64,000 bases of DNA. Source: Cyanophora paradoxa CCMP329 (taxonomy: Eukaryota > Plantae > Glaucophyta). This document shows, piece by piece, positions 1-64,000 of this stretch. The stretch spans positions 186,001 to 250,000 of the forward strand of contig QPMI01000709.1 of the NCBI GenBank assembly GCA_004431415.1, given 5' to 3'. The notes beneath the pieces were generated by a model. The model did no database searches, was not told the origin of the DNA, and saw only the letters and a program-made list of their open reading frames with translations. Position 1 is the first letter of the stretch; every line of letters begins with the position of its first letter. The position numbers and the translations under genes were made by a program.

Positions 1-150
1 GGCGCCGGGCGCCGCCTAGCTAGTCATCGCTGGTGTACCCAGCCGAGCTCACCGTACCCCCGCCGAAAGAACCCAGCGCGCGAGGCAGCGCGATCCGAGC
101 CACGCGCCAGTTTCCGAAGCTAAGGCCAGCACATTTGAGACCAATCGGCA

Positions 151-1091
151 ATGGCAGGTGCGTCTTCGCGCTTCTCCCCGTCCCGTCGATGTGCTTTCGC
201 GCGGCGGGACGCTAACGCCGCGCGCGATTTCGCAACGGCAGGCAAGAGGAAGTCGTGCGTGAACTCATGCGGTTCCGAAGCCGCGCGTCCTAGCTGCGAA
301 GCTGATCCTCGGCATTTGAACAATACAGGGAGGGCGCGGAGAAGGAGGAGGAGAAGCCGCAGCGCCGCAGTAGCCGGTGGGTAGATTGAATGACTCGTAG
401 AACAGAATCGGACCGGGCGTCCGCGAGCAGGTGGGTCGCCGTCAATGACTGACGCCCGGGGGTCCGCGCAGGCTTTCGGGGACGTCCGACAAGGCCGAGA
501 AGCCCAAGGCAGAGCCGAAGCCGGCGAAGCGCAAGAGCGGTGAGGGCCGCGCGTGCGATCGCGGCCCGCGGGGCGCCGCCGACGGGCGGAGCAGAGCCGA
601 AGAAGAAGGCCGCGAAGGAGGAGGAGCCGAGCGAGGAGGAGGCCGAGAAGAGCGAGGAGGAGGAGCAGAAGCCCAAGAAGGGCAAGGCGGCCCCTGCCAA
701 GAAGGAGACCAAGAAGCCGGCCAAGGCCGACAAGCCGAAGGAGGCCGCCAAGGACGAGGAGGAGAAGGAAGCCGACAAGGACGACGAGGAGAAGGAGGAG
801 GCGAAGCCCAAGGCTGCAGCCGGCAAGGGTCGGCGCCGCCCGCCGCGCCCCCGCGCCCCCGCGGCCCCTGACGGCCCGCCGGGCAGGCAAGGGCAAGGGC
901 AAGGGCAAGGGCAAGGGCAAGGGCGGCAAGCCCGACGAGGAGGAGGGTGTGCACGCGCCCGCGGCCCGCGGCTTCGCGCGCGCTCGCTGACGTGCAGCGT
1001 AGCGGGGCCGGCAGAGGAGCCGAAGCCGCCGGTCGACGTCTTGGTGCTGTACGAGCTCACCTGCGCGAAGGTCCTCGCTGGCACCTTCTAG
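151..1091 (+). CDS. Small Lys/Glu-rich protein with HMGN-like N-terminal nucleosome-binding motif (7 exons)
   Basis: Exons 151-157, 242-254, 329-376, 472-539, 595-828, 887-946 and 1015-1091 are joined by GT-AG introns in a consistent frame. Translation: MAGKRKSEGAEKEEEKPQRRSSRLSGTSDKAEKPKAEPKPAKRKSEPKKKAAKEEE...GKGKGK...PDEEEEEPKPPVDVLVLYELTCAKVLAGTF*. The last acceptor is ambiguous (AG at 997 or 1014). Confidence 0.75.
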
Positions 1092-1356
1092 GCGGACGGG
1101 CGCCTGCGACTGCGCCTTCCCCCGCCCCGCCGGGGGCCCGGGGCCCCCGGGGCCGCCCGCTGCTTTTTTCAATGCAGTAACAATAATACCACGCTCGTTC
1201 TTCCGCATGCGCCCCCGCGAGAGCATGCCCCGCCCCACCCAGGTCTACCCCCGGTGCCGATCGCGCGCCGCGCCCGGAGGGCTCAAGATACTGTGGCGAA
1301 CTGTCCTGGTTGAAAGAAGGGAGGGGGAAGCTTAAAGGGGCCGCCCGCGCCCGCGC

Positions 1357-4300
1357 CTAGGCCTTGAGGGCGAAGGAGACCTGGGGCTTGCCCGGGACGG
1401 CGAACTCTTTCCTGTTCTCGGGGTCCTCGGCGGCGGGGTCCGAGGTGCGGGCGACGGAGAGGGCGCCGGCGGGGAGCTCGAGCTGCTTGCAGAGCCACGC
1501 GAGGTTCTCCTGCAGCACCGCCACCTGCACACCCAGAACGACGCAGGTCAGGTCAGGCCGAGCCCGGGGCCTCCCCCTCGCCTCCCCCTCCGCCCCGCTC
1601 CCCCCGCGGACCTCATCGAAGGGCATGACGAGCTCGAAGGCCTCCACGCCGCGCGCCTCCGAGTCCTCCTTCACGTACCTGGCGGCCTCCTTCTCAGGGG
1701 CGGGGCCGAGGCGGGGCGGGCGCAGGGGCGCGGCGGGCGCTCGCGCACCCGATGAGCGGCATGAGCTTCTTCCAGTTGGCCTCGACGCTGGGGACGGCCC
1801 GCAGGCGCGGGATGGTGTCGGCCGGCCAGCTGCCCTTGGCGCCCTCGTAGATGGCGCGAGCCGTCGTGAGGAAGTCCTGGTGGTACTGCGGGAACTCGCC
1901 GGCGACGAGGACGACGCCGCGCTCGACCTCGACCTTGGCGGGGGGCGCGCCGCCCTTGGCGCCGCCCTTCTTGGGCTTGGAGAGCTTCTCGAGGCGCTCG
2001 CGGAAGGCGGAGACGGTCTTGGCGAGGAAGTCAGTGGCGCGGGAGAGGGCGCGGTCCACGGGGCCGGCGGCGGGGAAGGGGGCGTCGATGATGAAGCCCT
2101 TGCGGTGGAGGAGGTGCCGCCAGACGTGCTCGGACCAGTGCGGGCAGATGGGGGCGAGCAGGAGGGCCTGCGCCTCGACGAACTGGAGGGCGAGGTCGGC
2201 GTGCATCGTCTCCACCGAGGCGCGGTACGTGTCCTTGGCGATCTGGAGGTCGAAGAAGCCGGACTTGAGGGCGTCGCGGAAGAGCATGCGGTCGAAGGCG
2301 CGCCCCGCGTTTTCGACGCAGCGGTTCATCTCGTTGCGGAAGACGCGGTCGGCGAAGAGGGCGTCCGAGGGGCCCGTGCGGAGCTTGCCGGCCGCCGCCT
2401 GCTCGACGATCTCCTTGCAGAGGTTGAGGTTCGTGGTGAGGCGCAGGATGGCCATGTTGGCCGTGTCCACCTCGAAGTTGGCGTCGTAGCCGCCGTCGCC
2501 GGCGTTGGCCAGCGCGAAACGCATGCCGTCCGCCGAGTACTCCTCCACCGCCTCGATCAGCGTCTTGAAGTTGCCCGTCGACTTGGACATCTTCTCGGCG
2601 TTGAGGAGGAGGTGCCCGTTGGTGCGGATGCCCCGCGGCCAGTGCTTCTTCGCGAAGATGCCGACGTGGTTGTACAGGAAGAACGTAAGGTGGTTGTTGA
2701 TCAGGTCCTTGCCCGAGCAGCGGAGGTCCACGGGGTACCAGAAGTTGAACTCCTTCTTCATCTTCGCCAGCGCCGCCTCCGGGATCTCCGTCTCGCCCTT
2801 GGGGTACGGCGCGTCCAGCAGGATGTGGTCCCACACCTGCCGGGGGGCCCGCTCAGCAACGAAGTTCCTGGAATGTACGCGAGATGCGAGGGCGGCGGGG
2901 CGGCGGGGCGGGCCTTGTGGGTGAGCTGCTCGGCGCGGATGTTGAGGGGCCCCGGGGCGGAGCCGTCGACGACGCCGCCCTGGAGGAGGTGCGCGAAGGT
3001 GTAGAAGGCCATGTAGATGGTCGAGTCGGAGAGGGAGTCGATGAGGTACTGCTTGTCCCACGGCAGCCGCGTCCCCAGCCCGTACGTCCGCGAGCACGCC
3101 CACTCCCGCAGCCACGCCAGCGTCGCGTTGAACGCGTTCCGCGTCTCGTCCGAGAAGAGCTGCCGGCCAGACCGTTAGAGCCTCGCGAGCAGTCAAATCT
3201 TGTGCAGGAGGCCGCGCACCTCGAGGGAGGCGAGGCACTCCTCGGTGAGCTTGCGCCAGGACTCCTCGCCGTAGTCCAGGTAGTACTGGTCGGTGAGGCA
3301 CACGACGCACTCGTCGCCCGAGCGGGACATCACCAGGCCCTCCGGCTCGCTGTACCGCGCCGCCGTCCTTCCCAGGCAAGGGTCGTCAGAGGCGCGGGAG
3401 ACTTCGAAGCAAGTACTAGCTAAACCGCGCGCGCACCCGGCGGCGAGCATCTCGTCGCGGATGATGGGCTTGGCGTCCTGCACCTTCTTGCCGGCGTGCG
3501 GGCCGACGAGGAGCACGCCCTCGTAGAAGCCCTTGAGGTACGTCGCCTCCTTCGCCTTGGCCAGCAGCTCCCGGTCGTTCTGGCTCTTGATCTTGAGCTG
3601 CGTGCACACCGTGACCGCCGACTGGTCCCCGTACTGCGCGCGCGCGACACGTAGCAATCAGAATCCGACCCGCCTCGCGTACTCTCATCATCAAAGACGA
3701 CGGGAGCGCGTGCCTCGGGGATGTTGATGATGGGGACGACCTCGAAGGGCACGACCATCTCGTCGGTGATGCCGTACTTCTGCCGCAGCTGCGGCTTGTT
3801 CTTCAGGTCCATCAGCGCCACGTAGTCGTCCGGCGCGTCCGACGGCACGCTGCGCGGGCGCGGGCGCGGGCGCGGGCGTCGCTGAGCTCCCCTCCGAGAG
3901 GCCTGGGGCGGGGGGGTGGGGCAGGGCGGACCTCGTGACGATGCCGGTGCCCTTGCCGGTGCTGATGGTGAGCATCGGGAGGGCGTAGACGCGCTCGTAC
4001 TTGAGGGCGTTGGGGGCCTTCAGGGGCAGGCCCAGCAGGTCGGTGCCCTTGACCGTCGCCAGCAGCTTCACCTTGCCCTCCTCGGGGCTCATCCCCTGGA
4101 ACGCCATGTCTGCGCGCACGCACGAGCCCCCGCCGCCAGGCGTCAGGCGCGCCGGCCCCGCGCGTCCCGCAGCTCGAGGGCGCGCACTGCGGGCGGCGCG
4201 GGCCGTGCAGACGAAGACCTCGCCCTCGTTCGTCTCGTACGCGCCGTACTGCGCGCCGCGCGCTCGCCGCTCAGACGGGAGCTCGCGTCCGGAGGCGGCC

Positions 4301-5875
4301 CCTCTCACCTCGCCGTCGGGGAGGACCCAGCAGTTGGTCTGCCCGTACATCGTCTCCGGGCGCAGCGTCGCCGCCGCAAGGAAGACCTTGCGGCCCTGCG
4401 AACGAAGCGCCTCGGACGAGGCTGTACCCGGCGGCGTGCGAAGGGAGCGCGCACGGCGAGGGCCTGCAGGGCCGCCGGGAACGGCTCCAGGACCTGCAGC
4501 TTGATGATCGTGTACTCCTGCGCCGAAAATGAGTGAGCCCGTACCCACAAAAGGGGAGGGGGGGGGGTGTGGACCTGGGGGAGGACGCCCTCGCCGGACT
4601 GGCGGTCGTGGTCCATGCAGGGCTGGCCGTCGAGGGGCGAGTAGATGGTGTAGCGCTTGCCGAACTTGATCTTGCCGAGCGCCTTCAGCGTCTCGAACTG
4701 CCACTGGATGAACGAGTCGTAGTACGGGTTCACCTGCGCGCCGCCGCTCGTCTCGAGACGCCGGCCGGGGCGGCGCGGCGCGAGGCGGGAGGAGCGGGGT
4801 CACGTGGGTGGTGATGAAGGAGCGGCGCCAGTCGACGTGGAGGCCCATGCGCAGCAGGTCGGCCTTCGCAAGGGGCGGGAAGTAGCGGAGCCAGTGCTCC
4901 GCCTGCCGGCCGTGCGTGAGGAAGGCCCGCCGCGCGGGGCACCGGCGCCGCGGGGGGTGCGCACGTCCTGGAAGGCGGGGATCTCCTCCTCGGGCACGCC
5001 CATGCTCGCCAGGATGTCCCACTGCCGCGTGGACTTGCCCGACTTGGCCGCCGCCTTGCTCTACGCGGCGCCGGTGCCCAGCCGTCAGCCGCGCCCCCGG
5101 CCGCATCGCAAGCCCCCGGCCCCGCCCCCCGCCCCGCCCTCGCTCGCCTTCTTGCCCGTGAACTTGAGGAGATCACCCTCCCCCTTCTCCTTCGTCGTTG
5201 CCGCCTTCTCCTCTGCGCGCCGCGTGAGGGGCGCCGCGCGCGGCGCCGCGCTGGCGCGCGCGGCCGCACCGTCGTCGGGGAACTCGGGCGGGCACCCGAA
5301 TTGCTCGATCTCCTTCTTCAGCTTGTCGGCGCAGGCCTTGATCGGCATGCCCGTGCAGTGGAAGCCGAACGGGAAGAGGGCGCGCTCGCCGCGCATCCGC
5401 CGATACGACACGCCGAACTCGCACTTGGACAGCGAGAAAGCGTGGCCCAGGTGCAGACGCCCGTTCACGTAGGGATACGGGAACGTCACGAGGAACCTGC
5501 GGCGAGGTCAGCACATCGCGCCTGCCGCCCGCGTTCCGACGCCATACGGCCGACACACGCCGGGAGCCGCGAGCACCGCCGGGCGCTCACAGCCGCGGAG
5601 CTCCGTCGGCCGGCATATCTAATGCGACGCCCTCGGCGGCGCCGAGTACTGGCGCACTTGGTCACGCCGGCGGCCTCCTCAGGCGCGTCCAGCTCGAATG
5701 CCTTGGCATCGTACCAGAGCTTCTGAACATCCTTCTCGATCTTCAGGAGTTCGTCGCGGCGTGCGAACGACGCCGGCGCCTGCGCGGAGGCCGACCTGGG
5801 CATCAGCAGCGGAGCGGGTGGCTGCCTATAGCCAGCGCAAAAACGCTTGCGCACCGCCTTCTCTTTGGTCGCCAT
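1357..5875 (-). CDS. LARS1: Cytosolic (eukaryote/archaeal-type) leucyl-tRNA synthetase, multi-exon
   Basis: Exons give [15 protein letters not shown] (HIGH motif), [51 protein letters not shown] (editing domain), [10 protein letters not shown] and [10 protein letters not shown] (KMSKS motif). Confidence 0.97.
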
Positions 5876-6299
5876 GCCGACGGCTGGCGCGAACAAAAAG
5901 TGGCGATCGAGCGGGGGGGGGCGACCGGCGGCAGGGTACGTCGGCCTTGCAGTGAGCTTGGTACACACGTGTGTGCGGCGCATTGGTTGTGTTTTTCTCG
6001 GTCTCCAGAGCTCGAGATGGATTATCTTAATGCCCATCAACGTCCCGACGACTATACTCCCAAGCTCCAGTCCGGAGTCGCGCGGCCGGTTGAACGTGTA
6101 CGTGTACTCGTGCGGTACTTAGCCTAGTAGGAGAGAGAGCGACAGAGAGCGACGTCAGGCCTCGATCGAGCTTAAGCCTTCACGCGTACGCCACTAGATC
6201 TACCCGGCCCGACGGCCTTGCAGCTGCTGCGCATGCTCGAACCCCCCTGCCGCTAGGCGCTCGGCTAGCACGGATTCATGATTCTCGGCTTTCGGCGCA

Positions 6300-8050
6300 C
6301 CTACACCCGCCTGCTCCCTCGCTAGTGCTATGCCTAGCGAACGCCTTCTTCGAATCCCCGTCGCCGTACGCGTTCTGTTGTCCTCTGCCTTCGATCGGGC
6401 GCCTTTCTCTGAAGAACCTGCGTTTGGGCACGATAGTCTTTACGCTTCTCCATTCTCTGATGCATAAAGCGGCGGCCGCACCTAGGCCTGCTGGTTTTAG
6501 CTTCTCCCCCGTGCTAGCGAATATTTAATCCGCTCAACTCACAAGATCTGGTGATTGTGCTCTTAATTATAAGCTTGATCACCTACATGACTCAGGGTAT
6601 CAGATGCCTAGCCTCTTATCCACACCTCTAGATCTAGTGGTGATTTATCTCTTGCAGTGATTGCAGGTGCTTCGATTAGCTTGGATCCATGCGCATGCAT
6701 GGTTACGTGGTTAGACTATATATATAGCTATAGCTATATATTTTATTTATATGTCGACGTCTGAGCTGGCTTGGGCATATGCATGTCTAGATCTAGATCT
6801 TATACATACTATATATTCAAGGCTTCTTCTTCTATGTCTGATCATGATCATGAGGCGGCCAGTTCGATGCATATATATGATGCTATCCACCATATAGGCC
6901 AGTTTGACTTTGTCGAATTCCTTGATGAACTTGTTGATTTCGAGGCAGCTCTCTGGTCCGACGGTCTGAGGACAAAGCTCAAGTTAACCTTTATTTGTCC
7001 TCCAAGTACGCTACCTTAAGCTTCCCTTATTCGCTAGCGCTATTGGATGAAGGCGTCACAGTGTGCCCCTCTTCTCTGACCGACCATTTCTCTCAGTCTG
7101 TTCTCCAACCATTTCTAGATCTCAGTCTGCAGATTATCGGATAGGTCTATATAGTCACTGAGTCCTGCTCTCTGACCATTTCTCCCAGTCTGCTCCGAGG
7201 CTCTAGATCTAGATCTCCCACGATTTCTTAGTCGACACCCTTTTACAGTACTTTCAAAAAAGTTTTGTCGACCGTTGGACCGGTTTTTTTCACTTAAGCT
7301 TGGGCCTTGGCCATATGGTCTTCTGCTTCCAATCCTTTCCACTGCCGTGAAACGTTTCACTTTGCTTGTTGAATTCGAACTCCCTGCAACTCACGTGCAC
7401 CCTTTTATATAATTAACGTTCATTTGGCCTCGAGATCTTGTGCACGTGAGCAGTACTAGTACTAGTACTAGTGTGGCAATTTTTGCAAGCTCGAGCGCTC
7501 AAATCCCCGCCGCCGGGCCGCGCCTGTGTCATTAATATTGCAATTGGCCGCACGGCTAACTTAAGCTTGGCAATTCGCGCAAGTACAAGTCAAGCTCAAA
7601 TCCCCGCCGGCCGGGATCTTAACGCGTACGTAGGAACTTCGGAAGCTTAATTAAATATCATGATATTAGGCTGTACCGTAGTACGTTGACGTATACGTGA
7701 AAACGTTCATGGGGTACATCTTGACCGTCGGACTTGGAGCTTGCACTGGGGTATGCAAGCTGCACATGCAGCTGGGGGCCTGGGGCCGGCCCGGGCCCGG
7801 CCCCATCTCCAGTCTGCCAGACTGCGCAGTGCGCACTGCGCAGTGCGCACTGCGCACTGCGCACTGCCGCAGTGCGCAGCTGTACAATGTACATGTGCGG
7901 CGATGATGTGCCAGTTCCTGTCACAGACTCACAGTCGCTGTGTGCCGATTCGGTCTAAGGAATCGACGCTTCGAATCTAGCCCGACGAATCACGTGTGAT
8001 ATCACTGATATGCACCGCGAACACGCAGTAGGTTGTGAACACACTCCAAC
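6300..8050 (-). mobile_element. Highly degenerate LTR-retrotransposon-like remnant (gag-like)
   Basis: AT-richer block. The minus strand has a broken CCHC-like knuckle (TCNHCKR*..H near 6640-6670) and a gag-like stretch EINKFIKEFDKVKLAYMW (~6885-6940). TGTTGG on the minus strand at 8050 could be an LTR start. No intact ORF. Confidence 0.3.
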
Positions 8051-8504
8051 ATGTTCAGCTTATATGATTGCATATCCTCTAATATATATGTATTCTGGGG
8101 CCCGACATTGAGATATATAAGACCCTAGGCGGCGTACTTAGTACCTAGCCGGCGCACCGGTTGCAATTGCTGGCGGCCGCTGCAGCTGCATGCAGCTGGC
8201 CGGTTGGCCGCGTGGCGCCGGACATGCAGCCGGCTCGTGACCCAAGTTTAAATCGAGGGGGGTACAACGGCTCCAACTGATCATGCAGTCTGGGATGCTT
8301 TTTTTTTCAAGGAATCTTGGGCGCCGCCTGGAAAGAGCGCTCCCGCCATCCTCCCTGCCGCTCGAAGTATCTGCTGCAGCTGCGCGCGCTCACTGATCAA
8401 AAATAGTTTAGAGCAGGCCTGAGGACATCCCAGCTCGTGGTCACAGCCTAGACCTAGCCCGCCGCGCCGCATCAGCGGCGCGTGCAGGTTCCAGACAGGA
8501 GGCA

Positions 8505-9665
8505 ATGTCGCCCAGCAACAGGCTCACGCAGCTGCCGTTTTTCGACATCACCGGCGAGCAGCGACTCCTTGATTGCCCTGTCGGGCGCGATGGGCTCGTG
8601 CGCGTTGCTTCGGACGATTGGTGTGACCTGATTGAGGTGAGCACCTCATGATGAGCTCCCGCGCGCCGCGAATCCTCCCTGATCTCGGAATATTCAGGTC
8701 TTGGCGCGTGAGCTGAACGTGCCGTACGCCGCGCTCCTGCGGCACCCGAAGTACGGCCAGTCGCTGGAGGCGGTCCATGACCTGATGGAGACCGGTGTCT
8801 ACGAGCTCCCGGACGACTCACCGATGAGACCCCTGCGTGAGCGGAGGTTCCGTGAGCGGCGGGAAATCTTCGAGAAGCGTGCCGCGGCGGTGGCGGCCGG
8901 CGGTTACGTCGCCAGTCCGGTGTCGCCGCGGACGGCGAAGCGGCCGTGGCAGCTGCCGGAGCTGGATCCAAGCACCTACGGCGAATACGACCCGAGCTCA
9001 AAGTCCGCGCTCGGCTCCTTCGTCGACTGGCCCTCGCCCCGCGTGGTCCGTAGTCAAACCGGTTCGCGTGCCGTCGGCGTTGTTGACCCCGTGCGTAGAT
9101 CTTGCGCCGGAGGCTGGCAAGCCGCAGCGATGACTCAGACACGGGTCACGTGTCGGAGGGCGAGCCAGCGTCGGCGGCTCGGTCGTCCATGGACACCAGC
9201 TGCAGCGAGGAGGCCGCGGCGCGCCCGATGCTCCGCCTCGACTGCCTTTCTGGCACCAGCCCGGTGTCCTCTGGCCTGTCGCGGGCGTCGGGGAGCCCGT
9301 CGGCGGAGGAGGTGCTGGCGTGCAAGCGGGAGCGGCAGGCGCAGGAGGAGGCCTGCGAGGCCTCGTGCAAGCGCTCGCGGCGCGACCCGATGAGCGCCGC
9401 CTCGGCCGCCTCGCCCGGCCTCAGCTTCTCGGGCAGCTCCTCCCCCGCCCCCCTCTCCGCCGCCTCCGCCTCCTCCCTCTCCTCCGCCTCCTCCTCCTGC
9501 TCCTCCGCCCGGCCCCGCCGCGTGCGCCGCGCCCCGCGGCAGCAGACCGCCTGCCAGGCCTCGCGGAGCCGCAGCGAGGGCCTCGCCGGCCTGTCCAAGT
9601 CCCTCGACATCAACTTTTCGGAGCTCCTCTCTTCCCACATGTGCTCGGTCGCCATCCAGGCCTAG
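8505..9665 (+). CDS. Hypothetical protein, paralogue A of an inverted pair (3 exons)
   Basis: MSPSNRLTQLPFFDITGEQRLLDCPVGRDGLVRVASDDWCDLIE | VLARELNVPYAALLRHPKYGQSLEAV...WPSPRV | ILRRRLAS...SVAIQA*. Introns are at the same positions as in paralogue B. Confidence 0.8.
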
Positions 9666-11206
9666 GCGAAGCCGATTCTTGTCACTTTCACGCCGTAGCT
9701 TGCGGTCTTTCGCTTTAGTGGGCTCTTCATGCAATGGGGGATTCACATATTCTGCGCGTTCGCAGTGTAACATAATGTAACTACAATTTTCCGCCTTCGG
9801 GCCCAGCTGGCAGATGTTCGTCCTGTTTGTACATTTTTCCCAGACGGACACTACGTCGGCTGTACTATTACGTAGCTCAGTAGCTTAGTATGTCTGATAG
9901 ACAAGCTGCAGCGGCAGCGCCTGTCGTGTACATATCCTGCGGTGTAATTTAACAAGGTCGCCTGCTTGCAAACCCCTGTGACTTGCGAGGCCCGGGGGCG
10001 TGGTCGTGGCGCCGCGCGTGGGCGCCGGGCAACCGGGCCGGGCTCAGGGCCCCTCCGACGGCCCGAGGGCTCATGCCATGATGGACATGATCCGATGATC
10101 ACTGATCATGAGAACGACTACACATGATCCGTTAGTCCGCTCAGCGTCTGCAGCCCTACCTGCGGGGCCCGCGCGCGGCCCCGGCGTGCGGCCCGGGGCA
10201 GCCTGAAAGGCCCGGACCCGGGGCGCCGCCGGGCCGGCCCGGGCCCCGGACCGTCGGACCCGCCGCCGGGGCCGGGCCCCGGGCCCGGCCGCGGGGGCCG
10301 GGGCCGGGGGCCCGGCCCGGGGCCCGGCCTGCCACACTGTGACATTATCCCACATAGGGCCCCCGGGCCCGGTCCCGATCAAGAGCCGGGTCACCGGATG
10401 CCGGACGGCGCCCGATCCGGACCATGCCCGCGGCCCCGCGCGGCGCGGCCGGCCACCCCCGTGCCGCGGCGCACAATGCAAGCCCGTGACTCAGTGATAA
10501 GTCAGAAAATTGAAAGCGATCGATATCATTGCATTTTTCATTCTGATTATACGAGAGACTTGTACAAGATCGAATAATGAACTGTCGATAAGTTGAATTA
10601 CAGAGGATGCGAGGGCTGCCGAACTACATTACTTTATACTAGGAACATCAAGTACAGGGTAACTGCTCCGTAGGAACAAGAAGCTAGAGCTTCTGCACTT
10701 ATGTACAGCCTGACGACTGAATAACTTATTGTGCTGCGAGGTTTCAAAACACGATGAAAGATAAGAGCGAAAAAGCAGTTGGAGGAAGGCCGGGCGCCGC
10801 TCATGCGAGAGGGGCGGTGGCCGACTGCGCGAAGTGGGAGGAGAGCAGCTGGGAGAGGGTGTGGTCCAGCGTCTTGGACAGGCCGGCGAGGCCCTCGCTG
10901 CGGCTCCGCGAGGCCTGGCAGGCGGTCTGCTGTCGCGGGGCGCGGCGCACGCGGCGGGGCCGGGCGGAGGAGCAGGAGGAGGAGGCGGAGGATAGAGAGG
11001 AGGCGGAGGCGGCGGAGAGGGGGGCGGGGGAGGAGCTGCCCGAGAAGCTGAGGCCGGGCGAGGCGGCCGAGGCGGCGCTCATCGGGTCGCGCCGCGAGCG
11101 CTTGCACGAGGCCTCGCAGGCCTCCTCCTGCGCCTGCCGCTCCCGCTTGCACGCCAGCACCTCCTCCGCCGACGGGCTCCCCGACGCCCGCGACAGGCCA
11201 GAGGAC
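9266..11206. repeat. 334-bp near-perfect inverted repeat (arms 9266-9599 and 10873-11206)
   Basis: Base-by-base comparison found 3 mismatches, all synonymous. Sequence outside the arms diverges. Confidence 0.9.
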
Positions 11207-12112
11207 GAGGGGCCGGAGACGGGGCCGAGGGAGGCGCGGCGGAAGGGGTTGGGGAAGCGGAGGACGTTGGGGCGGAGCTCGTCGCCCGGGCGGGAGGAGG
11301 AGAGGCAGCCGGCGGTGGGAGTGGTCGGGGGCACCGACGGCCGCGCCGGCTCCTCCGCGAAGAGCGAGTCGACCGCGCCGCAGTCAGCGGCGACAGCCGC
11401 GCACGCCGCCGCCTCGCACGACGCGGAGGCCTCCGGCTCGCCGCGGAGGACGCGCACGGGGCGGGATGACTGGACCGAGATGTTGTGCCTCCGGTGCAGG
11501 ATCTGCGGTCAGAGGCGTCAGGCGCGCGGAGCGGAGCATAGACACGGGATGGGCTGACCACGCGGGGCGAGGGCCAGTCAACGAAGGAGCCGAGCGCGGA
11601 CTTTGAGCCGGGCTCGTAGTCACGGAAGGTGCTCACGTCCAGCTCGGGCAGCCGCCACGGGCGCTTGGCGCTCCGCGGCGAGACGGGGTTGGCAATGTAG
11701 CCGCCGGCAGCCACCGCCGCGGCGCGCTTCTCGAAGACCGCCTTCCGCTCCGCGAAGCGCCTCTCGCGGAGGCCGAGCGCGGGTGCCTCGGCGGGCAGCT
11801 CGTAGACACCGGTCTCAATGAGGCTTCGGACCGCCTCCAGCGACTGGCCGTACTTCGGGTGCCGAAGGAGCGCGGCGTACGGCACGTTCAGCTCACGCGC
11901 CAAGACCTGCGCGGAAAACCTGTCATGATCCAGCACGCGAGACAGGACAGGGCGGAGCGCGCGCGCGTGCAGCTCAAGTGATCGCGCACCTGGATCAGCT
12001 CGCACCAGACGCCGGAGGGAACGCGGATGCAGGCGTCCTGTCCTACGCGGAAGTCGAGATACCGCTGGTGGCCGACGACGTCGAAGAAGGGAAGGCACGA
12101 CGGGCGAGACAT
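10801..12112 (-). CDS. Hypothetical protein, paralogue B of an inverted pair (3 exons)
   Basis: MSRPSCLPFFDVVGHQRYLDFRVGQDACIRVPSGVWCELIQ | VLARELNVPYAALLRHPKYGQSLEAV...WPSPRV | ILHRRHNISVQSSRP...ATAPLA*. Homologous to 8505-9665. Confidence 0.8.
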
Positions 12113-13496
12113 CTTAGCTGTGCTGCTCTGCTCTCGAAGCTTCGGGAGCTGAGGGCGGCGAGCTAGCTGGGCGAGCTGAGGAATGAGGTGGAGGGAGCGC
12201 TCCCGCGCTGAAGTGGTTCCTGACCGGACCCTCTGGTTTTCGGGCGTATGATGCGCGTGTCGTTTGGCGCTGATGTGACCGCCCGGTTCGCGCTGGCGAA
12301 CTCAGAGCTGGAAGCGTTGAATGCTGACTCGGTGATTGCGCGGATGCTATGCACGCGCATCGGGGTGAAATGACCCTCGGGTTATGCGCGCGCGAAACGT
12401 AAGGATTCCGGTCACCTCGATCTCCACGTACCACGGCCGGCAAGGAGCATCAAGCTCGGAGCCCAAGCGGCATGTGCATGATCGAGAGCTCAATAAGGAA
12501 AAATAACGGCAAATGAGCGCCTAATAATCCAAGCGGCGCGAAAAAAACGCATGGGAGAGCGTTCAACCGCGGCTGGCGGAACGGCGCCGGCGTGCATGTG
12601 CCGGCGCGCGCGCGCGCCTCGACGCGGACCGGCGCGGTGACCGGACCTTGGACCGCGGCGCGCGCCGGCGCGGCGCCATGGCCAGCCGAGCAAACCGTTT
12701 TTGAACGTTACGCGCGCGCGCGCCTCCAGGCCACTCTTTCGCGATCGCGATTGATCACATGCGCGGCGCAAAAATAGCCCGTGGCCATATGCATGCATAT
12801 GGGGCCGCGGGGCGCGTTGCTCATGTCACTGATCGATGTCAGTTATCATCACGGCATGATCATGGCCGGCACTGAATGCCACTGATGGCAGCTGCAGTGC
12901 CACATACTACATCGGTCGGCGCCGACCGTCGGACTCATCGGGCGCGGCGCGGCGTCCGGTCCTATATGGCCGCCGCTAGTATATGCTAGTATGGCCGCCG
13001 GGCCATGCCATCATGATCATGAATGATCATTCCAAAGTGATTCCGAAGTTCTGATCATGAGTCACTGAGTTCATGTCACTGATCATGAGTCAACTTCATG
13101 ATCAAGATTATGATCATGATCTTCCGGATCCTTTCCTAGCTATAGCGTACGGTTCGAAATCCGAACTTGGGAATTCGAGTGCCAAATTAAATTCAGCGGC
13201 TTCCGAAGCTCTAACCTACTAGGCTAGCATATTCGATCGATGAATTCCGATGAAGTTCAAGGCGCGGACTGTGCGCAAGGATCAGCCCTACTAGGCTGTA
13301 GCTAGCGGCCACTGGGCCAGCTACAAGCCTTGGATGGAAAAACCTCCGTTCGCGAGATCAAGAGGAGCCCTGGAAGGACCGAGGGGGCTCGGCGGCTGGC
13401 GGGGCGGGTTCCCGGGTCCGATGCTCAGGGGGTCCGACGCTCGACGCGGCGCGCTCGAGGGCGGCGCGCGGGAGCCGATCGCGAGCCTCGGAGGGG

Positions 13497-14944
13497 CTAG
13501 AAGAGGGCCTCGAGCTCGTCGGCGAGGGCCTGGTCGTAGGTCGCCCCGGGGGCCTCGGGCAGGGCCTCGCTCCCGTCCTGCGCGTACACCCGCACCGTGA
13601 AGGGCCACAGGCACTTCGGCCCGAACCGCCGCACGGTCTGCCCCATCGCCGCCGCCGCCTGCAGCGGGTGGTACACCGCCGTGAACGCGAAGGGCACCTG
13701 CGGCGGCCCCGGGGTGAGGGGCCCGAGGGAGGGGGAGGGGGGTACGGGGGCGGAGCGGGGGTACGAGGTCGGGCACCAAAGGCACGCGGTAGAAGGCGTG
13801 CCCGTAGGTCGCGGCGAGGACGGCCTCGGGCCGGTTGGGGATCGATACGCGTACCCCGCCGCTCATCTCCGCGGTCCGGAGGGGGAAGACGTCTCCGAGG
13901 GGGTACGGGGGGTACCTGCACCCCTGCTGGAACTCCACGGGGATCGTGGGCACAAGGCGCCCGTCCACCTCCGCGAACTGCCGTACCCCCCCTTCGGCAT
14001 CAGGGGTACAGGGACGCGTCCGGGGTATGGCACGTAGACAGGGCTGAAACAGGGGTATCCACCTCCTCGACGTCGCAGAAGACCTTGTTCTTCCAGTGAA
14101 TCTGGATCGTGCCTGCGGGAGAGAGTCGCGCTCAGTCGCTGAGTCGCTGATCATGAGCGCCTGCCGCGGGGCGGGGGCCGGGCGGGGGGTACCGGGGTTG
14201 GCGAAGTAGAAAGTGGCGTCCCCGTCCTTCCTCCTTTCCCGCGCGATTTCCACGAGCCGCTTGAAGTCTGCAGGGCGCGAGGGGCGACGAGGAGGTCAGC
14301 GGCGACGGGAGAGAGCGCAAGCTGCACGCCCCTGGGGCGGGTTACGGACCCTCTCTCCTCATAGCGAAGTCCAGGTCATGGTCCCTGCGCGGGTGTCCGT
14401 TGGAGCTGGGCGCTTGGCTCGGGCTTGCTGGAGCTTGTGGGTCCGCACCATGGAATGACCCGCCTGCACGGGCGCGCAGCGACGGCGACCGCCCCGCGGT
14501 CAGCCGGCGCCGCGGAGCGAGAGCGGAAGCCGCCAGTGCCGCGAGAAGGCTCACCCGTGCCGAATGAGGCCGAGAAGCGTGCCGTAGTCTGCGCAGTGCG
14601 CAAGGCCGCGCCGGACCGTGTCGGCCTGGGCCTCGCCGCGGTCCGGCGGGCGGGCGCTTGACGCACCTATCCAGTACTCGAGTTTGTTGTCGGCGAAAAG
14701 CTGCACCGCGTACTTCAGCAGCTCAACCAGCTCACTGCGCACGCCGGCACCGCTCGTGAGCGCGCCGAGCACTGCGGCATGCGCTGGCGAGCACATTTGG
14801 TTTTGACAGGGATCTCCCCACTTGTAATACTCCTACGCGCAAGTGAGAGGATGGTAAGAGGCGCAATACGTCGACGCGCGTGCGCGCCCGGGATCCGCGA
14901 CGAACCTTGAGATCCGAAATGAAGTGCCGCGCCGCGCCGAGCAT
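13497..14944 (-). CDS. LicD/fukutin-family nucleotidyltransferase-fold phosphotransferase
   Basis: ELLKYAVQLFADNKLEYWI-DYGTLLGLIRHG...VIPW-DHDLDFAM matches the LicD GTLLG...IPW.DxDxD signature; later VSIPNRPEAVLAATYG. Start is approximate. Confidence 0.8.
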
Positions 14945-15357
14945 GTAGCCGATCGCGAGCGCGATTCTGTGCGTTCAATCCGGCGCTACGCGTGGCTGTG
15001 AAGAGAGGACCACCTGCGGCGGCGCGGGGCGCTCAGCATGCCGCGACATCGTTCCAGAGAACATCGCGCAACCTCGCGAGCGGGTCCGTGCACGCCTCGC
15101 AGTTAGGTCGCCTCGCAGTTTGGTCACCCGAGTACAGTGATTTGGAACCTTCCGAATTTCGGACGAAGGTCGAACGGTTGGCCGCCGCGGCTGAGCCGAC
15201 GCCCTTGAGCGACAGCTGCCGTGCAGTGCGCGTGTGCTTTTGCCAGCTGCCTCGCCGTATGCCTGAGAGCCGCTGGGCGAAACGTCCGACAATCACAACC
15301 CCAACGGCGGAGGAGCGTGCGCGGTAGCTATAGCAACGCGCTGCGGCAGATCTAGAG

Positions 15358-17701
15358 ATGCGTATCGCGGTGCTTGAATCCAGCTACGCCGCGAGCACAT
15401 CCATTTTCAAGGAAGTGGATGGTGCGCCGTGTTTCTCCGAGCTTCGCGCGCGCACGGCGTTCGAACTCGGCGCAGGCATGTACGCTTGCTCGCAGTCGTT
15501 TATCGATCTTTACGGCGAGAGCGATCAGCACCAGTTCATCGCCCAGCAGGTTCGCGCGCGCCGCTGGTAGCCGCCCCCTGGGCTCGAACCGGTTGCGGTG
15601 GCGCGCAGATCGACAAGGCGGACGCGGTACAGCAGGTGATCCGCTGCGTGCGGGAAAACGCGGTGGAGCTCGTCGTGAACCTCTGGTACAGGCATTTACT
15701 GCTTACCGTGTTAAGGGCTTTTCCTGGAAACGTGACATCTAATCACTTCCGTTTCCGAATCTTTCAGCGACGGCGCGTTCGACGAGGACCGCGCAGGAGC
15801 CGAGGTCATCGAGACCCTAGACGCCCTTCGGGTCCGCGCGTTTGAATCCCGAATCGAATCCTATGCGCGAGCCGACGGCCGGGCGCGGGGCCAGGTGCCA
15901 TACACGGGGGCGGACCTGGCCTTCTACAAGCTGGACAAGGTGGCGATGAAGCTGGCGGCGCACGCGGAGGGCATCGCCTGCCCCGCCTTCGTCCTCGCCC
16001 GCTCCGAGGACGACGTCCGCGACGCCGCCGCGCACCTCCCCTTCCCCGTCATCTTCAAGGCGCCGCCCTCCGATTCCCAAGTCTCCGCGCTCGCGTACCC
16101 CCGCTGACTCGTTCCCCCCGCAGCACCCGAACTCGGGCGGGTCGTACGGGATGACGCGGCTCTCGAAGTGCGGGACGGGGGAGGAGCTGCTCGAGCGCTC
16201 GCGGGCCCTCCTCGCCGAAGCCGGCTCCCTCCTCATCGAGGAGTTCGTCCCCGGCCGGTGCGCGCCGTGTACCCCCTCGTCTCTCCCCCCCCCTGCCCTG
16301 ACTTCTCCCCCATCCCCAAGGGAGTTCACGGTGCTGGTCGCGGAGGATCCGGACGACCCGCGCGGGGCCGTCGTCATCGGCGGTGCGCCCGTACCCCCCC
16401 TCTCCCTCCTCCCCCCCTTGCGGCCCGAACTCACTCCCCGCAACCGATAGCGCTGGAGTACATCTTTCCGGAGGGGGAGGACTTCAAGCACTTCGAGTCC
16501 AAGTGGGGCGCCGTCGCCGAGCGCATCGACTGGCGGCCCCTCTCCCCCGACGCGGTACCCCTCCTTCCCCTCTCTCCTCCCCCCCCCCTCACTTTTTCCC
16601 AGGATCCGGCGCTCTACTCCAGGCTCGAGGACGCGGCGGTGCGGGCCCCGGCTCTAGTCTCTAGGCTTGCGGAGGCTTTGCAATGCCGTGCGCTCTGTGA
16701 CGCCTCGGGGCGGGCCTCGGGTGCATGCAGGTGCGGGCGTTCGTGGCGATGGGGGGCACGAGCTACGGGCGGGCCGACTTCCGCGTGGATCCCGCCGGCC
16801 TCCCCGTCTTCCTCGAGATGAACCAGGTGCCCCCGCCCCCTTGAGCTTCAAACGACCCGCGGCCGGCCCCCAGCCTCACTCACGCCGCGGCGCAGAACTG
16901 CGGGCTGTACTACCCCAAGGGCGAGGTGAGCCCGACAAAGGGGCCCAGACCAGAGCGCTGTGCTTGGGGGCCGGGGAGGAACGGGGCAGCTGCTCCCGCC
17001 ATGCGCGGCCCGGCCGCCGCCTGAGCCTCCCGGACGTCGGCAGGTGAGCACTGACTTTATCGTGGAGCAGTGGCCGGGGGGCCACCGCGCCTTCACGGAC
17101 CTCCTCCTCCGCGCCGCCCTCCGCCAGGTCCGCCCCGCCCCGCCCCCGCGGCTCCCCAAATCTATCTTAGATCTAAAGGGGGCCCCCGGCTCGGAGCGGG
17201 GGCCCCCAGATGGAGCGGCGCCTAGAGGGTGGGCGGCTGAAGGGGGCGGCACACCCGGCCGCCCGCCCGAGCCCCTCCGCCGCCCCTCTAGATCTGACCG
17301 GGAGGGACACGCGGCAGCACGCGCGGCGGCGCCCCAAGTTCGACGCGCGCATCGTGCGGGGCGCGGAGGGCGCCCCCGAGCGCGTCGCCTCGCTCTACGC
17401 GACCGAGGCCGTGCCCCGGGGCGGCCTGCTCTGGAGCCCCGCGGGGCGGGGCCGCGCCGGTGTCGGGGGCGGCGGGGGCGGCGACGCCTCGCGGCTCCTC
17501 TCGCACCTGCGGCAGGGCCCGGAGCCGAACGTGGCGTTCCGGGCGCGCACGGGCGAGCTGTACGCGCTGGAGGCGATCGAGCGGGGCGAGGAGCTGCGCC
17601 TCGCCGCCCCGGCCGCCCCCGCCGGCGCCGGGAAGCGCTCGGAGGCCGAGGGGATCGACGTCGACCAGCTCCTCGCCCTCCTCCGCGGCCTCGGCGCCTG
17701 A
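15358..17701 (+). CDS. ATP-grasp (D-Ala-D-Ala-ligase-like) protein with C-terminal SET-like domain
   Basis: ATP-grasp motifs VNLCDGAFDEDRAG, VPYTGAD, FPVIFKHPNSGGSYG, LIEEFVPGREFTVLV and YGRADFRVD...FLEMNQNCG. The C-terminus SLYATEAVPRG...HLRQGPEPNV...LYALEAIERGEELRL is SET-like. Confidence 0.85.
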
Positions 17702-19106
17702 CCCCGGCCCGCTGCCCCCCGCCGCAGGCGTAGGCGGAATCCGGAAGCTTAAGCTTTCCCTCGCCTGCCCCAGTGCCTTAGCCGCGCCGTGGCCCAAAAC
17801 TATGATATCCATCGATATCGATATCGAGGCCTTAGATAGTTAGCGTTCAAGAGATGTAGCCCTTTTCACACGTCGTTTCACTAGGACCAAAATTTCTTTG
17901 CTACCTCCTTCAACTTGACGAATTCCCGGAGTCCCTTTCTGACCTGCCAGGCTGCTGGCCATATGCATGCAGCGCGCGCGCTCGTGCGAGAGTGTGCACC
18001 TTTTTCTTCAATTTCCGTTGAGATGTCGATCATCGGATATCGCAGATTGAGTGACAGTTCTTTAAACTTCGGAACTTTCATGCCACATTGCAGTGCAATC
18101 AGATGATCATCGGATGCCGCCGCGTCGCAGATTTACATCTTTTTTTTATGCGTTTGTCTGTATTTCGAGATTCTGAGATGAAGATCGTACACTCTAGATC
18201 TGAGATGACTCGCTCCGATCCGATCATGATCGGTGGCCGCCGGGCCACTGGGCCATGGTTCACGGTCCGACGGTCACCGGGTCAACGTTACTAGTTAGGT
18301 CTTCACTGCCAGGCTGCCAGGCTGGCACATGTACACTTGACAACTTGACACTGTGACAACAGTTGAACTTCCTGATCAAGCGGCGCGGTGGACCCGGCCG
18401 CCGGGCCGGGAGCTTCAAGCTTTCAGGCTTCATACTTGCCAAGTTCAACGGTTGCAATTCAATGATTGGCCCAGTGGGTCACCGGCCGCGCCGCGGCGGG
18501 TTTCATGATCAGTTTGGCCCCCCAAGCCCTGAGGGCCTCCGGATCACCGGGGGGACCCGTCAGGCGGGGCATTGTAGGCACTGAGTAGTACATTTCAGTA
18601 CTAGTTCCACGGCCAGGGCGATCCCAGTGACTGACTCGGTGACTTGCATAATAACTGTAGAACTAACTACTAGGCTAGTAACTTACTTAAATAACTGTAA
18701 CTTGAAAGGGCTTTATCTGATCATTAGCTATAAGTGAACTATCAAGCTTCAATATTCAAGCTCAACTTGACAAGTATGATTCGCGATCCGGAGCCTCGGA
18801 GGCGCGGGGAAAGAGGCCAGGGAAGGGGAGCTCGAGCGAGACAAGGGATTGATCATGAGAAGGAAATGAAATGGACTCGAGGAAGCCTTAGAGGGCGGGC
18901 CCCGGGCCGGGGCCGCCGGCGCGGGCCCCGATCGTGATGTGATTCAGCCGCCGCGCCCGCCAGGGCGGAAGAGCCTTCCGAGGGTCTGCGGGAGTTCGAA
19001 GCCGTGGTCAGCGACTCGGTGAGTCTGCCAGCGAAGCCTTGAAGCCCGCTGCCAGCAGCTGGGGCGGAAAGGCTCGCCCCACGTCTTAATTCAATGATTA
19101 GTGCTT

Positions 19107-21114
19107 CTAGCTGAGCCTGAAGGGCCCGCGATCGCTCGAAGTCTTTATCAAACGCTTAGAGCTCAGCTGCCAGATAGCTTCCTCTCTTCTTAAGCTTGGG
19201 GCCGGGGGCGGGGGGCGGACCTTGAGGAGGGGCTCATCCCAGGTCTCCCGGTGGGCGATGACGCGGGCCCGCGCGGGGGCGGGGCACTGCTCTTCGTCCC
19301 GGCCCCCGTCGCAGATCGCCACTGCAAGGGCGAGTCAGCGAGTCGGCCTTCCAAGGGGCGTCCTCGAGGGCAGAGCCGCACAGTCGTACTCGGTGCCGCC
19401 GCGGATGAGGACGCGGGGCCGCCAGGGGAGCCGCAGCGACACGTCGAGCTCCCAGCGGGCCACCACGACGGCGTCCGTCCCCGCGTCCTCCGCCGCGCTG
19501 CCCACCGCCCGCCCCCCCCGCGCCCGCCGCAGCCGCTCCGCCACCTCCTCCGGCGACCCCGCCGCCCCCTCCTCCAGGGGGTACACCATCACGATGTCGA
19601 GGAGGGTGACGCGGGCGCTGGAGTAGAAGGCCCGCAGCCGGGAGATGTTGCGCCGGTACGTTTCGAAGCCGCGGAAGCGCAGCGTCGGGTCGGCGAACAG
19701 GCAGTCCTGCGCCCCCGCCCGGCGCTCAGAGGCCCGAAGATTCGACCCGGGGAAGCGTTCCCGTTCGTTCGCACGCACCGGGTCGTACAGGGAGGCGTCG
19801 ACGTTCGCCGTGACGAAGTACATCGCCTCGTACTCCCTCTTGAGCGCCTCTTCGAGCGCGGCGGCGGCGGCGAGGCGCAGCTCGCGCCGCCTGCGCTCCT
19901 CCACCTCGCGCCAGCGCCGCTCCCGCCGCCCCTCGCCCTCCTTGCCCTTGCCCTTCCCGTCCTCCGGCTCGTCCGCGCAGTCCACCATGTCTACGCCCCC
20001 GGCGCTCCGCCGTCAGCAAGGGCGCAAGGAGGAGAGAGAGGAGGGGCCGAGCGCACCGTGGGCGTCCTGGAGCTCGTGCTGGATGGTCATGTTCCCCAGG
20101 TCGTCCGTCGCCGTGCTGCGCGGCGCGCGGCGTTAACGTCTGAAGTCGGCCCGAGGCGGAGACGGGGGATGATTTGATCCGGGGCCACCTGAGCTGGAAG
20201 ATGCCGAAATACGCGTCGGAGTCCGCCATCATGCGTTCCATCTCCTCCCGCTCCACGCTCGCGACCAGCGACATCGCCTGCGCGCGCGGGGCAGCCCGTC
20301 AGGCCGAGTTGTTGAAGGCCGTGGTCTGTGGATGGGGCGGGACAGCGCGCTCTCTACGCTTTTGGGTGAACAAGCCCCAGCAGTGATGTGCGGCGCATGA
20401 ACCGCAGCGAAGGAGCGGGGCGGGGCGGGGCGGAGCGGTGCGGGGCGGGAGGGGCGGGGCGGCGCACGGCGACGATGGCGGCCTGCCAGAACGTGTACTC
20501 GATGTCGGGGAAGAGCGCCAATTGCACGATCTCCACGCTGTACGACGAGAACTGCCGCCCGCGCTCGCTTAGCGCGGGGCGGGGCGGGGAGGTGCGCTGG
20601 GCCGGCCACGCACCTTGAGCAGAACGAGGCCGGCGCGGATGAACGGCAGGTTTCTCAGCAGCGCGATCGCGGCGAGGTAGGCGCGGTCCTCGAGGCTCGC
20701 CTGTCGCGTCGGGGACAGGACTGGGCCCGCTGTGGCCGCGTCTGCAGCAGAGCTTGAGGCGACGGCATCGGCTCGGATTGCATCCAGACGTCCTGCGCCT
20801 CCTAGCCGTATCGCCGTCGCCGTGGCGGCCGTCTGCAGGTCCACCACCTCGACGTCCGCTTCGGTTCGAAGATCCCCCGAGGTTGAGCACACTACGGAAG
20901 CCCCGGAGCGCCTCCGCCGCGCTGCATGGTTATTGCTGCTCTCGAAGGACCGCCGCAACGGCGCCAGTGGTGCTGCGCCGGCGCGCCACGCTGTTCTGGC
21001 GGGCACACGTGCCGATTGTTTCGCGCCTGTGCGAACCGGTCGCGCGCTGCCGACGGGAAGCTGGGATGCTGAGAGGCGGGTCGGTGAAGCCAAGCATGAT
21101 ATGAAGCTCTCCAT
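19107..21114 (-). CDS. Plastid-targeted DUF2358 (SnoaL/NTF2-like) protein
   Basis: Ser/Ala/Arg-rich N-terminus MESFISCLAS... (Phe at position 4). Core YFVTANVDASLYDP-DCLFADPTLRFRG...ARWELDVSLRLPWRPRVLIRGGTEYD...IAHRETWD. 3' end is approximate. Confidence 0.75.
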
Positions 21115-21301
21115 CGCCGCAAGCTCGAGCGCGCGGCGCCCGTCGCCTGTTCCGAGGGGCGCTTGTCGGGTTTGGACGCCGTCAAGCTAGAGATACTTCA
21201 AAGAAGCCAGGCTAGGCTTTCTAGACGCCGGGGCAGCCGAGGGCTTCAATTTACCGTGAAGGGACGGGTACAGGTTAGGGTCTGCGACGAGCTTCAAAAG
21301 C

Positions 21302-24300
21302 ATGGCCCTTCGAGCGCGGGCCTCGGGCCTGACGTCCATCTCGCCCGAGAAGCTCCTGGTTCGCCGGTCACGCCGCACCCCTGCAGCCCTCGGACTAGTC
21401 GTTGTGCCGGCTGGCGTCGGCGGCTAATCGCAGCCTGCAAGAGCTAACAGAATGCGTGCGTTTTACAGGCCGAATCCGGTGGGCTGCGTGCGACGGACGT
21501 GGAATCGCTGGTGCGCGGTGGCGCTTTCTACGGTGTCGCCCTCTCGCTCACTCCGCTGGCTTAGGATGTGAGCGACAATGAGCTGACGTCTATCCCGAGC
21601 GAGATCAACACGTTCCCGTACCTGGAATCGCTCTGCGCCGCTCACAACTCGATTTGGTATGCCGGCGCGATGGCGAACTGCTTCTCGGTCGTCCTTACAA
21701 CCGCGTGCAGCATCGTGTCCTCTCTGCCGGCGAGCCTCACCAAGCTGGACTTGGTGCGCTGCGTTTTCATGTCGCCAGTTGCGGCGGGCCGGGGGCGCTG
21801 GGACTCACGCCGCCGCTCACGCGCAGAGCTACAACAAGCTCGGGCCCGCGGAGGCGAAGTTCCTCCGGGAGCTCTCCGGCCTCCGAGATTTGGATCTCAG
21901 GCGAGTGTCCGGCGGCCGCGCCGCGCTGCAGCGTAGCTTACCGCGGCGCGCCCGCAGCTACAACCTGTTCACCGACGTCGCCTTCCTCGGATCAAACCGG
22001 GCGCTGCACACGCTGCGGCTGGCGGGGAACCGGATCAGCGGGCTGACAGGCCTGGGCGCCCTCGGCAACCTGACGAGCCTCGACCTGCGCAACAACCTGA
22101 TCGACCAGTTCGAGGACCTGCGCTGCCTCTCCATGAACCCTCTCCAGCACCTCTCGCTCCGCGGTAACCCCATCACCAAGTGCGGCCTGCCCGCCCACGC
22201 CCGCCTCCCCTCTTTCAAAAAGAAAGAAAGGAGGAAAGAAAGAAGGGAGAAACTCTAGTCTGATCTATACGTGCAGGCTCCAGTCGTACCGCTACTCTGT
22301 GCTCCACATCATGCCGGCGCTTGATACGCTTGACGGCGAGAGTGCGCGCTGCACCCCCCGTCTTTCTGCCCGCCTGCCCGCCCGCCCGCCCGTCTCAATC
22401 CGAGCGTGCAGAGCTCCCGCAGTCGCCATCCAAGGGCCGCCCAGCGTGGCAGAACCCAGGTGACTCGACCCCCCCCTTCGCCCGAGCTCCCCGGTGGCGC
22501 TCACGCTCCGCGCTGCAGGCGCTACGGGGACCAGCCCGACCCGCCGCGGGTCGAACGACGACATGCCGCCGCCGCCGCCGCCGCCCGGTGCGCCGTCGCG
22601 CTCCGCTAGCGGCCGGCCCCGCGGCCCGGACCGAGTTCGTGCGGCAGGGGCGGCGCCGGGGTCGCCGCTGGCGCGGAGCTCGCCCACGGCCCGGCGGGCC
22701 ACGCCGCCGCTGGGCTCGCCCGGGACCAGCTCGGGCCGGCCCCCGCGGCAGCGCAACTTCCAGGCCGTCCCCATGCCCCACTCGGGCCCCGTGCGCGCGC
22801 GCCCCGCCCCGCCCGCTCCGCCCGCGCCCGCCGAGCGGGCGCCGTCGGCAGAACTCGAACGGGGAGTCTCCGGCGGCGAGCACGACGAGCCTACCCCCCG
22901 CGGCCTGAGCGCCTCGTACCCGCCCGCGGACGGCGCCTCGGCGCACGATTCGGGGGGCGAAGCGGAGGCCAGCTCGCCGGCGCCGGCGCGGCGCTCTGTC
23001 GAGATAGGGCAGTACGGGCTGCCGCCGGCCCGGCCCCGCCCGCCGCCCCGCCCTCGGGGCTCCTCCCGCCGCCCCCGCCCCGCCCCCGCCCCCTCCTCCC
23101 CCCTCCCAGCGGGACCCGGACGCCTCGTTCGCGTCGATCGCGGCGGCGGCGGCCGCTCTGCTGGCGGACGCGACCCCCTCCACGACGCGGGGCCCCACGC
23201 CGCCGCCGCCCACGGAGCGGGGGCGCGGGGCGGGCGCCCCGGCGCCGCCGCCGCAGACGGAGGCGATGGTGAAGCTGATCACGAAGCTGGCGGACACGCT
23301 CTCGCTGGAGGAGATCCAGCTCATCGCAGAGTCCGACCTCGCCACCTCGCTCTTCACCACCATCATCGACGACTCGGCGCTCATGCTCGAGGCCGGCGGC
23401 GAGCAGGGCGCCCTGCAGGGCAACGGGGGCGCCCGCGCGGCCGCCGGGCCGGAGCGGAGCCCGCAGCGGGCGGCCGCGGCGGCGGCCCTCTCCGCAGCCC
23501 ATCAGCAGCAGCAGCACCACCACCACCACCAGCACCACGCAGATGACCGGTCGGCGTCGCCGGCGCCCAGCGCCGACTCCAGCGACGAGCGCCTGCGCGA
23601 CGAGATCCTGCGCACCATACCCCCCGCCGGCGGCTCCCCCGCGCGCCTCGGAGGGGGTGCGGAGGGGCCGGAGGCGGCGCTGCGGTCGCCGGCGGCGGCG
23701 GCGGCGGCGGGGGCGGTGCAGGAGCTGGCGGAGCTGCTGGAGGAGCCCGGGGTGCGGGAGCTGATGGGGCGCCTGGAGGAGGGCACCCTCTCCCCCGCGA
23801 GCTCCGCTCCCTCGCCGACCGCCTCGCCGCCGCCGCCGCCGCCCCGCCCGACGACCACCAGCCGGCCCCGCACGCCCCGGCCCCGCCCGCGCCCCCGCCG
23901 CCGCCGCCGCCGGCGCAGGGGGGCCACAGCTCGCCGGAGGGTGTGCTGGGGACGGGCCCGCTGGAGGAGCGGCTGGCGCAGCTGCGGGCGGACCGGGACC
24001 TGCTGGAGGACAAAATGGCGGCCTTGGAGGCGCGCCTCTCCTCGCTCCGCGCCTCCCGCACCGACCCCCTCCGCGCCTCCGCCGCCTCCTCCTCGGGGGC
24101 CGGGAGCCCGCCGCCCCGCGGTCCCCCCCGCCCCAACTCCCTCGCCTTCTCCCCCGGCGTCAGCGTCGGCCGCGACGAGTCCGGCTCGGTGGCCGGCGGC
24201 GGCGGGGCGGAGTGGAGCACGGCGCGGGCGGAGCGGGAGGAGCTGCTGCGGCGCTGCGCGTACCTGGAGTACCGGATCGCCAAGGCCGAGGCGCAGGCGC

Positions 24301-25582
24301 TGGCGCAGAGCGAGGAGATGCAGGAGAAGCTGACGATCCTGCGCGAGCGCCTCGCCGCCGTCGAGCGCGAGCGCTCCACGGTGCAGTCGACGGCGGCGCC
24401 CTCGCCGACCCGCACGGGCTCGCCCAACAACAGCGCCCGCTTCCTGCGGGCCCCCTCGGGGGGCAGCCAGCAGCCGACGCCCGGCTCCCACCAGTCGCGC
24501 TCGCCTGGCGTGCCCCCGCGGGAGCCCCGCGTCCTCATCGAGGCCCCGCCCGAGGAGGAGGCCGGGCCGAGGGGCGCGGGGCGGGTGCGGCCGCCGCCGC
24601 CGACGCCGACGACGCCGGCGCTGGCGTGGGAGCAGGAGGCGGAGGAGGTGCTGGCGGCCGCGGCGGCGGTGGCCGGCGACGGCCCCGAGGCCGACCAGTG
24701 GCGGGAGGACCTCTTCGACGCCCTCCAGCAGCTCCAGGCCCTCGAGCGGGGCGGCGCCCAGGGCCCGGGCGCGGGCCAGGGCGGGGCCCCCGGGGGGCTC
24801 CCCTCGGAGGGCCTCGCCGCCTTCCTCCGCGCGCACCGCGCCTCGCTGGACGCGGGGTCCCTCCCGCCCCTCTCCCAGGCCCAGCAGCACCGCGCCGCCG
24901 AGCTCGCCCGCCTCCGCGCCCAGCTCCAGCAGGCCCGCGTCGACCGCGAGTCCCTCCTCGGCGAGCTCAACAGCTGCATGAGCGCCCTCCAGGTCCCCTC
25001 GGCCCCCGCGCCCCGCGCCCCCCGACCCCAGCCGCCCGCCTCACCGCGTAGTGCCCCGCAGGAGATCCAGGTGACGTCGCGCTCGCCGTCGCCGTCGCCC
25101 CTGCCCCGCGCCGAGCGGCTCGCGGCGCTCGCCGCCGCCGCCGCCGCGCCGGCCCGGGCTCCTCCTCCCGCTCCCTGCCCCGCGGTGGGCCCGGCTCGCA
25201 GCGCCCCTCTTCCGCGCGGTGCGCACCTCCACCGCTCCGCGCCACTCCCCTGCGCCCTCCTCACGCGGCGCGCAGGCAAGCGCCGTGGCGGCCGCCCTCG
25301 AACACGCTGCGGGGCCGGCGGATCTCGATAAGCCCCGAGCGGGGCCGACAGGCGAGCCCCGAGCGGGGCCGGGGCGCGGCGGCGGCGGGGGCGGCGCGGG
25401 CCCGGCAGAGCCTGGACTCGGCCGACTTCGAGCACGTGATCCAGGCCCGCGTGCCGCACTACGCGCTGCCGCTCAAGCGCGACTTGCCGCGGCGCCCCTC
25501 GACGCGGAGCCCCGTCAAGAGCCGGCCCGCCCCCGCCCCCGCCCCCGCCCGCGACCGCGACTACGACCGAGACTACTACTAG
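21302..25582 (+). CDS. SDS22-like LRR protein with long Pro-rich and coiled-coil C-terminus
   Basis: LxxLxLxxN repeats (LTKLDLSYNKL, LHTLRLAGNRI, LTSLDLRNNLI, LQHLSLRGNPI), an LRRcap (YRYSVLHIMPALDTLDG) and coiled coils near 24000-24970. Confidence 0.8.
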
Positions 25583-26099
25583 CTAGCCGCCCCCCACGTC
25601 CCCCCGGAGCCCCTCCCCGCCCTCTTCCCATTCCATCCCCGTCTTTCCAAGGGTCTGGACTCGTGAAATAATGAAAAAAACAGATCCTCATGTAATCACT
25701 GTCACGTCACAGGCACTGCACACTGAAGCGTCGAGTCACTACCGACTCGGGGAAGTAGCCTAGTAGCTGAACAATCAAATGAACTGCTGGACCTGCTGTT
25801 GAAGCGTAAGCTGATAATGAAAAGTGCTACCGTCGTCACATACTATGATACTTGGTTGAAACTGGAATTCGAAGGCCCTGATCACGAGGCGCTAACTGGA
25901 GGAGCTATACAGACGGTTCGAGTGCATGGTATCGATCGCGACGATGTTCCGACCCGCGGGGCGATGGCGGCTGGACGCGTGCGGCGGGGCGGCGGCTAGA
26001 CGGCGTTGGGGACGGTGTTGCCGGACATGCCGCACCTGCCCGCCCAGCGGGGCGTCAGAAGGCGCGGGGCAGATAGGAGTCCTCTTCTGGGGGTTTCAC

Positions 26100-28801
26100 T
26101 CAAATCGCTTCGTCTATGACACCCCATCTCATGGCTTCTAGTTCCTCTGGAAGGGAGGCGGCGGACCAGTAGAGGACGTCGGAGAGGGCGAAGCGCTTTC
26201 GCACGTACGGCGCGAACGACACCGCCCACTCGTACTGCCCGGGGCGGGGGCGTAAGAGCGGCCGGGGGCGAGGAGGGGCGGGTTGGGGCGGGGCGGGCGC
26301 GCCTGCTGGCGGGTGACATGGGGGGAGACGTCGAGGCCCTCCGGGGCCGTCGCGATGCCGGCACCCGCCACCAGCTTCCGCACCTGCCCGCCCCGAGCCC
26401 GCTTAGCATCGGGGCGGGTCGGATCGGATCAGATCAGGGCCGGCCTCAGAGTAGGGGGTGACGAGGGTGCGGAGGTGCGCGCGGATCTGCGGCCGGCAGA
26501 GGTGAGGCGGGCACCGGGCCGCCTCTCTCCCACCCCATCGAGTCGCCGGGGCCGGGGGCCGGGCGGGCGGGCGGGGGCGGACCTCGGGCCAACGGGCCTG
26601 GAAGGAGGCCCAGGAGGTGCCTCGGGGCCCCCGCCCCTCCACCACCGCCTGGAACCTGCCGCGCGAGGGCCTCAGAGGCGCGCGGCGCAGGGGGTCGCCG
26701 GTGGGCGCACCGCTCGTTCTTGTAGACGAGCTCGGCGGCGAAGCCGCGGCCGGCGCGCTCGGCGGCGGCGCGGGCGGCCGGCGGGAGCGCGTGGGGCGCC
26801 CCCGGCTCGACGACGAAGGGCGCCGACTCGACGAGCACGGCGCAGTCCCGCGCCACCTCCTCCGGCCCCGGCACCCGCACCTGCCGCCCCGCCCGTGAGG
26901 AGGGCCGGCGGTCGTGCAGAATCTAAGCTCGCCGAAGAGTTCTCAAGTCTAGGCTAAGCACGGAAGAGGTTCTCGTCGAAAACGCTTAGGGGACAGAGCT
27001 AGGGAAGGGGGGCACCTCGGTCTCGTCGAGGTTGGGGAGGGAGAGGAGCCAGTCGTAGCCGGCGGCGGAGGTCAGGCACGCTGCCGGGCCGTGAGAAAAA
27101 ACAAGAAGCGGGAGGGAAAGAGAGGGAGGGGAAAGGAGGGCGCGCCGAGGGCGACCTGCTCGCCGTGGAGGACGAGCGGGTCCCTCGCCGTGTACCGCAA
27201 AAAGTCCAGCGCTGCCCGCCGCCGTCCGTCAGAGGGCCGCCGGCGAGAGGGACCGAGCTAGGCGGGCCGGCTCGAGGGGCTCCGACTCGAGCCAGGAGCA
27301 CGGAGCCGCGCACCGTGCGAGATCTCGTGCTCGTACCTGCGCGAGGGGTCGCCGAGCGTCAGGCCGGGGCCGGCGCGCCGAGGGAGGGGTGCGCCGAGGG
27401 GCGCCCGGGGCAGGCCGCACCCGGAGAGGGGCGTCGTCTCGCCCGACGTCGACATCGCGCTGCGCCGCGTCAGCGGCAGCGGCGCAGGGGCGAGCGGCGA
27501 ACGCCGCAGCTAACGCATCGCCGGGAGGGGTACGCACATGCCGGCCATGACGAGGCAGGCGGCGGAGGCCTTCGCCGTACCCTCGTCCAGCTTCTCCCCC
27601 GCAAAGCCCTGTACCCCGAATTATGTGGGAGAAAGGACAGGGGTACGGAGGCCAAACGGACCGAGGAGATGCTCTTCAGAAGGTCCATGAAGGGCGCCGT
27701 CACGCGGAAGGCCTGAAAGGGGTACCCGTGAGGAAGGGCGGGGCAGTGTGAAAAGGGGAGTACACGCCTGCTCGTCGTAGCGCTCGACCATGCCGAGCTC
27801 CCATGCGAGGTACCAGTCTGGCGGGGGAGTCAGAGGGTTGAACGCGGCGGGCCGCGGGGGGTACGGGGCGCACCGCCGTAGGCGATGAGGCGGGCGAGCA
27901 TGTCGCCGTACCCCGCGCGCGAGAGCGCCACGGGGGCCTTCTCGATGATGGGGTACACGAAGAAGTTGGCTGGGTACGCGTGAGGACGGCGCGTACGCGT
28001 ACATCGGGTCACTGCGGACCGTCGGGGCAGCGGGAGACGAGGGATGCCTTCTTTCCGGCGTCGTCGATGACGGCGAACGTGGACGTGAACGCGGTGACCG
28101 TGATGGCCGTGGGGAAGACGACGAGCGGCGTCCCCGTCATCCCCTCGAGGTGCATCGCGTGCTTCGTCAGGTCCGAGAGCGTCCCTGCCCGGCGCGCTCA
28201 GCGGGGAGAGGGGGACGCGCGGAGCGAGGCGGCGTGAAGCGCGTGCCGGTGCAGAGGACGCAGACGGAGCCACCAACGGCCTTCTCCCGCAGCAGCTTGC
28301 GGAGGGCGGGCAGGTTCTGGACCGAAGCATGCAGATCCTCGGGCTTCACTCCGACGGCGTCGGAGGCGTTGACGAGCTCCGCCTTCGCGAAGCCGGCCTG
28401 CACGCCCCCTCGCGATCAGGAATTCGATCCGGTGCGGCGCTCGCCGCCGGGCCGCTCGCAGCGTGCGCACATTCTTACACGAAGCGAGGACGACGTCGTC
28501 GACGAGCTCAGTGGTCCCCCTGTACTTCTTCGGGACACCATCCACCAGCAAGAGCAGCTGCACAGCGCGCGGGAGTCAGCGAGCGCGCGTCCAAGCAATG
28601 CGTCAGAGCGCTCACAGGCTCGTTCAGAGCGTCTGGTCGGCGCTGGACGAGAAAGGCCTTTAGCTCGCGCGTCGCATCGTCCGCTGAGGCGCTCCACCTT
28701 ACAAACGGCAGCACATGCTGCCACGCCGGGTCGCTGGCCAGCCCGGAGTCCCGCAGGACGTCATCAAGGAGCTGGAATGGGTCTTTGCTGATGTCTGCCA
28801 T
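26100..28801 (-). CDS. sn-glycerol-1-phosphate dehydrogenase-like protein (AraM/EgsA family, DHQ-synthase/Fe-ADH fold)
   Basis: GTLSDLTKHA, PLVVFPTAITVTAFTS, PIIEKAPVALSRAGYGDMLAR..DW, TPLSG-YEHEISH, LHGEQV and C-terminal FAPYVRKRFALSD parallel the AraM motifs in the same order. Confidence 0.75.
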
Positions 28802-29142
28802 CGGCGGGAAAAACCGGCGGTTGGTGCGCTGAACTTGACCTTTGCGTTGGCTGCTGCTGGCCTCGAGAAGCTTGCGCAAGGCGCTGGAATCGGCCGCGGG
28901 GGACGAGCGGGACGCGCTGGGACGGTAAAAGGGCAAGAAGCCTCTTCAAGTTGCAAGTTCAGCGGATCAACCGTATACCCCCCGGTCGACTGCGGGGCTG
29001 CGGCGTCACTGCGCCGCAGCGGCGTCACTGCCCGTCTTATCACTGCGGCCTGCCATCGCCGACTGGCATTAATTGAATGTGCTTTTAAGCGCCAGCGGCT
29101 TCGTCTAGAGCGTCTGCGTCATCGTTGAGAGCCGCTTCTGCG

Positions 29143-30359
29143 ATGCTTGCGAAGCCGGAGAGCGGCGAGCTTGCGGGGCTCGCGGCGGAGCTCGAGCTGC
29201 GGGACGCGCGGGCCGAGCTGCACTCGCTGCGGCGGCGCGTTCGCTCGGCGCAGGAGCACCTGAACGCGCAGGACGACGTGATTCGCACGCTCCTTTCGCT
29301 CCTTGTCCAGACGCAGGAGGACGTCGTTGATTTGATCACGGAGGTCGAATACGAGTCGCTGCGAGGTTCGCCTAGCGCTAGCGCACGCGGGCGCGGCGAC
29401 CGCGGCTGACCCTCTTTTCGCGCCCAGCCGCGTCTCTGTGCGACCCAGGGGCGCCCATCTCGCCTGCCGTGGGCACGCTGACGCTGGATGCCGGACCTGG
29501 CGTGCCCTTGGTCGTGGCCGAGTACGACGAACCCCCGCCGGATCGCGCCTCGACCCTCGCCACCGCGCTCCGCGTCGCCCGCTTCCCGAAGATCGTGTAC
29601 CGCGACGTGCGCCGGCCCTGTGCCCGCTGCGGCTAGCATTTTCGCTCCAACGCGCACCTCGCCCCGCAGGTCGCTGTCTTCTCGGGCGCGGGAGCGGAGG
29701 AGGAAATCGCGGACGTCGTGCTCACGAATGAGGAGGTCGCGCTTCGCTCGGGGCCGCGACTTTTCCGCCGGTTCCGGCGGCAGAGCCCGCCCGATCGGTG
29801 CCTGCCCCTCGCGGGCCTCCAGGCGCGCTTGGCGCTCGGAGAACCTCCCGCACAGTCTCAGGTGCTGACGGGTGCGCAGGTCGAGATCTGTCGCGAGTCC
29901 GAGACTTCCGTCCTCCTCGTACCCGCCCCGGACGCCGCCCCCGCGTCCTCCAGCCCTGCCGCCGCCGCGCCCTCCGCCACCCACATGTACACCACGTGCC
30001 CCGCCGCGCCCCCGCCCCCGCCCCCGCCCCCGCCGGTGCGGCTGCGGCTGGGCACGCGTGCGGCGCGTGACACGGTGTTCCTCGTGGTCGCCCTGAAGGC
30101 CCGCGCGGCGGCGGTGGCGGCCGCCCGCCGCCGGGCGGCGCCCCCGGCCCCGGCCCCGGCCCCGGCGGACCGGAGGGCGCCTCGAGCTCGGCCGGCGCGA
30201 GCCCCGCCGCAAGCCCGCGGAGCGGGACAGGAGCCACAGCTGCAGCTGCAGGGCCCGGGGCGAAGGCGCGCCTCGCGTCCCTCCTCCGCCCCGTCGCCGC
30301 CTTCTTCGCCGAGGACTAGGACCAGGCATGCGGTGGCGGACCGGACGCTGAATCTCTGA
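29143..30359 (+). CDS. Hypothetical protein with N-terminal coiled coil
   Basis: Coiled coil MLAKPESGELAGLAAELELRDARAELHSLRRR... followed by spliced exons with plausible GT-AG introns. No family recognised. Confidence 0.5.
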
Positions 30360-30514
30360 ATTCGATCGCGCACTGCCTACAGCTAGCGCTAGAGTGGAAG
30401 AGTACATACATACATACATACATACATGCGAGGCGCCCGGCCTGCTGCAGCCTGGACGGCTTTCCTGAGCCCGGCCCGGGGCCGCCCCGACCTAGACATG
30501 GCCCACGCCCGGGC

Positions 30515-32807
30515 CTACTGGACGAGCTCGAGGCTGACGAGCAGGTTCGTGATCGCCCGCCGCTCGCCCTGCCGCACCACCGCCGCCTGCCCCCGCACCC
30601 GCTCAGGCCGCGTCGAGGGCGGGCGCGCGGGGCCTCCGGGGGCGGATGAGAGCGGACCTGGCGTGCGGCCTCGGGGGCGCCCTCGCCGGGCGGGGGCATG
30701 TCCGGGAACTCCTCCAGCCGCTGCCCCCCGCCCCTCAGCGCGGGCCCTTCTCTTAACTTTTCAAGGCGGGCGGGGCGCGCCTGGGTGCAGGCGGCCTCGA
30801 GGAAGCGTGCGCCGGCGGCGTTGAGCTCGTACGCGTCCTGCCATAGCGCCTCCAGTTCCGCCTCCCCGCGCGCCGCCGCGATGTTCGCCGCCGCGATCAA
30901 ATCCTGCCGGAGGGGTCATCGAATCTTTGCTCGAGTTCCAGGGGGGAAGAGGCCACCTCGGGGACGGATCCGTCGGCGTAGACGGCGTACACGGGCCCGG
31001 GCCCGTCCCCCGTGCGGTGCCCCGGGCGGGCGTCCCCCTCGGCGTCCCAGTCAATCCCCAGCGACAGGAGCGCGTCGATCTGTACCCGGGGATCAGACGC
31101 GGGGGGAGGGGTGGAAGCAGAGGGGGTACAGGTGCGCGCCTTTTCGTCGCGGAGGGACGTCGTGTCCGACGACGGCATCGGCGGGAGCCGAACCGTGCTG
31201 AACTCGTCCGTGTTCCCCGCGATGACGAACCCGTACCCCACCTGAATGAAGGAGGGGGCGAAGTGAGGGGGGTACCGGCGGGCAGCGTAGGGAGGGGGGC
31301 GCACGAGTGTCTGGGCCGAGGAAAGGGCCCCGTAGCACAGGCGGACCTGCAGAGGGGGTACATCGATCGCCGAGCGGCCCTCGGGGGTAGACGATTTCAA
31401 AGAAGCTGACCTGCTCGCCGGCGCGGATGGGCGCGGATGCCTCGAGGCGGAGGGTGCGGCGGGCCCCGGGCCCCTCCTCCGACGCGATCTCCCACTGCGT
31501 GTGCGCCGCGTCCGCCGGGCTGTGGTTCAGCAGGTCCAGCGCCGGGCACAGCGAGAGCCTGCGGCGCGTCAGCGCAGAGACCACAGCGAAAAGAAGCTGA
31601 GGCGGGCGCGCCGGTTCCACATCTGGCCGGTCTCGCCCCCGGGGAGGTCCTCCTCCCAGCGGAGCAGGCGGACGGCGCGCGTGAAGACGACGCTGAGCGC
31701 CCAGCGGAGGTCCGCCGGGGTACAGGATGCGAGCGCGGGGGCGAGCTGGGCGGCCCGCGCCAGGACGCTCCCCGCCATCGCGGCGACGTAGTCGCGGAGC
31801 TGGAGGGCGTCCCCGTAGGCGCGGGAGCCCCTGAGGAGCTCCAGCTCCTCGTCCTCCCAGAAGAGCTGGGGGCGGGGTGAGCGACGGCGGCGGAGAAGGT
31901 GCCCCAAGGGCGGCGGCGGGCGGCGCACGGGGCTCCCGATGCGCCGCGGCAGTGACGCGATGTACGGCTGCCATACGCTGTCCCTCTGCCCGACGACGCT
32001 CATCAGCGCGTGCAAGCGCAGCGTAGCGGCGCGGCGCAAGCACCCGCTGCCTCTCGTGCAGGATGAACACAGCGAGCGCAACCTGCGGGTGAAGAGCTCG
32101 GGTCGGCGCTCGGCCGCGGACGGGCATAAGGGGCCGAGGGCACCCGCTCGTCGAAATCGTCCAGCAGTGCTGCGGGGCGGCCCGGCGGGAAATGGTTGGG
32201 AGGAGCCTCGGCGCGGAGAGGGAGAGAGAGCGCAGCGCGCACGGGAGAGGACAGATGCGCGGACGGTATCCTCGTTGATCAGAAGGCGCTCGGGGAGCTC
32301 CAGGATGCGCTGGCCTTTGCCGATGTCCTGCGTCGCAAAGAGGCCCCGCACGCCTTCTTCCGAGCCGACGCGGATGCGGCCCAGGTCCACGCCCTCGCCC
32401 TCCAGCCAGCGGAAGAGCGGCGCCGTCGTCGGCTCGTCCGAAGCACCGTCCAGGGCGTCACGCTCCAGCGTCCGCGTGCACACGACATCGATCGGGCCCC
32501 GTTGGGCCGGCCGCCTGCTGAGGAACGCGGGCGAGGTGACGGGGACGCCAACCGGAACCAACGCGATCCGGTTTTGACGCGTGAAGCTTGGTCCGGCGCC
32601 CGTGACACTGCGTGTGTGAAGCATGTGCGTTGCCGGCGGGGGCCCCGCTTGCCGTCGCCGCCGCTGGGCGCCAAGCGAGCAAGAACCGACGCTCCCGTGC
32701 GCCGCGACCTGGGCGCTCGAGCTGCATGCCGCAGGTTGCTGCTCAATTTGAGCCTGCCTGCAGCGCGCGGAAGGCCCCGCGGCCGCGAGGGAAAAGCCGA
32801 CGTGCAT
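30515..32807 (-). CDS. Rubisco LSMT-like SET-domain lysine methyltransferase, probably plastid-targeted
   Basis: LFRWLEGEG...GVRGLFATQDIGKGQRILELPERLLI, WQPYIASLP, LRWALSVVFTRA, LCPALDLLNHS, IRAGEQVRLCYG...YGFVIAGN. Transit-peptide-like N-terminus. Confidence 0.85.
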
Positions 32808-33324
32808 CTCCGCGTTCTGGCCGGACGGCCACGCGACAGCTGCTAGCTCCGACAGCGGCCTGTGACACGCGTCTATAATGGCTGTGCTAATGCGCTGACG
32901 TCGGTGGGCGATCGGCAGTCACGGTTTCTCCAACTTCGAGCGCCTGTACCCCGCGAGCTCAGCTCCGACGCGGCTGGCGGCCGCGGCGACGGCGACCGAC
33001 GCGCCAACTCGACGTAGCCACCGGTGGCATCGGCACCGCCGCCCTGATCGAAAAGTGATCGCAGCGCCACCGGCGGATCGAACCGGACGCTCGGCATCTA
33101 GATCTAAACTATACCTCAGCTGAAGCTAACGAACCTGATCATGACGCGCCGATTCCGGGACATCATGATCAATTGCAAGCTGCCAGGCTGCTTCCGGATC
33201 CCTCGGCATATGCATCACTGTTGTACATGTACATGTGAGCTGCTGCCTTCAATTCGTTGACGTGACACGCGCGGGATCAATACTACGATACTTATAGATA
33301 AGGGCATCCGGTCCGGCCTGCTGT

Positions 33325-35220
33325 CTAGACCTGGACGTGGGGGAGGGTCGGCGGCATGCGGAGCCCCGGGACGTGCGGGGGGGCGGGCGGCGCCGCATCC
33401 CCCTCCTCCTCCTCCTCCTTCGCATTCGCCTGTGGCTGCGGCTCCACGTGCGAGTGAGCTCGCGGTCCGACGTCCGCGTCCGCGCGAGCGCCAGGCGAGG
33501 GAAAGGATCACCTGCTGCGCCGCCGTTGCTGTGGAGGCGGAGTGCTTGGCGGCGCCGTCCTCGTCCGAGGCTCCGTCGAGATCCGCGAGGGCCGACTTGG
33601 CGCTCTGCCGGCGGCGTCAGCGCCGGCGCCACGGGGCGGGACGGGGCGGGCTCGCCTTGGCGCCGGCCCCGAAGGCGGGGTCCAGGACCAGCCGCGGGTG
33701 CTCCCGCGTGCACATCTCCACCGGCACCGCCGCCGTCTGAGCCGAGGGGGGGTAAGAGGGAAGGGTGGGGGGGGGGGGGGTAGCGAACGCTGAGGTGCAG
33801 GCGCCGCTGAAGGATCGTGGCCCCGTGCCTGTACGTGTTGTACGACTGCAGCGTCACCGTCTGCCACTCGGGGTACGCCTTCTGGATCTGCGGGGCCGGG
33901 TACGCGGGGCGTCATGGTTGCACTCCGCTGAATTAGGGAAGAGACGGAGGGCCCGGGGTACCCAGTCCACGAAGACTCGCTCGCCGATCTGCCGGGGGTG
34001 ATTGAGGGGAGGGGTACAGAAGAGAGGGGAGACCGGGGGCGGGGGTACGCGTGCAGGCACGCCTGGTGGTGGAAGCCACACTTGTTAGGCAGGTCGCAGG
34101 AGCAGGCGCCCTCCTTGAGCCGCTCGTGCTTGTGGAGGCCTGCGGGGGACCGGGGCGGGGCGGGGCGGGGTGAGGAGGGGCGCCGAGGCAGAGAGGGCAA
34201 GCAGGACGCGCCGGTGTCGTGCACGATCACGAGGGCGTCCGGGGCCAGCACCTGCAGCAGGCGCGGCCACAGCATGTACTGCGCGGCGCGAGGAGGCGAG
34301 AGCCCGCGTCGGGCGAGAGCGGGGGCAATATAAGAAACGAGGAGGAGGGGGCACCTGGATGTTGAAGGTGTGGCCGGCGTCGAGGAACGCGAGATCGACG
34401 GCGCGGTGGTCCACATCCGCCGGATCGAATTTCGTCTGGTCCTTCTGCTTAAACTTGAACCTGGCCCGGCGACGCGCGTCGGCGATGCGGCGGAGCGGGC
34501 GAGAGGAGCACACTGCGCGCACCGGGGGTCCGAGTACTCGGGGCGCTGGAATGGGATCGGGGTGATGTCGAAGCTGTAGAGCCTGCGTAGATGGGCGCGG
34601 CAGCGGTCACGGCATCGGGCGAGGGGCGAGCGCTGCGCGGGGCGCGCGCGCCGGGCGTCCTCGTCGAGGGCGCGCAGCCAGTTGACCGCCGAGTCGCCCT
34701 TGAAGAATCCGAACTCAACGACGACCTTCGGCCGCACCGTCTTCACGAGCCCGAACAGCAGAAGCGCCTGCATGGCCCGCCCGCGTGTCAGTTTTTGAAA
34801 TTATGCGCCGAAGGCGCCGCGTTGCCAACCTCGTCGTCCTGGAGCGGACCGACGACGAACTCCGTGTCTTGCTGAAGGTGCGACAGATCGTACTTCAGCT
34901 TTGGGGGCGGTTCGCAGGCCATGCCCGCAACCTCGCTGCGGATGGCGCGCGCGGCCGTGGAATCGGCCGCCGGCGCCACCTGCGCGGCTGTCAGCTGCGG
35001 CGCGGCGTACGTGGTCGCCAAGATCAGGTACCGGCTTTCTCTCATCGCCGCCATGAATGTCCAGCTGCAGCTGACCGCGCAACGTTGTCGCGACGAACGA
35101 AATGATAAACAGCGCGAGTCCGACGAGGGGCAACAGAGTACGCGGGCGTCTGCAAGCGCGGGACCAGCGCCGCGCGACTGTGCGCAAGCGGCCGCGCTTA
35201 TCGTGCTCATCCTCGGCCAT
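33325..35220 (-). CDS. Type II membrane-anchored class I SAM methyltransferase (Methyltransf_24-like)
   Basis: N-terminal TM segment LLPLVGLALFIISFVA; RPKVVVEFGFFKGDSA; DLAFLDAGHT; LAPDALVIVHDT. 3' end is approximate. Confidence 0.8.
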
Positions 35221-35404
35221 GGTGCTGCGGCCGGGAGCTGTTGCCGTCAGCGAAAGAGCGTCAGCGGCTCGGAAGGCGGTCGATCAGACGCCAAGCACCT
35301 CACTTAAACGATACGGGACGATCGCGCGTGCGCCAGAGGACCAGCGTGTGCGCCAGAGGACCGCCTAAGTTCTCTTCTGTCAGGGTACAGCAGTTCGGCG
35401 AAAG

Positions 35405-37101
35405 ATGGCCGACGCAGCGAAGAAAGATGCGGCGACGTTCTCTCTGGTGAGCTGGCTTGCTAGAAGATCTGACATCGGGCTGAAGTCGCCGCAGATCGGC
35501 GCCCTAGTATCTCAAGCCGCCACAAAACTCGGCAAACACGACCCGGACGACGGCGCGGACGGCGCAGCAGGTTCGCGCAATACATTTCTTCAGCCTGCGC
35601 ACGAATCGAACGCTCCGTGCAGGCGAGAAGGCAAGCGTCGTCGAGAGTGACCCCGAAACTTCGTGCGCTAGGGCGAGGAGCCGGCCGGACGCGAACGGCC
35701 TCGAGGACAACGATGCCGATCCAGACGTGCAGCCATGCCCGGCGGCCAGCCTCGCCGACGACGCCGGAGCTGCTCCACGGGGCGACGAGGTAGGGAGCCA
35801 GGCGGCTGGCAGCGCGGCCGGTGCCGGCCCTTCCCGCAGCGACTACGAGCCTCCGACACCTCAGCGGCATGATCGCGACGCGTCCGGATGCGCCTCCTCG
35901 TCCTCCCCGCCCCCAGCCGCCGCGCCCAAAGAGAAGAAGAAAAAGAAGAAGAAGAAGGGGAGGAAGAACAAGTCGGCGGACGATTCGTCGTCTTCGGGCG
36001 AGGACGGCGGCTCGGCGCACGGGTCGGCAGCGTCGCCCCCGCCCGCGCCGGCCGCCGCGCCGCCGGCGAGGTCCCCGAGCCCCTCGATCCCCGCGGCGGC
36101 GCCGCCGCCGGCAGCGGCGAACCTGGCGACCGGAGCGGCGTCTCCTGCGATCGCGGCGGCACAGCAGCTGCTGAGCGCGCTGCGGAGCGGGCCGGCCTCG
36201 CCGCTGGCGGCCGACTCGCAGTTCTCGGGGGGCCGCGCGGTGCGGCCCGGCGCGGCGCACGAGACCGTGTTCGTGTCGGCGCTCAACACGGCGCTGTACA
36301 ACCTGCGCTCCATCGACTCGCAGCTCTCGCTGCTGGCCGCCCACGCCCGCGCCTCGGGGGCCGTCCCCGCCCCCTCGCTCCCCGCCGTCCGCGAGTTCGG
36401 CGCCCTCGCCTCCTCCATCGCCTCCCACGCCGCCGTCCTCTCCTCCCTCCTCGAGGCCTCCCCCGCCCCGCCCCCATCCGCCCCCGCACCCGCCCCCGCC
36501 CCCGCCCCGGCCCCCGCATCCGCATCCGCCCCCGCCCCCTCTCCCTCCCCCGCTTCCCCCGCACCCTCGGCGGGCCCCTCGGACACGGCCAAGCGACAGC
36601 TTCGCGTGTGGGAGAAGGACGTCTGGCTACCCCTCCTCGTACGCCCTTTTATCTAGTCTCGTACCCCTCCCCGCCCTAGCCGACCCCCCTCCCTCGCCGC
36701 GCCAGCTGGCGTCGGTGGGGCGGCACGCGCCGAAGGGCCTGGAGGACGCGGAGGCGTGGGGGGCGGTGGCCTCGGACCTGGGCAGCGACCCGACGACGGC
36801 CAAGCTGCACTACTACCTCGCCACCGACCCCGAGGCCTCCAGGTGCCCGCGCGGCCCGCTCTCGGCCCCTCAGCTCTCATCTTGCCGCGGCGTCTCACTC
36901 CCACGCTCCCTTGCTTGCGCTGCAACAGGACGCCCTGGCGCACCCCGGCGATGCTGCAGCGCCTCCACGCCGAGGAGCTCGCCTCCGTGCGCCCTCTGAG
37001 CTCTGGCGAGGTTCCTCATGGAAGATTCCTGACATCCCTTCCTCGCGCAGTACGTCAACTTCGGGAAGAAGGGCGCCGCCGCCGCCAAGGCCTCGGCGTA
37101 G
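35405..37101 (+). CDS. Hypothetical nuclear protein with possible C-terminal Myb/SANT-like helix-turn-helix
   Basis: Poly-Lys NLS (KEKKKKKKKKGRK), low-complexity linker, and C-terminal RVWEKD...EAWGAVASDLGSDPTTAKLHYY. Confidence 0.5.
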
Positions 37102-37769
37102 GCGTCCCGGGGGCCCGCCTCCCCTCCGGGTCCCGCGGCCTCCTGTCTCTCTTGTAAGATGCTGCTGGATGAGTTTATCTCTGACAGAATCTGACACACC
37201 GCAATGCACTGAACCTCGGAAATTCAGCAGTCTGGGGGTAGCTGAAGGGTTTTTAGCCTAGTAGCTATAGATCGGCCCCCTAGACTTTACTAGCTAGCTC
37301 ATAATCATCTTGAATCATGAACTCGGAACTCGGAATGGATCCCGGACTCCGGGAAGCCTTGAAGAGCTCTATAGCTACTATAGCTAATACTGGACCCCCG
37401 GCCCGGTGACCAGGCTTCTTTCTGCATTTAGAATTCGAGCTCGAGCGTTTCACCGTGATGCGCATGCTGCCCGACGGGGCGCGCGAACTACAAGTCAGGC
37501 AAACGATTTGAAATCGAGCCTCGGAGCCTCGGAGCTCATATGCATTTTGAGCCACTAGACTCGGACTAGCGCGCGCGCGGGGCCGGCGCTGCTCATGAGC
37601 CTCGGAGCATGCATGCGTATGCATGGTTCAAGGTTTGTACAAAAGTGACAAATACTGTCTACAGTGTCCAAGATCCGATGATCCGATGATCTTGATGTAG
37701 ATGTGATCATGATGACCATCGGATTCTGATCTAGATGTCGACCTGGCGGCTGGCGCCGCCGCCGGCGCC

Positions 37770-39071
37770 TCAGGCAGAGGGCGGGGCGCGGAAGTGGGGC
37801 GCGTGCGCGTGCGCATGCACGCAATCCAGCCGCGCGTGCTTCTCCTGGGCCGCCGGCACCGGCGCCTTGGCCTCCGATCCGGAGCCGCCGGCCTCCGCCT
37901 TCTTCGGCTGGCCGTAGGAGCGCGTGGAGAGGCGGTTCGCGGCCTGCTCCTCCTCCGAGAGGGGTACGGGGCCCAGCGCCAGGCTGTGGATGTACATCGC
38001 GCACGTCTCCTCCGCCTGAGGGGACAGGAGAGTGAGGGGTACAGGCGCGGGCGAGGGCCGGGGGGAGAAGGGGGGGGAGAGGTGGCGAAGGGGAGTACCA
38101 GCTCCGCAAAGAAGAAGGCCTCCTTGAGGCTCTTGCCGAACTGGACGGGGTACGCGATCGTGAGATTCGATCCACAATAAAATGAAGCGAAACTTGAAAA
38201 TCGAATCCGCGGCGCACGGCGATGAGACCGTGGTTGGCCATGAGGACGACCTTGGGGACGGGCCGGTCCTCGCGGGGCCCGAGCTCGGCGGCGACGCTGT
38301 CCGCGAGCGCCTGCGTGCCGATGGGGGCGTACTTGGCGCAGGGCACCTCCCCGCCCAGGAAGACCGCCATCGTGTCCGTGATGCAGGGCAGGGGCCTCCT
38401 GCAGCACGCCACCGAGACCGCCATCTTCGAGTGCGTGTGCACCACGGAGGCGGCGACCTCGAAGGGCTGCTGGAGGTACACGGCGCGGTGCAGCGGCGTC
38501 TCGATGCTGCGCGCGCGCGATGACGAGGATCCGCGGAAATTCAGCTCGGCTGCGAGAATAGCTTCCGGCGCAGGGCTCGAGCTCGCCTCGGGTTACGGAT
38601 GCCCTTCTCGACGTTCCCCGTTGAGATGCGGACCAGCACGAGGTCCTGCAGGAGCGAAGTTATTCGATGCGGTGTATACGTATGCTATCGTCACTTTGCG
38701 CCACGGCCCCACTTGCCTCGTTCACGAGGTCGGTGTATGGAATACCTGCGCGCTCTCGATCTTAATGCAAGCAGAGCGAGAGCATGGACCGCGTGGCGCG
38801 CCGCAGCTCACCGGACGGGGTGATGAGAAAAAGGTCCGGCGCGATGCGCACGGAAATGTTCCCGCACGTTCCCTGCGCAGGGTGCGATGTAGCATCAGCA
38901 GAGAAGATGCGTACGCCGAGCGTCGGCCAGCTGGAGCGGGTTGCGAGCGCTCGAGGCGCTTGCCCCTTCCAGCGAGCGCGCACGCACCAACACGAGGCCA
39001 CGCGTTGAGAGCAGCAGCGCGTGCTTGATGATGTCCTCAGAGACGCGCGAGACGTCCATCTCGAGGTTCAT
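37770..39071 (-). CDS. Class II aldolase/adducin-family protein (FucA-like)
   Basis: GTCGNISVR, FLITPSG, PSIETPLHRAVY, VVHTHS and VLMANHGLIA carry the Zn-binding histidines of the FucA/AraD/MtnB family. Confidence 0.9.
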
Positions 39072-39360
39072 GTCTAGTTGACAACTTGTGATCGGGGCGC
39101 GTCCGCTGCAGTCTGCTGTCGTGCACGCGTTCTAGGACCGGTAAAGACGCTCTGCGTGCGCTGATCGCCTGCGGCGCGGCTCTTCCAGACTGCTGAAGTT
39201 TGGCTGCGGGGGTACGCGCCCCTTGGAATTGAGCCTGGCGCATAGCAGTGCGAGCTTGGCGACCAGCTTGGATCCACCGCAAACCGTTTAACAAGCTTCA
39301 ATTTTACTGAGGGCACAGGCACGTGAGGGTCACGCGGCGAGCTCGCCGCTCGGCGCTGAG

Positions 39361-40970
39361 ATGAAGATTGTCACGTGGAACGGTGAGCGCGCGCGTGTCG
39401 CCGCATCCTCGCTGGTTAGCTAAGCGGCGCCCAGTGAACAGCATTCGCGCCGCGGCCGAGCGCAAGAGCGTGAAGACGCTGCTCGAAGAGCTCGGCCCGG
39501 ATGCGGACATCGTGTGCATGCAGGGTGCGCCGCGCACGCATTCGGCTCCGGTGTTCGGCCTCAGGCGCTCACGCGCACCGCGCGGCGCGCAGAGACGAAG
39601 CTGAACCAGGACACCCTCACGCAGGCCATCGCCCAGGTCGAGGGCTACGAGAGCTTCTGGTCCTTCTGCAAGACGCGCAAGGGCTACAGCGGCGTCGCGA
39701 CGTACGCGAAAACGGCGACGGCGTGTCCCGTCCGCGCGAGCGCGGCGCCGCTGGGCGAGTCGCGCTTCGACGACGAGGGGCGCGTCCTCGAGACGGACCA
39801 CGGCGCGTTCGTGCTGCTCAACGTCTACTGCGTCAACGGCGGCCGTGCGAGCCCGAGCTCGAATTCGATCCGCGCCGCCGCTGATCTAATCTGATCGGCG
39901 CGCGCGCAGAGGGCCCGGCGCGGGCGCAGTTCAAGCTGGAGTTCCACGCGGCGCTCGCAAGGAGGTGCGAGCAGCTCCGCGAGGACGGGCGCGCCGTCAT
40001 CGGTGCGAGCCTACCCCCTCCAGTTTCTTCCCCCCTCCCCCTCGCCTAACGCTGTACCCGGCAGTGGCGGGCGACCTGAACATTGCGCACCGGCCTGAGG
40101 ACCTCGACGAGTTCTTCCAGAAGAACCCCAGCTCCGGTTTCCTCCCCGAGGAGCGCGCCTGGGTACCCCCGCTTCCGTTTTCTCCCCCAATCGCCCTGTA
40201 CCCCGCTGAGGGGGGTACAGATGGACGCGTTCCTGGACCCGGGTAAGGGCGGATTCCGCGACTCGTTCCGAATGCTGTACCCCGACGCGACGAAAGCGTA
40301 CTCCTTCTGGGAGACGAAGAAGTGTGAGCGCGTACCCCGTACCCCCAGGGACCGCTTCCCTGTGCCCCCCAACGCCCCCGGCAGTCCACCGGGAGTCGAA
40401 CTGCGGCTGGCGGATCGACTACGTGCTGATCTCGTCCCCCTTCGCTGAGGTACTTCTACGTACCCCCCGGGGGCCCTGAGCTTTCCGCACTGCGGTGCGT
40501 GCTTCTCTAACCTTTCTGTGCAGGAGAACCTGCTCGAGTGCTCCATCGACGCGCCCTACAAGGGCAGCGACCACGCCCCTGTACCCCCGCCCTCTTCCCC
40601 CGTCCTAGATCCGGCCTGACGCCCCATCCCCCCCCCCCCCCCTCCCCCCACCCCCTTCGCTCAGGTGATCTGCCAGCTGAGGCCGCAGCCGGCCCCGGGC
40701 CCGCCGAGGACGCCGGTCGGGACGTGGCCCTGCAGCGCGCGGTGCATCTTCAAGGGCAAGGGCGGGGAGCGGCCCATCAGCTCCTTCTTCGCGAAGCGGC
40801 CACGGCCCACAGAGCCGGCCCCGGCCCCGGCCCCGGCCCCGGCCTCGGACCCGGCCCCGGCCCCGGCGGCCCCTTCGCCGGTCCCCGCGGAGAGCGAGAA
40901 GGAGGACGGGGAGAGCGGCGGCGATTCCACGGCCGCAAAGCGGCCCAAGGGGTCCGACGGCGACGACTAG
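39361..40970 (+). CDS. ExoIII-family AP endonuclease (APE2-like)
   Basis: MKIVTWNVN, DIVCMQETK, KGYSGVATY, DDEGR, LLNVYC, GDLNIAH, GWRIDY and GSDHAP. C-terminal PIP-box-like RPISSFF. Confidence 0.92.
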
Positions 40971-41012
40971 CCGCATACATACAGCCCGGCGGCTCCGTTC
41001 CCTCGAGGCGGG

Positions 41013-43708
41013 CTAGGGCTTGGGGGGTACGCGGGCGGCGAAGTACTCCCCAAGGAACGCGAGGGAGCGCTTCGGGAGGCGGGCGAGCCCCGCGCCGTAC
41101 TCCACCCGCACCAGCCCGAACCGCTTCGAGTACCCGTCCGCCCACTCTGGCGGGCCCGCAGTGAGGCCCCCGCGGTCGCGGGGGGTACGGCGCGCGCACC
41201 GAAGTTGTCAAGGAGGCTCCAGGCGAGGTAGCCGCGGAGGTCGGTGCCCCCCGCGACGGCGGCCTCGAGCTGGGCGAGGTAGTCGCGGAAGTAGGCCACG
41301 CGGGGCCCGTCCTGCACCGCCTGCTCCGCGCCCGCCTTGTCTTCGCCCGCGACGTCCATCCCGCTCTCCGTGACCCAGACCGGCGGGCGCCCGTAGCGCT
41401 CCGTGAGCCACCCCAGCACCCGGCGGAAGCCCCACGGAACCACCAGCAGCTGCCGCCCGTCGGTAGGGGAAGAAGGAAGAGTCGTGATTGGAAATTTCAG
41501 GCCCGCGTACCCACTCCGAGTCGGCGGCGGGCCCGATGGGTACGCCGTCGCGCTCAATGACGGGTACGGCGCCCTGCGGGGATGCCCCCTTCGTGTCGTC
41601 CCGCACGTACCGGCTCGTGTAGTGGCTGCGGGGGATACGGGACCATCAGCGAGCACGCGGCCGGGGTACAGAGAGAAGTGACGTCACGCGCTTGAGGGCG
41701 AAGTAGTCGAGGGAGCCGCGGAGGGCGGCGGCCTCGTCGGGGGAGAAGCGGGGCAGGGCGGGGCCGAGGCGGGCCCGCATGGAGGCGGGGTAGTCGCCCC
41801 TGTAGGCGGGGTCCGCGAACCAGCCCGCCATGAACTCCATGTTCCGCTCCGCCGCCGCCGCGTCTGGCGCCGAGGGCGTCTGAAGAGGTAGATCCTAGAG
41901 AGTAGAGGCAGCTAGAAGCTAAGCTGCGGCTGGACCCTCGAGACACACCGGCGGAGGAGTTGGAGAAGGGCTCGCTCCAGTCCAGGTTCAGGTTCATGGA
42001 CACCTTCAGATGGGGTCAGATCGGATCTGATCGGATCGGATCTGAGCGGGCTCGGACCTTCCCGTCCGGGACGAGCGCGCGCAGCTCGCGGGCTGCCGCC
42101 GCGTGCGCGAGGAGCACACCGTGCCTGCGGCTCAGATCAGATCAGATCAGATCAAACCAGAGGTTCGAAACGTGGAGAGAATGCAGGGGCGGCGCGCCCG
42201 CAGAGCCAGGGTTCGGTGGAGGAGTTGCCCGCGGGGCAGGCGGCGCGGTCACTGCGAGGAGCCGCCGAGTCATGATCACGATCATGAGTGATCGCGAGTC
42301 TTGGAGGGGTGAAGGGGGGGGGGCGGACGAGCAGCGGCCCGGGGCGTGGATGCCCCACGCGTAGCCCAGCATGCAGAAGGTCCAGGGCTCTGAGCGCGTG
42401 CGTAGCGTACGTCAGGAAGAACGAGGGGGTGGGGGACAGTGCGAGGGGGCGGGGAGTGAGGCCTGGGGGTACGTGTGCCGACCATTGAACGTGGACCACA
42501 GCGTGACGCGGTCGCCGAGGAGGGTGAAGGCCGCGCGGGCGTACGCAGCGAAGTCACGTGCGAACTCCGCCCCTGGCGGATGAATCCATCGGGGGTACAA
42601 CGCAATCAACGGGGGGGGGGTGAACCGCCGAGGGCGCAGCCGTATCGGTCGTCCAGAGCCTGCGGGCAATCCCTGCGGGACCGTCGGGGGGTACACAAAC
42701 TGAGAGGGGGTCGGAGGGGCGCGCCAGTCTGCGGGGCGGTCAGAGGGGAAGGGGATGCAGGATCGACGGGGAGGTGGGTACGGTAGAGTGTGGCCATGGG
42801 TACGATGCCAGCCGCGAGGAGGGCGTCGACCAGGGACGAGTAGTAAGCCGCCGCGGAGGCGCTCACGGGCCCCACGCCCCCGGGGATCAGCCTGCAGGGT
42901 ACGGTCCTCGCCTCGAATGGGGGGGGGGGGTAAGGGGGTACCGGGACCAGGAGATGCTGAAGCGGAAGACCTGCCCCCCGCCGGAATCGAACCGGAGATC
43001 CGTAGAGGAGGGGGCGGGGGCGGGGCGTGGCGTGGCGGGAGGACCTGGACGCCGGCGCGCCTCATGAGCTCCACGTCCTCGCGGTACCTGCTCGGCCCGG
43101 CGGCCCGCCCGCCTCGCCTCGCCTCGCGGGGCGGAGGGAGAAGCGGGATGTGAAGTGGGATCGGGGCCCCGCACCGGTGCCTGAAGTCGCACGCCACGTC
43201 CCCGCTCTCTCCCCGCGCCACCTGCCCCGCCCCCGGGCCCGTTCGCCCCCTCGCTGTCAGCTGGGGGCGGCGCGCGCGCGCGTGCCTTGCCCGGCCGGCG
43301 GCAGAAGGTGTCCCATATCGATTCGCTGCGGTTGTCCTCCCGCCAGGCGCCTGCGGGGGCGAGCTCAGCGAGCGCAAGCGGCTTGGAGCGAGGCGGGCCG
43401 CGGTCGCGCGCCCTCCACCTGGTACGCAGCCTGCAGCAGGGCGCGCGCGCTGGTCAGGCGGCGGAGAGCCCGAGCGGGCCGCGCGAGCGAGAGGCTTGCA
43501 CCGTGGCGGTGCCCCACAGAAAGGAGGCGTCGTACGCCGCCCGGCGCTCGATCGGGGGCCACGTCGCCGGCGCCACCGCGCGGCGCCCGAGGCTGCGCGA
43601 GGAGGCGACCGCTGCCGCGAGGATCACAACCAGCACCGTCGCGAGGTGGAACCACCGCCGCTGCGGCGTCCGCGCGCCCGCCGCCGCGCCCGCCGCGGGA
43701 GGGGTCAT
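41013..43708 (-). CDS. Glycoside hydrolase family 1 (beta-glucosidase) with N-terminal signal anchor
   Basis: FLWGTATAAYQVEGA, SGDVACDFRH, FRFSISWSR, WSTFNE (acid/base), VWVTESG (nucleophile) and [23 protein letters not shown]. Confidence 0.93.
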
Positions 43709-44026
43709 GTCAATTGCAAGCGGCTCCAGCTCCAGCTCCGCGCGCGCCGGCCGATGCGCCTCGGCGAGAGCTCACAGCCTGAGTTCGCCGCGCGCTGTTG
43801 CAGAGCTGAGCCGATCGGGCCGGTACGTATGTATGCGCTGGTTGCGTCCAACAGCCGCGCGTCAAGTGTGCGTCTGCTGCTAGGTCGCGCTTGATGCTCA
43901 CGTACGTGACAGCGCACGCTGTTTGAGCAACGGGCCCGCGGCAGTTACACTGGTGGGCACTAGGCCGCATACCCCGTACCCCGGCCCGTCAGTTACTGTG
44001 AGTTACAGTACAGCTCTCGTCTCAAA

Positions 44027-44443
44027 ATGGGAGGCAAGACGGGGCATCTCAAGGTGACGGTGCGTCAGTACAAAGGATCGGTAGACCAGGAGACCCAGGA
44101 GGTGCGCGCGCGCGCGGCGCCGGAGTTTCCGATCGATATCCGTTCGGCGCTGCGGAGCCAGAGGAGTGCCCTGCTGACCGCTGAACCTTGTGGCAAACTC
44201 GTAAACGCGCAGGTTACTGAAGAAGACGCGGCCCTCGCTCTAGAGTTCGACGGACAGGCGGCTATGGCGGACGGCGTCTTCGCCTCGAGCTCGGAGGCGG
44301 TCTTCGCGGGCGCCGACGAGGCGCTCCTCGAGTCTGGCGCCGACGAGCTCCTCCAGGCTGCTTTCGAGGTCCGCCCGCGCCAGGCCAGCATGCGCGCGCA
44401 GCGCGCAGTCGTCGACGTCGACGTCACCTATAGCTATAGCTAG
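44027..44443 (+). CDS. Small acidic hypothetical protein
   Basis: ATG in an aaaATGG context; GT-AG intron ~44102-44212 with branch point. No family recognised. Confidence 0.4.
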   Translation: MGGKTGHLKVTVRQYKGSVDQETQEVRARAAPEFPIDIRSALRSQRSALLTAEPCGKLVNAQVTEEDAALALEFDGQAAMADGVFASSSEAVFAGADEALLESGADELLQAAFEVRPRQASMRAQRAVVDVDVTYSYS

Positions 44444-44989
44444 CTATAGGGCCTGCTTCTTGCATCGCGCGCGTCACCAGCAGCCTAACGCCGAAATCGA
44501 TCTCAGGCGACCAGCTATGACTTCGACTGCGACATGTGAGCTCGCGATCGAGGCGGATTCGGGGTCCGACCGTCCGGATCCGGCCGCGGCCGGGGCGCCG
44601 CGGATACGATGTGCGATTCGTACTAGTCACAGAGGACCCGGGACCGTCGGACCGTATATCGGGTTTATGTGGTACTGTGCCACGGTGCATCGATATCGAT
44701 TCGATGATCCTGCCCGCGGCGATGATTGAGATGCAAACTGTAGTAGTAGTGCGTGTATATCGTAAACATGTTGCTTGTTACAATACAAGTACCGTAGTAC
44801 ATTACATTAAATTAAACTAGACGTCTAGACGCGAGAACGCAGGCTCCCGGCCCGGCGGTTGCCGCGAGCCTGGCCTAGATGTAGATCTAGATCTGTGCCA
44901 GGCGGCGCAGCCAGCTGCAGCGCTCGGAATTACTTGCTGGCGGGTGCGGCTGCGGCGACAGAACTCGCGTCAGGGCGATCGCAAGGCGG

Positions 44990-45742
44990 TTACACAGCGT
45001 GGCGCCGGCCGCGGCCGCGGCGCCGCGTTCGCGGGATGGAAGTGGGCGCACCGGCCGCGGGGCTGCCAACGAAGAGCGAGCCGTCGGCGCGGAACTGCTC
45101 CTCGAACCCGTTGAAGCCGCCCTTCATGACCACGCTGCGCGCGGCCGCCGCCGCCGCTCGGGTTCGGCCTCGTGCGCATGCAGGGATGAAGGGCGAAGGC
45201 GCGGGCGGCGCTGGCGCGCGCACGTCTTGGTCTTGGAGGCGGGGAAGACCTCGTGCAGGGCCTTCTCGAACGCCGCCGCGCACTTCGGGCCCCTGCCCCG
45301 CACGCCCGTCAGAAAAGACGAGCCGGGCCGGCGCGGGGTGTGTGCGCACCGCTGCTTTGACAGTGCGCAGTGGAAGACGACCTGATCGTGCTCCTGCTCG
45401 CGGCGCGGCGCGTAAGAGAGCGCCCGGCGCGCGGTGGCGCGCGTGGCGGGCGCGCCTTGAACTGCTCCACGAGGGACCGAACGCTGCGAAGGGGCGGCAT
45501 CAGGCGCTGGAACGGCGCCCCTGAGATAAAAGCGACCGAACGCACTGGGACTCGAAGGACGAGGTGGGCGCGTTCACGGCGCCCTTGAGGTGCGCCTGCG
45601 CGAAGTCCTCCGGCTCCCGCACGTCGACGATGGCGACGCGCGGGGGCGGCTGCCGCACGAGCGCCGCCACGTCGCCGGCCTGCAGGCGCGGGATCTCCGG
45701 AGCTGCCTCCTCGTCGGCGTGCGCGTTCGGATTCGGGCCCAT
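44990..45742 (-). CDS. Single-domain rhodanese/CDC25-like phosphatase (ACR2 arsenate-reductase type)
   Basis: IVDVREPEDFAQAHLKGAVN, VVFHCALSKQR-GPKCA (CX5R active loop) and VMKGGFNGF. 3' end is approximate. Confidence 0.85.
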
Positions 45743-48700
45743 CGCGGCGTCGGATATCGATCGCTGTGGCGGTTACTCTTGCTGAGGCAGCTACGCGGAA
45801 AGTATACTGCTCTGCGAGAAGTCTAATGATTTAACACGAGAGCGTGCGTTTCGGCGCCTTCATGCGATTGCAACCGGACTACGGCGCACGCCGAGCTCGA
45901 GGGGGCGACAGGTGTGGCGAACGAAGTGTGGAGCGTACCCTAGCACCAGTGCTAGTGCCGCAAGACTGCCGCCCTACTAGCGGCCCTAGAGCTCGAGCTT
46001 ACGGGCGAGTCACCGCTGCAAGCCGCCGGGCGCCAGCCGCCGCGACCGGGCGCCAGCCGGCCTGGCGGACCAGGCGCGGATCGGATCATCGGATCCGGAC
46101 GTCGACCGGTACCGGTACCAGCTGCAGGCGCGCGCGGCGCCGCGCCGGCCAGCCGACGCGGCCGGGCGCCAGCGCGAGCCAGGCCTAGGTGCCGGTCCGA
46201 CGGTCCGGAAGAGAAAGCCTAAGCTAGCGAAATCTGCGAGGGGGGCCTTGTCAGATCCCTGCACCGCTCCGCCTCGCCGCGGCGCTGGGAGGCGAGCGCA
46301 CCGAGGGTACCGACGGCAGGCCGAAGGGCAGGGGTTAAAGAGGGGTGGGGGTGCGTCGGAATGGGTATGCGGTGCCGGGCTCGGCCGATCGGGGACCGAT
46401 TGGAGGCCGGCGGGCCGCGGCTGGGGGCGGGGGGAAGGGGGGCGGGGGATGGGGCCAATATATTAATGGAGGCCCAGAGCCCCGAGGCCGGACCGGAGGG
46501 GGCCGGAAGGGAGCCCGGTCAGGCGCAGGCAGGCGAGGGGGCGGCCGGGCTCCGCCGGAGGCGAAGAGGGGGCGGTCCAGAGGGGGCCTGCGGCGTAGAC
46601 GGGTACGCTCGAGCTGTGCGGGCGCGGAGCACAGCCGGCCCGGCCCGCTGCACCCAAAGCTTCGAGGAGGGAACTCGGAAGGAGCCGGGCGGCCGGGGGC
46701 GCCGCCGGCCACGAGACGAAGTCGCACTGCGTCTTCTAGGCCTGGGAAAAGCCCACCTACAAACTCATCGACAATCTGCATTACAATCTCATCCCGAGAG
46801 CCAAACAATATTTGCGGTCATTGCAAAGCGCTCGTCCTCTCCACTCACAGAGTCGAGATGTTCTGCACGCGCAGGCCATGCAGTGAGCCGGCGAGGGCCC
46901 GCGGGGCCGGCCCAGGCGACGCCGACGCACCACGGGCGCCGAGTCGAGCCTGAGCGTCCTCAGGTTGGGGAGGCGGCGGAGGGCCTCGCGCTCCGCGGGC
47001 GTCGTCGGGCGGTCGAGGTGCAGGTCGAGGTGGGCGAGGGCGCGCCGCGCGCCGTTGCTGAGAAGGAGCGCGAGGAGCGCCTCTTCGGCACGGCCGACGG
47101 ACACGTCTGTGCGCAACGGTCCGACGGTCAGAGAAGCACTGGGAAGGGTCTGCACTGCAGCATGCTTTCGGCAGGCGCACCTTCGAATTCCAGAGTCATC
47201 GCAAGCCGCGCCAGGCGGGGGAGGCGCGCGCGAGATCGAGTCCGTCAGGGCGCGAATGAAGGTCGGCGTCCGCTGGCCGCAAATAGCAAAGTAGTCGCAG
47301 AAATTGACGTGGATGAAGGCCTCGCGCAGGCTCGTCGCGCGCCCCAGGGCAGTGGCGGTCGCAGGGTCGGAGAACTCGGTCGAGAACTGGGCGGCGGCGC
47401 CCGCATCACTATCCGAGAATCTAGAGGACGCGAGCTTTCGAGTTGGTTTCGGATTCGTGATTGCGCACCCGCAGGGGCCCGACGGCCGCGAGGTTCGGCA
47501 TGCGGGCGAGGGCCGAGACGGCGCCCGGCGGGGTCGTCAGAGAGAGGTAGGAGGGCCCGCTCAAGCTCGGCCTCGGGGATTCGACCTGCCTCGGGAACTC
47601 GCCCGCCCTGCAGTCCAACCGAAATTAAACGAATGAAGTCAGCAAAACCAAAACCAGTTCGAAGGAGGGCACGCACATGAAATACCCTCTCGCGCCGATG
47701 AAATCGATGCGGCGGAGGCTCCGGCCCGCTGGGCCGCCGGCGAGCGCTGCCAGCCCGTCCGTGGCGTCGAGGCCGGACGACGAGTACTCGCAGTCGAGCA
47801 TCAGAGTGAGCTGCTGGAGGTGCGCCAGGGGGGCCAGGGCGCCCAGCGCCGCCGCATCGGCCGGGCGGAGGGCGAGCGAGCGGAGGAGGGGGCAGGCGGC
47901 GGCGACGGCGGCCGCCTCCTCCGGGCCCGCGCCGGCGTCGAGGCCGTTGAGGGAGACCGTGAGGGACGCCAGCGCGGGGAAGGGAGCGAGGGCGGCCCGC
48001 AGCTCGGCCGCCGCCGGCCACGCCAGTTCCCGCGTCTCGTCGTCGAAGCGTCGGGCCCGGCCCCCCGTGATGCCGACGCTGAGAGTCTCCAGTGCGCTGC
48101 GGCTGGGGCCGCAGCCGGCCGCCCCTCCGACCTCTGGCGGCCGCAACGCCCGCAGCGCCCCGAGCAGGAGCGCGGAGGCAAACGCCGGGTCGAGGTGGGC
48201 GCCGTTCATGACGATGCGGTCGCCTGCGATCAGCTCAACGACCACCTCCCGAAGTTGAGGCCTGGGCCGCCCCCGGCCGGCGATGAACTCCACGAGCCTG
48301 CAGGCGCACGAGGCGGCCGCCTCCGCTGCCGGGTTCAGGTCCGGGGCGTCCGGGGTGCTGGCGTCGTCCAGCTCTGCCCGCACTGCGATGCGGCAGCCGG
48401 CGGCCCCGCCGAGGCGAAGGCTCTTGATCATGAGCGAGCTGCACACGCGCTCGGCGGCGACGCCGCGCCCAGCCGGCGCCGCCTCGGCCCCGGGCTCGTC
48501 CGCGGGGCGGTCGCCGTCGCCCCTCCAGCTTAGGGGCTTGAGCCGCAGCTCGACACTCGCCCACTCCGTCTCCTCGATCACCCGCCGCCACCGGCTGCGA
48601 TCCAGTGCACAGTCAGCGACGTGGATTCACAACAGGGGATGCAGCACTGCGGCAGCGGCGCCGACGTCTCGTCCTTAGCCGTGCTTAGCTATAGCAGCGG

Positions 48701-48755
48701 CAGAAGCAGCAGGCCGCGACTAACCCAGCAGCAGCTGGGCAAGTGATTGCGCACC

Positions 48756-51700
48756 CACTAGTAAAAAGGGGTCCGAACTGATCTAATTACGATCTAATTG
48801 CGACCTAATATATTAGATCACAGTTCAGTCGGCCCGGCGATCTAATACGGATCGTATTGCAATTAGATCGGAGTTAGATCGGGGCTTGCGCCGCCTATAG
48901 CTGATAGCTGAGCCCTATAGCCTTATAGACCTATAGCCCTTAGAGCCCCTAGAGGCCCTTTTAGCCTTTTAGGTCGAGCCCGCCGCGGCGCCCGGCCCCG
49001 CGCGCCGCCCCGGCCTCCCCGCCCTAAGCTCCCCTCGAGCGCCCCTCGAGCTCATGATCATGAACACACGCTCTTGATAATTAAACAAATTACGTATGTA
49101 TGCACGTGACCCGTGCGCGTGGGCGAGAAGGCCGTTCTCAATGTGGCCGCGAGGGCGTCCCTGGCGTCCCTAGGCGCCAGATCAATCCCCGGAATGCGGG
49201 GAAGCTAAAACACGCTTGAATGCGCATTGAAGAGACATTTAAGATTATGTATAAAGCTTAAGAGCAGCGCCGTGGGCTGGAGGGCGCGCACCAGAAAAGA
49301 GCCGAGCTTCGCTGTAGCTTCGCTTGGACAGCTCGACTTCGAAATCTGGACAAGCAGAACTCGAGATCAGATGCAGAATGGTGCGAGACGAAAGAGAGCG
49401 GGCCCGTGGCAGCGATTCGGCAAAGCTCGGCAAAGCTTCCAGAAGAATGGCTCTAGCAGTGAGCTCCCGGAGCCGAGACTATGATCATTTAACTCGTATT
49501 GAAGTGCTTTATAAGCCTACGTGGTTGGCTGAAAGTCGGGTCTCCCCCCCCTAACCCCGTGGACCTGGGCGAGCTCGGCGACGTCGACTCCCTCAGCCTT
49601 AATGAAGCCGGAAAGAGCGGCGGAGAACCCGCTACCGCAAGGATCTGAGGCCAGGATCACGGCAATGCGCAGCGATTGGGGCGGTCGCGCACGGGTGCGG
49701 CCGCACGGCCGTGAAACTGCGGCGGGGATCGGCGCTCGGGCGCGGCGGGGCCACGGGCGCGGCTCGCCTGCAACAAGATCGATCGAAGATCAGTTGTAGC
49801 GCGTTCCGCATGCTCGCTGCCGCCAGGCGCTCTCGAAGGTGCAAGGAATCCGCACGCCGCCTGCCGGCCTGCGCGGAATCGCGTCAGGTCGGGCTGAAAG
49901 CATGCATATGGCGTTCTTACATAAGTTCAAGATCCTTTTGATGTAGAGCGAGGAGCTGCGCCGAACCTGTTCCCGGATGAGTGACTTCTCCCGAGGTCGG
50001 CGTAGCTGGAGAGCGCAACGGGAGCTCGCGCGGACCGATCCAGCGCACCAAGCATCCCTCGTAGCTCTCGGTGCGCTGCTGTGCGCGAGCGGCCTGCTGC
50101 GATGCCGCACTTATCGGGGGGGTGTCTGTGGAGGAGGTTGCGGCGTCCGTGGCGCTCTCGACTCGTCATAGCTAGAGCCTCCAATGCATAGCTGCGCTCG
50201 CCGCTTGTCTTGCACACCTCTAGCTAGAAGCGAGGTCTTTCAGCTGGGGTACTAGTTTGACCGGGGTACAGAAGCCGCAAATATCGGAGCCCATGCAGCC
50301 CGCCTCTGCCTTGCGCTCGCCCGCGGGCGAGCGGAACATGCGCCACCGGTCTCTCTAGTGCTTTGTGCATCTCGTATGCGCGCAGGTCGGCACGGAGAGT
50401 CGGCCGTGAGCAGATTTGACGAGTCAGGTCCGTGGCCCGCCTCCCGCGAGCTGCTGGCCACTCAGCACACTCGTTGCTCATCAGGAAGCTCTAGGAAGCG
50501 GGCAGCTTCCACGCGTAGCCCCGAACGGCGTTGTCCGCAGCCCGGCTGGTCCGATCCGCGGAACGCGGCTTTACTCGTGCTCTCGGGCGCGCTGCTGTCG
50601 CTCTGTGGGCTATTCTTGCTTATCTTATCACGCAGGAGTGCCTTACAGGCCTGCGCTCTCGCTTCCGTGGTGATCCGCGACCGCACGACCCGCTCTTCAC
50701 ACTTCCTGCAGCTGCAAGCTGCAGCACGGCGCGACTTCGCCTCGCGATCCTCGATGAAGGTACGCGCTCCTCCCGGCCGGCCGCTCGCCGGAGCCCGATC
50801 CACGCCGGGGCCCGCTCGCCCTCTCTGACTCGCGGCCCCAGATTTTGCCTGCCTCGAGGCGTGCAGCCCCGCGCGACTTCGCCTCGCGATCCTCGATGAA
50901 GGTACGCGCTCCTCCCGGCCGGCCGCTCGCCGGAGCCCGATCCCCACCGGGGCCCGCTCGCCCTCTCTGACTCGCGGCCCAGATCTTTGCCTGCCTCGAG
51001 GCGCGCAGCCCCGCGCGACTTCGCCTCGCGATCCTCGATGAAGGTACGCGCTCCTCCCGGCCGGCCGCTCGTCGGAGCCCGATCCACGCCGGGGCCCGCT
51101 CGCCCTCTCTGACTCGCGGCCCAGATCTTTGCCTGCCTCGAGGCGCGCAGCCCCGCGCGACTTCGCCTCGCGATCCTCGATGAAGGTACGCGCTCCTCCC
51201 GGCCGGCCGCTCGCCGGAGCCCGATCCCCACCGGGGCCCGCTCGCCCTCTCTGACTCGCGGCCCAGATCTTTGCCTGCCTCGAGGCGCGCAGCCCCGCGC
51301 GACTTCGCCTCGCGATCCTCGATGAAGGTAAGCGCTCCTCCCGGCCGGCCGCTCGCCGGAGCCCGATCCACGCCGGGGCCCGCTCGCCCTCTCTGACTCG
51401 CAGCCCCAGATCTCGCATGCTTGGCGGGCCTGGCGGCGGGGCGGGCGACTTGCGGCGCAAGCTCAGCAATACGAAGTTCGATGTGGATGCGCATTGGCCG
51501 CCGCCGCCATATCTTTCTCCCTCCAGCTCTCCTTCCCTTCCCCTCTCTGCTTCCCTGCTGCCTAGATAGTTGTATAATGCGAGTGATCTGATTGCTACAT
51601 GCGCAAGGGTGGAGCGGCGGGGGGCGGGCGGGGGCGGCGGGGGCCCGCGGTCGGCGGCCCCGGATCTAACTGCGACCTAATTGAGACCTAATTGCAGTTA

Positions 51701-51817
51701 GATCGCAATTTGGTCCTTACGCCCATTTTTAGGTCGCAATTAGATCGGGGGCCGATCTAATATATTAGGTCTCAGTTAGGTCGTAATTAGATCAGTTCGG
51801 ACCCCTTTTTACTAGTG
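48756..51817. mobile_element. Non-autonomous CACTA (En/Spm) DNA transposon, 3062 bp
   Basis: Perfect 37-bp terminal inverted repeats (CACTAGTAAAAAGGGGTCCGAACTGATCTAATTACGA) at 48756-48792 and 51781-51817. 3-bp target-site duplication ACC at 48753-48755 and 51818-51820. Many subterminal GA(T/C)CTAAT repeats. No transposase recognised. Confidence 0.95.
50729..51412 (+). repeat. 142-bp tandem repeat (~4.8 copies) inside the CACTA element
   Basis: GCGACTTCGCCTCGCG recurs at 50731, 50873, 51015, 51157 and 51299. Variants GATCCACGCC and GATCCCCACC alternate. Confidence 0.95.
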
Positions 51818-52620
51818 ACCTGCAGACGCGGCGCAGGAGCCAGCTCGCCTGCACGCCGAGCGCTTTGAACGTGTCGCTCATGAGCGCGTCGGGCAGCGCT
51901 TCCAACGTCGTCGATGTCGCCGGCGCGGCTTGCCAAGGCGACGAGCCGGCGGCTGGTGGCGCCAAGTACTGAACGCGGGCCCGCTTCGCCGCGCGCTCGC
52001 AATCTCTCGACGCAGCGCCCGACATGGCGGATCCCGGACCGCTCCTTCTCGTGCACGTGGCGACCTGCGGCTCTCGGATTCAGAGCTAGGAGCGAGCCGA
52101 GGGAGCGAGCGAGCTTGAGGGACCCTCCGCGCGCACACAAGTGCACGTCGCTCAAGCAGAGACAGTAGGCCTGGGCCTTGCCTTCGGCCGGCGCTCCCTC
52201 GCCTTCCGGACCCCAATCGTACGTATACCCCGATCGGCGCTGGCCGCCGGCGGATAACTTGCAATGCCGCGAAGCGCTAAACGTTATATAATTAGCACAC
52301 GCAGCCTCGCATGCCCGCCCGGCCCACTGACCGTCGCAGGCTCGACACGCCCCCTTCCTCGCCACCGCCCCCACGGGCCCATGGTCCTCTGCCCGCCGCC
52401 CATCCCCTACGCTTGGGCCTCCAGCCGCGGACCGGCGGCGCCCCCGCCCCGAATGGGCTTTCCACTCTATCTTGCAATTACTGTGTCTTGCGAAACCAAA
52501 CACGGGAAAGGATACACGCCGTGACGCCCCCACGAGAGTAGGGCGGGGGCGGGGCGGGGGAGGGGGCGCCCAAGACGCCGCACCCAAGACGGGTCCACGA
52601 GTCGGGGCTGGGCGGGCCCC

Positions 52621-54471
52621 TTAGTAGATCTTGCCGTTCCAGGGCCCGCAGTACTTTACGATGAAGGGGTGGCCTGCGCCCGCCGCCGGCGCGTGAGCCG
52701 GCGCGGGGCGCGCCCGGGTGGCGCAGCGGGGCGCACTGAGGACGTCCTTGAGGGGCAGGCGCTCGCGGGGGTCCCTCCGCAGCAGCTGCCGCGGGCGGCG
52801 TGAGGCGCGAGCGAGGCGGGGCGGGGCGGGCCGGAGCCGAGCCGGAGTGAGGCGGCGCGCACCCTCCGGATGAGGTCCTGGGCCTCGGGCCCGATGGCCT
52901 TGGAGGTGAAGCGGAGGTCGACCTTCTTGATGCGGTCGTACATCACGTTGCGGTCCGGGTTCTCGAAGGGCGCGTGCTTCGTCAGGAACTCGTAGAGAAG
53001 CACGCCCAGCGTCCAGATGTCCACCTCCGGCCCGTGCTGCCGCGGGGCGTCAGCGCCCCCGCCATACACCCTCCCCGGTCGCCTCCTTCCGGGCCCCGCG
53101 CACCTCCTGGCGCTCGATCATCTCCGGGGGGAGGTAGTCTGTCGACGGCCGGCCGTCAGGCGGGGGCGCGCGGGGCGGGGGGGCGGCGGGAAGGGGAGAT
53201 CTCAAGCGCCGCACCCGGCGTGCCGCACATCGTCTTCCTGCGCGACTTGGAGTGGACCGACCAGCCGAAGTCTGCCGGGCGCGTCGGGGGCGCGCCCGTA
53301 CGGGAGAGAAAGCGGCGTTCGGGGGCGGAGGGCGAACCGGCGAGTTTGATGCGGCCGTTTCCGTCGAGGAGCAGGTTCTCGGGCTGAGGCACGCGCCGCC
53401 TCAGGAGGGGCGAGGGGCGAGCGGGGCGCGGCAGTGCGAGGTGAAGCGGAGACAGTGTGTTCGGTAGCAGATCATAGCGAGGGTGCAGAGAGGGGACGGA
53501 GACGTGCGGGAACGGAGAAGCGCGCGCGCGCACCTTCAGATCACGATGTATGATGTTTTTGCTGCGAGGGGGAGTGAGGCGCCGCGCTTTATACGAAGCT
53601 ACGGGCGATGAGCGAAGGCACCTGTGGCAGTACATGAAGGCTCGTGCGAGGTCGGCGATGTACTGCGGAGGGGCGCGCGGCTTTGAGCTCGGCTCGAGGC
53701 CACGCACGCACGAGCGGGGACGCACGCGGGCCGAGCGGGCCTCATCGAAGGGTCCCTCGACGTTGTGCTGAGGAGCAGCAGAACTAAGCCGCCGGAACGG
53801 ATCATTGCATTGCAAGGGGCGCCACGCACGAGGATGTTGAAGAGCTCGCCGCGGGCGGCAAACTCAAGGATGAGGTAGATGTGGCGCTCGTCGTGGAACC
53901 AGCCGTACAGCCGCAGGCAGTTCGGGTGCCTGGCGGGGGAGATCAGCGCCCCCGCTTCGCGGCTGCTGTTGCTCCTAGCGGGCCGTGCACCGCAGGTTGG
54001 ACATGATCTCAATCTCACGGCGCAGCTGGTGCTCCACTCCATCCGCAACGAGCTCTTTCTTACGGAGCTGCTTCAGGGCGACAATGAACTTCGTCCTGCG
54101 CTCCCGGGCCAGATACACACGCCCGAACTTGCCCGCGCCCTGCGAGCCCTTCAGTCGAACTGCATCGGCGGCTGGCAGGGGGCTCGCTTGCCAGGCGGCG
54201 GCCGATCTCGAAGTCCTGGATGGTCCACTTCTTATCAGCGCACTGCGTGGCCGAGGGCCTGGACGCGGGCGTCAGAACTGCCAGGCTGAAGGGCTTCGGT
54301 GAGGCGCGCACTGCCTGTAGAACAGCTCGGCCGGCGACCGGCTGGGATCAACCGCTGCGGCCATCTGATTCCTCCCTGCGCTGCGCTTGCTGGATGTTCG
54401 CTCGGTCGGCCGCTAGTTGTCCGTTGTGAGAGAGTTGTACCCCGCGACTTTTTCCGGGTACGGGGAAACAT
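52621..54471 (-). CDS. Aurora-family Ser/Thr kinase
   Basis: [66 protein letters not shown]...[16 protein letters not shown]. Confidence 0.95.
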
Positions 54472-54567
54472 CTCAGGGCTGTCAGTTGCCGGCTAGCTTC
54501 ACTGGCCAGATAGGCTTACGAGCAGCTCGCTAGCTGTGCCGACGACAATTGAACCGAGCCGTCGAAG

Positions 54568-56754
54568 ATGGGCGACGAACCTGTGACGCCGCGGCGGCGT
54601 AGCTTCTTCGGGTTCGGCCGGCGCAAATCGGAATCGCAGCAAGGACACGCACAGGAGGCGTCGGCAGCGCATCCGTCGACCAGGCCTAGTTACGAACCTC
54701 CGAGCTATGCTCCGCCGTCGATGTCGCACGAGGCGCCGCAGACGCCGCGCGAGCGTCTTCAGCAAGACCTGCTGTGCGAATGCGCTCCCGGCCGCTCGTG
54801 CCGGTGCCTCGACTAACGCATTGGCCAGCGGGACGCCCCGCAACCGGGACGTGGCGGAGACTGAGGCACCGATTACGCCGCGCTCTTCGTCCCGGTACCA
54901 GCAGGGCGGCTTCATCGCGCTTCCCGGTGCCGGCTCGGCCGGCGCTGGCGGACTGCCGAGCGCTTCCTGTGCGAACACATGTCCCCTGCGCTCGCGTAAC
55001 CGCTCACGCGCCCCGCAGCGGCCCCTCCCGCCGTAGGGAGGCCGAACGCCGCCAGCTCGGTTCGACTTCTCGCGCTAAGTGCTCGAGGCGGGCCGTGACT
55101 GACCCGAGCGGCGCAGGGCGCTCAGATCGCGTTCGTGCCGTACCCCGGCTGGCCCTCCCGCATCTGGAACGGATCCGCCGTCTGCGCTGCGGCCCTCCTC
55201 CACTTCGATCACATCGTAACCCTCCCGGGCGATGCCGCGCACCCGCCCGCCCGCCTCGTGCCGACGCGGCCGCAGGCGCACCACCCCCGGCGCTACACCT
55301 CCATGCTCTTTTCCGTCGCTTTCTACGGTACCCTTGACCTTCTTCGACTACGCCCTTTGCGCCTCTGACCCGTACCCAGAGCTGGTGGCCCGCGGCTGCG
55401 TCCGCGTCGTCCGCAGGCAGGGTACGCCGTCTCGCCGCGCGCTGCTCCCCCCCCCCCCGGCCAACGCCGGGGGTAGTGGTTGTGAAGCAGGGGCAGCCGG
55501 CGCGACCGGTGGTGGCCATGGTGAAGGGCCCCTCGGCGGTGCCGAACGGGCTGGCGGCCCTCCAGGAGGTGATGCGGCTCGCGGAGCGGCTGGGCGAGAA
55601 GAAGGGCTCCGTCTACTGGCACGTCGTTGACGAGGCCCAGTGCCTCCAGCGCGGCGAGATCCCCCTCGCCGAGCTCGCCCGCGCCTGCGTCTCCGGCAAG
55701 GTCCGCCCCGTCGATCCTTCCTTCCTCGCCTGGGCGCCCCCCCTCCCCGCCCCTCGCCTGAGCTTTCCTCCCCCCAGCGCATCTTCAAGTTCGTTCTGGC
55801 GGAGCTGAACGGCGTGGGGTACACCACCTCCGGCGTCCGCAAGTCCGGCGTCTGGATCTTCAAGAAGTGCGCCTGTACCCCGGCGCCGCCTTTCCCCCTT
55901 CCCCTTCGGATCTTGAGTTCGGCGGCAGGCACGTGCAGCTCACGGGCAACGGGCTCCAGTGTACGCACGCCGCTTTTTCTTTGTACAGGAAGGAAAAGCG
56001 AAGTTTACCGTACCCCCGCAGCGTTCTCGGACGTGACGGCGTGGCTGACGACGTGCGCGAAGGAGGCGGAGGGGGCGGACCCGGAGCGGGTGCGGGCGCT
56101 CCTCTGGGCGGCCTCCTCGTGCGCCCTCCTCTCCCAGCCCCTCCTCCACCGCGTCCTCGACGGCGCCTTCCTCCACGGCCAGCTCCGGGTACGCCGTCTC
56201 GTTTTGAATTCAAATTCGAAAATTCGAAACGGAGCGTCCGCCGGCAGCTCCCGGCACCGGTGCCGTTCCACGGGCTGGTGGAGGCGCCGGCCTTTATGGC
56301 GCTGCCGGCGCTCTACAAGTCGACGACGGCGGTCGTGGGCAAGAAGGAGCGGAACCTGCAGCCCGACTTCGCCATCTTCGCCCGCTACGGGTTCGCACTG
56401 GACCCCCGCAACGAGACCTCCGGCGCCATCTACCGGGTACCCCCCTTTCCTGCCCCGTTCCCGTTCCCCCTCTCGCCGACGGCCGCCGGGGGCAGCCGCA
56501 AAGCGGGCCGGTGGGGGCGCCGCCGCCGCCCGGGGCCGCCGGCGTGGGCTTCGGGGGGGAGCACTACGCGGAGACGGGCCCCGACGGGGAGGCCAAGGAG
56601 GAGGAGGAGGCCGACGGCTCCGTCTCCTCCGACGACGGTACTTTGCCCCCTTGAGCTCGGGCCGAGGCTCGGCCCTGGCTCGGCTTCGGCATCTGCTCAC
56701 GCCCTCCCGCTCGCGCGCAGACGACTGAGCGGCGCGCGGTCTCTCCAAGGATGA
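54568..56754 (+). CDS. Hypothetical multi-exon protein
   Basis: Chain of short exons with GT-AG introns starting MGDEPVTPRRRSFFGFGRRK; globular-looking core (VYWHVVDEAQC, RIFKFVLAELNGVGY). No family recognised. Confidence 0.55.
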
Positions 56755-57044
56755 GGAGACGCTGGGACGCATGTATTGCTGGCCCTTCTCCTACGAGACG
56801 CGATCAGCAGAACTAGTTAGGACGCTGCTGGCCGTTTTTAATATTACATGTTTCATTAAAGGTTTTGGACCCGAGCCCACACGTACGTGCACAACCTGGC
56901 CCCGGGGCCGCTGATGACGCAAGTGGCTGAAAGCGCTAGCTTGCTTCTGTAGTTCACTGAACGGAGACACAGGAGTTTGGAAGGGAAGTGGGGGGTGGGC
57001 GGGAAGTAGAGAGAGTACGGCCGAGCCGGCCGGGAGGGGGTACG

Positions 57045-58527
57045 TCATGCGGGGCCCCAGGAGCGGAGGGTCTCGGAGTCGTAGGTCACGGCTGTGAGGA
57101 ACTTGCGGTCGGGGCCGGAGAATTGTACCCCCGTGAGGAGGGCGTTGGGGGCCCGCGCCGAGAACTCCAGCTTCACCTGAGGTGGAGATCAGGGGGGACA
57201 AGGCGGGGAAGGCAGATGGGGGTGAGAGAGGGAAGGCGGCGGGTGGTACGCGCCTCGGGCTGGGGGGAGGCGGTGTAGGACCACACGTGCACGTACTGGT
57301 CCTCGCTCGCCGACGCGATCTGAGAGCAACAGGGGTCGGGGGTGCGAGGATCGGTTTGTTGGGGGTACGGTGCGCACGAGGCCGCGAGAGGGGGAGACGT
57401 CCATCGCGTTGATTGTCCGCGAGTGCGCGTCGATCGCGCACGTCTGCCGGCCGCCGGCTCAGTGAAGGTGGGGGGGAAAGGCGGAAGGGGGTACGGTGCG
57501 CGCCTTCCGCTTGGAGGCCACGTCGAAGATAGCGATGGTGCCGGTGCTGTACCCCGCAGCCAGCTGCCGCTTGCCGTGGAACCCGAGCGACGAGCAGGGG
57601 TGCCTGCCCGGCGCAGTGAGCCGCAGGGGCAGAGCGGCAGGGGCGGGGCGGCTGCGGGGCGCGGCGCACCCGCTGCCGAGGAACGTGCACTGCTTCTCGA
57701 AGCTCCCGGCGGCCCAGACGTGGATGCTCCCCTCGTCGTCCCCGCTGGCGAAGAGCTCGCTGGACTTCTGCGGCCGGCCTCGGCGCCGGCGGCGCGCGGC
57801 GCGAGCGCGGGCGCGGGCGCGCGGAGCGGCCGCACGTCGGAGGCGATGTCGGTGATGGCGAACTTGTGCCCCGTCATCGTCCGCACGAGGGAGAACTCCT
57901 CGCGGTCGGCGAGGAAGACCAGCACCTCGCCCAGCGACGTGCCTGCCCGGCGAACTCAGCCGCGCCGGCGCGCCGCCTGCTGCGCGGCGCGCGGCGAGGC
58001 GGTGCGCACCGACGCAGAGGTACTCCTTCTCCCCGTCCGACACGGAGCAGATGCCCCTGCAGAAGCGCGAGCGGTCTGCGGGCCAGGATCGGCGGGCGGG
58101 CGCGACCAGCGCGGACACTCGGAGCCGCGCCGCACCTGTGCCCTTTGCGACGGGGATCGAGTGGTTGAAAATGAGCCGCGTGCCGTCCTTGTCGAACACC
58201 TGGGCGCGGGCGCGCGTCGGCGGCTGGCGCGCAGGGCGTGCGCGCCGCGCTGCTCACCTGCACGCCGTTCTCGGTCGCCAGCACGAGCAAGACCGCTGAA
58301 CCGATGGTCACGAACTTCGCCTGCATGACTGGCGCGCCATCCTTATAAGCTACGCGCGTCGGAGTGCTTCCCGATGGGTTCTGGACCGCCGCCTCCGGGA
58401 TGAGGACGACCTCGTTCAAGTGCACATAAGCCAGGTGGCTGCCGCCGGACGACAGGTTGTTGAACGCCAGCGAGGGCGAGCCTTTCAACGCGTGGCCCTC
58501 CTTGACGGCCTCAGAGAAGATCCCCAT
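57045..58527 (-). CDS. WDR54: WD40 repeat protein, WDR54-like
   Basis: LKGSPSLAFNNLS, LLVLATENGVQ, FCRGI, LCVGT..GEVLVF, GHKFAITDIA, LAAGYSTGTIAIFD, IDAHSRTINAMD and SASEDQYVHVW follow the WDR54 motif order as I recall it. Confidence 0.8.
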
Positions 58528-58572
58528 CGCTATCTACGAATCTAGGACTACGATGACCCGGCACGGAGGCCA

Positions 58573-61500
58573 AGCCGCGGAGTTTGACGTACCCTGCTGG
58601 ACGGCTTCACGTCTTCAACGTCGTCTTGGAACGTCGTCTTCGTCGTCTTGGACGTCGTCTTGAAAGGGTCCTTGTTCAAGGACGACACGATCTCTTGACG
58701 CCGTCCGTCACGGTGTTGACTTTTGCACGTATGTAAAGCTCGTTTGAAAGCTAGGCCGCCAGCTAGCATTCGGCCTGCCGATCAGAGTGCACATCGCTGA
58801 CCGATCAGAGTGCGACATGGCGATGATGAGACCCATCGCTGTCGCGCTCCTTCTCCTCTGTGCGGCTGTCGACGTATTCGCCCGTGAGCGCAGGATGCCC
58901 CGCTAGCTGGCTTGCAATTTCTGCCTTGGATGCAATTAATATAGTGCAATTTCTGCCTTGCAATTGAATTCATGCTTCCTCTCAGAGACACCGATCATCG
59001 TCACTGACGGGTTTGAGCCCGTCATTGGCGGATACGCCACGATCGTCGTGACCGTCAGCGCTCAGTCTACCCGATGTGTCGTTTCCTGCGATGGCGTGCT
59101 CGGTCTGATAACCAGCCTGGACCAGGACTATGCGCCAGCGCCAGCCCCTCAAGGCCGTGCGACACTCAATGGGACCACTGCCAGAGTTCCAGTGCGCTTG
59201 TCCAAGGCTCTCAGCGTCGCAGCGATATCTGATCAGCAAGCCCTGTCCGCGCGCAGGTTCCACTCACGGTCAGCGATTACATGTACATATGCTATGCGAC
59301 TGAGATAATCGGAGGTGTCTCTTTCACCGACGAATCAATGACCGTAATTGTTAGAACGAAGCCATTTCCTCCATCAATTTACATCCCTGCCGACCGTGGC
59401 TTCGTTCCTCTGTCTGGCAATCCGCTTCGGGGTGAGCTCACGCTGACGGTACATCGATTGGCAACGAGAGCAGTCGTGTCATGTTCGGACAACGCCAACC
59501 AAAGCACAATCCCTGTTACAAACGCGGATGCGGATTTCGATGGAGTGGATGCATCCAAGAGCGGTACAACTGCCACAATCCGGGCACGTATATTGAAAGT
59601 ACCTGATCTCGTTGTGCTGATCCTGCAGACAGCTGGCTCTGGCTGCCAATGTAGCCCTGTACAAGTGCAAGGCAACGCAGACCGTCGCTGGCCTTACCTC
59701 GGGTTTTAGTTCTGACGCATACATCACCACGATCCCTAGACCAGATCCTCCTACTTTCAACCTCTCTTCTGCCTTTGCCCTTCTCTATGGAAGCCCCTTG
59801 CGGGTCGATGTATCTCTGTCTGTCAGTGCATCTTCAACGAGAGCAGTAGTTGTGTGCACAGACCTTGACGGGCTGGGTCCATCCATATCCAATGTAGACA
59901 TGGATTACGATGGCATGTCTGCTATACTGTTGGGCACGCGTGCAACAATCGCGGTGCGTTCGTTTTTGCTTATGCATATGCCCGTGATATGCTATATTTC
60001 TGACGAAAACTCGACAGCTTGCTTTGACTGCTGGAAAATACTACAGTTGCACCGCAAAGCAGCGGGTGCTTGGAGTGGACTCGCTCGCCAGCCAGGGGAC
60101 TAGCATCACAACAGTTCCCCCACCTCCAAAGGTCAACACTGCTGGCTTTCTTCTCATGTCAGGCGATCCATTACGAGGTGTCATTTCTCTCCAAGTGCAT
60201 CCAGCGTCCTCAAGAACTGTTGTCGTTTGCACCGATATTGCTTCTGGATTACGTGTTCTGAGTGTGGATGCGGACTACGATGGCACACTTTCCGTCTTGA
60301 CTATATCAGGGGAAATCGCAAGAGCTGATGTCAAGGTGCACTGTTTTCAGTGCTCGTTTCATGATCATCCTTCGACCCTTCCCACACTCGCAGATTGCAC
60401 TTCTGGGAAACAGCCGCTACCAATGCACGGCTACGCAGATGGTTCGGGGGCTGTATCTCTGCCAAGCCTGCCATCCTCTTTGAACACGGTGGCACCCGAA
60501 CCTACAATTGAGACAAAGGGCTTCGTGGTACTGGAGGGTGGATTCGTAACTTTGACCTTGACTGTTCATTTAAATTCAACACGTGCTGTCGTGACATGCA
60601 CATCTTCTGACTCGAACACTCTGGTCAGCAGCTCGGATACAGACTATGATGGCATCTTGTCATCAAAGTTTGGACGGACTGCCTCAGTCAAGGTTCAGAT
60701 TTCGGAAGTGCTAAGCAGTAGTACCAACAACTAAGCCTTGATTATGTGCATACGCCGCAGATTGCACTAATGGGAAACAGCCTCTATCAATGCACGGCTA
60801 CACAGACGGTTGGGGGGGGCATATCTCTGCCAAGCCTACCATCCTCTTTGAACACTGTTGCGCCCGAACCTACTATCCAGACAAAGGGCTTCGTGGTACT
60901 GGAGGGTGGATTTGCAACTGTGACCTTGGCTGTTCATTTGAATTCAACACGTGCTGTCGTGACATGCACATCTTCCGACTCGAACACTCTTGTCAGCAGC
61001 TCGGATACAGACTATGATGGCATCTTGTCATCAAAATTTGGACTGACTGCCTCAGTCAAGGTTCAGATTTTGGAAATGCTAAGCAGTAGTACCAACAACT
61101 AAGCCGTGATTTATGTGCATACGCAGCTGACTTTAGAGGAGAAGAAGGATTACACCTGCAAAGCGATTCAAATGGTGAACAACTCATTCTCTACGCCCAG
61201 TGAAGAGGTCATGCTCAGCACAAAACACGGTATGCTTGCTTGTCACCCGGCATACGTATATATACGCATGCACATGACTCCAGCTCCCGGGAGTCCAGAG
61301 ACGAATACGCAGAGACGCTTCCACTGGATATCTTGTAAAGGGTGCAATATGCGATCACGGGGCATCTAGGTAGAAGTTCTGATCATTATCAGTTCTTTTA
61401 CCTGGCCTGGGGACCGTTCTCAAATTCAGTACTAGGGTGCCGTTGGAACCAATGCTGTTTGTACAGACATTTACGTCCGTGGGCCTGAAGCCCTGGGCGA

Positions 61501-62662
61501 CTCGATATCGAGTGCAGTTGTAGTTGATCATCGTCTTTTTCAAATGTGTACATCTTTCTGTTCAACGGTTCAAATTAAATGTGCGATGTATACGGATGGA
61601 AGATGTGTATCTGGCACACGTGCTACCGCTTGATATCCGCCACGTGGAATGACCTCGACCCGATGGCCATGGGCCCGTGCTGCAGTGCCGTGGAGACCTT
61701 TGTCCTGAATTCGAAGGCCTTCGAGAGGGCTGCAGCGACCCCCACGGCCGCCGAGGGCCCGATCACGAAGCCCGATCCGAGGGCCACGGCCGCCCCCAGC
61801 TGCGAAGCCGTCAAGAGGGGAAGGGGTGCAGTGCCGTGGGTTCATGCGCTCGAAGACGAGGCGTATCACGGGGCACGATCTCCTTCTCCGTCGCCGTGAC
61901 CACACCCTTTACGTTCTCCCGAAGGGGAGCGCATTCTTCTTCGAGGCATTCTTCGTGAGCAGGGGTACAGCATTCTTCGAGGGGGTGCGCGAAGGCGGGG
62001 GGGGGGCACCGGGTGAGGACAAGCTGAAGGTGAGGGGGCCGTCTGTGGCACGAGGCGGCCGTCTGTGGCACGAGGCGGCCCTCCACGAAGGAGCGCACCA
62101 CGTCGTCCCCGCGGCCAGGACGCGGATTCCCGGTCGCGCGCCGCGGGCGGCGACGGCTACGTCGGAGACATGCCGTCCCCGCCCCCGGGCCCCAGGAGGG
62201 AGACGGGCTCCTCCTCGAACAGCTCCAGTGCCTGGCGTCAGCCTCCTCGAACAGCTCCAGCTCCTCGAGTCCGGTGGCCTAGCGGTGAGCCTCAGCAGGG
62301 CGGGCACACGAGGCGGGATGAGCGCCCCGCCGTAAGGCGGGATGAGCCGTCCACGTGGTCGTAAGGCGGGATGAGCGCCCCGCCGCAGGGCGCGGGGTGG
62401 GGTCTCCTTCACGATGCGGGCGCATTTCTGCAGGCGGGGCGGCGTGAGGGGCGGGTCAGAGCGCAGCGCTAGCTGAGGACGTCAGCTGCAGGGTGTTCAA
62501 CGAGCCTGGCCCTTGACGGCTGGAGCGTTCTCAGGCACCACGATGTGGGGGGCGAGGGCCTGTGAACAAGGCACGCAAGAATGTGAACAAGGAACGCAAG
62601 AAAACGAATGGTGCGCAGCGCGCCGCGGCGCGCCGGCTTAGCCGCGGAGTTTGACGTACCCT
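58573..62662. mobile_element. ~4 kb island flanked by a 23-bp direct repeat
   Basis: AGCCGCGGAGTTTGACGTACCCT occurs at 58573-58595 and 62640-62662. Most of the interior is visibly lower in GC than the flanking genes. Confidence 0.55.
58817..61229 (+). CDS. Secreted protein with six tandem FN3-like beta-sandwich repeats, 3'-truncated and possibly frameshifted
   Basis: Signal peptide MAMMRPIAVALLLLCAAVDVFA. Repeat consensus GF..L.G....L.V...STRAVV.C...D.DYDG...G..A.V | L.L....Y.C.A.Q.V.G..S..S....T with one intron per repeat at the same position. 1-bp deletion near 60445 relative to the next copy. Confidence 0.7.
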
Positions 62663-62796
62663 CGGCTTCCACTTCGGCGTGACTTCGCGGCAGCTGTAGC
62701 ACAGCCAGAAACAACTCGCACGTCTCCTCTAGCTAGTCGGCGGACGGCGTGCCCTGAGCGGCCTTGGCGCGAATCTGACGCGGCGGGCGAGCGACC

Positions 62797-64000
62797 ATGC
62801 TAGACCCGGCGCTCGAGCGTGCGCTGAAAGCGCCGGAGGATCGCAAGCTCCTCTTTAAGGTCCGCCCGCCCAAGCCTCGCCCGTGTTCGTCTGCCGACCC
62901 CACCGCGCAGCTCGAAAACGAGCTGTTCGACTTCATCGATGACAAGGCGAGGTGCGTCGCTATCGATTCGACTCCCCGTCGAGCTGCCTCGCGGCCCTCC
63001 CCGTCCCTAGCCTAGTCACGGAGACCCGCGCCCGTCCTGCGCTGTGTACAGCATCGCTTGCGAGCCTCGCCATGGCGCAGGGGCGACGCGCTTCAGTTGC
63101 CGGCGATGAGCAGCTTCCACCGCTCGCTCGTCCAGAAGACGGCGGAGCGCTTCAAGCTGCGCTGCGTGCTGGAGGGGTCCGAGATCAACCCGCAGGTGAT
63201 CATCGAGCGCACTGCGAAGGCCGTCAAGCCCGCGCTGCGCTTCGTCGACTTCGTGCGCACGCCGCCTCGCCCTCGCCCAGCGCCCAGCGCCCAGCGCCCC
63301 GACGCGCGGCCGGCGGCAGATTCCGGATATGTTTGGCAAGCCGCCGCCGGTGACGCGCAAGCCGAAGCGCACGACGCCCAAGCGGCCCGAGCTGGGGCGC
63401 TACGTCCCGCCGTCGCGCCGGAAGCAGGAGCAGGCGGAGGAGGGCGAGGAAGAGGGGGAGGAGGAGGGCGAAGAGGACGAGGAGGACGAGGTCGAGGACG
63501 CGGAGGGCGAGGGCGACGGCGAGGAGGAGGCGGCCGCCGCCGCCGCCGCCGCCGCCGATGACGGGGAAGCTGAGAAGCCCAGCGGCGACAAGAGCGACGA
63601 GAAGCCGCGGAGGAGCGCTGCGAAGGAGGAAAGAGCGCCGGAGGCGGGCGCACCGGAGGGGCACGACGCGCCGCGGGAGCAGAGGCGGCGGGAGCGGGAG
63701 CGCGCGTCGCGGGGCCGCGAGTCGGAGGGCGCGCCGGCGGAGGAGGCGCCGGCCGCCGGCGGGGACCTGCGGAGCCTGATCGAGGCCCGCCGCTCCCGCG
63801 GCCGCGCCAGCGATGCATCCGAGGCCGCCGCCGACGCGCCGGCTGCCACGCCGCCCAAGCCGGCGGCCCCTGCGCTGCGGACCCTCGCGGAGGCGGCGGA
63901 GGGCGGGGAGCCGAGGCAGCAGCGGCCGTCCTCGGGGCGGCCCTTGGGCGGCGCGGAGGCGGCGGCGGCGGCGGCAGCGGAGGGCAAGAAGGGCCGCGGC
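62797..64000 (+). CDS. R3H-domain protein (R3HCC1-like), continues past the window end
   Basis: LENELFDFIDD...LQLPAMSSFHRSLVQKTAERFKL (R3H fold, conserved His replaced by Gln), then KRPELGRYVPPSRR and an acidic tract. Confidence 0.7.

Follow-up and report, generated by a model that had tools for sequence, protein, structure and literature searches.

HMGN proteins bind the nucleosome with the sequence RRSARLSA(K,M)P, which sits inside a positively charged nucleosome-binding domain (PMC3105402). Their layout consists of a nuclear localization signal (NLS), the nucleosome-binding domain, a second NLS, and a variable acidic C-terminal regulatory region (PMC11344144). The genes have six exons, of which the first four have conserved limits (PMC3105402). 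Cryo-EM has placed the arginines of the HMGN2 core segment in the acidic patch of H2A-H2B, and HMGN proteins are thought to be regulated by phosphorylation that releases binding (PMC12487698). An invertebrate HMGN homologue has been sought and none was found, and the same study pointed to an APEX1-like N-terminus in amphioxus (PMC10188112). The paper on the tardigrade protein Dsup describes it as a mystery where the HMGN nucleosome-binding motif came from (PMC6773438), and HMGN-like proteins have been described as an 'untapped realm', with a call for searches across lineages (PMC12487698). We found no report in the literature of an HMGN-like protein in an alga or a protist.

Two non-vertebrate proteins with this class of motif, Dsup and yeast Dot5, have been described before, and the class is not categorically new. 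The Dsup motif, RRSSRLTS, is located at residues 363-370, near the C-terminus (PMC6773438; motif in PMC13347269), and is required for nucleosome binding (PMC6773438). A segment of Dsup that includes RRSSR has been modelled in the H2A-H2B acidic patch by cryo-EM (PMC12487698). Dot5 carries RRSARIAT at residues 6-13, and its nucleosome binding needs R6, R7, and R10 as well as the acidic patch (PMC13347269).

The gene described here lies on the plus strand of a 64-kb stretch of DNA, which was analysed as a whole and is referred to below as the window. It is expressed, has seven exons, and its CDS of 516 nt, or 172 codons, encodes a protein of 172 residues. We lean, with modest confidence, towards the view that this product is a chromatin architectural protein that would dock on the H2A-H2B acidic patch via the sequence RRSSRLSG. 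The resemblance to HMGN that we propose is a functional one, and descent from HMGN is not claimed. The surrounding DNA is GC-rich, intron-rich, and alga-like (68% GC, introns of 55-95 nt), and the G+C content of window positions 1-1400 is 71%.

The N-terminal module of the protein is encoded by exons 1-4. Exon 1 consists of a 5′ UTR (52..150), within which the transcript contigs start at 52-68, and the first seven coding nucleotides (151..157, ATGGCAG), which encode Met, Ala, and the first base of the codon for Gly3. Exon 2 is a micro-exon of 13 nt (242..254) that encodes (G)KRK(S), the first of the basic, NLS-like signals. Exon 3 (329..376, 48 nt) encodes EGAEKEEEKPQRRSS and the two first bases of Arg23, and exon 4 (472..539, 68 nt) encodes (R)LSGTSDKAEKPKAEPKPAKRKS, the K/P-rich half of a putative nucleosome-binding domain together with a second KRK. 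Both of these exons were defined from the translation and the contigs, as was exon 5. The HMGN-like core motif, as read from the translation, is divided between exons 3 and 4. Its first half is at 363..376 (R19, R20, S21, S22, and the CG of R23) and its second half is at 472..481 (the G of R23, followed by L24, S25, and G26). Intron 3 thus interrupts the motif within its third Arg codon (CG|G). Translated exon by exon, the module reads MA / KRK / EGAEKEEEKPQRRSS / LSGTSDKAEKPKAEPKPAKRKS, with the codons GGC (G), TCG (S), CGG (R), and GAG (E) split at the junctions, and the N-terminus encoded by the spliced mRNA is Met-Ala-Gly-KRK-S-EGAEKEEEK-PQ-RRSSRLSG-TSDKAEKPKAEPKPAKRKS.

The remaining three exons encode the larger part of the protein. 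In exon 5 (595..828, 234 nt) the basic stretches KKK, KPKKGK, and KKETKKPAK alternate with the acidic stretches EEEPSEEEAEKSEEEE and DEEEKEADKDDEEKEE, and there is no Arg. Exon 6 (887..946, 60 nt) contains a (GGCAAG)n microsatellite, translated as (GK)6, followed by GKPDEEE. The coding part of exon 7 (1003..1091) encodes AGPAEEPKPP and then a hydrophobic tail of 19 residues, VDVLVLYELTCAKVLAGTF, and closes with the stop codon (1089-1091); the 3′ UTR (1092..1194) extends to the end of the transcript contig at 1194. The GGCAAG microsatellite, at window positions 887-925, is coding, and all of the assemblies, RNA-like and DNA-like, break or thin there, so its copy number may differ among strains. 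The six introns are 84, 74, 95, 55, 58, and 56 nt long. All are GT..AG introns, and in most of them a branch-point motif resembling CTGAC or CTAAC lies close to the 3′ end.

This structure was compared with contigs from four public sequencing runs that were aligned to window positions 1-1400. Three of the runs, from three different studies, are RNA-like (X1, X2, X3), and the fourth is a DNA-like run from the same organism (X15). Each RNA-like run has one contig of 470-490 nt that aligns, with zero mismatches, to 52/68-158, 329-375, 471-538, and 594-829. The joints 158>329, 375>471, and 538>594 are present in all three, and in all three the joint 158>329 contains twelve letters, CAAGAGGAAGTC, of the 13-nt micro-exon. 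The contigs of X15 cover 95% of the sampled words and every intron, which identifies the run as DNA-like, and contain no spliced joint. The joints are thus found in X1-X3 and are absent from X15, and the intron-less form is RNA-derived rather than a genomic variant. Past position 829 the contigs of X1-X3 continue into CAAGGGCAAGGGC, the sequence with which exon 6 opens at 887. A second contig in X1, aligned to 1002-1194, has the last letters of exon 6 (...GACGAGGAGGAG) in front of it, and the last junction is therefore supported by one study. The introns at 829-886 and 947-1002 were added to an earlier exon list from these loose contig ends. Together, the contigs place the transcript at approximately 52 to 1194.

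A first-pass annotation of this DNA had derived first exons of 7, 13, 48, and 68 nt, an RRSSRLS motif divided by an intron, and a gene ending at 1091. The exon lengths are as it gave them, with GT..AG flanks at each of 151-157, 242-254, 329-376, and 472-539. The motif is real in the mRNA, as seen in the spliced contigs and their translation. The end of the gene agrees with the stop codon. The splicing that it proposed is identical in the three RNA studies, micro-exon included.

Could the transcript be non-coding, or the ORF fortuitous? Such a reading would accommodate the lack of any homologue among 1.84 billion representative proteins. It has to contend with a frame of 172 codons that survives six introns of differing phase, and that is open across all six junctions only with the RNA-supported splicing. 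It also has to contend with a GC3 of 0.94 in the CDS and with a strict choice of codons, in which Lys is encoded by AAG in all 42 cases and Glu by GAG in 33 of 34 unsplit codons, as well as in the split codon of the 35th Glu. The first AUG has G at both -3 and +4, there is no ATG in the 5′ leader, and the same splicing was recovered in three studies. We consider a non-coding transcript very unlikely.

The 172-residue protein contains 42 Lys, 35 Glu, 24 Ala, 16 Pro, 15 Gly, and 5 Arg, a composition that indicates intrinsic disorder. A KRK at residues 4-6 is followed by the acidic stretch EGAEKEEEK, by PQ, and by RRSSRLSG at residues 19-26. C-terminal to the motif is a K/P-rich stretch, KAEKPKAEPKPA, and then the second KRK at residues 42-44. 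The residues R19 R20 S21 S22 R23 L24, from exons supported by mRNA, fit the arrangement R-R-S-[AS]-R-[LI], with Arg at i, i+1, and i+4. S21, S22, and S25, the serines of RRSS and RLS, have RRxS and RxxS surroundings and are candidate sites for basophilic kinases. All five Arg are accounted for by the motif (three) and the KRK signals (two). The ratio of Arg to Lys is 5/42 in this protein, compared with 23/25 in an exon of the neighbouring leucyl-tRNA synthetase (LeuRS) gene and a background of 16%/1.7% in the six frames of the window.

A motif of this length can arise by chance. A proteome of 5 million residues with the six-frame composition of the window should contain the strict form RRS[AS]RL[ST] about 4 times. 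The motif alone is therefore unremarkable for such a genome, and it is less remarkable still across the many windows scanned. Three copies of the looser form RRSxRL are present in the six-frame translation of the 64-kb window, and not one of them satisfies the strict form. At the protein's own composition, 7e-8 occurrences of the strict form are expected, and five Arg placed randomly over 172 sites give an RRxxR arrangement with P of approximately 0.002. Judged from the sequence, it is the context that raises the motif above chance. The protein is small, poor in Arg, and rich in Lys and Glu, and it carries the motif some 20 residues in from its N-terminus, with KRK signals flanking the motif and HMGN-like residues on either side.

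These figures bear on a second alternative, that the protein is a generic K/E-rich, disordered protein of the nucleus or nucleolus, of the type of the nucleolin N-terminus, Nopp140, or acidic histone chaperones. Its RRSSRLS would then amount only to a kinase site or a portion of an NLS, and its likeness to HMGN would be chance, helped by low complexity. Alternating acidic and basic blocks do dominate the protein, and nucleolar proteins and histone chaperones show such alternation just as typically. The sequence RRSS is, in addition, generic for sites that are kinase targets or NLS-like, and the composition-based expectation of some four motifs per proteome suits this alternative as well. A generic protein would not be expected to have its Arg confined to the motif and the KRK signals in a genome that strongly favours Arg, nor to have the motif about 20 residues from its N-terminus between HMGN-like flanks on both sides. 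We regard this alternative as unlikely, though it deserves serious weight.

Searches for relatives returned little, and their outcome is in line with what a generic K/E-rich protein would give. Pfam searches at E <= 10 with exon 3 (plus its in-frame flanks) and exon 4 found no family; these pieces, of 22-26 aa, are too short to score. For exon 5 and the unspliced ORF, Pfam gave no relevant family and only sub-threshold, low-complexity matches, which for the exon-5 ORF were to TFIIF_alpha and SRP-alpha_N. When the pieces from exons 3 and 4 were searched against PDB with phmmer, nothing matched at E <= 10, and queries of 22-26 residues have almost no power. A word-indexed search of a collection of 5.8 billion clusters found no relative of exon 5, and no identical protein, and found no relative of the C-terminal tail. 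The ORF at 540-1087 was searched exhaustively with HMMER against 1.84 billion representatives, and no relative of its coding part was found. One weak HMMER match to this ORF (E 1.9e-4) was dismissed because it falls on a part of the query that is out of frame and derived from an intron. A search of the ESM Atlas by features gave no usable match for exon 5, and no relatives of exon 5 were found among metagenome contigs. In sum, neither the protein databases nor the metagenomes yielded an orthologue, a paralogue, or another family relative of exon 5, the tail, or ORF 540-1087. Since the searches with exon 5 gave no identical protein, the gene is missing from the collections that they covered. 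The LeuRS gene was also used as a synteny handle in metagenomes. It led to 16 loci, with identities of <= 55%, and RRS[AS]RL[ST] does not occur in any frame at these 16 loci.

The LeuRS gene is located at window positions 1357-5507 on the minus strand. It is a multi-exon gene of the eukaryotic cytosolic type in tail-to-tail orientation to the HMGN-like gene; the 3′ ends of the two transcripts are approximately 165 nt apart. Among the matches listed, its product is <= 58% identical to LeuRS sequences spread over plants, animals, fungi, and protists. The low identities and the scatter among eukaryotic groups indicate that the search covered the host lineage poorly. Taken with the 68% GC and the short introns, the low LeuRS identity makes the first-pass label of an alga or protist plausible. 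Farther along the window is an inverted duplication (8695-9638 and 10834-11909), with blocks of 383 nt (95% complementarity), 217 nt (82%), and 128 nt (91%). It holds two diverged copies of an ORF starting ARELNVPYAALLRHPKYGQSLEAV, which face each other over approximately 1.2 kb. The regions 6001-8000 and 58001-62000 have a G+C content of 51-58%, compared with 64-78% elsewhere in the window. Exon-sized frames with high GC3 and Pfam domains were found for glycosyl hydrolase family 1 (41177-41389, minus strand), a protein kinase (52815-53093, minus strand), leucine-rich repeats (21947-22234, plus strand), and R3H (63034-63285, plus strand), and these read as ordinary eukaryotic gene content. The long GC-rich ORFs of the window contain no Pfam domain, and there are no histone genes within its 64 kb.

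If the product is, as we favour, a nucleosome-docking protein, then its parts can be assigned tentative roles. The two KRK signals that flank the motif would direct import into the nucleus. R19, R20, and R23 would be inserted into the acidic patch on each face of the nucleosome and would anchor the protein there, as the corresponding arginines do in HMGN, Dsup, and Dot5. The K/P-rich segment, the Lys-rich blocks, and the (GK)6 repeat may make contact with DNA in the nucleosome or linker. What the regulatory domain does in HMGN may fall here to the acidic blocks, which would compete for histone tails or H1 as has been proposed for HMGN. Phosphorylation of S21, S22, or S25 could release nucleosome binding, again as in HMGN. 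The hydrophobic C-terminal tail may, more speculatively, mediate self-association or contact with a partner. A protein of this kind would show tuning of chromatin through the acidic patch in an alga.

The comparison with HMGN itself is closest in and around the motif. RRSSRLSG is identical to the HMGN core RRSARLSA at 6/8 positions (the three Arg together with Ser3, Leu6, and Ser7) and differs from it by A4 to S and A8 to G. A fragment of human HMGN2, the F3 peptide, is given in full in PMC3298710, and we aligned it by eye, without a score, to the sequence of exons 3 and 4. PQRRS-RLS is shared at 8/9 positions in this alignment, and the peptide also has KP, EPKP, and K after a similar spacer, with an insertion of two residues in the protein described here. 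The first-pass annotation had pointed to the order KRK, EG..KEE, PQRRS.RLS, K.EPKP as that of the HMGN nucleosome-binding domain, and compared by eye with the HMGN2 fragment (PMC3298710) the order does match. The wider architecture of first NLS, nucleosome-binding domain, second NLS, and acidic domain is found here as KRK 4-6, the motif at 19-26, KRK 42-44, and the acidic blocks of exons 5-6. The same annotation had also taken HMGNs to be vertebrate-specific. This holds for the family, which is called vertebrate-only (PMC6773438; PMC12487698), and does not hold for the motif, which is present in tardigrade Dsup and yeast Dot5. Its overall reading of the gene as HMGN-like stands in part, namely as regards the gene, the splicing, the motif, and the layout.

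On a third reading, the protein comes from a eukaryote outside the opisthokonts and belongs to the HMGN family by common descent. The family would then be older than the separation of this lineage from animals, and micro-exons and low complexity would explain why it was overlooked elsewhere. The shared order of NLS, EG..KEE, PQRRS.RLS, KP..EPKP.K, NLS, and acidic region would be explained in this way, as would the spread of the N-terminal module over four small exons, as in HMGN genes. In human HMGN1 the motif begins at about residue 19, as it does in this protein, and the nearly equal distance from Met1 is a further point for descent. No intermediate lineages are known, however, and published searches report no invertebrate HMGN homologue (PMC10188112; PMC6773438; PMC12487698). 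Short linear motifs also converge readily, and the C-terminal half of the protein is unlike HMGN. We consider descent distinctly improbable. Were it true, the HMGN nucleosome-binding domain, which is taught as a vertebrate invention, would date to early eukaryotes, and it would have been missed elsewhere since it is short, of low complexity, and split across micro-exons. Coding exons of 7 to 13 nt can conceal such genes from ORF-based annotation. Under either history, a transcribed protein with both the motif and the HMGN N-terminal layout provides a test case for ancient origin versus convergence.

Set beside the known systems, the protein resembles HMGN in being small, Lys-rich, and putatively disordered, with an N-terminal KRK and identical Arg, Ser, and Leu positions in the core. 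The flanks are HMGN-like as well, with PQ before the motif and KP..EPKP.K after it, followed by a second basic signal and then acidic regions, and the N-terminal module is contained within four small exons. It differs from HMGN in length (172 aa, compared with about 90-100 aa in HMGN1 and HMGN2), in the two core changes of A to S and A to G, and in having far more Glu. The (GK)6 repeat and the hydrophobic C-terminal tail have no HMGN counterpart, the gene has seven exons rather than six, and the host is not a vertebrate. Arginine-anchor binders in general insert a short Arg segment into the H2A-H2B acidic patch. LANA and the RRS.R segment of CENP-C have other motif contexts, and CENP-C needs an aromatic residue after the segment, which is absent from this protein. 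With Dsup RRSSRLTS the motif is identical at 7/8 positions, including the six-residue RRSSRL, and both proteins are highly charged, Dsup being largely disordered. In Dsup, however, the motif is near the C-terminus and the HMGN-like N-terminal layout is lacking, and there is no similarity beyond the motif. Dot5 is like this protein in having RRS.R at the N-terminus, with three arginines that mediate binding to the acidic patch, but it is not a small K/E-rich protein. Dot5 does show that the RRS.R motif can be functional outside animals. If the reading that we favour is correct, then the protein described here would extend the motif class beyond animals and fungi for the first time; it comes with the whole HMGN N-terminal layout.
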